Shown here piece by piece: positions 1-64,000 of a DNA stretch of 64,000 nt. Positions within the stretch are counted from its first letter, which is position 1, and each line of letters starts with the position of its first letter. The translations under genes were made by a program, and so were the position numbers. The notes beneath the pieces are model-generated. The model was not told where the DNA came from, ran no database searches, and worked only from the letters and a program-made list of their open reading frames with translations. The stretch comes from Sphaerodactylus townsendi (Eukaryota), in NCBI RefSeq assembly GCF_021028975.2, contig NC_059428.1, forward strand, positions 74,958,001 through 75,022,000, written 5' to 3'.

Positions 1-43
1 CAGGATAAATCATAACTTTTTTCATTCCTTCAGGTTGTTGGGG

Positions 44-2052
44 AGAAGACAATACCCCCCCCTCTCCTCATCAGCTGACAGCTGACAGCCTGCGTAGCAG
101 GCTGTCCTGTCCACCATCCTTCTCCCTTCTACCTCCCAGGTGTCAACCTGCATAACCCTAGAAATGCTAGCGTGTTCCCCAGCTATCTGTCATGCTATTC
201 CCTAGCTGGCAATTGTAGTGGCTGAGTGTATCTGTGTGTGTGTCATTCGCTTTGGAAGTTGGCTCTACTTGGCAAGTCCAGGGTGTTTCTGTGTAGCGTT
301 TTTAATCTGTGTTCAACAGACTGGCATCCCTCTCAGTCCCTCCCAAGAGGAGCTGTTCATGAGCGGGAGTGAAGCGCCGTTTGAAACTGCAAAAGGAGCC
401 GTCAGGCTCGCCTTCCCACCCACCCAGGTGTCAATCTGCATAACCCTAGAAATGCTAGCGTGTTCCCCCAGCTATCCGTCATGCTATTCCCTAGCTGGCA
501 ATTGTAGTGGCTGAGTGTATCTGTGTGTGTGTGTGTGTGTGATTCACTTTGGAAGTTGGCTGTACTCGGCAAGTCCAGGGGCGTTTCTCCCTAGCGTTTG
601 TAATCTGCGTTCAACATGCTGGCATCCCCCCGCCCTTCCCCAAGCCCTGCTGTGTGTGTGTGTGTGTGTGAGAAGGAGAGAGCCCCTTGCTCGTTGAAAC
701 TGCAAAAGAGCTGCTAACGGGTGGGGTGTTCCCCTCCCACTTATCAAACGCTCATCTCCCCCCCCCTCGCTCTTCTCCTCGAGGGTTCTTGGAATAAGTC
801 CTTTATGTGTGCAGCGCGCCTGTTTCCAAACGTTGTTGTAAAAACAGACCCTTTCTCCCCTCCCAAAAGCCAAGGCGTTTGAATCATGCATCTTTCCCAT
901 CTCCGGAGCGGTCTTGGAATAAGCCCCCCCCCCCTATGTTTGCAGCCTGCTTCTTTCCAAACTTTGTTGTAAAAGCATCCTCCCTCCCCAAAGCCAAAGG
1001 GTTTACCGAAAACAATTGGGAACCGCCCAGCGCGTTCCTTCCCTGCCTACGCTGAGGTTTGAATACGAAAGCCCCGCAGTCTGCATTTCAGCACTATTTC
1101 CGCAAAAGGAAGCTCACCTTTTGTTTCTAAAGTGTATTGTGAAAAGCATCCTGCCCTACGGGGGCTGCTTTCTGAAAGCAGAGGTCGTCCAGAAAATAAA
1201 AAAAAAGGAGCAGAGAGCGTTTTGCAGGGTTTTTTCCCTAAAAGGAACGTGACTTCCTGAAAGAGTCCGTCCTGTGTTTTCCCTCCTCCCCCTCAGGGCA
1301 GTATGGCCGGGGAGCTTAATAGGGACTGGACCGATCTGTGCACCCTGCATGGTGTTCCTGACAAACCAGGAAGCATGCTTTTAAGAAAATAATAAAGTGT
1401 TTTTCCAGGCAAGAGCTGGTCGTTATTCTCGTGTGCTATGCAAAGCACCGCTTGTGTAATTCTGTCCCTCCCCAGCGAAGCAGCAGCTGCAGTCGCTGCA
1501 AAGTTTTCAGATTCTTCGTGATACCGCCACCCATGCGAGTTTTACGAAGCGCAGGTACAGCATACCGGCATGTCCCTTCTAGAGTGTCGAATGAAGGCGC
1601 AGAGCTTCCTGTCACCCTTGGGCTTATAATTTAATGGCAGGCAGTCCGCCGTGGTTGGGGCTGGGGATGACGCTGCAATTTGTGATTTCACGGGTGTGCG
1701 ACCCATCAATCAACCCGGCTCGCTCGGCAGAAGCCGGCGATGTCATTTTAGGGCGGTGCGGTGCTCTTTGGGGCTCCCCTGGAGATTGGGAACGGCCGAA
1801 TTTGGCCCAAAAAAGTTGATTTCCAGGCCATACGACGTGCCAATCAACCAGGCATGATCGGCAGAAGCCCGTGCAGTCGTTTTAGGGCGATGCGGGGCTC
1901 TTTGGTCGTTATCAGCCGGCGGCCATGTCGGGCGGGTCAAGTATCAATTTTGATTCCGTGTGCTGTGTGAGACGTCAATCAACTCGGCTCGATCTAGCGA
2001 GCGATTTAAGGCCGACCAATGAGGCGCCGGACCTCGGGGGCATAAATATGGG
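44..2052 (+). repeat. Left terminal inverted repeat (~2.0 kb)
   Basis: Reverse complement of 16290-18321. Similarity stops abruptly after ...GGGGGCATAAATATGGG (2052). The outer ~950 bp are nearly identical; the inner ~1 kb is indel-rich relative to the right copy. Confidence 0.95.
1683..2052 (+). promoter_or_regulatory. Putative inward-facing promoter at the inner end of the left TIR
   Basis: Three ~134-bp tandem units each contain CAATCAAC (1707, 1841, 1976). They are followed by CRE-like GACGTCA (1971), CCAAT (2016) and TATA-like CATAAATA (2041-2048), about 66 nt upstream of AGCATG (ATG 2114). Confidence 0.6.
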
Positions 2053-2113
2053 CAAGAAGAAGGTGTGGAAGCGCTTTTTCTGCCGTTGCTGGCTAGGAGG
2101 TGTTCTTGAAAGC

Positions 2114-2919
2114 ATGCCCGCGAATGAAAATATGCAGCCTGATACAGCGGTAATCGAAGGGTCGGGTGCTGAAGAAGGAATTTATGAAGACATGCAACCC
2201 GCTGTTCCGGACCCGGGAGAGGCTGTTATTTACGAGGAAATGGCTCCGGTACGAGTACCAGACAGGCGCCAGTGCATTCACTTCTTGCTAGATCAGGCAA
2301 GTATTATAGGGGGAAATGTGTGGTTGTTTTTTTTAAAAAAAAAATTGAAGCGTTGCAGTGCGTAGGGGGGGAAAAGCCAACCTGTTCTATTTTATCTTTT
2401 GTAGCTAGGGGATAGACGTGGTGAACGTTTCACAGGTGGTGAGTTGATCGATATTCTGGATGTTGTGTACACAAAACCACTAGCTAATTGCTGTCTCGAT
2501 TGCGAGATTATTGAATCTCACCAAAATCCAAGATCAGATGAAGAATCTGATTCTGGCCGGGGTTCAGAGGAAGAAAATGGACCGATGACCCCACCGCCAA
2601 CCCCTGCATCCACGCCGGCAAGCCCTGAGGAGCAGTCTGAGGCAGAGAAGATTATCTGTGTAGAGGAGTTATTTCCTGATGTAAGTATGCAAAAGAATAA
2701 AGGTAACAGTGTGTGTTAAGCCTACAACGTGAGCTGAATGCGTGCTTATGTTTTTAAATGTAGGTATGGAACGACCCGATCGACCTGGCAGCGTTGGCAA
2801 GACAAGTTGAAGGAGAATTGAACCCGGAGTGTTGTTACCGGTGTGGAATGGTTGAGCTGTTTCAAAAAAAAAAGCAGAGTCTTGGAGACCCAAGGGGGCT
2901 GATGCAACGTCAAAATTAA
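2114..2919 (+). CDS. Predicted 3-exon viral accessory protein (exons 2114-2296, 2405-2680, 2764-2919; ~204 aa, or 226 aa from ATG 2048), acidic and rich in short linear motifs
   Basis: Donor CAG|GCAAGT (GC-AG) pairs with acceptor TATCTTTTGTAG|, and donor GAT|GTAAGT pairs with acceptor TTTTTAAATGTAG|. Both introns are phase 0 and the joined frame is open. AATAAA at 3016-3021. Motifs: IYEDM, IYEEM, DSGRGS, TPPPTP, IICVEE, CCYRC. Confidence 0.7.
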
Positions 2920-3070
2920 GAGTTGTAGAATTGTTTTGTAGAATGGAAAAGCCAAAGTGCACAGGGGATGGTAGGGGTGTGGGTCGGTGCCCTCTCTTCT
3001 GTATATAGCGACCTGAATAAAGAAAAAGTATTCATTGCTGTAAAGAAAACGGTGTGTGTGCGTGTGTACC

Positions 3071-4192
3071 ATGTCACGGTCTCAAGAGGGTATCTTGAAA
3101 GCTATTTATTTTAACCCCGGGGAAGTAGGGAGTCTTGGAGGGGTGGATGCGCTTTACAGGGCAGCGCGTAGGAAGGGGTATAAGCAAAGCAGGAATGATG
3201 TAGCAAAATGGCTGGCCGATCAAGATGCATATGCCGTGCACAAAACAGCCAGGGTGCATTTTAAAAGGAACAGGGTTATAGTTGGTGACATCGATGAACA
3301 ATGGCAGGCGGACCTAATGGACGTTCAAAAATATTCCCAATACAATGCCGGTTACAAATACATTTTAACGGTAATAGACATTCTTTCAAAATACGCGTGG
3401 GCAGTCCCGCTCAAAGATAAGACGGGCGGTGAGGTGGCGGGGGCTTTCAAAACTCTATTTGCGGAGGGGCGCCGCCCTCATAAACTGCAAACGGATGAGG
3501 GGAAAGAGTTTTTAAATAAAAAAGTAGCGGAGGTGCTGCGACAATACGGCATAGACCATTTTACCACGAGAAATGAGGTGAAGGCAGCGGTCGTGGAGCG
3601 TTTTAATCGAACCCTCCGTTCACGCATGGCACATTTTTTCACGGCCGAGAACACTTTCAAATATATTAACGTGCTGAAGCAACTCTTAAAAAGTTACAAC
3701 CACAGTTTTCACAGGACCATACAGGCCCGGCCCGCAGATGTCAACACATCCAATTCGTTAGCTGTGTGGAGGCGTGTTTATGGTTCGCAGGCTATTCAAA
3801 AGCAGCCCAGCCGTGCCTTTAAGAACGGGGACCGCGTGAGGGTGTCTAGAGCAAAAGCTAGATTCGAAAAGGGATATGAGCAGACATTCACGGATGAAAT
3901 TTTTATCATAGACGGCACAATCAATAGAGGCATCCGTCCTATGTTCCGGTTGGTTGACTTTCAGGGGGATGCCATTCTAGGGGGGTTCTACCCAGAAGAG
4001 CTCCAGAAAGTTATCAACTGGGAAGACCGTGTATACAGGATTGAGAAAGTTATAAAAAGCAAGACAGAGAAGAAAAGCAAGCTTTTGTTCGTGAAGTGGA
4101 AGGGGTGGCCGTCTAAATTTAACAGCTGGGTGGCGGCCAAAGACGTGACGGAGCTAAATGGAGGAGGAGGGGTTTTACATGCTGCTCCCTAG
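3071..4192 (+). CDS. Maverick retroviral-like (rve) DDE integrase with C-terminal chromodomain
   Basis: Catalytic motifs WQADL, LQTDEGKEF and VVERFNRTL. Chromodomain YRIEKVI...LFVKWKGWPSKFNSWV. The ORF is intact. Confidence 0.97.
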   Translation: MSRSQEGILKAIYFNPGEVGSLGGVDALYRAARRKGYKQSRNDVAKWLADQDAYAVHKTARVHFKRNRVIVGDIDEQWQADLMDVQKYSQYNAGYKYILTVIDILSKYAWAVPLKDKTGGEVAGAFKTLFAEGRRPHKLQTDEGKEFLNKKVAEVLRQYGIDHFTTRNEVKAAVVERFNRTLRSRMAHFFTAENTFKYINVLKQLLKSYNHSFHRTIQARPADVNTSNSLAVWRRVYGSQAIQKQPSRAFKNGDRVRVSRAKARFEKGYEQTFTDEIFIIDGTINRGIRPMFRLVDFQGDAILGGFYPEELQKVINWEDRVYRIEKVIKSKTEKKSKLLFVKWKGWPSKFNSWVAAKDVTELNGGGGVLHAAP

Positions 4193-4898
4193 CAACGCGT
4201 CCACGGACCTATTTCCACAAAACACATCCTCATCTTTCACCGTGCGCCTTTCTAAACCCCTGGATTTACGCGGGCAGTGGGAAGCAGGACTTGCTGAAAT
4301 CCAGTACCCGCACACCTGGTACAAAATCACCAAACCGGCAAGCTTCGCTGTTTCTGAAGGGAACAGTAAGATTGCTCTGGAGTTTAATTTAAGACCGGGA
4401 TATTATTGGACAGTGTCCGAAATAACAGACCACATGAACAGCCTTGTCAGACGCGAGGCAAACCCCCCTTTGAGCATTAGTTTTTATTATGACCCCACGC
4501 AAGCCATGCTCCGGTTTAATGGCCCAAGGGCGTACAGGGTGACGATGAGCGAAGAGTTGGCGTTAATCATGGGGGTCCCCATCAACCAGGCCGTGACGAA
4601 AGCCGGCAACTGCTGCGACATCACAGCCGGCTTTAACACGCTGTATGTCTATACAGATATCACAGAGTATCAGGTGGTGGGGGACACAACAGCGCCACTC
4701 CTGCGCTGCGTGCCGATACGGGGAAACGTTCACGACTTTGTCACGATCACGTATGACAAGCCACACTACGTTCCTATAAATAGGCAGCACATAGAGACAG
4801 TCACCATAGAAGTAAAGAGCGACCAGGACCGCCTTGTACCGTTTAAATACGGGAAGCTTCTGGTGCGGTTGCATCTCAGACCCCGGAAGAGATGGTGA
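4158..4898 (+). CDS. Minor capsid protein (penton)
   Basis: Polinton penton signatures FYMLLPSNAS..FPQNTSSSFTVRL, WEAGLAEIQYP, LYVYTDI, VGDTTAPLLR and LHLRP. Intact and located after the integrase. Confidence 0.9.
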   Translation: MEEEGFYMLLPSNASTDLFPQNTSSSFTVRLSKPLDLRGQWEAGLAEIQYPHTWYKITKPASFAVSEGNSKIALEFNLRPGYYWTVSEITDHMNSLVRREANPPLSISFYYDPTQAMLRFNGPRAYRVTMSEELALIMGVPINQAVTKAGNCCDITAGFNTLYVYTDITEYQVVGDTTAPLLRCVPIRGNVHDFVTITYDKPHYVPINRQHIETVTIEVKSDQDRLVPFKYGKLLVRLHLRPRKRW

Positions 4899-5404
4899 CC
4901 GTGAAAGAGCACGGGAATTCCGCCATGTTTATGAGATATTATCAATCGCAGGCGGGTAGAGGGCTCCCCGGGTTTCGCGGTGCCCCTGTTATGTATGGGA
5001 AAGGTATAGGTGGTATTTTTAGCAGGTTTCTCCGCATGGCTGTGCCGCTTTTTAAAAAAGGAATTGCGATCGCCAAGCCGCATTTGAAAAAAGCAGCCCG
5101 AAACATAGCGCAAGACATGGTTTCTCACGTAACACGGAGCGTTATGAACAAGTATCCCGCACAAGAAGGGTCCGGTCTTCTCTACCTGAAAAGAAGGGGC
5201 GGGGTTAAAAGAAAGCATGCATGGTCCCATCAAGGACCCCCCAGGGCAGTAAAAAGGATCAGCCGCGGCTCTGGGAAACAGAGAGGCAAGCGCCGGTCTA
5301 GAGTCAAAGGTCGGAAGGAGAAGAAGAAGAAGAAGAAGAAGAAGAAGAAGAAGAAGAAGAAGAAGAAGAAGAAGAAGCTGTGTGCTCTCAAAGACGTGTT
5401 CTAA
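4892..5404 (+). CDS. Basic core-like protein (pVII/pVI-like precursor) with poly-Lys tail
   Basis: YYQSQAGRG...MYGKGIGGIFSRFLRMAVPLF is typical of the small Polinton ORF upstream of MCP. It has protease-site-like GxG motifs, an amphipathic helix and an Arg/Lys-rich C-terminus. Confidence 0.8.
   Translation: MVTVKEHGNSAMFMRYYQSQAGRGLPGFRGAPVMYGKGIGGIFSRFLRMAVPLFKKGIAIAKPHLKKAARNIAQDMVSHVTRSVMNKYPAQEGSGLLYLKRRGGVKRKHAWSHQGPPRAVKRISRGSGKQRGKRRSRVKGRKEKKKKKKKKKKKKKKKKKKKLCALKDVF
5321..5377 (+). repeat. (AAG)19 microsatellite encoding poly-Lys
   Basis: Perfect AAG run in frame within the core-protein ORF. Confidence 0.95.
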
Positions 5405-5411
5405 AATAATC

Positions 5412-6722
5412 ATGGCGTTTGTTCATTGTAACTCAGAAGAATGTACCAAATCAGAACTGGACCTGTTTCAAATTGCCCCCACGCAGACAAGCTTGGAGAA
5501 AAGTTTGTATATCGAAGTGCCGCCCCTCTCAGCCCTTTCTGATTTGGCACCTCTAGAATTTTTTATCCCAGGAAACGGTGAAGATTATCTAGACCTGAAT
5601 GATACGCTATTACACATCACCTGCAAGATTGTCAGGGCCGACGGGACAGCCATCCCCAACGACACCAGGGTGACGTTGGCAAACTATCCGATCGCGACAA
5701 TGTTCAGCCAGCTAGATGTCACGCTGGGGGACACCTTGGTCAGCCAGAGCAATAACTGCTACCCTTACAGAGCTTTAATAGAATTGCTTTTGAATTACAG
5801 CGGGGAAACCCTAGCCACCAGATTTTCTACAGGTGCCTTTTTTAAGGATACAGCCAGACATCACGAATCAACAGTTCTGGACGGTCCAAATCAAGGTTTT
5901 GCAAAGAGGGCTGCGCTGACTAACGGGAGTAGGAAAGTGGAGCTGCTGGGGCACCTCCACACGGATCTGTTTTTTCAACCCCGACTTATGATAAACGGGG
6001 TCGATCTGAAAATTAAATTGACACGTGCCAAAGATGCATTCTGCCTTTTAACCAACGACGCAGCCGCCGGTTTCAAGGTACAGATTTTGACGGCCTCTCT
6101 CTTTGTGAAGAGGGTGAAGGTGGCACCGGGGATCAGGTTGGCCCACGCGGAAGCTATGCGAACCACCACTGCCAAATACCCAGTGGACAGAGTGAGCATG
6201 AAGGTATTCAGCATAGCGGCAGGCACGCGTGTGAGCAACGTGGACAATTTATTTCTGGGGCAGCTCCCCAAGCAGCTGGTCTTGGCTCTCGTGGACAATG
6301 ATTCTTTTAGCGGGGAATACACCAAAAACCCCTTCAACTTTAAGCACTACAACGTTAATTTTGTCGCTTTGTACGTCGACGGGGAACAAACACCGTTGAA
6401 GCCACTTCAGCCTGACTACGAAGTGGGAACCCACGCCAGGGAGTATATGAGTTTGCTTCAATCGGCCGGGAAGCATTTGGAGGACAGGCCCTTCCTGACG
6501 AACTGTGAAGAGTTTGGACGGGGGTACGCGCTGTACGGTTTCAACCTGACACCGGATCAAGAGTGTGGGGACCATTACTCTCTGATCAAAACAGGGAACC
6601 TGAGGGCTGAAATCCGCTTTGCCTTTCCGTTGCCCGATACCGTCAACTTGGTTGTGTACGCGGCGTTTGATTCCGTGATAGAAATCAACCAAAACCGCAA
6701 CGTGCTGTTTGACCACGCGTAA
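5412..6722 (+). CDS. Major capsid protein (double jelly-roll, hexon-like)
   Basis: MAFVHCNSEECTKSELDLF start, LHTDLFFQPRLMINGVDLKIKL, NPFNFKHY, GYALYGFNLTPD and GNLRAEIRF. Intact 436 aa. Confidence 0.95.
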   Translation: MAFVHCNSEECTKSELDLFQIAPTQTSLEKSLYIEVPPLSALSDLAPLEFFIPGNGEDYLDLNDTLLHITCKIVRADGTAIPNDTRVTLANYPIATMFSQLDVTLGDTLVSQSNNCYPYRALIELLLNYSGETLATRFSTGAFFKDTARHHESTVLDGPNQGFAKRAALTNGSRKVELLGHLHTDLFFQPRLMINGVDLKIKLTRAKDAFCLLTNDAAAGFKVQILTASLFVKRVKVAPGIRLAHAEAMRTTTAKYPVDRVSMKVFSIAAGTRVSNVDNLFLGQLPKQLVLALVDNDSFSGEYTKNPFNFKHYNVNFVALYVDGEQTPLKPLQPDYEVGTHAREYMSLLQSAGKHLEDRPFLTNCEEFGRGYALYGFNLTPDQECGDHYSLIKTGNLRAEIRFAFPLPDTVNLVVYAAFDSVIEINQNRNVLFDHA

Positions 6723-6723
6723 A

Positions 6724-7251
6724 ATGGACACATGGCAGATAAGGCGTGCGTTGCTAAACAACCCCACGACCAGGAAAAGTTTCTTGGGAGTTTTCGCCAG
6801 CGATATGTTACCCTCTAAAAAGCTGGCCCAGAGGCCTGTTTGTCTGGTGGTGAATACCGACCCTCAAAACCTCCCCGGCGAGCACTGGCTGGCTATTTAC
6901 CTCCCCGATCATGAGCGCGCAGAGTTTTTTGACTCTTACGGAAACCCACCACACAGCTTACTCTACCCACAATCCCTGTTGGCTTTTTAAAAGAAAAACT
7001 CCAAGGAGATCTATTTTCATCAGAAGAAACTCCAGGGGCCCGCATCGACCACGTGCGGGCATCACTGCCTATTTTTCCTGCATCAGAGGTGTAAGGGCCG
7101 GTCGTTTGACACAGTTGTGAAGATGTATTCCGTTGACCCCACGCAGAATGACAGGATGGTCAGGACTTTTGTGAACAAAATCGGAAGGGGGGCGAACGGT
7201 TTACAGGCCCAATTAAGACCTGTACAAGCCTGTGTTTCTTGTGGACCCTAA
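6724..7251 (+). pseudogene. Adenain-like cysteine maturation protease with one in-frame stop (TAA 6988-6990)
   Basis: GEHW and FFDSYG lie before the stop. The same frame continues ...LQGPASTTCGHHCLFF to TAA 7249-7251, so the catalytic Cys lies after the stop. The lesion is probably TTA>TAA. Confidence 0.9.
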
Positions 7252-7349
7252 TAAAAAAAAACCTTTTAAAAAAATAGCATGGGTGAAGGTCTCATTTGTA
7301 AATCAAGACACGGGGACACGGTACCAATTTTTAAAAAATTAATTTTATT
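7250..7349. terminator. Convergent polyadenylation signals between the two gene modules
   Basis: AATAAA on + at 7250-7255 overlaps the protease stop. AATAAA on - at 7349-7344 overlaps the stop of the 7345-8103 ORF. Confidence 0.65.
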
Positions 7350-8103
7350 CTTCCGTTAACCACTTTCCGAGAGCTAGCCCCTGTTTCTTTTTAGAAGAGG
7401 GCAAAAGAGAGTGCATTTTCTGTTTCTTGGAAGACAGGGTGGGAGTTCTCTTTGCAGAGGGTGACAAAAAAGAGGTTTTCAAATCTTCTAGCCGTTTTCT
7501 AGTCGCTACGCTGCCAGCTACAGATGAGGGTGTGTTTAGTTCAGCCAACGCGCCGATGAACACCTCATAGCCTTTAGGGAGGCGTGCAGAAGCCGGGGCG
7601 TGTGGTTGCGTCACGGTTCTGATGAGGTCCAATATATGGGACCCGGGTACGGGCTTTCCTTTGTAAAGGAATGTCCCCTTTTCATCCCAGCTGGCGATGT
7701 GCTTGTTATCACCCATCATCTTGAACAGCACGCGTGCATTGGCTTTGTATCTCGGAGAGAGGCTTTCTACCACATCTTCCAAAACGTGGTCGGTTGGGAC
7801 TGCTAGAGGGGCCTGTGCGGCATCGAGGTGCGGTGGTGGAGCTGTTTGGGGGAAATGCAGATCTAGGCGGGCTGTTTCTTGTTCGGCCTTTCTCACGTGC
7901 GTTAGATATTTCTGAAGGTGTGCGTTATACAGCCGCGCTTTCTCATAATCTGGAAGATCTGTCCTCTGTAGTATGGCCCCCATCTCCTCATCTAGAGTAC
8001 GCACAGTGGTGCTTCGTATGTTTTCGTCACGCAGGCCCATCTGGCGATTTAGCTGCTCCAGCTGACGGCTGGGGACCAGGTACATCTTCTCAGCGTGCTC
8101 CAT
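7345..8103 (-). CDS. Conserved Maverick protein of unknown function (PW/PZ-type)
   Basis: MEHAEKMYLVP, LDEEMGAIL...EKARLY...LQKYL, WDEKG...GSHILDLI and P.G...F..AL.ELN.P are motifs typical of Polinton accessory core genes. Basic C-terminus; intact. Confidence 0.8.
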   Translation of the reverse strand: MEHAEKMYLVPSRQLEQLNRQMGLRDENIRSTTVRTLDEEMGAILQRTDLPDYEKARLYNAHLQKYLTHVRKAEQETARLDLHFPQTAPPPHLDAAQAPLAVPTDHVLEDVVESLSPRYKANARVLFKMMGDNKHIASWDEKGTFLYKGKPVPGSHILDLIRTVTQPHAPASARLPKGYEVFIGALAELNTPSSVAGSVATRKRLEDLKTSFLSPSAKRTPTLSSKKQKMHSLLPSSKKKQGLALGKWLTEE

Positions 8104-8435
8104 TAGAAAGTTGGGCCTTTAACAATCTGGTTAACAGCGGGAGTGTAATGCCCAAGAGACCCCCTATAAACCCACCGCTCTGCTTGACCAGCCGCTGCTT
8201 CTTCTTAATGGGTGTTTTGGCTGCTCAAGGCCTTAATAACGCCCCGCTTTTTTCTCAGAAAGGCCTTCTGGCGATGTGTGAGGGGAATATTTCCCTTCAG
8301 AGCATTTAAGCAAATCTCGCTTAAAGCAAGAACCAGGTCACGCGGCGGGGCTGCAAAAATAGTTTTGCGCAGTTCGGGTGAACACCTAGACAAGAGTTTC
8401 AAGAGAGCACCATTTCTCTTTAAGCATGCTGACAT
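8090..8435 (-). pseudogene. pX-like small virion protein, frameshifted near 8218
   Basis: MSACLKRN...EICLNALKGNIPL... continues in another frame as KTPIKKKQRLVKQSGGFIGGLLGITLPLLTRLL...*. The QxGG|F hydrophobic tail resembles the adenovirus pX C-terminus. Confidence 0.75.
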
Positions 8436-8502
8436 GGTGCAGCTGCTGCTGCTGCTGTTGCTGCTGCTAGGGGCGACAGTAAAAGCTCAGGAAAAGGCCT
8501 GG

Positions 8503-9174
8503 TCAGGCCCTTTTAACAGCCCCAGCTGATTTCTTTAGAATGTAAGCAGCAGGGATGTCTGGGGGAAACAGACCGGTCCTCAACCTGTAAGATTCGGGGG
8601 TGTTGGTGTTTAAATCCACCACTAGGTAGCCGTAGGGCTTGCTCACGGCGTCTTCGTAGACCTCCAGAAAGAATTTACTTTTTCCTGGGTACATTTGGCG
8701 GGCCAGGATGGCTATCTGCAACCGGTCTCTGGGGTTTTTAAATAAAACTAGATATTTGGCATTCAAATGAATAGACCTGCTGCTTTTCCCCTGGCAGAAT
8801 AAGTTCTGCACTATAAAAATAATACTGAGATTCCTGTGATGGGAATACTTGGTGAAGGCATTTTCAATTTCGCCGTTGGTAGAAGCAGAATTCATCAAGT
8901 CATCCACAATGATCAGGTTTCTTTTATTAGGCGGTAACAAAGCATCATCGTTCAAAGAGGGGGGGATGCCCTCTACAAACTGTATAAAGGGGAAACGCGC
9001 GTACAATTCTTTATACAGAGGCTGGAAACAGGAGTAACACCACACAATATTTTCAGGCATTTGAGACAACGTCCCCTCAGCGTGCACAAGCAGATTCTTA
9101 ATAAAGTAACTCTTTCCACAATTGCTGGGCCCTGCAATAATGGCAGAGAACGGGTGCTGCCAACGCGTGTCCAT
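8503..9174 (-). CDS. A32/FtsK-like genome packaging ATPase
   Basis: Walker A GPSNCGKS, Walker B LIIVDD, FTKYSHHRN, VQNLF and KPYGYLVVD. Intact. Confidence 0.95.
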   Translation of the reverse strand: MDTRWQHPFSAIIAGPSNCGKSYFIKNLLVHAEGTLSQMPENIVWCYSCFQPLYKELYARFPFIQFVEGIPPSLNDDALLPPNKRNLIIVDDLMNSASTNGEIENAFTKYSHHRNLSIIFIVQNLFCQGKSSRSIHLNAKYLVLFKNPRDRLQIAILARQMYPGKSKFFLEVYEDAVSKPYGYLVVDLNTNTPESYRLRTGLFPPDIPAAYILKKSAGAVKRA

Positions 9175-9176
9175 CC

Positions 9177-12100
9177 TCAATATCCGTAAGGCAGACTTCG
9201 AAAATTGTCCTTCAGTACACGCTTATCATAAACCACCTTCTGTGTCTTTTTAAGAACCTGGGTTTTAATAGAAAAACTCTGTTTATGTCTGACAATCCCT
9301 GGGTGCTCCACCACTATTGATGCCTGGTTTTCCCCACCCACGTGCGTAAAGACTAATTCTTTCAGGCTGTCAAAATTAATTTTTTGGCTGTTGGCATAGT
9401 TCAGAGTGATCCCCTTCACTTTCAGGCATGCCCCCCCACCCGACAGCTTGTACCCATATGACTTGGGCCCTGTTGAGACAAATTCTGTGATATGCTGACC
9501 CTCTGGTATTTCGCTGGTCAGCTCCCCTAAATAATCACCAAGACGAGGCTTCCAATCGTCTTCTTTGCTCCTAAATATAACAGAATCAGTGTCATAGTAT
9601 AAGCACCTCTCGCCCAGTTTGTTTAACAGCTTGTACAATTCTAATCGGCCGTAAGCTGTGGTAAAGCATGCTATGTACACGTTGGTGTTCCCAGAGGCGG
9701 CCAGGGTTGGTTTAGAGAGCCTCCATGACACACAGACCGCATCATCACTGACAAAATCACACCAAGTGGGTTCATACTTATCTGAAAAAACCAGCTCAAA
9801 ATACCTGTTTGGATCTCTGACAATCTCAGTTCTTGGCAAGTTGGACCTCTGTGCAAATTTACCCCACAGAGAATTAAGAAACAGTTTAGCAACCTGCCTC
9901 TTTGCAGGGTTTGGCTTGATATGCGTGGGCCGCAGGGCAACCTCCTCCTTTGTATAAAAATCTTCTACATACTTTTTATCTGCCTCGCTGACTGCCCACG
10001 ATGGGTAGCCCGACGCTTCTTGCTTATTTCTCAGATGGCACTTAATGTGTTCTGAAAACAAGTCTGTGGATTGCTCCTCAAAATGCCACACTTCAAAGAT
10101 CTCCCCCACTCTATACCCCTGTTCTATGGCCACAGCGATCTCACAAGTGCACCACGTGCCTATCAATGCCCTTTCTTCGTCGTTGTGAGTGCAGGGTACC
10201 TGGAGTTTTTGGGCCGCACAGGTCCTGCACAATGTGAAATAGAGCTTGCCATCGGTCTTGCTAGGTAGTACCGGGAAAAACAGACCTCTGGGGGGGTACA
10301 CTTTCACCTTAACCAATCCAAAATATTCTGTCAAGGGCCTGAAATTCTCATAAATGATCACCGGGTGGCCTTTTGGGTAAACTTTGTTAGCATTTACAAA
10401 GGGATACAAGCTGCAATAATCCACGTATGCAACTTGTTCATTTTTTTCAGTTTTGTGGTATAGTGTCACAGCATTGGTCCGCCCCCCAAAGAGAGCGTCT
10501 CTGGGTTTTAATGGCTCTGGGAAACGGGCCTCTTTCAGGAAAGCTTTTACACGTTCATCTGTGGCTTTTAGATTTTCCCACTCATGTTCCCATATTTCTA
10601 TGACTCGAAACCCCTTTTTTTTCAATTCATCAGACCTCTGGCGGGTAGCAGAGTTTAACTCTGCGTATGTTCTGTTGCTCACTCTGGAAAACGCCTGGGG
10701 GTCTGTGCAGAGGGCACAGCCATGCCATTCACATCCTAAGAATTCGTACCCTATCTTCTCGCCATTTTGCACCGCGGTGAATCAGCTATTCAGAAAATAT
10801 TTCCTCGCTTTAAAATTTCACCCTTTGAGAGCTGCGGTTCGATTTGAATGTTTTCTGAGTGTTCGATGTAACTCAGCCATTGAATAGAGGCTGTGGAAAA
10901 CCTTTTTACCTGCTTGTGATAGTGGTCTGCAGGTGGGATGGCTATAGACTGCGGCCGTAGGAAATTAAGCCTATACATGGCTAGACACACGCTGGCCAAG
11001 GTTGTGTACTGCAAGGGGTCTATAGAGAGATTGTCCTCCCTAGTGGTCATGTTAATGATTTCCTGTCTGTACAGAATGCAGGCTTTTTCTAGAATTTCCA
11101 CATCTTTTTGACAATAATAAGCCAACTCTCTTTGAAGGTCAAAGGTCGCTCTTTTGTTTTGTTCATACCACACCATGAAATCAGACCTCTCTTTCTCCTT
11201 CATGTAATTTACCGTAAAATTTGCATGGGAGTGCCCTTCCAGGTAATTTTGATTAGCACGTGTATTAAACAGATGGGGGAAGAACCCTTTGCACCCCTCG
11301 AAGCCCAGGGCCCCGGGTAATTTTGCTAAAGTGAGGGGTAGGTGTTCAGAGAATCAATGAATTTTATACCGTGTGACTTAATGGTTACGCACATAAGCTT
11401 CCCCCCAACAGTCAACAGCTGTGGATCTAGCCTCTCTTCAATCAGCCGACGGACCAAGAAATAGCAATCATAAGATTTTGAATTATGGGCGATAAAAGTA
11501 CAATCCCTAAACTTCTTCTTCTGCAATGTGATGGTGGCAATAAAATCTTCTACACATTTTTCACCTTTGAACACCCAAGAACACCCTCTTATTTTCCATT
11601 CGACGTCCCCTGACCCCTCCCAGGCCTTTGCATATAGATAACAGGGCCTGTGAAGCCAGTCATCCGTTTCCTCTTGGGTGCTTTCTATGTCATAAAAGAT
11701 ATATCTTTCAGAACTTAGGGGGCTTTCAAGCGGCTGAATATAGCACAGTTCATGTGCGGTTTCGTGCTGCTCAAGTCGTCCCCCACACTGTCTACAAACT
11801 CTCCCCTTACATTTTATAAACTGGTGCTGCATCTTTTGGTAAGATTTGCAATCGGCACACCACTTTCGAGAAATGCATGCCGTGTCATCATTTTCCACAC
11901 GTTCCCCGTGCTTCCTGAAGCAATACTCGCTGCTACAGACCATTAAACAATTTTGGCATTGTACGGACTCCCCCTGGATAGTTTTACACTCTGTAGTTGC
12001 ACAAATTCTACAAAAGTTGGCGCAAGTGGTTATCGTACAGCGTTTGACAGTAGGGGCATAGATTTTTAGCACCCACAAGCCCCCCGCACATTCAAAACGC

Positions 12101-13330
12101 CATAATAGTGTTCCTGATGCAACAGGAGAGTATGTGTCTTTGGAAAACGTGGTGGATTGGCTGTTTTAAAGATGTCCCAACCTTTTGTGGGCATGCAAAG
12201 AACAACATGTATGTTCACATTCAAATGTTCTTCAACAATGGACACATCGGACAGGGTCACAGCCTTCTGAGTAGACCACCCGAGCTGCGTATGGAGCTGC
12301 TTAGCCGCCTCTAACAATTCGGAATCTGTAAAATCCCATCCCTCTGCCCTTTTGATCACCCCCATCAAGCAACCCGCAAAACATAGGTTTTCACCCTCGC
12401 TATTCAAATCGATCAAATATCTACGTTTTTTGTCAATGATTGCGCTGTAAGGGATGGATTTAAGGTTCCTTCGTGCACCACCCCTGGGGGGGCTTGTAAT
12501 GGTTGCTATAAGCCTCAGTGTGTCAGAGTTCAAAATTTCTCTATTGCTCTGAAGCGTGCTTGCCACAAAATCTAAAAACTCTGACGCGTTAATGTTGCTT
12601 TTGCATTTCTTAAAGGAATAAACAGGGTTTTGCTCCCCCCCTCACTTCTTCCAATCTAGAACTGAACAAAATCCCCCTCCTGAATCCTCCCACATATTTC
12701 ATCCACAATGCTTTGCACACCTCTTGTAAGAGCCTCTATTGCAGCTGAAAAAGATGTCACCCTATCTAGATTAACAAAACGGAATTCTTCGCTAACCACC
12801 AGTGACCTGAATCTTTGGTATGGTCTTTCCCAAGATCTCACCCTCTCCACGTGTACTTCAGGCTGCTCTGGTGAAGCGTTAATATCACAGCCCTCTTCAC
12901 CCTCCATCCCACTGTCTCCGCCCCCCCGCTTCAGACCCCGTGGGGGTTGACAAAATTGACTCCCCGTCACCCTGTAAACCACAGCCTGTCTGCGTGACAG
13001 GCATTGCGCAGTCCATATACATAGCAGGAGTTTTATTATTCTGGACATCAGCCACAAGCTTGTAAAATTGGTTGCATATAACCTCGTGTGCTGCCTGCTT
13101 TTGCGCAGCCCACTTACATGCCTCATCAGCTTCTTTTTTGGAAGCTTGTTTTTTAATCAATACGTCAAGAAGTTCATCACCCAGGCGGTCCATTTGTTCT
13201 CTGTCTTCTCTCCGTTTATCTTTGCCCCCTTCTGCACCCTTCGACTTCTTGGCTGCCACCTGTTTTTGGGTTGGGGTGTCAGTCGGTGAACGCTTAGACT
13301 TTGAAAGGGCCTTTCTATTTGGGGCCTGGT
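9177..13330 (-). pseudogene. Protein-primed family B DNA polymerase (terminal-protein region, OTU-like domain, Zn-binding region, exonuclease, inserted Vsr-like nuclease, polymerase), broken by at least 6 frameshifts
   Basis: Motifs LQSN, ENLCF...EHYY, YIFYDIES (Exo I), AHNSKSYD (Exo II), KGFFPHLFN, YCQKDVEIL (Exo III), YEFLGCEWHG, DYCSLYP, KLFLNSLWGKF and YYDTDS. They are spread over the ORF fragments 12897-13259, 12656-13126, 12066-12566, 11326-12078, 10790-11203 and 9177-10772. Confidence 0.95.
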
Positions 13331-13434
13331 CTGCAATAAAACAAAGAAAAAAGACCGATTAAAAAATCAAGTGTAGTCCGCCACAGCTCTCTTCTTCCCA
13401 TGTTAAAATAACCAGCTCTGGACATCTTGAAACA

Positions 13435-13488
<54 letters not shown>

Positions 13489-13664
13489 AAGAAAAACAAG
13501 ACAGGCTGGGAGATAAGTGGCAAATTGGGGAGCTGGATCTGTAGCACGTGGGATCCATGTGACATTATTGTCATTTTATGAGATTATTCCTTTTCCACCA
13601 TACAGACTCCACATCACAGCTTACAAAATCTAAGACAGAACACACAGTTACTAAAGCAGCCTCC

Positions 13665-14560
13665 CTCCTCCCCCCATAGAAAAAAGACAGTATGTTTAAC
13701 AAAGCATATTTCTGAATTTCTGCACAATGAACACTCATTTTTTTAATCCCTTTGACACTCACTGGATTTTTTTTTGGGCAGAGCATTGGTGGGTGGCGAC
13801 GGCCCTGGAGATTGAAGAACTCCTGCTGAGATATTCAGAGAAGGCACCGGGGCACCTGTGCTTGATGCCCGTTGATTATACGGCATCAGATCAGCATTTG
13901 TAACAGCTAATCCACTTCCTGAAAACAGACATTAAAATTATGCATAGTATATAGCCATGTTTCCTCTTCTGACAGCCCGTCCCTTCCGTGGCTCATGGAA
14001 CTTTTCTACACACAAGGGTATGTAGAGGCCCTCTCAAGCATATTTTTCATGCAGCTTTTTAGCCTTAAAAGCATGACAATTATTATCTCCCTCCCTCCAC
14101 CCACCACCCCCCCATAGAAAAAAGATAGTATGTTTAACAAAGCATATTAACTTCTGCACAATGCACACTCATTTTTTAATCCCTATGACACTCACTGGAA
14201 TTTGGCAGCAGACTATGGATGGGTGGCAACGGCACTGGAGATGGAAGAACTCCTGCTGACGCTGCAGAGATGTTCAGAGCTGGCACCGGGGCACCTGTGG
14301 CCGATGGCCATTGATTATACATGTTTAGACCACTAGTTGTAGCAGGGTGACCATTTCCTGAAAACAGACATTTAAATTATGCATAGCATACAGCCATGTT
14401 TTCTCTTCTGATGTCCCCCTCACCCCCCCCCCCACTTCTGTGGCTCATGGAACTTTTCCACACACAAGCGTATGTAGAGGACCTCTCAAGCATATTTTTC
14501 ATGCAGCTTTTTACCCTTAAAAAGCATGACAATTCTTATCCCCCTCCACTCACCCCCCCC
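13665..14560. repeat. Tandem duplication of a ~440-bp exon+intron unit inside the Maverick
   Basis: CCCCATAGAAAAAAGA..TATGTTTAACAAAGCATATT recurs at ~13670 and ~14110. CCTGAAAACAGACATT recurs at ~13918 and ~14357. Confidence 0.9.
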
Positions 14561-15038
14561 ATTCTGTTATGTTCTATGTACCCCTGTTTTACACGTGACC
14601 CACCCATTTCTTCAGTCTGTGGGGGAAAATATGGATCTATCTGGGTTTGCGCAGGGATAAAGGTTTGATCGCCGGTCTCTTTTAATATGGCATCTGTGAT
14701 ATAAAAACCAGGCAGGCCTGTTAATAAAATTCTGTTTTTTGCAGGATCTTACCACCCTCTAAAACCCATATATAAAATTACCTAGCGGATCCTCATAATG
14801 GCCAGCAGGGTTCACTGCTGCGTCATAATTATACCCATTCACAAATTTTTTAAGAAGATTTATGGGAGCTGCTTCGGTTCCTGTATTTTGGGGAATATTT
14901 CAGAAGACACACACTTCTTATTATCCGGGCCATTGCTTTCTTAAAAATACCCCCCACACACACACACCCCACACACCCCAAACCACTACAGGTCTTACCT
15001 TCGGCAGCTTGGAGCATTTCCGCATCAGTAGCATCCAT
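13763..15038 (-). CDS. Predicted spliced 5' exons of the pPolB unit: 15038-14999, 14880-14782, 14693-14604, 14357-14196, 13918-13763, joining the acceptor at 13330
   Basis: All introns are GT-AG and phase 1. Internal exons are 99, 90, 162 and 156 nt, all multiples of 3 and stop-free. The joined frame matches the 12897..13259 ORF. Confidence 0.65.
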
Positions 15039-15354
15039 TTTATTTTATTTTTTAATGAATTTTTTAAGGCTGCTTCACTCAGAAGACCCTCTAAGCCACG
15101 GGAGCACGTGTGACTGTCTTGGGGCCAGTGGGTCTAACAGTTATATTTTTCAAGTAAGGGGGTGGGCCTGTGCCTTATCTGGGTTTACCAACTGCCCATC
15201 TGTGAGCAACTGCGTGTTGTGTGGGGCCTCCTGGCTGTGGTCATCTCCTAATCAGATAAGCATTAAAACACCACCCCTCCCAAGAAACAGAAAAACTTTT
15301 AAAGAGTTTCAATAAATGTTTTATTGAATATAATTCTGCATATTTGGTTTTATT

Positions 15355-16237
15355 TTACTTGGAAAAGAATACATTCAAAGTACGACTACCAACATTCAAC
15401 GCCAGATATTTTTTTACAAGAACCACAAAATCCTGGTTACATTTGTCAGAGAATTTCTGCAAGCATTCTGTAGGACAGCTAGCCGACTCCACATTTTTCA
15501 CAAATTTGGCCAGAGTGACAAAATGGCTGTTGTTCAGTGACAAACACCCAGTACACAATCCAAGATGCGTGATTACTTGAATAATTGGTTCTAAACAGAC
15601 ATTGTGACACACAGACCTCAACCGTTCATCAAAATCACATTGTATACAATCGTGGCTGTTCAAATCCTTGCAATTATTCTGGCAGGCGGTGCACATGGCA
15701 TGGCATAAATCATTCAGACACCATTTCATAATTACAGAAAGGGTTGCTCTTGAGAGTTGCCCAATAGCAGATCTTCTTTTTGAGGGTTCCACACTTGGTA
15801 TATCAGCCACCCTGAGTTTTGCGTTGCACCTCATGACTTCGGCCATGGACTTTCTGTCCCTGAGAGAATCGGCCATGCTGAAAAGGGTGAAGTTCTGCAA
15901 AAAAACAAAAATAGCATTTTAAAACCCCTCTGCAACACTATACAGCATCTCCCCCAGTGCCCCAACCTGTCCTGATCCATCTCACCTCCATCTTGACATG
16001 CTTATTCTGTTCAACACCATCTTCTGTTGAAACACAGGCATCACGGGTCTGCTTCTGGTCGGTTGGTCCAGCATCACCCTCAGACCCCGGAAACAGCTTT
16101 TTGGCACATTTCTTGAAAAAAATGTCCTCGTCGCTATCATCAGCATCCATAGCCGCACGCTGCCTCTTCAAACGCCTCCCTCTGGTCGGGGCAGGGGGTG
16201 GAGAAAGTGAAAAAAGGCTCCCTGCGGGGGTTTCCAT
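15355..16237 (-). CDS. Predicted 2-exon viral accessory protein (16237-15986, 15894-15355; ~263 aa) with NLS, KKLF motif and Cys/His-rich domain
   Basis: Donor GAG|GTGAGA and acceptor TTTTTTTTGCAG|AAC, phase 0, join ORFs 15938..16237 and 15355..15900. AATAAA lies immediately after the stop. Contains CTAC...HDC. Confidence 0.75.
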
Positions 16238-16289
16238 GCTCAGCTATGAAACAGGTTTGGTTTCGCAGCTGTCTCCAAGGCCCAGAATA

Positions 16290-16660
16290 CCCATATTTAT
16301 GCCCCCGAGGTCCGGCGCCTCATTGGTCGGCCTTAAATCGCTCGCTAGATCGAGCCGAGTTGATTGACGTCTCACACGGCACACGGAATCAAAAATTGAT
16401 ACCCCGACTACCGGACATGGTCACCGGCTGATAATCACCAAAGAGCCCCTGCATCGCTCTAAAACGACTAACGGGCTTCTGCCGCATCATGCCTGGTTGA
16501 TTGGCACGCTGTGATGGCCCGAAATCACCTTTTGGGCCAAATTTCGCCGCTCCTAATCTCCAGGGGAACCAGCACTGCACCGCCTTAAAATGACATCGCC
16601 GGGCTTCTGCCGCAGCTTGTGCCGGGTTGATTGATGGGTCGCGACGCCTGCGAAATCACA
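16290..16660 (-). promoter_or_regulatory. Putative inward-facing promoter at the inner end of the right TIR
   Basis: Mirror copy of the left cassette. TATA-like CATAAATA at 16301-16294 lies about 57 nt upstream of AGCATG (ATG 16237). Confidence 0.6.
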
Positions 16661-18321
16661 AATTGCAGCGTCATCCCCAGCTCCCAACCACGGGCGACCT
16701 GCCTCGCTGCCATTAAATTATAAGCTCAAGGGTGACAGACAGCTCTGCTGCCTTCATTCGAAAGACTTCTAGGAAGGGACATGCCCGGCATGCCTTTTCA
16801 ACCACGCCTGGCCCGCCTCCATGGGTGGCGTGTATAATGTAAGTTCGAAAACTTTGCAGCTTAATTTCGCCGCCGAGCGCCAGGGTGAGGAGAGGGGACA
16901 GAGTACACAACGGTGCTTTGCATAGCAGCCACGAGAGCCAACGACTCCGCCTTTGCCTGGAAAAACACTTTATTATTTTAAAAGCATGCTTCCTGGTCGG
17001 TTGTCAGGAACACCATGCAGGGTACGGCAATAGACGTCCAGTCCTCGACAAGCTCCCCGGCCCTACTGCCCTGAGGGGAGGAGGGAAAACACAGGAAGGA
17101 CTCTTTCAGGAAGTCATTACTGTTTTAGGGAAACCCTGCAAAACGCCTTCGCTCCTTTTTTTTTTTTTTTTTCTGGACGCATCCTCTGCTTTCAGAAAGC
17201 AGCCCCGTGAGGGCAGGGATGCTTTTCAATACACTGTAGGGACAAGAGGGGAGCGTCCTCTTGCATAAATTGTGCTAAAATGCAGCCTGCCGGGCTTTAT
17301 GTGATTCAAACCTCGCTACCAGAGACGGGGAAGGGCATCGCCGGGGTCGGTTCACCAATTGTTTTCGTAAACCTTGGGGTTTGGGGAGGGGGGATGCTTT
17401 TACAACGAAGTTTGGAAAGAAGCAGGCTGCAAACATAGGCTTATCTCCAGACCGCTCCGGAGATGGGAAAGATGCATGATTCAAACGCCTTGGCTTTTGG
17501 GAGGGGAGAAAGGGTCTGTTTTTACAACAACGTTTGGAAACAGGCGCGCTGCACACATAAAGGACTTATTCCAAGAACCCTCCGGAGAAGGAGGGGGCGG
17601 GGGTGGGGGGAGATGAGCGTTTGATAAGTGGGAGGGGAACACCCCACCCGTTAGCAGCTCTTTTGCAGTTTCAACGAGCAAGGGGCTCTCTCTCTCACAC
17701 ACACACACCCACACACAGCAGGGCTTGGGGAAGGGCGGGGGGATGCCAGCATGTTGAACGCAGATTACAAACGCTAGGGAGAAACGCCCCTGGACTTGCC
17801 GAGTACAGCCAACTTCCAAAGTGAATGACACACACACACACACAGATACACTCAGCCACTACAATTGCCAGCTAGGGAATAGCATGACGGATAGCTGGGG
17901 GAACACGCTAGCATTTCTAGGGTTATGCAGATTGACACCTGGGTGGGTGGGAAGGCGAGCCTGACGGCTCCTTTTGCAGTTTCAAACGGCACTTCACTCC
18001 CGCTCATGAACAGCTCCTCTTGGGAGGGACTGAGAGGGATGCCAGTCTGTTGAACACAGATTAAAAACGCTACACAGAAACGCCCTGGACTTGCCAAGTA
18101 GAGCCAACTTCCAAAGCGAATGACACACACACAGATACACTCAGCCACTACAATTGCCAGCTAGGGAATAGCATGACGGATAGCTGGGGAACACGCTAGC
18201 ATTTCTAGGGTTATGCAGATTGACACCTGGGAGGTAGAAGGGAGAAGGATGGTGGACAGGACAGCCTGCTACGCAGGCTGTCAGCTGTCAGATGATGAGG
18301 AGAGGGGGGGTATTGTCTTCT
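16290..18321 (-). repeat. Right terminal inverted repeat (~2.0 kb)
   Basis: Begins CCCATATTTATGCCCCCGAGG at 16290, the reverse complement of the left TIR inner end. The mirrored ORFs 218..514/17852..18148 confirm the inversion. Confidence 0.95.
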
Positions 18322-18600
18322 TTGGGGGTTTTTTGACATTGAATCCAGTTTCTGTAAAGCTAGATCACATTTTAGTGATTTTTAGCTGGCTGCAATAACG
18401 GATTATGATACAGCTCCAATATACTCATGATTACTATGGGTGCCAATGAAGAAATATCAAATTAATAGTTTTGCATTTACACTAACCACGGAACATATAT
18501 GATATAAGTGTTTATTGTGTCAAATTTGGGAAAGGACTTTAAGACAGGCTTTGCACAATAAAAAAATGTACTATGTAACTTGCTGTATTAGGATATCTTT

Positions 18601-18890
18601 GAGAGCCCGTGTGGTGTAGTGGTTAAGGGCAGTGGACTCTAATTTGGAGAACCAGGTTTGATTCCTCTCTTCTCCACATGAGCAGTGGACTCTTCTCTAT
18701 TGAACTGGATTTGTTTCCCTGCTCCTGTACATGAAACCTGCAGGGTGACCTTGGGCTACTCACCATTCTCTCAGAACTCTCTCAGTCCCGCCTATCTCAC
18801 AGGGTCTCTGTTGTGGGGAGAGGGAGAGAAGGAGTTTGTAAGTCTCTTTGAGACACCTTACAGGAGAAAAGGGTGGGATATAGATCCAAA
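18601..18890 (+). mobile_element. tRNA-derived SINE
   Basis: A-box-like TGGTGTAGTGG and B-box-like GGTTTGATTCC. A related, degraded copy lies on the - strand at ~24620-24860. Confidence 0.75.
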
Positions 18891-19422
18891 CTCCATTTCT
18901 TCTTCATCTCAAATACTTGTGACTTCCCTGACATGAATGACATCAGTCTGAAATTAGCAACCACCCTACACGGTTTTTTTTAATTGTGCGCTAAGAGCTG
19001 AAAACTTTAGTTGGACTTTGCTTCAGTAAACAAAGTTCTATTCCCTGTCTAACCCTAGGCCATTTTAAATGACTGATACTGTTTGCTAAAGATACATTTT
19101 CTGTATTTACACATTCTTACAAAGCTATTACCAAATTAGTAAAACTTTTCAAAGGTTGGCAAAGATCACATCTAATTTCCCCTAAAGCTTTTCAATTACC
19201 GGTAGTTAAACTGTGTTGTGGTCTTCTGGGTTGTGATGCTACATTTGATTACACTGTATCAAAGTTTAGCATATTGTTCTCTGAACTAAATAACTGGATT
19301 TGTTTAGCTACCCTAGAAGACTCTGTACCCTGTTCCACATAAAGACCTACGTAAAACTGTAACTTCATCTGCCATTTCCTCCTGCCCACCCTCCTCCATG
19401 TGCTCCACGGCCCCTACTCATT

Positions 19423-19563
19423 GGCCCCTTCCGCACACACAAAATAATGCGTTTTCAAACCACTTTCACAACTGTTTGCAAGTGGATTTTGCTATTCCGC
19501 ACAGCTTCAAAGAGCACTGAAAGCAGTTTGAAAGTGCATTATTCTGCATGTGCGGAATGAGCC
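19423..19563. mobile_element. Palindromic Harbinger-like MITE; further copies at ~62336-62465 and ~62917-63057
   Basis: Long imperfect TIRs GGCCCCTTCCGCAC.../...GTGCGGAATGAGCC. 3-bp TSD ATT here and AAA at the 62917 copy. Confidence 0.75.
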
Positions 19564-22090
19564 ATTGTCTCTAGTCCAGCACAGTCTGTGACGAGACTGC
19601 ATGAAGCACGTGGCAAGGAGGAGGAAATGGCAGATGAAGTTACAATTTTACTTAGATCTTTATTAGGAACAGGATATAGTGTTGCACATACAGCCTTTGA
19701 AGGCTTCTGTGTGCAGTTTTAGCTGTACGGAAGAGTCACCTTTACTTTTACCATCACCCGTACCCCCATAATACTTCTAGCCCCTGATTAAACTTTTGCT
19801 CTTTCAGTCCTGTACTGCAGTTTCTATGGCTCCTGAATGTTAAGGGATTTCAGTCAGAGATCTAGGTATGCTAAAGAGGAGGTTCTGGATGTGCAAATAA
19901 GGAGACCACAACAAACTTTGAGCAATGCGACAAGACCTGCAAAAAGCTCTTTGGCTGAGCATATTTTGGTATGCACAAAATCCTTTGCCTGATCTGCATT
20001 AACTCCTGTTTGAGAAATGCAAGCATATGTGCATATGTGAAGAACATCTGCAAATGTGAAGATCTTTGCAGTGTAAGAAAATTCCCATGCATAGAACTAC
20101 AGTGAGCTTTCATACACTATGCTCCCTACAAAGACCCGAATGCTAATCTGCAATATAAATGTCTCTCTTGCAACTTTTATTCCATGCTGAAGAACAGGCA
20201 GGTGTTAAAGTAGCAATGCATAGGCTTGCAGGTGTTCTAAGCCCTGGATACAAAACACTTTTAATCTTTTGAGGCTCTTTCCGCACAGCAAATGTAAAGC
20301 GGGTTGCAGATGGGATAAATGAACCTGTTGCAGCCCCGGGCCATTTGCATAGCTGGGCATCCCGTGGTTAGCAAGCACATGGAGGTACTTTTTTTTTTCT
20401 TCATTCACCTCCCTCCACTGAGTAGCTACAAAGTCTGGCAGACATGGACTTCCACAGCCATGCTGCCATCCTTATGCCCCTCCGTAGCTATGTAGCAGAG
20501 AGGAGGGGACTGGAGAAAAAAAGGAAGCACTGCCAACTGCCAAATAATGCACTTCCCTGGGGCAGCCGTTTGCTTGGCCACGGCTGCAATCCACATTAAA
20601 ACAAAAGAATCGCAGATAGTACAATTCTTGAAAAAAACCGGGGTGGTGGTGGAACATGGAAGGGACTCACTTTAGGAATGAGATCCATGTGAAGTTCCCC
20701 CACAACTTGGGTTTTATACCATGGTTAGCCCACGTTTATTGGCCCTTGTGGAAGGGGCCTGAGAGATGCATCTTCAGTCTGTGCACTTTTTAAGCCAATT
20801 TCTAGCCCACAAATGTAGAAAATTAAATGAATGCATAGCATATTTCCAGATAGCCCACCTCCAAAGAGCAAAGAATTGACACTGGGAATAAGTCAGTTTA
20901 CCAGCTATTCTGTCACTTATTGGAACAACGTCAATAGAAATCATATGATAATGTGCATACAGTGTTAACAGTGTTGTTGTTTGCTACCAAGTCACAGCTG
21001 ACTTAAGGAAAAACTGGAAGGTTTTCAAGGCAAAAGAGGTTCAGAAATGGTTGTATTATTTGCCACTGTGTCATGACTGTAGTATTCCTTGAAGATCTCA
21101 CATCCAAATATTTGTCAGGGTCAAGGCAGAGAGTGTGTGATTGGGCAAAGGTCACCCAACAAATTTTCATGGCAGAGTGGGAAATCAATCCTGGGTTCCA
21201 AGATTCTAGTCTGAGACTTTAACCACTACACATGCTGGCTCTCAATACTCTCAACAACTATATGTGGGGGACAAGTAAAAAAGTTTAAAAATACTGGGAA
21301 GAGATGCATGCAGAAATTTTAAAAAATTCAATTTGCTTTGGAGGTCGAAACTATGTTATTAGACATATTACCAAAGGATAATACACAAAACTCTGGATAA
21401 CTTTTTCAATATTTGATGACAACAGATAGAGTGGCACTTGAAACAAATGGGAAGATGGAAGAATGTCCCAGCCTAGAGAACTGGAGAAACAAATCAAGGG
21501 AATTTGCAACTCTAATAAGCTCGGTCAATTAAAAAACCTAATCATGAATTCAGTGATAAATGGAAAATGCACTTTTCATATTACAATGTACTTTTCATAT
21601 TAATTATTCATATGTGTAGGTGTTAGTATTGTGATTTATTCAGGAGGATAGAAAAAGTTCATAACTTGATAGATTTTGTTATTTTTTTTGAAAAATTTTT
21701 TAAAATACAATTAAAATTATGATTGGATATCAGTTGAATATTATATGCCCTTATGTCATCATTTGTATAACTTCACTGGCTCTTTCTTTATATTTATATT
21801 AGAATTGTAATTAAGCTAAGTTTCTTTTTCAATTTTTATTCTTTTCTTTGTTGGGTTGGTTTTATAATGTTGTGTGTTTTTATGAAAAAAACTGTTATAA
21901 CCAATATAAAAAGGCAAAACCACATATTCATGCATTGCTAATGTGATGCCTGTTTCTTGGTATTCTTGCTATGCGGCTGTTTCATTAGGAGCCTTTATGA
22001 AGTATTAAGTGGAGTCAGTCTGAGGGAAGGGCTGAACCCAGCAGGGTGTAACTATAAAACATTTCCTTATGAAAAGTGAAGGCACAACTA

Positions 22091-22109
22091 GGTGACTGAA
22101 TTCTGCAGC

Positions 22110-22153
<44 letters not shown>
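22091..22153. repeat. (TTA)n microsatellite
   Basis: Perfect TTA run at ~22111-22153. Confidence 0.9.
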
Positions 22154-25067
22154 GCATCTTCTCAGTTATTCTTTTCTCACAGAAAAAGTGTGATACATTG
22201 GTATGATGAGTGTGGAAAGGGGATACCCGGCTTCACATCTTCAGTCAGCTTCAGAAGTTATCTGGATGACCCTAGGCAAATCAGCCTGATTCACCTTGCA
22301 GACTGACACTTTGAACTCCTTAGAAGAAGGGTGGGATAAAAATACAGAAACCAGCCAGTGATGTCAACCTATTCAGGGCCCATCTAACTGGAGTTTGAAC
22401 CAAGATCTCCAGTGCTGAAACCCTACTGCAAACCACACAGCACCTTGAACTGAGTTAAATTTAGAAAAATTATTAGGGACTGTGGTTTGTACTATTGTTG
22501 TAGTGTAGCTTGTTGAAACTAAGATCCTACTATGGCATTTTGAATCATTTAGATTGTTTCTGCATGGTCCAAATATCTCAGGTTGAGCAAGGGAAATATC
22601 TTCAGTTTGGTCAAGAAGTTTGCACAGTTCCCAGCCCTAAAGCGGGTTTACCTCATCCTGGGATTTTCAAAAATCGCCAATTTGGCGATTCTTTTCAAAA
22701 ATCCCGGGTTGAACCCACTACCGTGCAGACACCATGGGAGCAGAACCAGTTTATTTTCCCACCCAGCCGTCTGATCTCCTCACCTCACCCTCACCCCCTG
22801 ATCTCAGCACCTGAAGTCATGTCAGTTTACAACTCTCCTGAGCCGCCAACCATTACAGCCCACCCTTTCCGAAATGTTCTCCCAAGCATGTTTTCTGCTT
22901 ATAGTATCAACTGGGTGCCATTTCACCTGGGTTAATCAGGAGTGGAGTTCCAAAATGTCCATGTTTTCTTTTCTGTACATGTACTGGTTGCTCGGAGCAC
23001 AAAGCTAGGAAGATGTGCGCTTTGGCCCAAATGTTGGTGGGCATATCACAGCGGGGGAGGAGTCTCTCGTTTCCCACAAAAATATGAGAATGTGAGTGGG
23101 AATGTGATGTGATGCTGTGCCCATTGTTTTTCTGCTGCCATTTGCCATGTTGAGGCCTATGCTGGGCCCTATCCAGAACATTCATTCAAGCTACTGCCCC
23201 AAAACAACAGCCAATCAGAATGCTGTACACCGGGGATGTATGCGCATGTGCGAATACACTTGCAGTGTATCTACAAAAGACTCGGGCTTGTGTGAAAGAA
23301 ACAAGACTATCTCCTCCTGGTCTTCACTTGATTCCTTCACAGAAATGGGCAGCTATGTGAAGGGAGAAATTGGGATAAAATGGACCCCAATTGTAAGATA
23401 CCGATTGTAACCCAGTATAATTGTGCTGTGCAGAATTGTAAGATACCAATTGTAACCCGGTATAATTGTGCTGTGCAGAAATGGCCTTCATGTGACATCT
23501 TAATATGTTTTGCTTCCGTTTTCTTTTTAGACTTCTGGTTAGTTCTGCAACTCTAATCTTATTGCACTGCTTATTGAATGTCCCATTAATCGATTGTACT
23601 GACTCACTCTGTGTAATCTATCTTGAGTCCAAGTGAGAAAGGTAAACTATAAATAACATTTTTTTTAAAAAAGTGTGATGTAATAGAAACATTGAAAGTT
23701 GAACTATTTATATAAAATAACACACTGATTTGTAATGTGTTTACTCTAGCAATGTATTTACTTCTAGCAACAAAACTCTTGCTTACATGCTGTTATATTA
23801 ATGGCATTCCCTGTGTATCCATTCATCAAACCTTGCTTAACCTTACAAGGCAAAAACATAATTGAACAAGACAATCAAATCAAATCAAAAAGCAAATTGA
23901 AAGTTCAAGTCTTCTGGAGACAGTAAACATTTGTGGCACTTGGAAGGAAAATTTGTCAGGTCAGTGTCAATGACTTGAATTAAGTGGCTATGTTTTGTCT
24001 GCATGTTCTTGTCTGGATTCAAAATCTTCTGGTTCCAATCTAGAAGATAATATTGTACACAGTGGAGGCAAACTGGACCCAGGAGAAAACTTTCGGTCTA
24101 TACAAAGCATATTGTCCAGAAAGGATGCCACCTGCATCAGTTGGCAGGCATTCCAATTACCATCATACTTGCTAAACAACCAACAAGTACTGCAACAACT
24201 TGACAGGACTTAGACAAGGCCTTCTGTTAAGGTACTCAGAAGAGACAAATAATTTCATGTAAAACCAACAAATAGCATAAATCTACAATATGCACAGAGT
24301 CAACAAAACAGTCATATGGAGTATGTGACTAGAAGAACATCTTTTTTTGGATCCTGAGGGTACACTGGGATTCGGACACAGTGTGATAGTTGCAGCACAA
24401 AATGGCTGTTATAAGACTAGCCACAAAATGGCTGTTATAGAAGCTAGCCACAAAATGATTGCCACAACTTAATTTCAATAACACAACATAGATCCTTGCG
24501 GTGTGGTTACTGCTACCAAAGCAATGTTTTTAAAAATCTGCCAATCAAATCTTCAATGGTCAATCAGAAGCCTTGCTAGGCCAAAGCACTACCTAATCCC
24601 ACCGAGTTCTTAAAAGAAGAGAAAGAGTTGGTTTTTGTAGGAACTTTTCCCTAAGGAGTCTCAAAGAGACTTGCAATTGCCTTGCCTACCCCCGCACAAT
24701 CCCTTCCTCCCCCTACAACAGGCACTGCATGAGGTGGAGAGAGTTCTGAGAAAACTGTAACTAGCCCAAGGTCCTTCACCAGGTTGCATGTGGATTCATG
24801 AGGAATCAAACCCAGTTCTGCACTTTAGAATTCACTGTCTTAACCACTAAATCACACTGGTTCTCAAACACTTGGTGGATGCCAGAAAAGATGATGGAAG
24901 GTACCACGGTCCATAGGCACCACACTGTGGTCCATAGGCACCACACTGTGGTCCATAGGCACCACACTGGAGACCCTTGGGCTAGATATTCCTACATCAA
25001 CAATATGAGAAAGATCCAAGTGATCTGCAGCTTTAGTGTGGTACCTTCTTGACATCAGACACCTATT

Positions 25068-28000
25068 CTAGGCATTGGAAGAAACACTGTGATGGGCATT
25101 TCCATTCTGGGATTCATTGGCTTTGTAACTGGCCTGTGCATCATTATCAGTATCATCTGGTGATTTCAAGTCTGCCTTCTCCACCGAGTTGCTGGATGTC
25201 GTGGGCTTGCAGATAAAACAAAAAAATTTGAAACACATGAGCAGTCCTTCTGAAATATTAGATGAGAAAAGTTTCTTGCATGGATGACAAAACTGGTAAA
25301 ACACAAGCATAAAAAGAACAGCTATGCAATAGCCAATCAACAGCTGCAAGACCAGCAATGGGGCACACACATACATGTAAACATCAGTCTTATACATATA
25401 CCACATCAACAAGAGAAAAGCATTCTCAAAGAACCTTATTATATAATATAAAGCCAGCCTGTACCAGTTCTGGGATTTGTCAATTAGATCAGAATCGTTT
25501 AGCTTCAGCTGCACAGCAGACCAGCAGAACATGTTGATGCCAGCATACAGAAAAGTGAGAAGACCCAGGACAATGGTGGTGCCTACTTTACTCAAAGCTT
25601 TCTCTATGTTTTCTGGCAAAGAACACTTACTTTGCCAGAAGAGAATCCATGGGTAGAAGAAAAAGGCAAAGACATTGATAAGCACCACAGGAAGGATCCA
25701 GATTTGAAGGACGGAACTGAAGAGGACAAGAACAATAACCCTGGTAGCAATCTCAAAGCTTCGCCAGAGGAAGACGCAGAGGTAGGCAGCAGGTTTCACA
25801 CTGATGTTGTAATCATCATACTTAATCTTAATGGCCAGGATGTTGCAGCGCAGTGCTCCATACACTATCGATAGGAGAGAAAGCACCATGAAGATACCTG
25901 GCAAGAGAAAGAAAGCCATTAGAGCTTTCTGAAAGGAGCCATGCCTTGTATCCAGAGACACATTACAAATAAAGGACTTCTCGTGTACCATTCAATAGCT
26001 AAAATTTAAAGCTCAACCCAACAAACAAAATAAAGCAGTGGTCCTTGGCAACCAATTTCCCTAAAATTATATCCCCATATTAGCAAACACATTACCTAAT
26101 TTTTTTTTTGCATGCCCCCAAATGGTCTGGTGCATCTTTCTGGGGACATACATAGGCCAGGCTGAGAACAACTACCATAAAGGAATCACCCAGCACAGCT
26201 GCCTATTGTCTTTTACCTGTGCAGACAACCCCTGAAAGGTATAAAGCAATGGCAGAAGACTGTCATATCCAACTACTTTAGGACTCAAGAGAAACTCACT
26301 ATAATAATATGCTTTTTACTTATAGTTAAATAAATAGTGGCTTAAGGGGCAAAATAATTGAGCTCACTATTGCAATGAAGTTTTGAATTGTTAGGGATGT
26401 TGACCAGGAGGTGTTTTTCTAAAGTTTGAAGTTTGAAGCCCAAATAGAATGCATTCCCCAAGTTATTATTATTATTATTAGTTAGGAAGAGAACTGTTAA
26501 AAGAGTACCTGCATATTTAATAACCAAAGTCAAGGGAGCCATCAAAAGCAAAAGGCTTATTTTAAAAATAAGGAAGCTCTACCTCAATGGAATAAACAGA
26601 AGGGAGCACAGTCTGGCAAAAGAAATGCTAATGGTATCTGACTTTGGGGTTGTAGTGAACAGCTCAATGAAATGGCAGTGTGTTGCAGCAGTGAAAAAGC
26701 ACACTATGCTGGGGATTATTAGGTAAGGGACTGCGAGGAAAGCCAATATTATAGTGACCAGTACAGATCTATGATATCTCCTCCCTCTCTCAAAACACTA
26801 GAACATCAAGAGCATCCAATGAAATTCATGGCCAATAGCTTCAGAATGCACAAAAAGAAATACTTCATTCAAGGAGTGAATTAAATGTGGAATTCATTGT
26901 CAGAGGATGTGGTGATGGCACAAATTGCTTTAAAAGGGGTTAAGACAAATTCACAGAGCACAGGTCCATCAGTAGCTTCTAGCGATAGTGATCAAAGGGA
27001 ACCTCCACATTCAGAGGCAGTAAACCTCTGAATACCAGTGCCAGAAGATATCATTGGGGAAGGCCTTGGACTCTATGCCCTGTTATTGGTCCCCCAAAGT
27101 AACTGGCTGCTAGTATGTAACAGAGGATGCTGGGGTAGATGGACCACTGGTGTGATCCAGCAGGACTCTTCTTATGTTCTTAATCAATCTAACTTGCCTC
27201 CTCCTCACCACAGGCCAGTTGTCCAACATTGTACAACCCCTTTTGCCAATCTTGCCAATCAGAAAGCTTTTTTTTTTAGTATACCTGGATTTCCCTCCCC
27301 TCCCCAAGCCTGGGACAATCGTACCTTTTATATTCCAATCATTTGCACTTCCTGTCACTGGCACTAGAATTTTTGTCCAAATCATGCTCTGTTTACCTGG
27401 TTTTGCTGTAGTTTACCTGGTCATACTGTAGTTTCAGCTCCTGCTTTGTGCAGCTATTTCAATATACTTTCCCATGGACAAAACTTGTTTGTTTTGGATT
27501 TTGCTTTTGATCTCATTTGAACTATTGCCCAAGATCCAGAAACACATCTTGATACAGGACAGGTAATCTCCTTCCCCAGTCTCTTCCACATCCCCTTCAG
27601 AAATATTCTGCACTGCATGTTTATGGAATGATTACATTTATTGTGGTCATCCTAGCATTCATTTGTGTTTAATGTTATTCTAACTGCTTGAGTGTATTTC
27701 ATATTCTATCCAAGGAATTATCCCTATTCCAATAAACTTCCAGATCTCAGTTATATTCCATAATTACTTAGGCACCTTCAGCCCTAACACTTTGTTACAG
27801 ATCCCTAAAGAGTATGATGGTCTGAGTCCAGATTTATAAACAGGAAAGACCCAACTGGGTATGCATAAGTCAAAGCAAACCAACATCAAAAAATGTAATA
27901 CCTTAGCTACACTCTATAGGAACATCAAACTGGTGGTACAAAATGACAGTACATCTAATATCTACGTAAACATGTACACAATAACAATTATACACAGAAG

Positions 28001-31000
28001 TCTTGCAAGAAGACAATACATATCCAGTAGTGGTGCTCAAACACAAAAACAAATCAGTTCATCAATGAACACAGACAAGCCCCCTAGTATCTGCTCATTT
28101 CATGGAATGAATGATTGTCCACTTCTTCAGTATGGTGTCATCAATCTTGCTTGCTTCTCTATATGATCACATTCCCATTAATAATATCCAAATTCATTAT
28201 AATCTCTTAAAACAAGGAGGTGTCCCATCTGATGCAGACACCTGCTATGAACCCACTGGAGCATAGGAAACAATTATCTTGGATTCTCATTTTTAACCCT
28301 TACTAAAGCAGAAATAGTGAAAAAGACATGTTTATTACATACCTCTAGCCACTGTGATCTCCTGCTGTAGGACACATATATACAGCTGAAGTGTCAGTTG
28401 AGGTGCAGAGCCCAGGAAAGCTTGGATCACTGATGCTCTACTAAATGCAGACCTGTGTGTAAAGAGCTTGCCCTCTGCCTGGCCCACTTCTTTCTCAACT
28501 TCCTCTGAATGACCATCTCTGGGCATCTGCCTTTTCTTGGTAATACTGACATAAGGTTCTTCCACTCTCCCGGCATGAAAATAAATATAAAAAACTTCCG
28601 CACACCTGGAGGAGAAGAAACAGAGAACCAGTTGCAGAAACCAAACTCTTGTGTCCTGATTGTTTTGACTAGCATCTCTGATTAGGCAGAAGTGAGTCTT
28701 TCTAATTGCATGGATGGCGTGCTTCTGCACTCACAGGCTAGTCATCCTTTATGCAAACCAAGAAAGCAGGTACTCAATACATTCATCATCCTGCATGTAA
28801 TAAAAGGCAGTACAAAGACCAAATTTTCCTCAATAGGGCTGCGAGAGGAATGCAGCTGCGAGAGGAAACAATTAGGAGTAGAGTAACTGGGAGGTTCTGT
28901 CTAACGCTTTCTCCTCAGACTTGTCTTCTAGCTACTTTTCCAGGGATGTGTTGCAAAGGTAAAAAATTAGCAAGTGGGAGAAGACATTTATCTCCCTTTA
29001 GTCCCATGTTACAGATGCAGAAGGGGAAGGCTGAAGCTTATAGTAGAGTGCCTAAGGTCACCAACCGAGTTCACAGCAAATGAACTGGGCACTTCCTGAT
29101 GTTCAGTTCAGTTTCACAGGGAGCAATCTTAAGAAGGTCTTCTCAGAATAAAGTCACTGGTTTAGTCTTGGGAAAATGTCCTTAGGCTTACAGCTTTAGC
29201 CACCAGAATACAGCAACTGCCCACGGATAAGAATCTTCTCAAATGGTGAACTGAAATAGATAAATTCCTAACTGCAGTCCTTATATTATTTGCTGCAGCA
29301 AATTTAGGAATCTGCATCTGCCCAGTCCAATGTCTTCAAGCACTTGTCTGTCTTGTTTCCAAAACTGGACTTTCAGCCGTGATATATGGGCCACTAGTTT
29401 CATTATTCAAATAATGTTTTGTTTCTGTTTAAAAGGGAAAGATCAACATAGGCACTAGTGAATGTAATACCTAAATATCAGCCTTATAAATAATATGGCC
29501 ACTTTGATTTCTTTTTGATTCCATGTTGTTATGCTAATCTTATTAATTAATGTATTGATTCATAAAAATTGATACCCTACCTTATACCCACATCTCTAGG
29601 AAGCTTACACAAGTTAAAAACAACAAAAGACCACAATAAAATATCATAAATAAAATATAACAATGAAAACAACAATGAAAATAACAATGAAAACAACAAT
29701 GAAAATAACTGCCCCCACTCCCCTAGGACCAGTAGCTGTACAGCGGGTTTCTAGGGTGGCTAACTAAATGCCTGGGCAAAGAGGAAGGTTTCCACCATGG
29801 GCCTAAGTCCATAAAGGGTAGGTGCATGGCAGATCTCCGAGAGAACTGTCAGAGGGAGAGAGGGAGACGAGGTAGCAGCAGCAGTTGCTGCAGGAGAAGA
29901 GCCCGGCAGAGCCAAGCAGGGCTACTGTACTCTGGCACCAGAAGAGCATGCCTGGCAGCCAATTTCCCCACTAGAGAGAACGGCAAAAAAGAATCCATCG
30001 GGGCCACATGCAGCCAGCCCCTACAATATCAATACGACATTGCAATATCAATCCAGCAAAGAAATATAAATATAATTTAGCAATAATGATATGAAAAATT
30101 AAATTCTTGCAACTACCAGGAGAGACCTGGAAGTGTGGGTAGGCAAGCTGTGCAACACACAGTGGGTCGCCTCTTCACATGTAAACAGAGAAATACAAGG
30201 AGACCCCCACTACAACCCCACTGTAGCCTTGAGGAAAGCGCTTCAAACAGTTACTGGACTTTCCCTTCAGGCTTGTAAAAGCTCCAGGTAGCTTATGTTG
30301 AACAAGAGCCCACACACAGCTGAAGCCTGGCTACCGAGAGACTTGTTCATGTCCTCAGTATAGTAGAATAATCATATGTAATTACACTTATCTCCCTTCC
30401 CACAGAGATAAGTTCTAGGTCTAGGCATGCCATTATATAAGGCATATTGCTTTGCCATAGTTACAGCTACCAGGCAAAGCTGCAAAATGCACTGAACAGA
30501 TGCCCCATATCACACGCGTGGTATATTTCTGTATCTATTTGTGTACAGTCGCCAAACCTATTCATGCTGATAAATTTCTAGCCAAGAAGTAGGAGAAAGG
30601 GCCATCTTGAAAAGTGTACAGCAGAAGGGCTGCCTCTCCCTATCTAAGCAAGTCTTTAGTGTGCCATTTCTGACTTAAGGAGAGAGCCAATCAGTCCTTC
30701 AATCTAGCTCTGCAATCCAGACACATAACTTGAGGGGGGGGGGAGCGAAGGTGGGAGGCCCAGGTGCAACTCATGTGGGTCATGTAGGAGAACATTTGGC
30801 CCACTGGCTGTCCCTCCCTCTCCCCCACCCAGGGAGGAGTTGGGGCAGCCACTACCTGGCTGCAGTTTGTCCAAGCTGGAGGGCAGAAGCAGTGAAACTC
30901 CCCTGGGCCAGTGAAACGGCCAGTCCAAGTCTGGTGCCAGCCTGCCCTCCAAGAAGCGGCACTGCTGACCCAGCGGGGGAGCAGGACTTCCAGCCAGGGT

Positions 31001-32344
31001 ACCTAACACTGCTCTCTGAGCTGCCCATCCAGCCCCCTGTGAAGGAACGAAGGCGAATGAGGGTGTGCCCTGGCAGCTGGTGGCAGCTGGCTGAGGTGAA
31101 GGCAGGAAGTGGCGGAGGCTGGGCACCTGGGATACCTCCGGACAGTGGCAAAGCCTCACTGCTAATGCCAGTGACCGTGCCACCTCTTTCAATGCATCTC
31201 ACAGCCAGCCTCCACTTGGGTTGCTGCTGCTACTGTTGGCTGCCTGACTCTCCCTGGGTTAGGATGCGCCCTGCTGGGGCCAGACACAGTAGTGAGCCTG
31301 GAACTCACTCTGCCTTGCCACCAACAACCACCATCAGAAACAACAGGCAGATCCAGAAGCTGGGGACAGCAATGTAATACTCTGGGGGAAAACTGAACGT
31401 ATCACCCGTCCCAATGCCTTTCCCCCAATTTCTCAGGCAGAAAGATTTGAGGGAAACTTCTTTACGTAAAATGCTTCTTAATGTTACTCAGTGAGTTTCT
31501 CTGGCTAAGTCGGCACTCCTACTTCCCAGTCCTATTCTATACCACACTGGCTCTCCAAAACATTCAATCCTAACAAGCTGTTGAGCTAATTTTTGTTGCT
31601 TTATCCAGTTGAGAAAATGCCAGTTGCATACAAGTGAATCCATGAAGAAAATATTTTGCATTCTTTCTTTCTTGATTTAGCTCTGTTGTTGCTGTTGTTA
31701 ATAAAGAGGACAACAAGTTGTGCCAGTATATAGGAGACCCAGTTTCAAATTCTCACACTGCCACGAAGGATTGGTGTGAAGGTAAAAATGGGACAGGGAG
31801 AACTGGGTCTGCAACCCTGAGCTCCTTGTATTTTTGAGCTGATATTATGGTGCCTACCTAAAAGGTGGGTGTCAGATGTTGGGGGAGGGGAGCAATTTGA
31901 GAGCTTGCCCCAGACACCCCTTTTTTTAGATACACCCCTGCTGGCATCCAAAAGGCGTGCCATCCATTCTACTCGGGGTGGGGAGGGGTGTTTGTTGATC
32001 ATACCCTCCCCCCCTAGGATCTGTGGTCAGTCCCGCCAGCCCCGCCCCGCTCGCCTTGTGGTCCTCCGGGATGCTCCCGGGCTCGGCCGAGGCTCCCACC
32101 TGACAATCGGTCCCAGCTGCAGGATGTGGAGCAGCAGCACGAGCGGCCTGTCTCTGCTGAGGTCGCGGTGGATGAAGACCAGGCTGCACTGGACCAGGGC
32201 GCAGGGCAGCAGGGCGAAGAGCAGCGTCAGCGACTGCCAGATGCGATCCCCTGCCGAGCGGTACGTGCTGCTCAGGTACAGGGCGGCCACCGTCTCGGCC
32301 ACAAAGAGGAACAGCGAGACCAGGACCGAACCCGGGAATTTCAT
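25068..32344 (-). CDS. XK: XK membrane protein (Kell-associated scramblase family); exons 32344-32100, 28605-28343, 25897-25068; 445 aa
   Basis: [18 protein letters not shown]..., [18 protein letters not shown] and [18 protein letters not shown] junctions; exon sizes 245/263/830 sum to 1338 nt. Adjacent to LANCL3, as in other amniotes. Confidence 0.97.
26600..27182 (+). mobile_element. Degraded CR1 LINE 3' fragment in XK intron 2
   Basis: Resembles the CR1 3' end at 42200-42986 (ATGCTGGGGATTATTAGG, GATGTGGTGATGGC, tail TTCTTATGTTCTT). Confidence 0.7.
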
Positions 32345-32700
32345 CGCCCCGGACAGCCCAGGCTGGCCTCGCGCCGGCCGCCCACCGCTCAGCTCAGCGG
32401 GCTGCGGGGCAGGGCTGGCCGCGCACCGGCGCCCATCGCTCGCCTCTGTCGGAAGGCGAAGACAACCGAGAGGCCACGGCAGAAGAACTGGCGGAAGACG
32501 CCCGCTAGGGGGCAGGCGAGGGATAGCTGTGCTCCAGCCACCGATAGGCTCTTCCGAGATTTCCCGGAGGGGGGGGGGGGGTGTTCTGGCAGGCGCCTGG
32601 GGCTAATTGCGAGGATTGGTCGGATCGCCCAGTGGTTGGATGACGAAGGAGCAACAGGAACACAAGGGCCGGGGCGCCAGGCGCGTGCTCATTGCGTCTT
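31980..32700 (-). promoter_or_regulatory. CpG island / promoter of XK
   Basis: GC- and CpG-rich stretch spanning XK exon 1 and upstream, with CCAAT-like elements. Confidence 0.7.
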
Positions 32701-33030
32701 TCAGGTCCAGATGCATGAGGAGTGGTTCTGTGGACGTCCAGTGCGAGGACTGCAACTCACATGCCAGCGGGTAAAATGTCTCCACTTCTTCCAAGTGTGA
32801 GCCTAGTTGAAATTAAACCGCTAAGCGTATCCCGTGTTAATTTGCAAAAGGGCCAGAAGAACTTGCTGTTGTGACAACTGGTCCTCCTTGCCACCTTTGG
32901 CAAAGACTCCTCACCTCGGACAGGCAGACGTTTAATTGATACTACTGGCTATTGTTTCTGCTATAGTGATAAAAAGCTGCAGATGTTGCATTTCTGAACT
33001 AATTCTACTAATCTAATTTTTGTTTGGGGG

Positions 33031-33034
<4 letters not shown>

Positions 33035-33072
<38 letters not shown>
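33035..33072. repeat. (GA)n microsatellite
   Basis: Perfect dinucleotide run. Confidence 0.9.
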
Positions 33073-33074
<2 letters not shown>

Positions 33075-33179
33075 TGTGCCAGAAATTTTGAGTTGTCTGG
33101 GAGAAGGCAAGATAAATGTCTCTGGTGAAGACTATTTCAGTTTATGTTGCACATAATCCCAAGCATATATACTCAGATG

Positions 33180-33568
33180 CAGAGGTGGGATCCAGCAGGT
33201 TCTCACAGGTTCCCGAGAGTAGGTTACTAATTATTTGCGCGAGCCGAGAGGGGGTTACTAATTGGTGATTTTGCCACATGATTTTTGCCTTAGTTACGCC
33301 CCTCCTCTCAGCAGTAGCACGCAGAACTTGAAGCAGTCTAGCAGGAGGTGCACCGACGTGTGGCAGCCTGCGCCTGCGTGCATTCGTTTCCTGCCCAAGG
33401 ACTGGCGCAGCGGCTGCGTCCTTGCCACAGCCCCGCCCAGGAATGCCCCGCCCCCGGAATGCCCGGCCACATCCCCGTCGTGCCCCAGCCAGCCCATTGG
33501 AGCTACTCCACAGTTTGAATCCCACCACCATGGGAACCTGTTACTAAAATTTTTGGATCCCACCACTG
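33180..33568. mobile_element. Non-autonomous hAT transposon
   Basis: TIRs CAGAGGTGGGATCC / GGATCCCACCACTG. Perfect 8-bp TSD CTCAGATG (33172-33179, 33569-33576). Confidence 0.9.
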
Positions 33569-34592
33569 CTCAGATGTAATACTAGCATGATGTAGTGGCT
33601 TAAGAGCAGTTCTTCATTACCTCCACTTTAAGCCAGTTTGTGAAACCATGGGCCAGTCACAGCTCTCTCTTGACCCATGCAATGGCAAACCACCTCTGAA
33701 CATCTCTTTCCTATGGGGTCACTATAAATCAAACTGTGACTTCACCCTTCCCCCACCACTAGTTCAATAGCATTTACTTTCTAGTGAATGTGTTGAGAAC
33801 TGCAGTTTTAGAATTTTCCAACTAGTAGTGTGGAAGCTGCTTCACAGGGTAAAGCATTCATAGAAAGCAATACCCAATAGTGTTCTCACACTATTCACTA
33901 AGACCAAACTTTAAATGCTAAAAGTACTGATATGCATAATGAGAACTTTTTGAGAACAACCACTGTTTGCATGTGTAAAGTGAGCACTGGTGGCAACAAG
34001 AACATCTGCATTGCTTCTGTAGCCCAGTCCAGTCATTTGGATGGTCTGAAATACGTTACAGTTGTTTACCCTGGTTCAGAGATGTATATGTACAGCAGAG
34101 AACACTATAAGCACAACGCTACATAGCTATTCAGTATAAGGTTGCCAACTTACAGGTGGCGGCTGGAGATTTCCCCAGAATCACAACTGATATCTTTTCC
34201 CCTGGATAAAGTGACTGCTTTGGAATGTGGATTGTATGGAATTATACTCCACTGATGTCCCCTCACCTCACAAATCCCACCCTCACCCGGCTTCACCTCC
34301 AAAATTTCCAGATGTTTCCCAATCCAGAGTTGGCAACCCTAACATGGGTTGAGTCCAACAGTGATTTTCTGTTAACAGAAGGTTCCACAAGAATGGGAAA
34401 TGAATTTTCCTTCCTACCTCTTCCTTATACTGGAAGAAAATTACCACTGCATTCAACCCATTCTTTTTTTCAAAAAGGTGTCAGCACTGCCTTAGTTGAC
34501 AGTACCAACTATTTGTTAGGAGCTACATATGCTGTCTACTACAGCAACAAGAACTGTACATTCAACCCTCAACTCAAGATATGCAACTAAGC

Positions 34593-34750
34593 CAGAGGCA
34601 TAGCACCAACAGTTCAAGGTGGGGCATGATGCCCTGGGTGGAGCCGCAGCAGGGGCGTGGCCAGGGCATGGTGGGGGCGTTCCGGGGTGGGCAGTGCCAT
34701 GGCAGGGTGCGTGTATGCCCCGGGCGGAATTTTCCCTCACTTCGCCTCTG
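34593..34750. mobile_element. Short hAT MITE
   Basis: Termini CAGAGGC...GCCTCTG; 8-bp TSD AACTAAGC/AACTGAGC. Confidence 0.7.
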
Positions 34751-35863
34751 AACTGAGCTACTAGTTTGCACACATACTTCCTGATCCAACAATGACTATC
34801 TACAGAATTCCAGCATGGTAGAAATGGGCTTACTGGAAGTGGGTAAGTGGTTGAAAATGTATTTGCTTATAGAGCACAGGTGTTGACCTCTTTGTTTGAG
34901 GCAGTCCTTCATCTCACACTGAATTGAATCAACCAAAACTGGGTATGTTTTGTCAGTTTGATTGCAGTATATAAAATGTTGCATGCTTTTGTTCGCTGTG
35001 TGCAGTTCAACATTTAATTAACAGTCGTAAACAAATGAAATAAATGATGGAAAAGATTTTTGTTGTTGTGATTATTACCCAGCGCCACATCCTCAAGTTT
35101 AACTAGCATGAACTCGTTCGCATCAGGAAATGTAAAATAAAATGACCCAGAAAACTGTAAGCAACATCTTCATTATGAAATGTGCCACAAGATTCCAGTT
35201 CTATTCTTGTAATATTTTTCATCTGGAACACCTTTCTCACTGTTTTTCATCTGGGAAATTAAGCATTTGTTCCAAACAATAACATTTAAATATATGTTGT
35301 GCCATGATTCAGAGAGAAATGTGGGATTGTTCAAGAAGCAAACTAAATGCCATTATTCAATGAATACCAAATAACCAGAACATATGCACTTATGTTTTAT
35401 TTAAATCAAGGCAAAAGATCACACTGCTTTTCTATAAAGAACATGGATAGATGGAGAGTTCTTTCATTGCTAAGCCAATTTTTACTCAATGCTTCAAAAG
35501 GCTAAAAAAGTCTAGTTTCTATTTCTCTCTAGTTTTACAGTACAAAACGAGTACAATAAACACATCAGGGAATATCAGTGGTCCAAATATTATGATGTGA
35601 AAAGATTTTTTTTTAATCATAAAGTCCAATTCTACAAGAATAAATTCATCTTAATTCTAAAGAGACTGTACCATGTTCTGGCAGTGATCAGGGACTGCAG
35701 CTGACAATGCAGACATATCTTAATATTAATAATATACGCTGAAAAAAAAGGAACAGAAATTATCAATAGTGGGTACATAACAACTGTTAGCAAGCAGCAT
35801 CACCTTTTCTTTTTCACTTCCCTGATTCTTGTATGTATATTACTTTAAGATGGAATTGTATAA

Positions 35864-36862
35864 CAGTGACATAGGTATAGATTTTTTATGTGGGGAGGTT
35901 CAGGAACAGGGCCATGCCCCCACCCGCCCCTGGGGGCATGGCCATGCCTCCTCAAGCCCTGCCCCTGGCCTCAGTGCTTATAAAAGCAGCTCTCTGAGGC
36001 CAGGCATGACAGACTCCCCTGCCTCGCCTGCCCGCCCCCCCACCGGCTGGGCTCCCAGCTGGCAGCAGGCAGGCCCTTCTGCCCTCCCCTTCGGGCAGAG
36101 GCTTAGCTAGGGAAAATGGAGCCTTGTGCAAAATCTGAATTTTGCGGCTCCCCCCAATGGGCAGCCGCTGTGATGCTGGAATCCACCCCCAAACAGCATC
36201 ACTTTCAATGGTGTTTAAATTAGGGAGCCCAGATTCTTCTTTTAAATCCACCTTAAAGGGAGAATCTGGGGTCCCCAGTTAAAACAACATTGATAGTGAT
36301 ACTGTTTTGGGGTGGATTCTCCCCCACCCTGAAACAGTATCACTTTCAAAGTTTAAATTGGGGATCTCAGATTCTCCCTTTAAATCCATGCTGAAGGGGG
36401 TGGATTTAAAAGGAGAATCTGGGGAAATTTGGGGGGTGCCTGATGTCAGGGGTGCAATTGTTAAGCTAGTAGCACCAAACTTTCAGGGTATCTTCAGGAG
36501 ACTCTCCTAATGATACCACCCAGGTTTGATGAAGTTTGGTTCAGGGGGTCCAAAGTTATGGACCCTCAAAGGTGTAGCTCCCATCTCCTATTAGCTCCCA
36601 TTGGAAACAATGGGGGATTGGGCACCCCCTTTGCGAGTCCATAACTTTGGACCCCCTGAACCAAACCTCACGAAACCTGGGTGGTACCATCAGGAGAGTC
36701 TCCCAACAAATTCCTGAAATTTTGGTGCTGCTAGTCTAAAAGCTGTGCCCCCTGCAGGTCAAAAACAAAAAACACTAAAAAACAAAAAACACAAATGGGT
36801 GGAGCTTCTGACATGTAATGGAGGGGTTTGCACCCAAGAACCCCCCCTTAGCTACATCCTTG
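35864..36862. mobile_element. ~1 kb non-autonomous hAT-like element; relatives at ~54200-55177 and ~60700-61600
   Basis: Shares internal GGGTCCAAAGTTATGGACCCTCAAA blocks and internal inverted segments with 44982-46178. Ends CTACATCCTTG, like the 55177 copy. Confidence 0.75.
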
Positions 36863-39800
36863 CTGTATACATTCCCACCAAAAGGGGACCCTGCCTAACC
36901 TATGGATTTTTTCACATATGTTTGCACACATCCCAAGTCCCAATGATTTCAGTGGGTCATATGCCTTGACTCTACATCCAGCTCAGGAAAGGACAAATTT
37001 TCTATTGATGTATGTGGTGGTTCTAAAACATCATGCTAGAAGTCTTGATTCTCCCTAGTAATGAAAAATAATGGCATATATCAGGGTGTACTCATCTCTA
37101 ATCAAGTGATTACTGGCACATCATCTTTTACAAGCCAAGCACTTTTGTTGGTAATGAGTAGCTCAGCAGCACTTTTGTAAAGTCAGGGACAGCTCAAGAT
37201 GTAGATTCAAGTTAATGACTGCTGCACCCTTTTTTCCCTGTAAAACATGGCAACAATGATTAGACATGCAGCCTTATGTTTGAGATTAATTTCCTTCTGC
37301 ATAAACCAGAATTATTTCAGAAGATCTTTCCTACTGTATGTAACATACAAACACTGTAGGATAGAAAATATTTTGGTCTATCATTATATAACATTATTTA
37401 TGAAATACCATTGCATTATAAAATATTTTTGAGCAGCAATCAGCATTTTACTTTGCAAAATAACTTTTAATTCAACTTTATTGTTTATTATATTATATTG
37501 TTGTCATTGATCCTATCTCATAATTAATGTCTATTAATATGTAAAAATAGGGAATCTATAGTTTTAAAACAAAAATCTACCCTCCATTCTAAAACAACTA
37601 CTGCTTACATAGGTATCAGTGTTTAAAATATCACTTAACATACAAATTCAGCACGCAGCACAGTAAAAAGTGATAATACAGTCTGATTTATCTCATTCAG
37701 AAATGTAAGATCTGTCTTAAAATATCATAGTTACATTTTGTCCACCCCTTCTAAGCATTTCTAGAAATGGATCTTTTAAAATAATAGTGTTCAATTATAC
37801 TATTGAATATACACAGATAGCAGTAGACAACTATTGTCAAATTTGGAACAAAGTAAAATTTATCAATGAATACAATTTCAGTACAAGAACAAATGCTTAA
37901 CTGATGTTGAGTCATTATTCAAGGCAATTTAATTTTCAAGTGCAGTAAACATGGAATAAATAGTTGTGTATCAAAGCAATAATCTGTGCTTTTCTGTAAG
38001 AAAATACCTATTTATGTCCCTAATAAGCTGTATTGTTTCAAGGGCCCTGAGTATTGCTGGATTATGGCTTTGTACTATGGTCATTTTCTATTTTTAAATT
38101 ATATTACCAACAGCCTAGTTGATCTTATCCCTGCAATTTCAGGGCAATATCATGGTTTATGATATTGAACTGGGACAGGAGTTAACACACTTTGTCCTAC
38201 ACATAGTTGTTGGTTCAGCTAGCCTCAGAATCAGATGTTCACATTTTAAAACTCCAGCTGCAATTTTTGTTGTGCTGTAAATGAATTGTAAGCAGCTTAG
38301 TACCTTTATCATTCCTCTGAGTGTTTCTTTACCGTTCTTTAAGTTCAACAAATCCTCTCTAGGACTTTTCCTGCTGAAAATAATCCTAATTCTTTATGTC
38401 AGGGAGCTGTGAAATACACATGCTATTGAACTTGTCTGCAAACTATGCAACCAAACAACTATATTTGGTAAGCCTTCGACAATACATATGCAGCCAAACG
38501 TGTGCCAGTTATCTTTTTGAAAAGGTAACTGCATTTGTGAAAAACTTCCTACCGCAGCAGAAATATTTCATAGTTACATCTTTTAAACATACACTTTTGA
38601 CCTCATATATCTGACAATTTACAATCGTTTTAGTAGATATTTCATCAGAGATGTGTTTCTTACAGACTCTTCTGCTTCAATCAATAATATAGACAGGTGA
38701 AGACTGATTGCCTTGGTAGAGAGACAAGAATCTGGACACCAAGTAAGCATACTGAAGTAACATGATGTAAATGTTTTCCCCTTTCCCCTAAATTGGTACA
38801 TGGCACAACATCAAAATGCAAAGATTAAAGGAGTTCATATGCTTACCCAGTTCCAGAGAAGATTTGTTACACTTATTAAAAAAATAGAGTATAGGGGGCA
38901 TAGACAAAGCTAAGATCACAATATTTCTAGCATATTTCACAGTTACGGAAAAAGGAGTAGGCATTTGCTAAAATTTACAAATCAGCTTCTAAAATGATAG
39001 CTAGGCAATCTATTTAGTTGGACTATTGTACTTTACTATAATTTGAAGAACATTACTCAACAGTCACAAGTAATAGTAATAGCTCCTTAGAATGAAATCT
39101 AGTTTATTACACACTAGCTTACAAGAGATATACACTACAAATAGGCACACAATATATGGCAAAGATAAACAGTTCTCTTCCTTTAGTAAAGCATAATTAA
39201 ATATTACACTAGTCAAAATTTGATTTAAATGCACATATCAGTTAACCTAGTACAATCATAGATTTAACTTGGGTGGTAATCCTAAGCATATTTTCTTAGA
39301 ACGTGTGCCATTAAACTCAATGAGATTATTTCAAAGTCAATTTGCATAGGTTTGCACTTGCTCCATGTCAGTGTTCCCTTTACAGTTTTAGGAAGGTCCG
39401 TAGAGTTCTCATGCTGCATGTTATTGGCACAAAATTGTGACAAAAGGGAACTGTAGAATACATTGTTTCAAGCTGTAAGATTCCAGATTTATATAAGTAA
39501 AGAAGGGGTGATTATTACTGCACAATTGCCAATCTATTTTTCTTCAAGCACTTAATTCCAATTGTAGAAATCTATTATATGAATAATTGCGGTTAGATCA
39601 TAATTTGAATTATGTGCCAGAGGGTCTGGATGTTATTCAATTTATTTTATTTAATTAAGAGAATGCATCCATAAGGGGACTAGTATAGAATACAGTGCAT
39701 GAGAAGTAGAACTTGCTTCAGAAAAGATTTAAAAACAGATCACAGGAGAATGTGGAAGCTTGTTCTCTGAGATAAGAAACAATATTAAATTTGAAGTTTG

Positions 39801-41777
39801 GATTAAGATAGAAAGTCTCCTCCTCATGTGGTAATTTGTAAACTCAGTGTGTTTGATTGTTTTAAGGAGTTATTAAGTATTGATTTGGCAAGTGCTAAAA
39901 TACGACTGAAATGATCCAGGTTGTTTGGTCCAGCTTGATCCTCAAGGGAGGTGGACTGATGTGGGCTACTTCTTCAAGGCAACAACTTTCCAAGCAGCCA
40001 TCATTGCCACCCTGAGTGTACAGGGATACACAGTAACAATGAAAGCTACATGATTTTTTTGTGTAAATAAGAAAGAAAACTTGATTGACATATTTTTCTA
40101 AATTTTGCTTTCCTCAGCAGTCATTGCTGCCATTTCCATAACCACCACCAGAGGGCTTGTTCAAGTTGTTTACAAATTTCTACCTGGCAATTGGCATCAA
40201 GTCTCAGCAGACTTATTGTAACCCCTGTAGGGTTTTCAAGGTCAGAGACATTCAGAGGTGGTTTGCCATGGCCTGCCACTGTGAAGCAGCCCTGGTATTC
40301 TTTGGTGGTCTCCTATCAAAATTCTAGCCAGGGCCAACCCTGTATAGCTTCTGATAAGACTGACCTACCCAAGTCAGGGTTGAAGAGATAAAAATAAGGC
40401 CAAGGCCAATAGTGTAAGTAAAGTAAAAAATTCCGTATGCATTTTGCCAACAGGCTTCTTTGGAGGAATCTGGTAGTCTTTCAATATTTCTTCAACAGGA
40501 GTACAAGATCAGAAGGAATGCTGAAAGACTAACAGATTCCCCCAAAGAGCCAAGGGAATTTTCAACTGAGTAATATAATATAAATTTTACTTTTCTTGCA
40601 CCATCAGTTACTTCCACACATCTATTTTGCCAATTAAATTCAAATGCTAAGACTGATACATGTGCACAGGTCTGAATTGCATACACAGCCAGGTTTCATT
40701 TGGTGATTCACTACATCCCTTCTCATTGCAAAAGAGTCATATTGCTGATCTTTTTCTTAATGGCTTTTCTCTTCAGCTGTGGGAATCACTGCTGTGCAAA
40801 CAACAAGAAAAACACCAGATTCAGTTTTCACCTTGGGTGCATCTGCCACTTTGTATTCTGGACTGGTTTTGATGACAGAATTTAAATCACAGTAAGGAAA
40901 AGACTGTTTATCCCATGTAAGCACTTGCATTGAACTAATAATTTATACCAAAATAATTTAATATTTAATACAAACGAACAAACACCTCCTATCAATATAT
41001 TTCCTTTTGTCTGGACTCTCAGTCTTGAAGCACAAAAACATTTTAACTGTTTACTGCTTAACAGTGTACAACAACAATATACAGTGTGGCTCAATACACA
41101 TCCCTTACAAATGCAAAATATTCCTTTGGAGCAATCCTAGTTCCATAATAATAACATTTCTTAAGTACCATTAACATTGCTACTATGGAAGGCAGACTCT
41201 AGTCCAAATCTGTTTAGAAACGGAAGCTTTAAAACATCAATACAATACAATAATTCAGCTCAGAAAACAATGTCATGAGTGTTGGTAAATCACAACTGGG
41301 TTAAGAGTGATACACCTAGTCCATCTACACCCAAAGGGCTGCAGATATGTGAGTTTTCTGTTGTCTTCCAAAAAGAGAAAATACGCCAAAAGTACATCAT
41401 TATTTTACTGCATATGGGAAGCTTTCATAGAGTAGCATGGGAAATTCAGTTGGCCTGGAAAATCTGTGCATTCAGGGCTCAGAGAGGGGGAGCAGAAGGG
41501 CATGCTGATTGGGATCTGAAGATAAAAGAGGGCCTGCAATTTAGACACTTGTTTCTTATGGGCATTTTGTCTCATTTTTTGTGCCTTGTGATTTTTAAGA
41601 GGTTATGGCTAAGAGCCTCAACAACTGGAAACAGACCAGGCGATTATGGATCTCTGAGAGGATTGGGCAATCAGTGACGCTTGATCGATAAATATTCAGC
41701 TGCTTCCATATTGCTATCTTCAATGTAACTGCAATATGTAATGTGCATACATGTTCTGATATGCTCACCAGAGACCA

Positions 41778-42986
41778 TTGAGAAAACTCAGCAATCAAGG
41801 AATAAGAGGGGAAGTCCTTCTATGGATTAAAAACTGGTTGAGAAACAGGAAGCAAAGAGTGGGTGTAAATGGGAAATTCTCACAATGGAGAAATGTATGG
41901 AGTGGTGTCCCCCAAGGATGCGTTTTGGGACCAGTGCTCTTTAACCTATTCATAAATGACCTGGAAGTAGGAGTGGGTAGTGTGGTGGCCAAGTTTGCAG
42001 ATGATACCAAATTATGTAGTGTTGTGAGAACCACAAAGGATTGCGAAGAGCTCCACATGGACCTTGATAAATTAGGTGAGTGGGCTAAGAAATGGTAAAT
42101 GCAGTTCAATGTAGCAAAATGTAAAATTACTCACATAGGGGCAAAAAATCCAAACTTCACATACACGCTACAGGGGTCAGTGCTATCAGTCACAGACCAG
42201 GAAAGGGATTTGGGCGTCTTAGTTGATAGTTCCATGGGAATGTCAACTCAATGCATGGCAGCTGTGAAAAAGGAAAACTCTATGCTGGGGATAATTAGGA
42301 AAGGAATTGATAATAAAACTGCAAAGATTGTCATGCCCTTATATAAAGCAGTAGTGCGACCGCACTTGGAGTACTGTGTTCAGTTCTGGTCACCACATCT
42401 CAAAAAGGATATCGCAGAGAAGGGAAACGAGGATGATTGAGGGACTGGAGCACCTTCCTTAGGAGGGTGCTTTAGTTTGGAGAGGAGATGTCTGAGGGGG
42501 GGGATATGATTGAAGTCTATAAAATTATGCATGGGGTAGAAAATGTTGACAGAGAGAAATTTTTCTCTCTTTCTCACAATACTAGAACCAGGGGGCATTC
42601 ATTGAAAATGCTGGGGGAAAGAATAAGGACTAATAAAAGGAAACACTTCTTCACACAGCGTGTGATTGGTGTTTGGAATATGCTGCCACAGGAGGTGGTG
42701 ATGGCCACTAACCTGGATTGCTTTAAAAGGGGCTTGGACAGATTTATGGAGGAGAAGTCGATTTATGGCTACCAATCTTGATCCTCTTTGATCTGAGATT
42801 GCAAATGCCTTAACAGTCCAGGTGTTCGGGAGCAACAGCTGCAGAAGGCCATTGCTTTCACATCCTGCATGTGAGCTCCCAAAGGCACCTGGTGGGCCAC
42901 TGCGAGTAGCAGAGAGCTGGACTAGATGGACTCTGGTCTGATCCAGCTGGCTTATTCTTGTGTTCTTGTGTTCTTATGTTCTTATG
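41778..42986 (+). mobile_element. 5'-truncated CR1 LINE (RT C-terminal part and 3' UTR), with stops and frameshifts
   Basis: SGVPQGCVLGPVLFNLFINDL, KFADDTKL, MQFNVAKC and RPHLEYCVQFWSP. Octamer tail (GTTCTTAT)n. Confidence 0.95.
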
Positions 42987-44547
42987 CTGAGAGGATATTA
43001 TTAGTTATTTAGGCTTCAATCCTTTACCATTAAAATGAATGAGCATTTTACCATTGACTTTAAGGGGACTGTGCCTGATTCTTCCTCAAGTGGGCACAAA
43101 AGTTCCGGTTTTCTATCCCCCTCTTCCACTTGATTACAAGAACCTGCCCTGCTGTACTGCCTGTGTGCTCCCTGGGGAAGAAGCGTGCTCTGTTGAGCCT
43201 TCCATGTGGAGGTGCAGCATCTAAACAGGGAAGAATCCCTGTGACAATTTGACAGGTGGGATTTGTTTTCTGCCATTGGTAGACATTATATAGGTAAAAT
43301 TTAAGTAACAGCTATCAAGTATTATCACAATGTCTCTCCAAATTATATTTTAAAAATTTCCCAATCTTTCTTAACCAATTTCCCGGTGATTTCACAAGGC
43401 TAAATAGAATACAGTACAGGATTTATCCATATTTATCTTGATCCTGTATTTTGGCAATCCAAGTCGAAGAAAACTGGCCTCTGGGATCTGGAAAGAAGCA
43501 TTACCAGCTGCTTTTTCGAGTGGCACTCTTGACATCTCAAGAACCATGAGGTTGACCAAAAAGTACCATTCCAGTAGCATAACAGCATTTGTTCCAGTAC
43601 AGAAGCACATCTCTTGACGAGAACTCTTGTGAGTTTTGCTAACTTCTTTCCTCCCACTGCTGCCTCCCACTTCAAACTTGACCCCAACAAGCAATATTTT
43701 GGGGAAGCACTAAGAACTGCATCAGGAATGGGGCCTACTCCAAAACTCAAAGGTGGGCTTTATTTCTACAAGGATCACTGTACACATGTAGGATAATTAA
43801 AACTGCTTGGTTTAGATGCTTCTATTAAGCAAGGTTGTGCAAACTGAAGAATTAGTACGTCAAAGACTTTCCAAATGAATTGCATGCCTTCCCCAAAAAG
43901 AATTTCGCTAGTTGATTATTTGTGCAATTCTCAAGTATTGCCTTCCAAGTCCATTGAAGTCAATGGGCTTAGGAGAATGTAACTCTGCTTAGGATTGCTC
44001 TGTATGGGTGTTGTCAGCCCTCCATGCAACTAATGGTAGCATATTTGTCTAGTGCCAAGAAACTCTTCAGTCAATGGAAAAGCCTGCTTTGTCAAAGTAA
44101 GGCTTCTTGCACTGAAAGCTGTTAACTAAGTAGAGTGCTGGCAGACATCTCATATGTGTTTAGATACCTCTTAAAATAATTTTCATTTTTTTCTTAGCTG
44201 CACATCCCTAAAAAGCAGCATTAAATTTGTGTCCTTAACAATTCTATTTCTGTCATGAACCAGATATTTCAACTTCTCTTAACTCAGCTGAATTCTTTCT
44301 CCTTTCTGGAAAATAATGTATCCTTTCTTTTCCTTTTTTAAAAAAAATAGTTAAAAAATAAACCACATGCTCCCCTTTCTAAAGGATTTCATCTGTATCC
44401 CATCCCCCCAGCAACATTAAGGCTAGTTCATTAGTGGTAACTCCAAAATAGATGTATTGTTTTTAAGTAGCCATCCTTAATAGTGAAGTGAAACTGCGTG
44501 TGCCTTTGGAATGATTGTTCTGGCATGGCATTGGAAAATCTTCCTCA

Positions 44548-52548
<8,001 letters not shown>

Positions 52549-55500
52549 TCATGTCCCTTTTGAGACTTAATGTGTAGAAAGAAATGGACAGGTGAAGCAT
52601 TTCATGGCATAACATCACCTGCACATAAGCCTCTTTTAAAGGGATGGGACATGTTAATTGGAACCCTAACAGCCACCCTGGAACCAAAAACATATTCCTT
52701 TGAGTGCTGACTTGCACCTGTAAACTTTTACTTGCATTAAATGCATCTGCAAATTTGTATGAAATATACTGGTCAAGATTTAAACATTATTTTTCATAAA
52801 TATATTAAGCTGAGGCCCCTTTATCCTTAGGTTCTGACATGGCTTTCTCCCCATCAGAAACTGACAAACAATATTTAATGTGAATCTGCCTCTTCAGGCA
52901 TTAAAATCTCTTGAAACATTTTGTGACATCAGTACAGTACAGTAAACCTTTATTAGGCATAAATTTGTGACATCACCACTGGTAAGGAAAGATGTTCTTA
53001 GATGATGGAGCTGCAATCTTAAAAATCCTTGCTTGGAGGTGTAAGCTCTACTGAATAAAATAGGATTTCCTTCTGAGTTAACTTGTTTATAATTGCTCCT
53101 TGGCTTTTTAGCTTGCAATTTGAGATGGATGACAGTTTCTGAGCTTGTCTTTTCGTCATTCTTTTTTAATCTGCCCCCATTTCCAAATAGTTTTCCTTAT
53201 TTATGTATTGGACGACAGTGCTGTCTCTTAGCCTAAAAAACTTTCCAACATAATAATCAAGGCAGGTGTACAGCAGGTACAATCAAAAGTAATTACACCA
53301 ATGAGTTTGAGTATGCATTGGTATGATTACTTTTGACTAAAAAGCTTCTAAGGCAGCTTGGAAATGTTTTGAATGTAGCTTTCCTATTGACTTCATAAGC
53401 ATTCTGTTATTTCTAAAACACACAATATTTATAGGTGTAGCAGTAGCATTTGCAGCACCAGAGCTTTATGATTCCTTCAGTTTCTTAAAGAGTTTTGGGA
53501 AATGACAACACATTAAGTTCAGGTAAGAGATGCCATAAGGGAAAGGAACACAATCCTGCAACAGTACCAAAATGTCACAATGTTGTGAGCAAGCAGAGCT
53601 GCCAAGAGGTGATACAAAATTCAGATGGACCAAATCAGTGTGTGTCATAGGTCTGCCTGCCAACACCTCCATGGATGAGGAAGAGCCGGAGGAAGCCAAC
53701 CCCAGCCCTTGGATGCTGCAGAAAGACCTGCTAGCCAAGATAGAGATTCTGTCAGGTGCACAGTGGGAGGCTCAGGCTGAAGCCACAATGTGCCACAGAC
53801 CAGGATCCAAAACTAAAGTGAAGTGTTGTAGCACCGGCCTCACACCCAGGGTTTCTAGAGGCCTTGTAAAGCCAGAAAAAGCAGACCTGGAGGAAGATGC
53901 AGAATTCCAGTAGTTGCTGTAATGCACAGTTAACAAACTCTGCCTGTGAGCCTGAGTCACACAGCATCAGGGCTGACAGACAGGGAGGCATACCTATGGG
54001 GGCAAGAGGGGGCAGAAGACTTAGGTGCCATTCACCTGGGTCATGTTGGGGACTGGGAGTGGTGTCCAGGGCTTCCTCTCTTCACAACCAGCACCATCAA
54101 GCACTGTGGAATGACTCTAGACCCCAAATCTAGTTGTGTCCCACCCACCCTAGGAGGAGGGTTAGGGAGGGGAAAGGGAGGGGATTGAACAAGCCTGTCA
54201 TCTTGTGGACTGCCTGCTCACTCACCTTCGGGGGTGGTTCGGGGGCAGGGCCATGCCCCTACCCACTCCTGGGGATGTGGCCATGCCTCCCCAAGCCCCG
54301 CCCTGGGGGTATGGCCATGCCTCCCCAAGCCCCGCCCCGGGACGCAGTGCTTATAAAAGCAGCTCTCTGAGGCCAGGGACGGCAGACTCGCCTGCCTCAC
54401 CTGCCCCGCCCCGTCCCTGGGCAAAGGCGTAGCTAGGGAAAATGGAGCCTTGTGCAAAATCTGAGTTTTGTGCGCACCCCTGCCCCCCATGGGCAGCCGC
54501 TGTGATGCTGGAATCGCTTCCAATGGTGTTTAAACTAGGGAGCCCAGATTCTCCTTTTAAATCCACCTTAAAGGGAGAATCTGGGGTCCCCAGATAAAAC
54601 AGCATTGAAAGTGATGCTGTTTTGGGGTGGATTATCCCCCATCCTGAAACAGCATCACTTTTAATGTTTAAACTGGGGACCTCAGATTCTTTCTTTAAAT
54701 CCATGCCATAGGGGGTGGATTTTATATGAGAATCTGGGGAAATTTGGGGGCTGCCTGCTGTCAGGGGTGCAATTGTTAAGCTAGTAACACCAAACTTTCA
54801 GGGTATCTTTAGGAAACTCTCCTGATGATATCACCCAAGTTTGATGAAGTTTGATTCAGGGGGTCCAAAGTTATGGATCCTCAAAGGTGTAGCCCCCATC
54901 TCCAATTAGCTCCCATTGGAAACATTGGATGGAGCACCCCCTTTGGGAGTACATAACTTTGGACCCCCTGAACCAACCCTCACCAAACCTGGGTTAGGAT
55001 AGTCTCCTAAAGATACCCTTAAAGTTTGGTGCTGCTATCCTAAAAACTGTGCCCCCTGCAGGCCAAAAACTGAAAAAACACTTTAAAATACGAAAAAACC
55101 CACAAATGGGGGACGGAGCTTCGGACATTTGATGTGGGGGTTTAAACCTCGGAAACCCTCCCTTACCTACATCCTTGGAAGGGGGCAGGGATCCATCATC
55201 TGACTGTGACCCACCCACCCTGTGGGGGAATATTAGTAAGGGGAGGGGGAAGGCCTTGCCCTGGGTGCCGTTTTGTGGCAGTACACTACTGGATGAGGTG
55301 CATCTGTCCCTGGATTATTCAGCAGGTTGATGAGTTACAACTGAATGACTCAGTAGCGTTTTCCAGATAAAAGCTGGCAGGAAAGGGTGAGCCAGCATGG
55401 AGCAACTCATTAACAACCCTGTGCTGGCTGTTGGGCTGTGCCTTGTTCCAGACCTCAGTGAGTGTGACCTTCTGGATTATGACCCGGCTGGTGCTCTTTG

Positions 55501-56145
55501 GATTTGCCCTTCTGTTTTGATGCTTGGACTTCTGAATATCTGTGTTTTGACCCTGGACTGTGCTTGAACGATGCTTGTTGTCTCTTACCACGGGTGCTGA
55601 TCTGAACCCAGACAGTGTGAGAACTCATGAATCATTTTCAAGGTGTTGGTGCTAACCTTTAAGGCCTTGCGCGGCCTCCTTGTGCTCTATTTGTATATTC
55701 ATGTTCACCGTCCTGAGCCTTTCGGGGGAGGGCGGTATATAAATGTAATAAATAAATAAATAAAATCTTCCTATTATCAACATATGCATCTAAATTCATT
55801 TTACTTTTAGTGTAGTTCTGCATTGCAGCTACAGTGAAACCTTGGTTTTCAAGACAAGCAGAGGTGGTTTTCTATTTCCTTTCTCTGCAAAGTCTTCCTA
55901 GGAGGTCTCACTTCCAAAACCAGCCCACCTTAGTTTCCAAGATATGACAAGATCGGCTGTACTATACCATTTCACATCCCAAGAGTTTTTAGCTAGCTCA
56001 AATGTATATTGATTTTCTGGGAATATAAGAAAGCGTGTTGCACAGTGTGTTAATTTTAAGAATCATCCTGCCTGAAATGTTGAAGAGCAACTGTCATTAT
56101 TTCATCTGTTTATTGAAATATTTCTACCACACCTTATCTTGTGAT

Positions 56146-56439
56146 CAGTGGCATACCTAGGAGGAGACAGAGAGGTTGATGCCCCAGGTGCCACTTGTGA
56201 GTGTCATGTGGGAGGCACCAGCCTGTGCCTGCTCAGTGCCCACTACCTGCACACCCATGGCCACCTGCCTGCTCACATGCTGGCTGCCGTCTGCCTGCCA
56301 GAGAGGTCCTTTTCTTCTTGGGGCCTGCCCACCACCCACCTGCTGCTCTCCAAACCTCCCCAGGACGCAATTTTTGGGGGGGCAGGGGGAAGAATTTTAG
56401 TACTTGCCCCGGATGCCATTTTTGGTAGTTACACCACTG
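56146..56439. mobile_element. hAT MITE
   Basis: Termini CAGTGGC...CACCACTG; 8-bp TSD CTTGTGAT/CTTGTGGT. Confidence 0.7.
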
Positions 56440-57233
56440 CTTGTGGTTATGTATAACCTTCCTCCCTGATATTCTGTGAACGCAGTTGGCCCCACCTCCT
56501 ATGGCAGCCAATTTGTAGTTGTGTCCACCACCCTGTGTCAGAATCCAAAGGTGCTCTTAAGATTTAAAAAATGGGGATCTCCATTGGTAAGTGTACTTGA
56601 TGGACAGAGGGAGAGTCAATAGAGAGTGTTGGAGAGACCTTAGATGGCATTTGGTTTGATATGAGGCAAGGCAACAGGTATTCTGGTATGAGGCAATGGA
56701 AGACATTAGAGGTAAGAATCTTGCACTGAACCCAGAAGAAAACTAGTAGACAATAAAGTAGCTTCCAAATAGGTTGTATAGTGTGTGCAGCAATCAACAC
56801 TGACTAAAATACAGGTAGCTGCATTTTTCAACAATTGTCCCTTCACTATTGTCTTCTAAAGTAGTTCCATTACAGTAATCCAACTTGAAAGATATGTTGC
56901 TATGTCTCATACTTAGCCACCTGCAGTGTAAAGATACTCATCTATGTTACAGAGTTATTGTAGTGATTACAAGATATTTATTAAAACGCGTATATCCTCT
57001 TAGTTCAAGGCAGCTTACAATGGTAGTTAAAGCATTTTCATTTAAAACCAAAATAAAATAGCAAACCCCAAATCACTTCCACTGTCTGCTGTTCAGACTC
57101 CCTCAAAAGCTCAGTCAAACAAGCAGGGCTTGCACCATTTCCTAAGATGTTCAAGGAGGGGGATTCCCTCACCTTTTCAGGGAGCCCATTCCAAGAGCCA
57201 GGTCCATAGTAGAAAAGGCCTGGGCTCTGGTCA

Positions 57234-57748
57234 GTAAGAACATAAGAACATAAGAACAAGCCAGCTGGATCAGACCAAAGTCCATCTAGTCCAGCTCTCT
57301 GCTACTCGCAGTGGCCCACCAGGTGCCTTTGGGAGCTCACATGTAGGATGTGAACGCAATGGCCTTCTGCGGCTGTTGCTCCCGATCACCTGGTCTGTTA
57401 AGGCATTTGCAATCTCAGATCAAAGAGGATCAAGATTGGTAGCCATAAATCGACTTCTCCTCCATAAATCTGTCCAAGCCCCTTTTAAAGCTATCCAGGT
57501 TAGTGGCCATCACCACCTCCTGTGGCAGCATATTCCAAACACCAATCACACGTGAAGAAGTGTTTCCTTTTATTAGTCCTAATTCTTCCCCCCAGCATTT
57601 TCAATGAATGCCCCCTGGTTCTAGTATTGTGAGAAAGAGAGAAAAATTTCTCTCTGTCAACATTTTCTACCCCATGCATAATTTTATAGACTTCAATCAT
57701 ATCCCCCCTTAGCCGCCTCCTCTCCAAACTAAAGAGTCCCAAACGCAG
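57234..57748 (-). mobile_element. CR1 LINE 3' fragment, same young family as 41778-42986
   Basis: RLGLFSLERRRLRGDMIEVYKIMHG. Near-identical reverse complement of 42470-42986, including the (AAGAACAT)n tail. Confidence 0.92.
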
Positions 57749-60700
57749 ATGGGCCACCCTAAGTGGTAACAGACAAATGTCAAGAATGCTGAACAATTAG
57801 AAGTTTTATATAAAGGTTCATTTTCATTAAGCAGTGTGTTTATGATTCAGGTATTGAGTTGGTATCACTCAGAATAGTGTTAATGACTGTGTGACATGTG
57901 TATGAACACAGGAAGAGGTCTGCTAATGAAAATGTAAAAACAATGCTTAAATAGAGCATGCTGCATAAAATGCACATTTAGCAATGTTATAAAAATTAAG
58001 CTGATCTTTTTCACATAGCATCAGCATTCCTAAACTTCCACAAGCACTTAAAAAGCAAGCACAACAGAAGAGGACTCCATATTGGCAAAAAGCCATTTTA
58101 ATTTTGCCTGCTGATTTGCAATTTGTTCTGCATAAATACACCAGTGAATGGAAGCATCACCTCGGGCTACAGAAGAATGCTGATAGGTAGAAGAGGAAAG
58201 ATCAAATGAAGGTTATGAAGTCTTCTAAATCAGATTATTTCTATTCTACTCCATCACCCATTAAAAACTGCTAACCAATTTGAAGTAACGGCCTTGATGC
58301 AAGATCCATGCACACCAACTTGGGTCCTTCCACAGGTAGCACAAAACTGCACCATTGCTGTGGTAGCAGCAATGAGTGGTGTCAAAGCAGGTAGGGAGGG
58401 GTTCCACATACCCCATCCCTATTGTACTCGCTACCACTGATCTACCTTTCCTTCCACTACATCAGCACTGAAGCACCAATACAATGACAACCACATCAAC
58501 ATGCTTCCTGCCCCAGTAAGTACCTCCCCTTCCAGCTGGCCCACAGCTCAGTGATGTTAACCGATTAAAAAGTAGAGGCAGAAATGCAGATCTTAACTCT
58601 GTCTACTTCCCTAGATTAGCTGCAGGTGAGCATCAGTATGGACACACTGCCAGCAGCTATCCCACACTTCCTTCCTTAATCTGTTTTAAAGGGGAAAACC
58701 CCAGGAAGACCACTAGTCACACCTGTAAAGAGTGTGATGTATGGTTGTTAGATGTGTGGATGTTAAGTTTAAAAGTGGGGTTATGATTCTGCCAATTCAG
58801 AGAAACATCTCTTGAAAGCAGCCTGTACTAGCTCAACACACACAACCACAGCGTTTCTGAACTACAGAAAGATGTCCAAAGAACCTTCAAAGTCATAAAG
58901 ACACAGTTGCCATTGCCTTGAACTAAGCACATGAATCCATGCACACACAAGTCATATTGCAAATGCAGGGATCACAATATGGCTTAATATTGCTAAATTC
59001 AAAAGGAAAAGGAAAAGTTGCAGCCAAAAGAAGTGAATAACACAGTACAAATAAAAAACACACTCCTGTTATTTCAAATGCTAGGATGACAAGTAGGAAG
59101 GTAACTTCTCTTCATTGAGCGCTTAACATTTGAGCCTTGGTGCAAGCAAGGTCAAGGTACTGTGGTCTTTCTTTGCCTTCTTTTCAGCTGTCACTGCATA
59201 TAAAACAAGTATTCCTTGGGGGAGGATGAAGATGGCCTTGTCAGAAAATGACAGCCAGAATACTATTAAAAAATATTCCCAGTAGGGAAAATTTTTTTCT
59301 TCCAGATGGAAGACAACCCACAGCACCACCAGAATAATGATATATGTGTAAATGTACTTTTACTTCATGTCAAAAGCTTATTTCACTTTAAAAAATATTT
59401 AATGTGATGTTTTCATTCTACAGAAATGCAAGTATAAAATGCTAAGCAGCAAAATTGTTTTACAGGCTGAATTCTTTTAATACACAGTAAAAACACCTAT
59501 TTCTGTTATAGGCCAACTACATCATTCCTGTAATGCTCAAATGGTATTTGTCTATGATAAACTTGTACTCAGTTGTCTCTGACAGTCACAAGACTATTTG
59601 TCATGTATTTTCAGTCACATGAGCATCCTGTAAACATTATGAAAAAGGCACAGTCGATTCATAGACAAGAGGTCTATCTTTGCTGTAACATCACTGAAAA
59701 TGACAAAGATGTTGGAAAAGAACATGGCTCAACCAAGATGAGGTGGGAAAGGGTCAGCTAGTAGCAGGATGTGCAGAATTTGCAGTGTGTGTATTATTTT
59801 CATCTAAGAAAGAAGTTTGGAGCTATAAGACAGAAGTGACAAACAATTACTGACTAGAAGGTGTGCCAGATGCTGGGAACAGAACAAAGAGTGAACGCTG
59901 TGGGAAAAGGAATCTACAGATGCATCTACTTGGAAAATTTCTTCCATCCTGACTTTCCAATGAAAGCAGGGACTACCCCAGCATCCATATACTGTCATCT
60001 TGCATCATGTTTTTCTGTCACATTCTGTGTTCTCCTATGGTTTGTTTTGATGTTTCTGGAACCAGCTTTCCTCTGATCTTTCCCCACTGGTATTCTGAAT
60101 ACCATCTCTTTTCTTGTGGGACTGAAAGGTGGGAACAGAAGGACAATGCACAGGAATCCCACTTTGGGACTTGGCTTCCCCTCCTCTAATCAGTTTCCTC
60201 TCTCTTGCTTACCTGTGTCCTTGCCATCCCAGTTCCAGCAGTGCTGTTGGGATTTCTGAAGGATGTTTCTGGAATCCTGAGGTTTGTTTCTGGAATCCTG
60301 AGGTTCTGAAAGGGCTTCTTAAGAGGTACATGTTAGTTATCTGCCTTTCATGTAGCCTTATTAGTTGCTTGTGTGAAATGCTCCCTTTTTGTGCATGGTG
60401 CCCTTTCACCAGAGTGCCCATTAATGTCCTCTAAGGTCCACTAGGCATTAGCATTAAGTAACATAGCCACAGACATGGATGGATTCAAATATATATTATA
60501 CAGCCGGGGCTTGATGTGCTATCATTGCCTGCATAATTTAAGTTCCACAACAATCCTGGAAGACTTTTATTTCTTACCTCCATATTACAGATGTAGTTAA
60601 GGGACTGAGGACCAAAAATACATGTTATGTTAGTTCACAGGTATCTGTCCTGAGTCTCAGCCGCACATTCATACAGGGACTAACCTATAAAAACCTCTCA

Positions 60701-63700
60701 GTTGCTCTCTTTAGTTCCAAATGCTCCAAGGGGAAGAAAAAGCTTCAGACTAGACTTGAACAATTAAACAAAATCAGTAAAATTCAGATTTGTGTTTTTC
60801 AGGCTTCCAAATTACTGGGAATCCCCCAATATCTGATTCATGAAGGGTTTCCCGAAAAACACCCCCCAAAATTGGGTCAATTTAAACCTATGGGTATTTT
60901 TTTTGCATTTTTCAGTTTTACTCCTGTAGGGGGTGCATTTTTCAAGATAGTGGCACAGAACTTTCAGAGTGACTTTCATAGACTCTCCTGATAAGACCAA
61001 CCATGTTTGGTGAAGTTTGGTTCAGGGCATACAATGTTATGGGCCCCCTCTCCCATTGTTTTCAATGGTTTCTAAAAGGAGATGGGGGCTTTCCATTTGA
61101 GGACTTGTAGGACTCCCCCCCAAAAAACTTCTCCAAACCTGGATGCTGTTATCAGGAGGGTCTCCCAAAACCACCTGGAAAATCTGGCACAACTATCTTG
61201 AAAAATTCCCCCCCTACAGACACCCCCATAAATTCCCTAGATTCTCCTATTAAACTGACCTAGCTCCATCGTAACCAATGGAAATTTTCTGGGTGTGGAT
61301 GCAAGAAACACATTTTTCAAGATAGAGGCACCAAACTTTCAGGGTGACTTCAGGAGACCCTCCTAGTTGGAGCACCCAAGTTTTGCGAAGGGGGTCAGTG
61401 CTATGGGTCCTCAAAGGGGTAATTTTCATCCCCCCCCCATTGCCCACTGAACCAAACTTCACCCAAATTGGATGCTCTCATCAGGAGAATTTCCCAAACC
61501 ACCCTGCAAGTTTGGTGTCTCAGCTTTAAAAATGCACCTCCTAAAAACACCCTCAGAAATTTCCCATTGGCTACAATGTAGCCAAGCCAAGATAGAAGAA
61601 ACTGGTAGGCTTCACCAACTATCTATGGTGGAAAATATTCCATCATAGACTTCCATGTCCCATCATAAATTTGCATGTGCGTGAAAAACATTGTATGTGT
61701 GTGAGAAAAATTATTACTTTTTTCCATCATTGACTTACATCATTGACTTGCTGTTGTGCTTCAAATTATATTGCTCAAGATTGTATTGGGGGCTCTGGTG
61801 GGAGTCTTGCTCTGGGTAGGGGCATCAGATTTTCCACAGTGGTGACTCTCCTCACATGAACCAACCAACTTTGCTGAAGTTTGGATGGGTAGGGGCCCAA
61901 TTCTGTGGGCACCAAGCTTTCCTTCACTTGGGTGGCCATAGCATTGCCCCTTCCATCCAAACTTCAGAAAGTTGGTTGGTTCTTGTGAAGGGAGTCACCA
62001 GCAGCTCTATGGCAAAATTATCAAATATATGATGTAACTCTTTCTGGGGCAACTGGGTTCTTTCTTTCAATGTTTGAGCTGAAGCCCCACAGGATATAGA
62101 TATATACAGATATGAATAATTTTTGGGGATTCAATTTCAATAAGCCTTTATTGGCATATACACAATAGTATAAAATTACAGTTCCAGTTAAAAAGTGAAT
62201 AGTAAAAAACTTCACGTTTGTCATACATTCAGTTTACAAACTTCTGACAAAAACTTTGCCACTATAAGGCAACAATGAAAATCCTGACAATTTAAAAGCA
62301 TAACTACTTTATCTGATTCAGTATAATCAATCATGGGCTCATTCCGCACACGCAGAATAATGCACTTTCAAGCTGCTTTCAGGGCTCTTTGAAGCTGTGC
62401 GGAATGGCAAAAACAGTTGTGAAAGCAGCTTGAAAGTGCATTATTTTGCGTGTGCGGAATGAGCCAGTGGGTCTATAGCTTGGGATAACAGGCTGGATCG
62501 GAGTTGGTATAATAAGCAGTTCAGGAGAATGTGTGGGAATTTTGGGGGATACTGAAACTGAACATTTTAAAGGGAGGGGAGTGCTGATAATCTCCAGGAT
62601 CCCCCATCACACAAAATTCTCTCTTTAAAAAAAATAAGACTACTTTTGTAGCTTTAACTTACCTGTCAGGGCCATTACATTTTTCTGTCAGGGCCATTAC
62701 ATTACATTACAATTATCTGAAATAATGAAGTACACTGCATACATTGATAATATGGAAGAATCAAACATCATTTTTACCATATTACTCTAATGGTGTGTTT
62801 GCAATTTTAAATTAATATTATTACAGACCATGTACTATTAGTTCTGCTCAATAATGTTTATATAAATATATCAAAACACTTCACAACTATATCAAAATAT
62901 TCATAGATATATCAAAGGCTCATTCTGCACATGCAGAATAATGCACTTTCAAACTGCTTTCAGTGCTCTTTGAAGCTGTGCGGAATGGCAAAATCCACTT
63001 GCAAACAGTTGTGAAAGTGGTTTGAAAATGCATTATTTTGCGTGTGCAGAAAGGGCCAAAATATGTTGCAGTAATTTTTCAATTAGTAAGATTTGTCAGT
63101 AGTATGAAGTCCATAGCACAGATGGCAGTAGAGATAATGGTTTAATATGCAAGTCCATCTAATGAACTCATATTGAGAGGGAAGGCAGCATGGCATAGCT
63201 CAGTCTCATCAGATCTCTAAAGTTAAGCAGAGTTGGTACGTGAGAGGGAGATCTCCCCGGAAGACTTAGCAAGGAAAGCAGTGGCAAACCACTTCTGCTT
63301 TTTACTTGCCTTGAAAACTCCTTGTTATGATCACTGCAAGTTAGAGGCGACTTGATGGCACTTTACACATACACAGAGAACGGACTTATGCATTAAATAA
63401 GACTTGATCTGGAACTGCCTGGCTCACAATTCATTCACTTAATCATTACACTACACCCGTCTCATTTTCACTTTATGCCTAAAATGGCTCAGTGATATAC
63501 TTACTGAGCCAATAATGGACCATCAAGCTCCTGATATTTAAAAAGACGGTTTGGAATTCTCAGATGGAAACCAGTGCAATCACAAAATAATACTGTTGTC
63601 TTTAGCAAACAATACAAGAATATGGATGCTTTAATAATATTTCTATTGTGTTATAAAACAAGAAACGTTCTGCATTCTGCTGGTCTAATTCCCTAGTGTG

Positions 63701-64000
63701 AATTTGCTAGGACACACAAAATGTCTAATTTGGATGCATAAGAAAGAAATCCCAAGGAAGGATCTTCTCACAGTGAAGAATCAAATCTGCTGTAGCCCAC
63801 ATTCATTCTATGCTTGTGATTCTAAGTACATAGGAAGATTTGCAACAACCACTTCCCCAAAATGCACCTAGGATAAGGTTGTGAAGCAAAAAATCTTGAT
63901 ATGCTACTAGCCAATATTCACACTATAGTCCAGTAACAGAACAGTCAGGTTAGAGCTGTGGCTCAGTGGCAGAGGATCTGCTTCTTGGTCCTAAATTTGA

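Follow-up and report, generated by a model that had tools for sequence, protein, structure and literature searches.

A three-exon accessory gene in a gecko Maverick element and its candidate host-signalling motifs

Between the left terminal repeat and the integrase of a Maverick element in the gecko Sphaerodactylus townsendi, a sequence-only reading joined three open reading frames into one gene, whose acidic product would carry an unusual collection of motifs directed at host signalling. The locus raises the question of whether such a spliced gene exists and, if so, which of its motifs are shared by its relatives and what the protein might do. The stretch of 64,000 nucleotides that holds the gene will be called the window, and the features considered are collected in Table 1.

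Table 1. Features of the accessory gene and its surroundings, in positions of the window.
Feature	Position	Strand	Remark
Left terminal inverted repeat	56-2052	.	arms 56-538/17828-18310 (99%), inward to 1948-2052/16290-16394 (99%)
Exon 1	2048-2296	+	83 codons (61 from ATG 2114); 3' end identical in RefSeq P0001
N-terminus, basic and amphipathic, holding two Cys; probable lipid/membrane anchor (predicted)	2048-2098	+	pattern in divergent copies
First tyrosine site, YEDM	2183-2194	+	motif scan
Second tyrosine site, YEEM, the best conserved; likely PI3K p85 / Src-family SH2 ligand (predicted)	2231-2242	+	sequence conservation
Cys module 1, across intron 1	2273-2520	+	opening Cys 8 codons ahead of intron 1; CCxxC 2489-2503
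Intron 1, GC-AG, phase 0	2297-2404	+	108 nt; also in RefSeq P0001
Exon 2	2405-2680	+	92 codons; shared with RefSeq P0001
DSGRGS in acidic linker, likely beta-TrCP phosphodegron (predicted)	2549-2566	+	motif conservation
TPPPT, proline-directed phosphosite (predicted)	2588-2602	+	FBXW7-type pattern only in this species
Cys module 2, across intron 2, most conserved part	2657-2865	+	first Cys 2657; CCYRC 2830-2844
Intron 2, GT-AG, phase 0	2681-2763	+	83 nt
Exon 3, window-copy reading	2764-2919	+	51 codons plus stop 2917-2919; broken near A-run 2864-2873
Homologue of conserved family tail, out of frame in window copy	2875-2935	+	copy comparison
Polyadenylation signal AATAAA	3016-3021	+	same place in divergent copies
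rve integrase with C-terminal chromodomain	3071-4192	+	Pfam rve E 2e-13, Chromo E 3.5e-8

The proposed architecture was found as described. The three phase-0 exons, the GC-AG and GT-AG introns and all of the motifs quoted earlier are present, and the RefSeq protein XP_048350042.1 (P0001) has identical junctions. The exon 1 donor reads CAG/GCAAGT, intron 1 ends in TTTTGTAG and contains an in-frame stop, and the exon 2 donor reads GAT/GTAAGT. The joined product has 226 amino acids (204 from ATG 2114), in agreement with the length first given, and ends ahead of its AATAAA. RefSeq begins 41 codons earlier, at ATG 1925; this start was rejected because the extension is open in only 1 of the 13 copies read, and ATG 2048 is therefore the likely start codon, judging by the copies. 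A fourth constitutive exon was also considered and rejected, as it proved to be an alternative last exon behind its own AATAAA. I take the existence of a spliced accessory gene to be confirmed.

The splice sites recur in divergent copies within the S. townsendi genome, a check that had been set for the gene. Among 31 copies examined, by a search that required GT or GC, 18 have the intron 1 donor at the same codon (GC in 3, GT in 15). Intron 2 opens with GT in 20 of the 21 copies, all 31 exon-3-type starts in the genomic copies have AG in front, and a paralog at 38% identity has the same junctions. The companion check, on dN/dS, also held: all pairs for which a ratio could be computed came out below 1 (range 0.00-0.64), with 0.20-0.48 for exon 1 against 4 divergent copies and 0.18-0.42 for exon 2 against divergent copies, although only exons open from end to end were used, which biases the values downward. 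These ratios support the view that the family has been under purifying selection. Protein searches brought up uncharacterised relatives in five gecko genera and three gecko families, and the junction sequence is contiguous in protein models of all five genera. Members differ in having 2-4 Cys modules and in their alternative last exons. The protein searches returned gecko records only; other reptiles may have been missed, possibly because genes in repeats often go unannotated. A Pfam scan of 21 family members gave no meaningful family (best E 0.0013, an acidic DUF), a search of PDB sequences gave 0 matches at E 10, and a scan of IMG/VR gave 45 pattern matches, 0 of them confirmed. The ESM Atlas had no usable match to P0001; P0012 matched unnamed clusters at 0.90-0.92.

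Support from RNA is thin. Three runs from a related organism contained 7, 3 and 13 reads of the gene, and no splice joint in them reached the listing threshold. Of the predicted junctions (2296/2405 and 2680/2764), the second gained one read pair that is inferred to span intron 2, while one read continues unspliced through its donor. A search of sequencing runs for the gene listed no holder of RNA.

The element around the gene places it in a consistent setting. The integrase follows the gene directly, both in the window and in 7 of the 20 stretches fetched, and the same order is found in other full elements. A candidate packaging ATPase region, 8503-9174, resembles Pox_A32 (E 5e-4) and Adeno_IVa2 (E 9e-3), neither reaching the curated cut-off of Pfam. 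Pfam gave no match for the candidate protein-primed PolB and jelly-roll capsid frames, which I presume to be such from their position. The polymerase region of the window element is in pieces, and close copies have many frame breaks; a 17-kb derivative element keeps only this gene and one other. The evidence supports assignment of the gene to the accessory genes of a Maverick/adintovirus. Since the terminal repeat has its inner end just past the start codon, it likely supplies the promoter.

Which of the motifs, then, belong to the family? The repeated acidic Tyr-x-Glu-Met sites are present as claimed, and an acidic site of the EPIYEEM type occurs in 16 of 28 protein models, representing four of the five genera. 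The first site is variable in its Met among copies (YEAA, YKAA, YEAM), and the doubled site is also found in Gekko and Paroedura models. The second appears behind an acidic run as YEEM, YVEM or YMEM in divergent copies, as YEEI in two Gekko models, and lacks its Tyr in Eublepharis model P0023 and in P0002. Met at +3 and a hydrophobic residue at -1 persist along with the acidic run, +1 toggling between E, V and M, a pattern that fits the preference of p85 SH2 domains. YEEM is compatible with a YxxPhi sorting signal as well.

As for the DSGxxS site, DSGxx[ST] is found in 20 of 28 models and in four of five genera, missing in Eublepharis and in P0003/P0011 and replaced by DSGHGL in some genomic copies. 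Such strings can be inactive, since DSGHETG of SV40 large T is reported not to bind beta-TrCP (PMC10674619, available text). The neighbouring TPPPT was taken for an FBXW7-type degron, which as a general feature is not upheld: the pattern occurs in 9 of 28 models, all from a single species, and other genera keep RAQ[TS]P. When the 226-residue product was shuffled 20,000 times, two YxxM motifs arose in 0.8% of shuffles, DSGxx[ST] in 0.46%, LxCxE in 14% and the full set of four motif classes in 0.005%, figures for patterns picked after the sequence had been seen.

The most conserved part of the protein is a Cys module of about 45 residues (C...CCxxC), repeated 2-4 times per protein and split by introns. 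In an alignment of 10 proteins (A1), 13 invariant columns lie in module 2 or at M90, and one invariant residue is the Cys of IICVE, the string previously proposed to bind RB. This Cys is the first of module 2; it stands 8 codons ahead of intron 2, at the start of a predicted helix. The L/I and E that flank it survive in 4 of the 21 genomic copies, LxCxE stands at this position in 1 of 11 representative proteins and at 2 of 24 module starts, and in P0001 it is followed by no CK2 site and accompanied by no CR1 motif. IICVE is thus likely the start of a folded, repeated module, judging by alignments and models, rather than a family-wide RB ligand. The CCYRC that had been called C-terminal is present, about 25 residues short of the very end. 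Two AlphaFold models of family proteins have mean pLDDT of 57 and 60, with modules at 70-86; in that of relative P0004, module 1 is folded at about 73-75 and module 2 at about 79-85. At E 0.001 Foldseek found no match in PDB (first model only) or BFVD (both models), and VIA-align gave best Z of 3.4 and 3.8, from models of moderate confidence in which module 2 was barely tested alone; the last module was folded only within the whole protein, and missing matches do not amount to a new fold. At such Z values and model confidence, no support emerged for a likeness of the module to the zinc domains of papillomavirus E7/E6 and adenovirus E1A, or to an F-box (F-box chains reached only Z 2.4-3.4).

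At the other end of the protein, the basic, Cys-bearing N-terminus (hydrophobic moment up to 0.70) is seen only in Sphaerodactylus copies and two Gekko models, the other protein models beginning downstream. Of the anchor proposed earlier (MG, basic residues and Cys), the basic and Cys-bearing part is supported, without family-wide myristoylation, as Gly2 is replaced by Glu in subfamily B. P0001 has no transmembrane stretch (highest 19-residue hydropathy 0.94), and the protein is probably lipid-anchored at the membrane.

The last exon is shortened in the window copy, which retains all of the proposed sites. The run of 10 A at 2864-2873, where a one-base change had been predicted to add a Cys-rich tail, and TAG 3006-3008 both exist, and a homologous tail does lie out of frame there. 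It resembles relatives only up to about 2935; the Cys-rich end is not conserved and was rejected. The conserved tail is in frame in 5 of 15 copies read, out of frame in 4 and replaced by another or decayed tail in 6, and models from four other genera read it in frame.

I consider it an even chance that this three-exon product is an early protein, lipid-anchored, phosphorylated by Src-family kinases and a recruiter of PI3K p85 in favour of host growth and survival, acting like middle T or herpesvirus M2, to which it is unrelated. It would be transcribed from a terminal-repeat promoter and held at the membrane by its basic amphipathic helix and acylated Cys, myristoylation being possible only where Gly2 is retained. 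Src-family kinases would phosphorylate the acidic tyrosine sites, pYEEM would dock the SH2 domains of p85 (YEEI variants point also to Src-family SH2), and the PI3K so recruited would push cells towards growth and survival. Phosphorylated DSGxx[ST] would bind beta-TrCP, shortening the life of the protein or acting as a decoy, and the 2-4 helical Cys modules may bind zinc and form a target- or kinase-binding part. The available texts give viral precedents for docking of p85 and of beta-TrCP: YXXM of alphavirus nsP3 binds p85 at the plasma membrane (PMC7226951), MHV68 M2 binds it through two tyrosines (PMC4133380), and JC virus large T binds beta-TrCP via DSGHGSS (PMC10674619). The label before Integrase in other Beta adintoviruses is 'Adintoc5:Bcl2' (PMC8502044 Fig. 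S2), compatible with a survival-gene slot.

The joint occurrence of anchor, acidic clusters, YxxPhi and DSGxx[ST] would also suit a membrane-anchored immune-evasion adaptor resembling Nef or Vpu, in which the Cys modules would bind a host surface protein, YxxM would serve as a clathrin-adaptor sorting signal and DSGxxS would bring beta-TrCP to have the target degraded. A variable number of modules and an alternative last exon suit a host-facing binder, and YXXM doubles as an endocytic sorting signal, according to a title cited in PMC7226951. Even so, this reading is unlikely: the +3 residue is Met or Ile rather than Leu or Phe and acidic-Ile-Tyr is kept, a better fit to a kinase/SH2 site, and a transmembrane stretch is absent. 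I find it quite unlikely that the protein acts like E1A or E7, with IICVE binding RB and the degrons helping to drive S-phase while LxCxE is gained and lost at different Cys by lineage. IICVEELF matches the ELM-style LxCxE pattern, 3 of 11 representative proteins have LxCxE at three different Cys, and subfamily B has a CR1-like ELIELF. P0003/P0011 has LYCYE followed by a CK2/acidic tract, close to LYCYE of HPV16 E7 (PMC3785498), and motifs of this type define the Oncoids of adintoviruses (PMC8502044). Besides the rarity of the pattern in the family, its frequency by chance and the company it lacks in P0001, IICVE has a counterpart Cys at equal distance before intron 1, its Cys starts a predicted helix while bound LxCxE peptide is extended (PMC3785498), and a membrane anchor would hold the protein away from nuclear RB.

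That the gene is a decaying passenger, functional once in the family and no longer so in the window copy and its near relatives, is improbable. L002 and L004, both close to the window copy, have the tail out of frame as it does; the polymerase is broken, close copies have many frame breaks and expression is very low. On the other hand, all three exons of the window copy read through as far as the A-run, RefSeq has a model of the gene, and the many breaks that fall in homopolymer runs could be errors of assembly; nor would such decay bear on the function of the family. It is hardly credible that the reader and the annotation software joined open frames that arose by chance: no RNA junction was listed and the gene models are computed from DNA, yet splice sites and phase are conserved, dN/dS is below 1 and junctions are contiguous in five genera. 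Beyond the PI3K-recruiting protein, I hold more tentatively, as possible but doubtful, a broader picture: an undescribed gecko adintovirus family of spliced early proteins, a germline-borne analogue of middle T. Such proteins would recruit PI3K/Src from a lipid anchor, carry a beta-TrCP degron and tandem zinc modules of new fold, and have diversified by exon duplication and alternative last exons; a 17-kb satellite-like element that retained this gene after losing all replication and capsid genes would spread by tuning host growth signalling.

Middle T has a J domain and a small-t/PP2A region, neither of which was found in the gecko family (Pfam, 21 members; PDB sequences). Like middle T and ALTO of polyomaviruses, the gecko gene is spliced to give what would be a scaffold at the membrane, devoid of enzyme activity and bearing SH2-binding tyrosines and PxxP stretches (PMC10740393, available text); in contrast to middle T, P0001 has no transmembrane segment and its putative anchor is N-terminal, and no sequence or fold link between the gecko protein and middle T/ALTO was found. 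MHV68 M2 and alphavirus nsP3 similarly bring p85 to membranes through a disordered region that carries a pair of neighbouring tyrosines or YXXM, but they are unrelated, and the available texts describe neither with DSG degrons or tandem Cys modules (PMC4133380, PMC7226951). JC/BK large T has a beta-TrCP site of the DSGHGS type, and several gecko copies have DSGHGS or DSGHSS ahead of a stretch rich in TP; large T, however, is a nuclear helicase, and in the available text the short motif alone is common to both (PMC10674619).

The closest comparison is with the Oncoids (Starrett et al. 2021, PMC8502044), likewise adintovirus accessory proteins with short host-binding motifs beside paired Cys; the window copy carries an LXCXE string and two CCxxC units. 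Oncoids are typically upstream of PolB rather than integrase, their LXCXE precedes a CK2 site or CR1 motif, absent here, and the string 'splic' has 0 occurrences in the main text of that paper, whereas the gecko gene is spliced and its conserved motifs are the tyrosine site and the DSG degron. Intact vertebrate Mavericks share the two centre-facing gene modules, flanking accessory regions and terminal inverted repeats, but are reported to be without introns (Barreat and Katzourakis 2021, PMC8097293), of which the gecko gene has two. It was likely missed because surveys considered single open reading frames, and it shows that genes of several exons can lie in Maverick accessory regions. LxCxE strings alone have led to the proposal that adintoviruses are small DNA tumour viruses, with no established disease link in the available text (PMC10812802); the gecko gene offers a conserved, testable candidate for host manipulation of another type, tyrosine-kinase/PI3K mimicry, adds a Cys module that matches no family or fold, and cautions that LxCxE beside CxxC may be a structural cysteine. 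Natural paralogs lacking single motifs, among them XP_048338307 (no tyrosine site), the XP_048354592 locus (neither LxCxE nor Gly2) and XP_048357471 (no DSG), make its function testable without alteration.

The three-exon gene proposed by the sequence-only reading is present in the window with all of its coordinates and motifs; both introns are in phase 0, and the product from ATG 2048 is 226 amino acids long. Exon 2, used as a protein query, matched a single record, the RefSeq model XP_048350042.1, which is identical over the query; mapped to the window, it places the GC-AG and the GT-AG junction at exactly these positions. Being computed, probably from the same DNA, the model is independent by method only. 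Models of this kind derive GC-AG introns from transcript alignments. The model starts at ATG 1925, but this upstream open extension is found in 1 of 13 copies, whereas the ATG following AAAT is common to all 13.

DNA and protein searches of the S. townsendi genome (61, 30 and 18 matches) gave 31 distinct copies, among which the splice sites recur. Donor 1, sought as GT or GC, is present in 18 of the 31, in each case eight codons past a cysteine; it is GC in three (the window copy and two close to it) and GT in 15, one of these 89% identical to the window. Donor 2 is GT in 20 of the 21 copies in which the upstream motif was found, and AG precedes all 31 exon-3-type starts (22 copies). The rest of the 31 copies are decayed, truncated or not caught by the patterns. 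Selection was assessed by pairwise Nei-Gojobori dN/dS, exon by exon, in 18 copies with open exons. The ratio is 0.00-0.64 in every pair yielding a value; many pairs are saturated at synonymous sites, and the choice of open exons biases values down. Between the window and divergent copies it is 0.20-0.48 in exon 1, 0.18-0.42 in exon 2 and 0.20-0.39 in exon 3.

None of the sequencing runs listed for the locus is recorded as RNA. In a related organism, three RNA runs place 7, 3 and 13 reads on the locus, with no joint at the three-read threshold. In one run (X7), a single pair covers 49 letters of bin 2632-2692 (exactly 2632-2680), depth is zero over 2693-2753, and 72 letters fall within the 61-base bin 2754-2814, so that one read has to be split across intron 2. 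The predicted junction 2680/2764 thus has one fragment, inferred from depth, and 2296/2405 has no reads in the three runs; in another run (X8) one read passes unspliced through donor 2.

HMMER found 9 proteins at E 0.001 among 1.84 billion representatives, and a cluster look-up and profile search enlarged the set to 28. These uncharacterised models, compared as protein sequences, represent at least three families and the genera Sphaerodactylus, Heteronotia, Gekko, Paroedura and Eublepharis; they are contiguous through the second junction. Species have several near-identical copies each, as expected of a mobile element. The residues invariant in the alignment are the cysteine of IICVE, then P-x-V-W...D...L-A...P-x-C-C-x-R-C. 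A profile of the last such unit finds two in Sphaerodactylus proteins and up to four in Heteronotia and Gekko, with 28-35 residues from the first cysteine to CCxxC; the extra units score weakly (E 1e-7 to 0.016 per sequence). In the S. townsendi genome an intron interrupts each unit eight codons past its first cysteine, and this shared position suggests that a unit already containing its intron was duplicated. In AlphaFold models of two relatives (P0004, P0005), each unit forms a small helical domain (pLDDT 70-86), with the motifs in disordered linkers between. The four cysteines suggest that the modules may bind zinc; no family match (Pfam, PDB sequence) or fold match (Foldseek, VIA-align) was found for them.

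The short motifs fared unequally. The acidic tyrosine site is kept, as acidic-[PG]-[IVT]-Y-x-[ED]-M, in 16 of the 28 models and four of the five genera. It is absent from 12, mostly short ones, but in P0002 and in P0023, the Eublepharis model, the tyrosine itself is missing. Genomic copies vary it as YEEM, YVEM and YMEM; Gekko and Paroedura models have it doubled, and two Gekko models read YEEI. The putative beta-TrCP site likewise holds, as DSGxx[ST], in 20 of 28 models (four genera); it is missing from Eublepharis and from P0003 and P0011, and some copies read DSGHGL. As to the putative membrane anchor, a basic N-terminus with two cysteines is kept across the genome's subfamilies, but the glycine at position 2 is glutamate in subfamily B; the protein has no transmembrane stretch. 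The FBXW7-type pattern is confined to one species (9 of 28 models). The proposed RB site, LxCxE, is not conserved: 4 of 21 genomic copies have it, a fifth having a stop codon at the glutamate, as do 2 of 24 module starts, against a chance expectation of 14% per protein. RB binding may have been gained and lost between lineages: P0003 and P0011 carry LYCYE with a CK2/acidic tract at another cysteine, much like HPV16 E7 (PMC3785498). This string, in exon 2 (copy L045/L083), would make a better candidate than the window's LxCxE for an Oncoid, a motif-defined adintovirus accessory gene. The element concerned carries long integrase and capsid matches.

The observation made by the reading is confirmed and its interpretation partly supported. 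Gene structure and conservation are shown. In the most likely reading, the product is an accessory protein made early, which would raise PI3K-AKT signalling through p85 recruitment, each binding step being argued from motif precedent. The protein would anchor to membranes; its acidic tyrosines, once phosphorylated, would recruit p85 and perhaps Src-family SH2 domains; the beta-TrCP site would control its lifetime or serve as a decoy, and the cysteine modules would bind some partner. Precedents are alphavirus nsP3 (PMC7226951), MHV68 M2 (PMC4133380), Merkel cell middle T (PMC10740393) and the large T of JC virus (PMC10674619, where SV40's similar string is reported as a non-binder). Functionally, the protein may resemble middle T or M2. 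Since the gene lacks two features of Oncoids, which adjoin PolB (PMC8502044), and two of polyomavirus middle T, I file it under neither. Intact vertebrate Mavericks are reported to be intronless (PMC8097293), whereas this gene is predicted to be spliced. The literature searched, mostly judged from listing entries, held no published description of it, and the annotated genomes of bioRxiv 10.1101/2024.03.25.586562 could already include it under an arbitrary name. In a tortoise case report, adintovirus transcripts occur in papilloma and healthy tissue, with no causal link drawn (PMC10812802).

Beyond the last module, relatives carry a conserved tail. Of 15 genomic copies, 5 have it in frame; in the window copy and two closely related ones it falls out of frame past the A-run. 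The downstream frame that the reading proposed for exon 3 does belong to the gene; its cysteine-rich end is not conserved. The frame is lost at an A-run right behind the last module in several lineages (window 2864-2873, L002, L004, L007, L005, L008, L010). Shared decay, misassembly or a slippage site may account for this; for adintovirus penton genes, slippery sequences have been proposed (bioRxiv 10.1101/2024.03.25.586562). In some copies a further exon-3-like unit follows the first AATAAA. P0011 and P0003 match one copy and each uses a different unit, so the two are likely alternative last exons.

The host Maverick/adintovirus occupies the first 18.3 kb of the window, with the gene between left terminal repeat and integrase. 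The repeats end inward at ATG 2048 and at the ATG of a right-hand gene, and therefore likely carry the promoter of both. Of 20 retrieved 10-kb stretches, 7 have integrase directly downstream of the gene; the five of subfamily B show none. Two of these, extended to 30 kb, revealed a 17-kb element with 5.6-kb inverted repeats, whose core holds only the three-exon gene and a homologue (~30% identical) of window ORF 15355-15876; nothing in it matches the integrase, capsid, ATPase or polymerase of the window element. Across 9-10 kb, five copies share 92-96% identity.

Features of the window element and of gene copies (L numbers) in the S. townsendi genome (G000)
Feature	Position	Basis or orientation
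Terminal inverted repeats	~56-2052 and 16290-18310	matching arms
rve integrase + chromodomain	3071-4192	Pfam
Packaging ATPase candidate, weak score	8503-9174	Pfam
Two tandem exon-3-like units, each with own acceptor and AATAAA	L045 1500-1970	oriented to gene
Two tandem exon-3-like units, each with own acceptor and AATAAA	L012 1628-2120	oriented to gene
17-kb element, L082 with L099/L100	G000:C5:72.032-72.049 Mb	
17-kb element, L079 with L101/L102	G000:C6:45.79 Mb	
Further 17-kb element copies, L080, L081, L098		

The presumed polymerase region (11326-13126, minus strand) is split into several open pieces, so the window copy is not intact as assembled. The right-hand gene (15355-16294, minus strand), probably spliced, has its ATG at the end of the right terminal repeat, an acidic first part with CAKKLFP, which I take to resemble a cyclin-docking motif, and a 173-residue cysteine-rich ORF without a Pfam match. 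A probable third multi-exon gene (~13000-15060, minus strand) lies upstream of the polymerase region, in the usual Oncoid position, and contains a ~440-base exon/intron unit twice. Outside the Maverick, a 307-residue hydrophobic ORF (25068-25991, minus strand) may represent the terminal exon of an XK-related membrane protein gene of the host.

Follow-up and report, generated by a model that had tools for sequence, protein, structure and literature searches.

A TATA-like word at the inner end of both terminal inverted repeats suggests a shared promoter for two spliced terminal genes of a gecko Maverick

To our knowledge, the transcription of vertebrate Mavericks is essentially unknown, and a Maverick/Polinton in a gecko genome raises the question of whether its terminal inverted repeats (TIRs) could carry one promoter twice, facing a different gene at each end. 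The element of 18,278 bp (18.3 kb) occupies positions 44-18321, at the start of the window, that is, the whole stretch of 64,000 nucleotides analysed. It is flanked by a perfect 6-bp target-site duplication, TTGGGG (38..43 and 18322..18327, plus strand), and its termini are AGAAGA / TCTTCT. An rve integrase with a chromodomain is encoded on the plus strand at 3071..4192 (PF00665, E 2e-13; chromodomain, E 4e-8; both above the cut-offs), and a protein-primed DNA polymerase B (pPolB) on the minus strand at 9183..12641, with open segments in three frames and PF03175 matches in two segments (E 5e-23 and 4e-11). TIRs with a 6-bp duplication, the integrase and pPolB are among the features by which a Maverick/Polinton is recognised. 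The ORF map showed two convergent core modules on opposite strands with accessory regions at both ends, the arrangement of vertebrate Mavericks (PMC8097293). The 'intact' class of the same work, defined by eight unbroken, intronless core ORFs, does not include the gecko element, whose polymerase and protease frames are broken.

A scan of viral contigs with the ATPase gave one locus, the Maverick-like contig L001; the scan with the capsid gave no match and that with the integrase no usable match, and the 1146-aa ORF of L001 had no polymerase match. Two further gecko proteins are candidates below the curated cut-offs: a packaging ATPase (Pox_A32, E 5e-4), 39% identical to an L001 ORF in the ORF comparison and 42% in the scan, and an adenovirus-type protease (Peptidase_C5, E 0.03), 35% identical to an L001 ORF. 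The major and minor capsid proteins had no Pfam match in the gecko element, and the capsid candidates are named by position only, being ORFs of the expected size and order that match L001 ORFs at 42% and 29%.

Self-BLAST gave a single inverted match at 88% identity, 44-2052 against 18321-16290. The left TIR (44..2052, plus strand) is 2009 bp long and begins with the terminus AGAAGA; the right TIR (16290..18321, minus strand) is 2032 bp. The outer zone (44..740, plus strand) is 98.1% identical between the ends and contains an internal duplication of about 200 bp (132-330 / 420-628). Identity is 90.6% over 741-1000 and 80.9% over 1001-1945, in a divergent, indel-rich middle (1001..1964, plus strand) with 86 substitutions and 67 indel events. 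The inner block is identical in both TIRs at 88 of 88 positions (1965..2052 on the plus strand, 16290..16377 on the minus strand). In the middle the longest identical run is 30, and at 81% identity a run of 88 has a p of about 1e-8. From 1707 to 2052 on the plus strand lie three degenerate units of about 134 bp, each beginning CAATCAAC (1707, 1841 and 1976), and the last of them is the promoter-like block. The TIR may also act as a replication origin, a role suggested by the family, with the (AGA)2 terminus as the only part seen in the sequence; an enhancer role is conceivable.

A TATA-like word, CATAAATA, lies at 2041-2048 on the left and 16301-16294 on the right. Both arms finish in ...GGGGGCATAAATATGGG, 4 nt past this word, and differ from the next base on. 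The self-alignment thus bears out, at 2052 and 16290, the claim of the initial annotation that similarity stops 4 nt after a TATA-like box at both ends. The same annotation had described the inner end as much better matched than the adjacent 1 kb; this holds (88/88 against 81%), with a contrast that assembly errors may have inflated.

Whether the divergent middle is real has about even odds, part of it being possibly assembly error; this is a separate axis, compatible with every promoter reading given below. Its low identity could equally well be largely uncorrected long-read or repeat-collapse error, in which case the arms may be nearly identical over the whole TIR, with no special homogenisation of the inner block. 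The middle has 1.3 substitutions per indel event against 4-6 in four control repeat pairs, two thirds of its indel events are of 1 nt, and simulations reproduced the ratio only with 8-10% indels. Error in the middle is also favoured by the 98% identity of the outer 700 bp beside a perfect target duplication, and by the frame changes that break the polymerase and protease frames. DNA contigs from runs X1 (organism A) and X7 (organism D), from two studies, were compared over 760-3100. Of 14 listed sites with different letters in the two arms, the contigs carry the right-arm letter at 8 and neither letter at 6; at 7 of those 8 the left letter is absent from all compared contigs, and about 6 of 12 listed indels agree with the right arm. 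However, these differences are the best-supported 40 of 120 and are departures from the left arm only, so errors of the right arm cannot be counted, and at 11 of 25 sites (several of them alignment-ambiguous) both arms agree against the contigs. The depth of the TIR-like contigs is several times that of the gene, and they therefore stem from many copies. Against error there is also the same profile in L001, with identical outer, diverged middle and conserved inner parts and 1.6 substitutions per indel, while the tandem units of the gecko TIR itself show about 2. The arm differences are no more enriched at CpG than those of the controls, and CpG-linked sequencing error was rejected as the specific cause. 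Since the middle may be erroneous, the better match of the inner block carries little weight alone, and conservation across organisms carries more.

For this conservation the contigs were informative. A 168-letter contig starts at 2023 in both X1 and X7 (2/2 DNA runs), with 1 difference each, and 2023-2053 is the first 31-letter word that extends past 2052. An assembly graph branches at the first word spanning the point where two sequences part. Another X1 contig, which is 88% alike and has one more repeat unit, ceases to align at 2052. Branching of the contigs at exactly 2052/2053 in two other organisms shows that the boundary is fixed in both. Among the best-supported 40 of 120 substitutions, 25 fall in 1033-1942, none in 1943-2502 and 15 in 2503-3068, so the inner block and the boundary are conserved beyond the assembled gecko copy. 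Variability of the boundary among copies, which had been named as evidence against a promoter there, was not seen in the X1 and X7 relatives.

The promoter-like motifs stand in the order CRE-half (GACGTCA, 1971-1977), CCAAT (2016-2020) and CATAAATA, all three within the identical 88-bp block, as had been noted from the sequence before, and the block has a CpG o/e of 1.3. Words with one mismatch to TATAWAWR occur 8 times in the left TIR, and the chance of one in the last 12-20 nt of the TIR is about 2-5%, so the position of the box is suggestive and not overwhelming. From 1200 up to either gene, the box is the only TATA word at one mismatch that we found. Because of the fixed boundary, the CpG-rich motif block and the lack of another TATA word, a shared, TIR-borne promoter is likely and is the best reading of the sequence. 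The inner end of the TIR would be one host RNA polymerase II promoter present twice, which would switch on both terminal accessory genes together because the repeat duplicates it, and the repeat would end where the own constraints of each gene begin. We give this reading a probability of roughly 0.75, summed over one form with two sets of starts at each end and another with a single TATA-driven start.

The boundary may also be a by-product: copying of the ends, or conversion, would extend the TIR inward until it damages one of two unrelated genes, with no selected co-regulation. A 2-5% coincidence could place a TATA-like word this near the end, the TIR length of vertebrate Mavericks varies widely (46-1447 bp in the available text of PMC8097293), and L001 lacks the pattern, its TIRs of about 277 bp having no TATA at the boundary. 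The initial annotation had proposed a survey of inner TIR boundaries in other vertebrate Mavericks; with 0 of 1 other elements carrying the box there, a rule placing the boundary at a TATA box is not shown to be general. This explanation appears very unlikely to us, as two other organisms share the boundary to the very base and no part varies less than the inner block; even so, the same promoter would precede both genes.

The two genes facing the boxes are different and both spliced. The left terminal gene (2114..2919, plus strand) has exons to 2296, at 2405-2680 and at 2764-2919; its intron 1 is GC-AG, with the GC donor after 2296. Its poly(A) signal is at 3016..3021 (plus strand), and a TATA-like word at 3000 lies ahead of the integrase ATG (3071). 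The right terminal gene (15355..16237, minus strand) has exons 16237-15986 and 15894-15355 and encodes 263 aa with a basic stretch and a Cys-rich second exon. The earlier proposal of different spliced genes sharing an AGC-ATG start (2114 and 16237) agrees with the database models P0002 and P0001, whose exons are reproduced; these are gene models from the same genome and not proof of expression. The database records identical letter for letter to both terminal genes are those of Sphaerodactylus townsendi. The start of model P0002 at 1925 was not credited: its position falls within the divergent zone of the TIR, and on the right it is not in frame.

It had also been suggested that the right promoter could feed the pPolB unit. 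This is unsupported and not needed, because the right gene has poly(A) signals (15320..15354, minus strand, at 15354 and 15325) and, downstream of them, a separate ATG mini-exon with a strong donor (14999..15038, minus strand) has its own TATA-like word at 15145. The mini-exon 15038-14999 is probably the own start of the pPolB unit.

Searching 1.84 billion representatives with the left protein gave 9 proteins at E 0.001, all of them gecko records from five species, and the family grew to 24 models after cluster members and a profile search were added. For the right protein no homologs were found; among 19 candidates the 1 match was the protein itself. The left protein carries IYEDM/IYEEM motifs and two C..CCxxC domains, and motifs of the type [IVT]Y[EV]E[MT] occur in 15 of the 24 family models. 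IYEEM is similar to substrate motifs of the Src family and to SH2-ligand motifs of the YxxM type, such as those in polyomavirus middle T. An E1A-like IxCxE of the left protein was rejected, being kept in 0 of 7 aligned homologs. The Atlas was blank for both terminal proteins, and a viral fold search with their predicted structures, which are of low confidence (pLDDT 44 and 46), had no match at E 0.001. Neither protein has the full set of features of an 'Oncoid' (LXCXE near a CK2 site and paired CXXC, in a gene usually placed upstream of PolB; PMC8502044); the right one lies upstream of PolB and has CXXC pairs, with no LXCXE by inspection.

The last A of CATAAATA is also the A of an ATG (2048 and 16294) in a strong Kozak context, with A at -3 and G at +4. 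At either end this ATG shares its frame with the main ATG, which lies 66 nt away on the left and 57 nt on the right; the distance of 57-66 nt to the gene starts given by the initial annotation is therefore correct when counted from the box ATG, and the ATG itself was overlooked in that sequence-only reading. On the left the frame (2048..2113, plus strand) is open for 22 codons into ATG 2114 and encodes MGKKKVWKRFFCRCWLG, a basic, aromatic peptide with CxC. On the right it forms a 16-codon upstream ORF (16244..16294, minus strand), which is in frame with the right gene and closes two codons before its ATG. The overlapping in-frame ATG divides the earlier proposal of a TIR promoter for two genes: the shared promoter remains likely, and one TATA-driven start per end appears too simple.

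The left leader is far better conserved than the remaining protein. From ATG 2048, residues 1-17 are identical at 14/17 to paralog P0011 and at 11/17 to P0025, against 65/182 (36%) and 76/186 (41%) for the rest of the protein and 11/40 and 9/40 directly past the second Met. The distance to the second Met is 22 codons in the gecko Maverick and 19 in these two paralogs, and a Met at this second position is recurrent and widely kept among the homologs. Of the 24 family models, only 3 start in register with the box ATG and 6 have an upstream CxC; most have their start at the second Met or beyond it, although the choice of starts by gene predictors is poor. A basic, aromatic N-terminus with Cys suggests palmitoylation and membrane binding, and the leader is likely a putative membrane anchor. 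Myristoylation was rejected as a shared feature, since P0025 has Glu at position 2. As the peptide begins inside the box, the leader needs transcripts that start upstream of it. The conserved KRFF codons occupy the initiator position, +28 to +40 from the box, so constraint on the DNA could mimic conservation of the peptide.

On balance the shared promoter may have two sets of starts per end, one below the box and one inside the TIR, and we regard this form as evenly poised. A start about 30 nt below CATAAATA would give short mRNAs read from ATG 2114 on the left and ATG 16237 on the right. A start upstream, inside the TIR, would take in the box-overlapping ATG; on the left this would add the 22-residue basic, Cys-containing leader to a protein with YEEM-type tyrosine motifs, and on the right the transcript would meet the 16-codon upstream ORF. 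Speaking against two sets of starts are the few box-register starts in the models, KRFF in the initiator zone, the precedent of the aphid densovirus MpDV and the lack of a TATA box in L001. It is unlikely that the two sets form a two-position switch, in which upstream starts would produce a membrane-anchored, middle-T-like left form with tyrosine motifs, the right gene being damped by its upstream ORF, and lower starts would yield the left protein in soluble form and release the right gene.

Over 760-3100, the left end only, a related organism gave 11 RNA reads in X11 and 43 in X12, in both orientations, and no start pile or splice joint was seen in them. About one X11 fragment spans 1945-2120, from the TIR interior into the left gene, and is indistinguishable from DNA carry-over.

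It is possible but doubtful that CATAAATA is the sole core promoter and directs a single start, about 30 nt below it, at each end; the ATG would then never be in the mRNA, and the similarity of the peptides would come from conserved initiator DNA. The box with its G-rich flanks stands at the boundary, a CA dinucleotide is found at +30/+31 on the right, and a downstream start would avoid the right in-frame ATG closed by a stop; the model of paralog P0014 reads YKYGK there, which would fit a TATA-like word kept before the same ATG, and Junonia coenia densovirus (JcDNV) offers a precedent. Such a single start does not readily explain a leader conserved far above the remaining protein, a change of leader length by exactly three codons, a conserved Cys beyond the initiator zone, or a CRC cluster at a like place in the Gekko models P0006 and P0019.

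Decidedly unlikely is a boundary set by the start codon, where the promoter and the whole 5' leader would lie in the TIR, CATAAAT would be the A-rich flank of a Kozak context, and the right gene would be reached by reinitiation or leaky scanning beyond its upstream ORF. The conserved leader would fit, and the TIR does end at ATG+GG, in frame with both genes and with a strong Kozak context; both L001 arms also finish in ATG. However, these L001 ATGs open frames of only 4 and 7 codons, the right gecko frame is closed, 1200-2040 holds no other one-mismatch TATA word, and an in-frame ATG at both ends has a 1 in 9 chance.

With the shared promoter as the preferred reading, a base-precise promoter at the TIR boundary would provide a testable element of 88 bp for studying how these endogenous viruses are woken. 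The two spliced terminal genes are of a kind missed by ORF-only surveys, and the left one belongs to a family spread across geckos that has tyrosine motifs and a candidate membrane anchor. The two-position switch, if true, would be an early-gene programme for an animal virus class never caught replicating.

As an analogy, the initial annotation had offered the E1A and E4 genes of adenoviruses. E1A and E4 belong to a related virus lineage; they are spliced, have regulatory functions and are read inward from opposite ends of the genome. The ITRs measure about 100 bp, and each of the two genes has a distinct core promoter outside them. No sequence or motif homology of the gecko terminal genes to E1A or E4 was found. 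One promoter duplicated in an inverted repeat before two different genes is known from HSV-1 US1/US12 (S repeats) and from the PRD1 ITR promoters; in HSV the repeat contains both the first exon and the start site, and these systems are unrelated or prokaryotic.

Among the matches listed, no paper treats a Maverick TIR promoter, and the supplements of PMC8097293 may list such TIRs. The available portions of PMC8097293 and PMC8502044 make no mention of TIR promoters or spliced accessory genes, and for nematode Polinton TIRs the accessible text of 10.1101/2024.01.15.575659 gives only putative factor sites. With the vertebrate Mavericks (adintoviruses, 'proteoviruses') as described in those portions of PMC8097293 and PMC8502044, the gecko element shares TIRs, a 6-bp duplication, two convergent core modules, terminal accessory regions, an rve-chromodomain integrase and pPolB. 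It differs in its spliced accessory genes and broken polymerase and protease frames, its TIR, at 2009 bp, is longer than the range of 46-1447 bp given for 134 intact vertebrate Mavericks, and its end motif (AGA)2//(TCT)2 is absent from the three listed for them in the text seen of PMC8097293.

A closer match than adenovirus is found in the ambidensovirus ITRs (PMC3738899). JcDNV has near-identical ITRs of 547 nt, with the TATA boxes of both cassettes at 539 (PMC3738899), and its promoters lie partly within the ITRs according to PMC3738899 and the accessible part of 10.1101/2020.04.06.028852. The likeness to its P9/P93 pair consists of long ITRs with TATA in the last bases, before two different convergent gene cassettes; the gecko box lies 4 nt before the boundary, that of JcDNV at 539 of 547. 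JcDNV is an ssDNA parvovirus with two TATA boxes of unlike sequence, one driving NS and the other VP; in the gecko element the box is the same at both ends and overlaps an in-frame ATG, and its two copies face two accessory genes. For MpDV, the available text of PMC11642819 states that TATA boxes are present in both ITRs and yield minor starts only, and function should therefore be read from position with caution. Bombyx mori bidensovirus (BmBDV), which like the gecko element encodes a pPolB, has overlapping P5/5.5 promoters with two starts that flank an ATG, one transcript beginning at the TATA box that serves the other; the available text of PMC6521256 does not report them as ITR-duplicated, and they serve two different ORFs and not N-terminal isoforms. 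The surprise is limited because the twin-promoter layout is already known from ambidensovirus ITRs; new are its Maverick setting and the previously unreported overlap of a TATA-like box with an ATG that opens a conserved leader.

The left terminal gene (2048-2919, + strand) is spliced and belongs to an unnamed, gecko-wide family of spliced proteins, for which we collected 24 models from five species. Members have a basic/Cys leader, repeated IYEEM-type motifs and at least two C..CCxxC domains, and Pfam, Atlas and fold searches gave no match. Intron 1 of the left gene (2297-2404) has a GC donor (GC-AG). At the opposite end, the right terminal gene (15355-16237, - strand) encodes a 263-aa protein with a basic stretch, RGRRLKRQR, and a Cys-rich second exon; a homolog search with this protein found none. 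It also contains a CAKKLFP motif, which we take to resemble the cyclin-docking RxL motifs.

In X1, a DNA run from another organism, the contigs resembling the TIR (760-2052) had several times the depth of the adjacent gene, and one of them carried an additional repeat unit of about 125 bp. Therefore, related TIRs may be common to several families or non-autonomous elements. L001, another Maverick-like contig that looks complete, has every core gene on one strand. Its TIR arms (1-277 and 12050-12321) both end in ATG and have an identical outer, a diverged middle and a conserved inner zone. A polymerase match was sought for its 1146-aa ORF and none was obtained.

In the window element, the integrase gene and the putative capsid and ATPase genes keep uninterrupted reading frames, and frame changes break the putative protease (6724-7250) and the polymerase (9183-12641). 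A (GAA)21 run (5314-5377) encodes the poly-lysine tail of an ORF of 170 aa, which the putative capsid genes flank. Outside the Maverick, a MITE-like family of palindromic/inverted host repeats has several copies (35910-36862, 45100-46100, 54279-55177 and 60900-63060).

The pPolB unit probably begins with an ATG mini-exon, which is followed by a tandem duplication (13200-15038, - strand). The duplication (13670-14560) consists of copies of about 440 bp, each with matching splice sites (acceptors 14358 and 13919; donors 14195 and 13762), and judging from these sites the 5′ part of the unit seems to be spliced and exon-duplicated. This would run counter to the vertebrate Mavericks, whose core genes are reported as intronless in PMC8097293. 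The element's end motif, (AGA)2//(TCT)2 (44-49 and 18316-18321), falls outside the three types that this paper lists, and its TIR exceeds the paper's maximum of 1447 bp.

Follow-up and report, generated by a model that had tools for sequence, protein, structure and literature searches.

Predicted multi-exon phase-1 leader of the protein-primed polymerase gene in a Maverick/Polinton element of Sphaerodactylus townsendi

The element and its genes

The window, that is the whole 64,000-nucleotide stretch of S. townsendi contig NC_059428.1 that was analysed, holds a vertebrate Maverick/Polinton element (Table 1). Its terminal inverted repeat (TIR) arms at 56-538 and 17828-18310 are 99% identical and are accompanied by more arm pairs, and the target-site duplication is present at both ends (a related copy, C9, has a 5-bp match only); the end motif AGAAGA is absent from the three end motifs given in the accessible part of PMC8097293. 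An integrase with rve and chromo domains was recognized by Pfam in 3044-4189, and two pieces of the protein-primed DNA polymerase gene (pPolB), which is broken in this copy, matched PF03175 with E values of 5e-23 and 4e-11. Pox_A32 and Adeno_IVa2 matches to a packaging ATPase in 8506-9222 have sub-cut-off scores and lie in the expected place, and an adenain-like protease (Peptidase_C5) was matched in copy C590 (E 2.7e-6), with a matching motif at position 6853 of the window. Putative capsid and core-protein ORFs, labelled by their position, include major and minor capsid candidates lying where expected, with no Pfam or PDB sequence match. The C-terminal piece of pPolB shares 60% identity with PolB of a Terrapene box turtle adintovirus, and the closest pPolB relatives are lizard proteins.

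The pPolB gene of the window is split over at least six ORF pieces, and no unbroken pPolB is possible in this copy as assembled. The labels TP and vOTU were assigned by position and motif following the available text of 10.1101/2024.03.18.585575; the OTU-like Cys/His motifs lie ahead of PF03175, where Pfam gives no match. A separate Cys-rich gene farther upstream occupies the place reported for 'Oncoid' genes, and its subfamily-B homologue (subfamilies are defined below) is NCBI model XP_048339109.1, with the identical intron, as predicted in copy C1529. The likely promoter region between this gene and the leader contains a GATA site, CCCACCC and a TATA-like AATATAA, all of them motif matches only.

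Table 1. Features of the element and of its predicted pPolB leader (window coordinates)
Feature	Position	Strand	Remarks
Maverick/Polinton element	44..18321	.	18,278 bp; termini AGAAGA...TCTTCT; 6-bp target-site duplication TTGGGG; long TIRs
TP, vOTU and polymerase parts of pPolB	9177..12850	-	several broken ORF pieces; NLCFAG at 12389, HYYG at 12110
Start of large terminal exon	12897..13330	-	strongest acceptor, basic stretch, predicted long helix, N-N-K-x4-Y-x-D-C
Q-x-G-x-G-L motif (QTGCGL)	12975..12992	-	likely adenain-like protease cleavage site (predicted)
Leader exon 5	13763..13918	-	156 nt (165 nt in copy C9); phase 1-1; unit 2 of the duplication
Leader exon 4	14196..14357	-	162 nt; phase 1-1; Pro/Ser/Ala-rich; unit 1 of an intron-plus-exon tandem duplication
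Leader exon 3	14604..14693	-	90 nt; phase 1-1; donor weak
Leader exon 2	14782..14880	-	99 nt; phase 1-1; acceptor weak
Leader exon 1	14999..15038	-	40 nt; ATG, 13 codons and 1 nt; donor AAG|GTAAGA ranks best
Likely promoter region	15040..15330	-	between AATAAA signals of the upstream gene and exon 1; motif matches only
Separate upstream Cys-rich gene, two exons	15355..16237	-	exon 16237-15986 (252 nt), phase-0 GT-AG intron, exon 15894-15355

The predicted leader chain in the window and in related copies

A sequence-only reading of the window had proposed that five mini-exons are spliced onto pPolB. Its coordinates, exon lengths, splice dinucleotides and phases proved correct throughout: the introns of 118, 88, 246, 277 and 432 nt are GT-AG and phase 1 in 5/5 cases, all four internal exons are, as claimed, stop-free multiples of three, and the acceptor TTTGTTTTATTGCAG, which stands directly before 13330 and had been called strong, ranks first among 114 AG dinucleotides. 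With splice matrices that approximate vertebrate sites and a cut-off chosen after the site scores were known, the donors of exons 1 to 5 rank 1, 4, 12, 7 and 6 of 135 GT, and the acceptors, in order, 19, 4, 5, 2 and 1 of 114 AG. Exons 4 and 5 belong to a single tandem duplication, introns included (340 of 385 aligned nucleotides identical), and are for this reason not independent of one another. The description of the leader as Pro/Ser/Ala-rich holds for these two exons (43-45%) and not for exons 1-3 (21-31%); judged from composition, the spliced leader is probably disordered.

A blind search by dynamic programming from ATG to acceptor, with any internal phase permitted, returned precisely the five exons with a score of 25.4. 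None of 100 dinucleotide shuffles (best 19.4) and none of 50 length-matched slices of host DNA (best 17.8) reached this score, and no shuffle gave five all-phase-1 exons. The identical chain remained on top when the end phase was unconstrained, while a forced end in phase 0 or phase 2 scored 22.9 and 7.7, respectively. The chain was stable in four of the six settings that permit a phase-1 end; a stricter cut-off loses exon 2, and a laxer one gains a doubtful sixth exon (13505-13413), which we rejected since it appears at the lax cut-off only, spans a GT repeat and is interrupted in C9 by a 103-nt insertion. The earlier judgement that such a chain is unlikely by chance is thus borne out by the shuffles and host slices, and weakened by the duplication, which leaves the five exons short of independent.

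Genome searches yielded, besides the window, one more copy of the same subfamily (C9, subfamily A); other elements are more distant and were grouped as subfamily B (C590, C1529, C1101 and C3d) and subfamily C (C6). Blastn of the window leader against the C590, C1529 and C6 regions gave no match. The plan nevertheless recurs in all three subfamilies: a short exon with the ATG, then mini-exons in phase 1, then a pPolB acceptor that is also phase 1. C9 keeps 10/10 splice dinucleotides of the leader; C1101 has exons of 31 (ATG), 120, 78 and 54 nt, and C6 of 55 (ATG), 126, 72, 72 and 54 nt, all phase 1 and stop-free (two further C6 exons returned by the search, 4506-4550 and 5090-5176, sit in intron DNA that is repeated, and the counts leave them out). 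Internal exons are stop-free multiples of three in 4/4 cases in the window, 4/4 in C9, 3/3 in C1101 and 4/4 in C6. Together with the NCBI model described below, this recurrence upholds the central claim of a multi-exon phase-1 leader joined to the pPolB frame.

The segment between acceptor and TP was retained in eight copies, namely the window and seven of 18 fetched regions, and a pyrimidine-rich AG acceptor stands at its head in 8/8 (the phase in C3c was judged by eye). The other 11 of the 18 regions gave no match to the segment; among them is C1101, which keeps the leader and whose contig ends before the acceptor. In the window the phase-1 frame past the 13330 acceptor ends at 12897, before the TP domain, with the break at ~12.95-12.90 kb; in C590, C3d and C1529, three of five copies tested, the frame reaches the TP motif VERxR. 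In C9 and C6, as in the window, it is broken before that motif.

Conservation was compared between exons and introns. In subfamily A (window versus C9), 73 of 547 exon sites differ (13%) versus 76 of 933 intron sites (8%), and dN/dS in three pairs was 0.68 (subfamily A), 0.47 and 0.84 (p 0.07, 0.12 and 0.39), none significantly below 1. The sequence-only reading had named exons no better conserved than the flanking introns as evidence against itself, and this is in part what was found, because the subfamily A exons outdiverge their introns by substitution. Indels, on the other hand, are fewer in exons: pooling window/C9 with C1101/C3d, there are 2 in 830 exon columns versus 21 in 1622 intron columns (p 0.006), and frame-breaking indels over all three pairs number 4 in exons versus 32 in introns (p 0.003; C1101 is common to two of the pairs). 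The C1101/C1529 pair alone shows no exon deficit (4 exon versus 16 intron indels, p 0.29). Frame preservation in other copies is accordingly mixed. The sole exon indel between C9 and the window is 9 nt long, while five of the seven intron indels are not multiples of three; among three copies of subfamily B, exon 4 of C3d carries a 2-nt frame-breaking indel, and exon 2 of C1529 is disrupted, with its acceptor gone and four indels.

Gene models, which are predictions and whose junction phases were deduced from protein differences, offer a further view. NCBI model XP_048343231.1, which matches C3d, has the ATG exon spliced to exon 2, and exon 2 to the pPolB acceptor, in phase 1; it is without B exons 3 and 4, its exon-2 splice sites lie 6 nt and 18 nt from those predicted with phase 1 retained, and it departs from the pPolB frame ahead of TP. 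X3 isoforms of Hemicordylus are missing a 19-aa leader block at two loci, and an X2 isoform has a two-residue difference with D to N, which implies a phase-1 junction with a shifted donor. The proposed in-frame skipping of exons has indirect support from the two mini-exons omitted in XP_048343231.1 and from the 19 missing residues. Two Paroedura 'EPHB1' isoforms begin in the host receptor and continue into the Maverick leader, which they enter at two points; a third starts inside the element. Full-length Paroedura, Anolis and Hemicordylus models keep a continuous frame from acceptor to TP, and turtle and adintovirus pPolB records begin near TP without such a leader. Among database proteins of 252-2000 aa, none was found with the 143-aa terminal-exon start of the window subfamily. 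A profile search with the terminal-exon start gave three matches, two of subfamily B and one spurious and repeat-rich; with a profile from three pre-TP segments, the Paroedura region came top with a weak score (E 0.04-0.2).

In assembled contigs of four sequencing runs, which look like DNA, none of four joints matched a predicted junction. We read these joints as DNA rearrangements or repeat effects and rejected them as splicing. A joint skipping 430 nt (13804-14235) was likewise rejected as the loss of one exon unit, a C9-type exon 5 being sufficient to explain it.

A proposed precursor and competing readings

The start codon appears to be supplied by exon 1, because the first in-frame ATG past the window acceptor, codon 46, is CTG in C9 and because in each of the three subfamilies the exon 1 ATG has A at -3 and G at +4, a strong context; all three substitutions in exon 1 between the window and C9 are synonymous. 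Past the acceptor, the terminal exon encodes a basic stretch that may be NLS-like, followed by a helix that AlphaFold places at residues 41-100 of copy C590 (~60 residues, pLDDT ~76-90, pTM 0.28), with flanks below 50 pLDDT on both sides. The pattern N-N-K-x4-Y-x-D-C-x5-Q-x-G-x-G is invariant over six aligned segments of subfamilies A, B and C, and its Y, Q and G are invariant in 9/9 aligned sequences including Paroedura, Hemicordylus and Anolis. Adenovirus pTP is processed by adenain. The Q-x-G-x-G-[LI] motif occurs twice in the putative core-protein ORF of the window, C590 and C6, and since it is common to the leader end and the putative core protein, it is likely to be a cleavage site of the element's own protease. 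Compared with the published adenain consensus (M/I/L)-x-G-x-G, given without Q in the accessible text of 10.1101/341131 as (MIL)XGXG, the x-G-x-G part matches and the first place is Q. Searches gave no atlas match, no fold match at E 0.001 and no relative on viral contigs, and the leader-region ORFs gave no Pfam match.

We consider it highly probable that pPolB has a spliced leader that includes the internal exons, a gene structure predicted from the DNA. The mechanism as a whole, in which the spliceosome joins a leader to pPolB and a protease releases it, we hold to be somewhat better than an even bet. Transcription would begin in the region upstream of 15038, and the host spliceosome would join the short ATG exon, the phase 1-1 mini-exons and the pPolB acceptor into one mRNA, whose product would begin with a ~180-aa, probably disordered leader. 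The precursor would run, in order, through leader, basic stretch, helix, Q-x-G-x-G, acidic linker, TP, vOTU and polymerase, and cleavage at Q-x-G-x-G by the element's protease would free TP-pPolB from a ~300-aa N-terminal piece. The ancestral gene may have had a single phase-1 intron, inside which mini-exons were added or duplicated one by one. The symmetry, the variable exon number and the tolerated skipping would follow because only phase 1-1 exons preserve the frame at each such step; with exons 4 and 5 being duplicates, the symmetry is probably a product of exon gain within a single phase-1 intron and not of regulated skipping, and tolerance of skipping probably needs no regulated splicing. 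The fixed need for splicing probably concerns the start codon and the basic/helix segment, the internal exons being weakly constrained.

Alternatively, the leader could be a selected, alternatively spliced functional module, the released piece or leader-only isoforms acting on host nuclear proteins, for example via SUMO-interacting motifs (SIMs) on cassette exons. Cores such as IVDLT and VVISE prompted the idea of SUMO binding: in Hemicordylus the IVDLT core is lost with the skipped block, a similar junction in Paroedura carries DDIVVISE, and the B and C mini-exons open with aliphatic runs. Four taxa have short models that consist of the leader only (P0118, P0124, P0151, P0154), and the exon indel deficit is also consistent with selection. 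Nevertheless, SIM-like patterns, sought with a regular expression, are not above background in the 12 leaders with a placeable end (6 versus 7.3 expected), nor once three whole-scanned proteins are added (22 versus 24.3 expected). The five exons of the window hold no such pattern and exon 2 of C9 holds one; the short models may stem from broken copies, and dN/dS is not significantly low. We regard this reading as unlikely. A bolder version, to which we give slightly less credence still, is that the supposedly non-coding DNA ahead of pPolB in reptile Mavericks encodes a ninth core product: a spliced, exon-shuffling nuclear effector that the viral protease would free from the polymerase precursor, with cassette exons adding or removing host-binding (SUMO-candidate) motifs. 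If true, the exon array would be a fast-evolving host-interaction module whose acceptors would trap host exons as well.

A separate small gene, made up of the upstream exons and the large exon's first 120 codons, with TP-pPolB translated on its own from an internal start or a different mRNA, is improbable. The frame is lost before TP in C6 and in the two subfamily-A copies, XP_048343231.1 exits it there, and several vertebrate pPolB records begin right ahead of TP, as such a gene would lead one to expect; but the broken copies are also broken at many other places, and the assembled run contigs show short indels relative to the window in the acceptor-to-TP stretch. The frame is unbroken from acceptor to TP in 3/3 acceptor-bearing subfamily-B copies, and the full-length models from Paroedura, Anolis and Hemicordylus continue through TP. 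We give slightly less weight still to the use of exon 1 and the terminal acceptor alone, the internal 'exons' being cryptic sites in one long intron. The low ranks of the exon-2 acceptor and the exon-3 donor, the skipping of B exons 3 and 4 by the C3d model, and copy C7, which has space for one or two upstream exons at most, would fit such an intron; the stop-free multiples of three in four copies, the indel deficit and the blind recovery of the chain speak for true internal exons. That the chain is a chance outcome of seeking frame-compatible GT-AG sites is very improbable, for although splice signals are short, exons 4 and 5 are duplicates and the scoring is home-made, no shuffle or host slice matched the score, and three subfamilies and independent gene models concur.

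Should the spliced leader on pPolB be confirmed, part of the Maverick 'accessory region' may be coding, and splicing would make polymerase expression dependent on the host's nuclear Pol II and spliceosome, as it is in adenoviruses. Junction-spanning reads would reveal transcribed Mavericks free of DNA contamination, and strong phase-1 acceptors may serve as exon traps, as the two Paroedura EPHB1 models suggest. NCBI models already hold such leaders, uncommented. Interest is tempered by the broken state of the window copy and by a leader function that is only conjectural.

Relation to known systems

Tandem duplication of symmetric phase 1-1 intron-plus-exon units is familiar from animal host genes. 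There the duplicated units are folded domains, whereas the Maverick leader units encode peptides of low complexity that match nothing in Pfam or the atlas.

In the accessible parts of PMC8097293 and PMC8502044, vertebrate Mavericks and Alpha adintoviruses resemble the window element in their TIRs, 6-bp duplication and two convergent modules, and in their integrase, protease and PF03175 pPolB with OTU-like motifs; the window element also has a candidate for their packaging ATPase. Unlike the published vertebrate Mavericks, the window element has predicted spliceosomal-type introns in pPolB and in the upstream accessory gene. The sequence-only reading was right that such elements are usually annotated as intronless: PMC8097293 describes, in the text available, intact vertebrate Maverick elements as free of introns, with eight intronless ORFs, and 10.1101/2022.07.12.499685, as far as accessible, gives nematode Maverick core genes, the polymerase included, as intronless, with introns in cargo genes only. 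The pPolB described here, with its predicted introns, departs from this published Maverick/Polinton trait of intronless core ORFs. PMC8502044 places the 'Oncoid' genes upstream of PolB, and its available text does not mention 'splic'; the available text of 10.1101/2024.03.18.585575, which defines TP and vOTU in pPolB, mentions neither 'intron' nor 'splic'. A literature search that covered mostly titles and abstracts and, beyond these, openly accessible main texts found no published report of a spliced Maverick pPolB. While the element family itself is known, the multi-exon leader very probably corrects the published intronless description, and since Maverick core genes have been published as intronless, many elements may have the start of pPolB annotated in the wrong place. 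The nematode Mavericks, from what is accessible of 10.1101/2022.07.12.499685, show that spliced genes can be carried and transmitted; their spliced genes are captured host genes, whereas here a core replication gene is the spliced one.

The likeness to adenovirus E2B that the earlier reading had drawn is loose. According to the accessible parts of PMC2397415 and PMC11304566, adenovirus pTP and Pol mRNAs are spliced, including those of THEV, and in E2B, as proposed here, a short upstream coding exon provides the start of the terminal-protein precursor. The pTP of HAdV-37, in the record as available, joins 13495-13503 to 8325-10223 and so has one coding first exon of 9 nt, compared with the 4-5 exons and ~100-180 aa predicted in these Mavericks. 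Adenoviruses make TP and polymerase as two proteins, whereas in Mavericks the two are fused (10.1101/2024.03.18.585575).

Leader exons and upstream DNA

When the window element is compared with C9, the second copy of subfamily A, the 5′ parts of leader exons 4 and 5 appear swapped, which suggests recombination or conversion between tandem exon 4/5 units. The last leader intron is filled in subfamily B (copies C590, C1529, C1101 and C3d) by a minisatellite of variable copy number, and this same intron carries the (GT)n run of subfamily A.

Short motif matches place a GATA site followed by CCCACCC 115–165 nt 5′ of exon 1. The matches are present in subfamilies A and B (C3d, C1101), whose DNA is otherwise unalignable there, and the pair is absent from C6, the subfamily C copy in the same genome.

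Coordinates of features in the window and in the DNA regions compared with it
Feature	Region	Position	Strand	Comment
Leader exons 4 and 5	window	14357-13763	-	subfamily A
Minisatellite, last leader intron	L006	66-550		subfamily B
Minisatellite, last leader intron	L008	about 8330-9490		subfamily B
Minisatellite, last leader intron	L032	4930-5176		subfamily B
GATA then CCCACCC	window	about 15180-15145	-	short motif matches
Accessory gene	window	16237-15355	-	subfamily A; one predicted phase-0 intron
Accessory gene counterpart	L009	1918-1060		predicted splicing
Accessory gene counterpart	L021			predicted splicing
Q-x-G-x-G-L motifs	window	about 4949 and 5162	+	putative core-protein ORF
Last pPolB piece	window	9180-10781	-	Pfam RAP match at start
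AGAAGA//TCTTCT	window	44-49 and 18316-18321		element ends

Gene models carrying the leader

Among the Paroedura EPHB1 isoform models (P0002, P0113, P0114), host EPHB1 sequence continues in frame into a Maverick pPolB leader, with two distinct junction points. This may reflect an intronic Maverick trapping host exons, or an artefact of the gene models. Short NCBI isoforms consisting of the pPolB leader only (P0118, P0124, P0151, P0154), from Anolis, Chrysemys, Hemicordylus and Thamnophis, are either real short products or pieces of broken copies.

Accessory gene, core protein and polymerase

A Cys-rich accessory gene product, with no Pfam match, is encoded 5′ of the leader; its single predicted phase-0 intron is common to subfamilies A and B, whose exon 2 sequences share 29% identity (E 9e-23). 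At the corresponding place, a further copy, C7, carries a gene that looks different and includes a donor site. The putative core-protein ORF contains two Q-x-G-x-G-L motifs, both conserved in C590 and C6. The RAP match in pPolB (E 5e-6) is presumably an endonuclease-like insert of Maverick pPolB-type polymerases.

Element termini

The flanking duplication of C9 is 5 bp, rather than 6 bp. Both subfamily A copies end in AGAAGA//TCTTCT, which is none of the three end motifs listed in PMC8097293.
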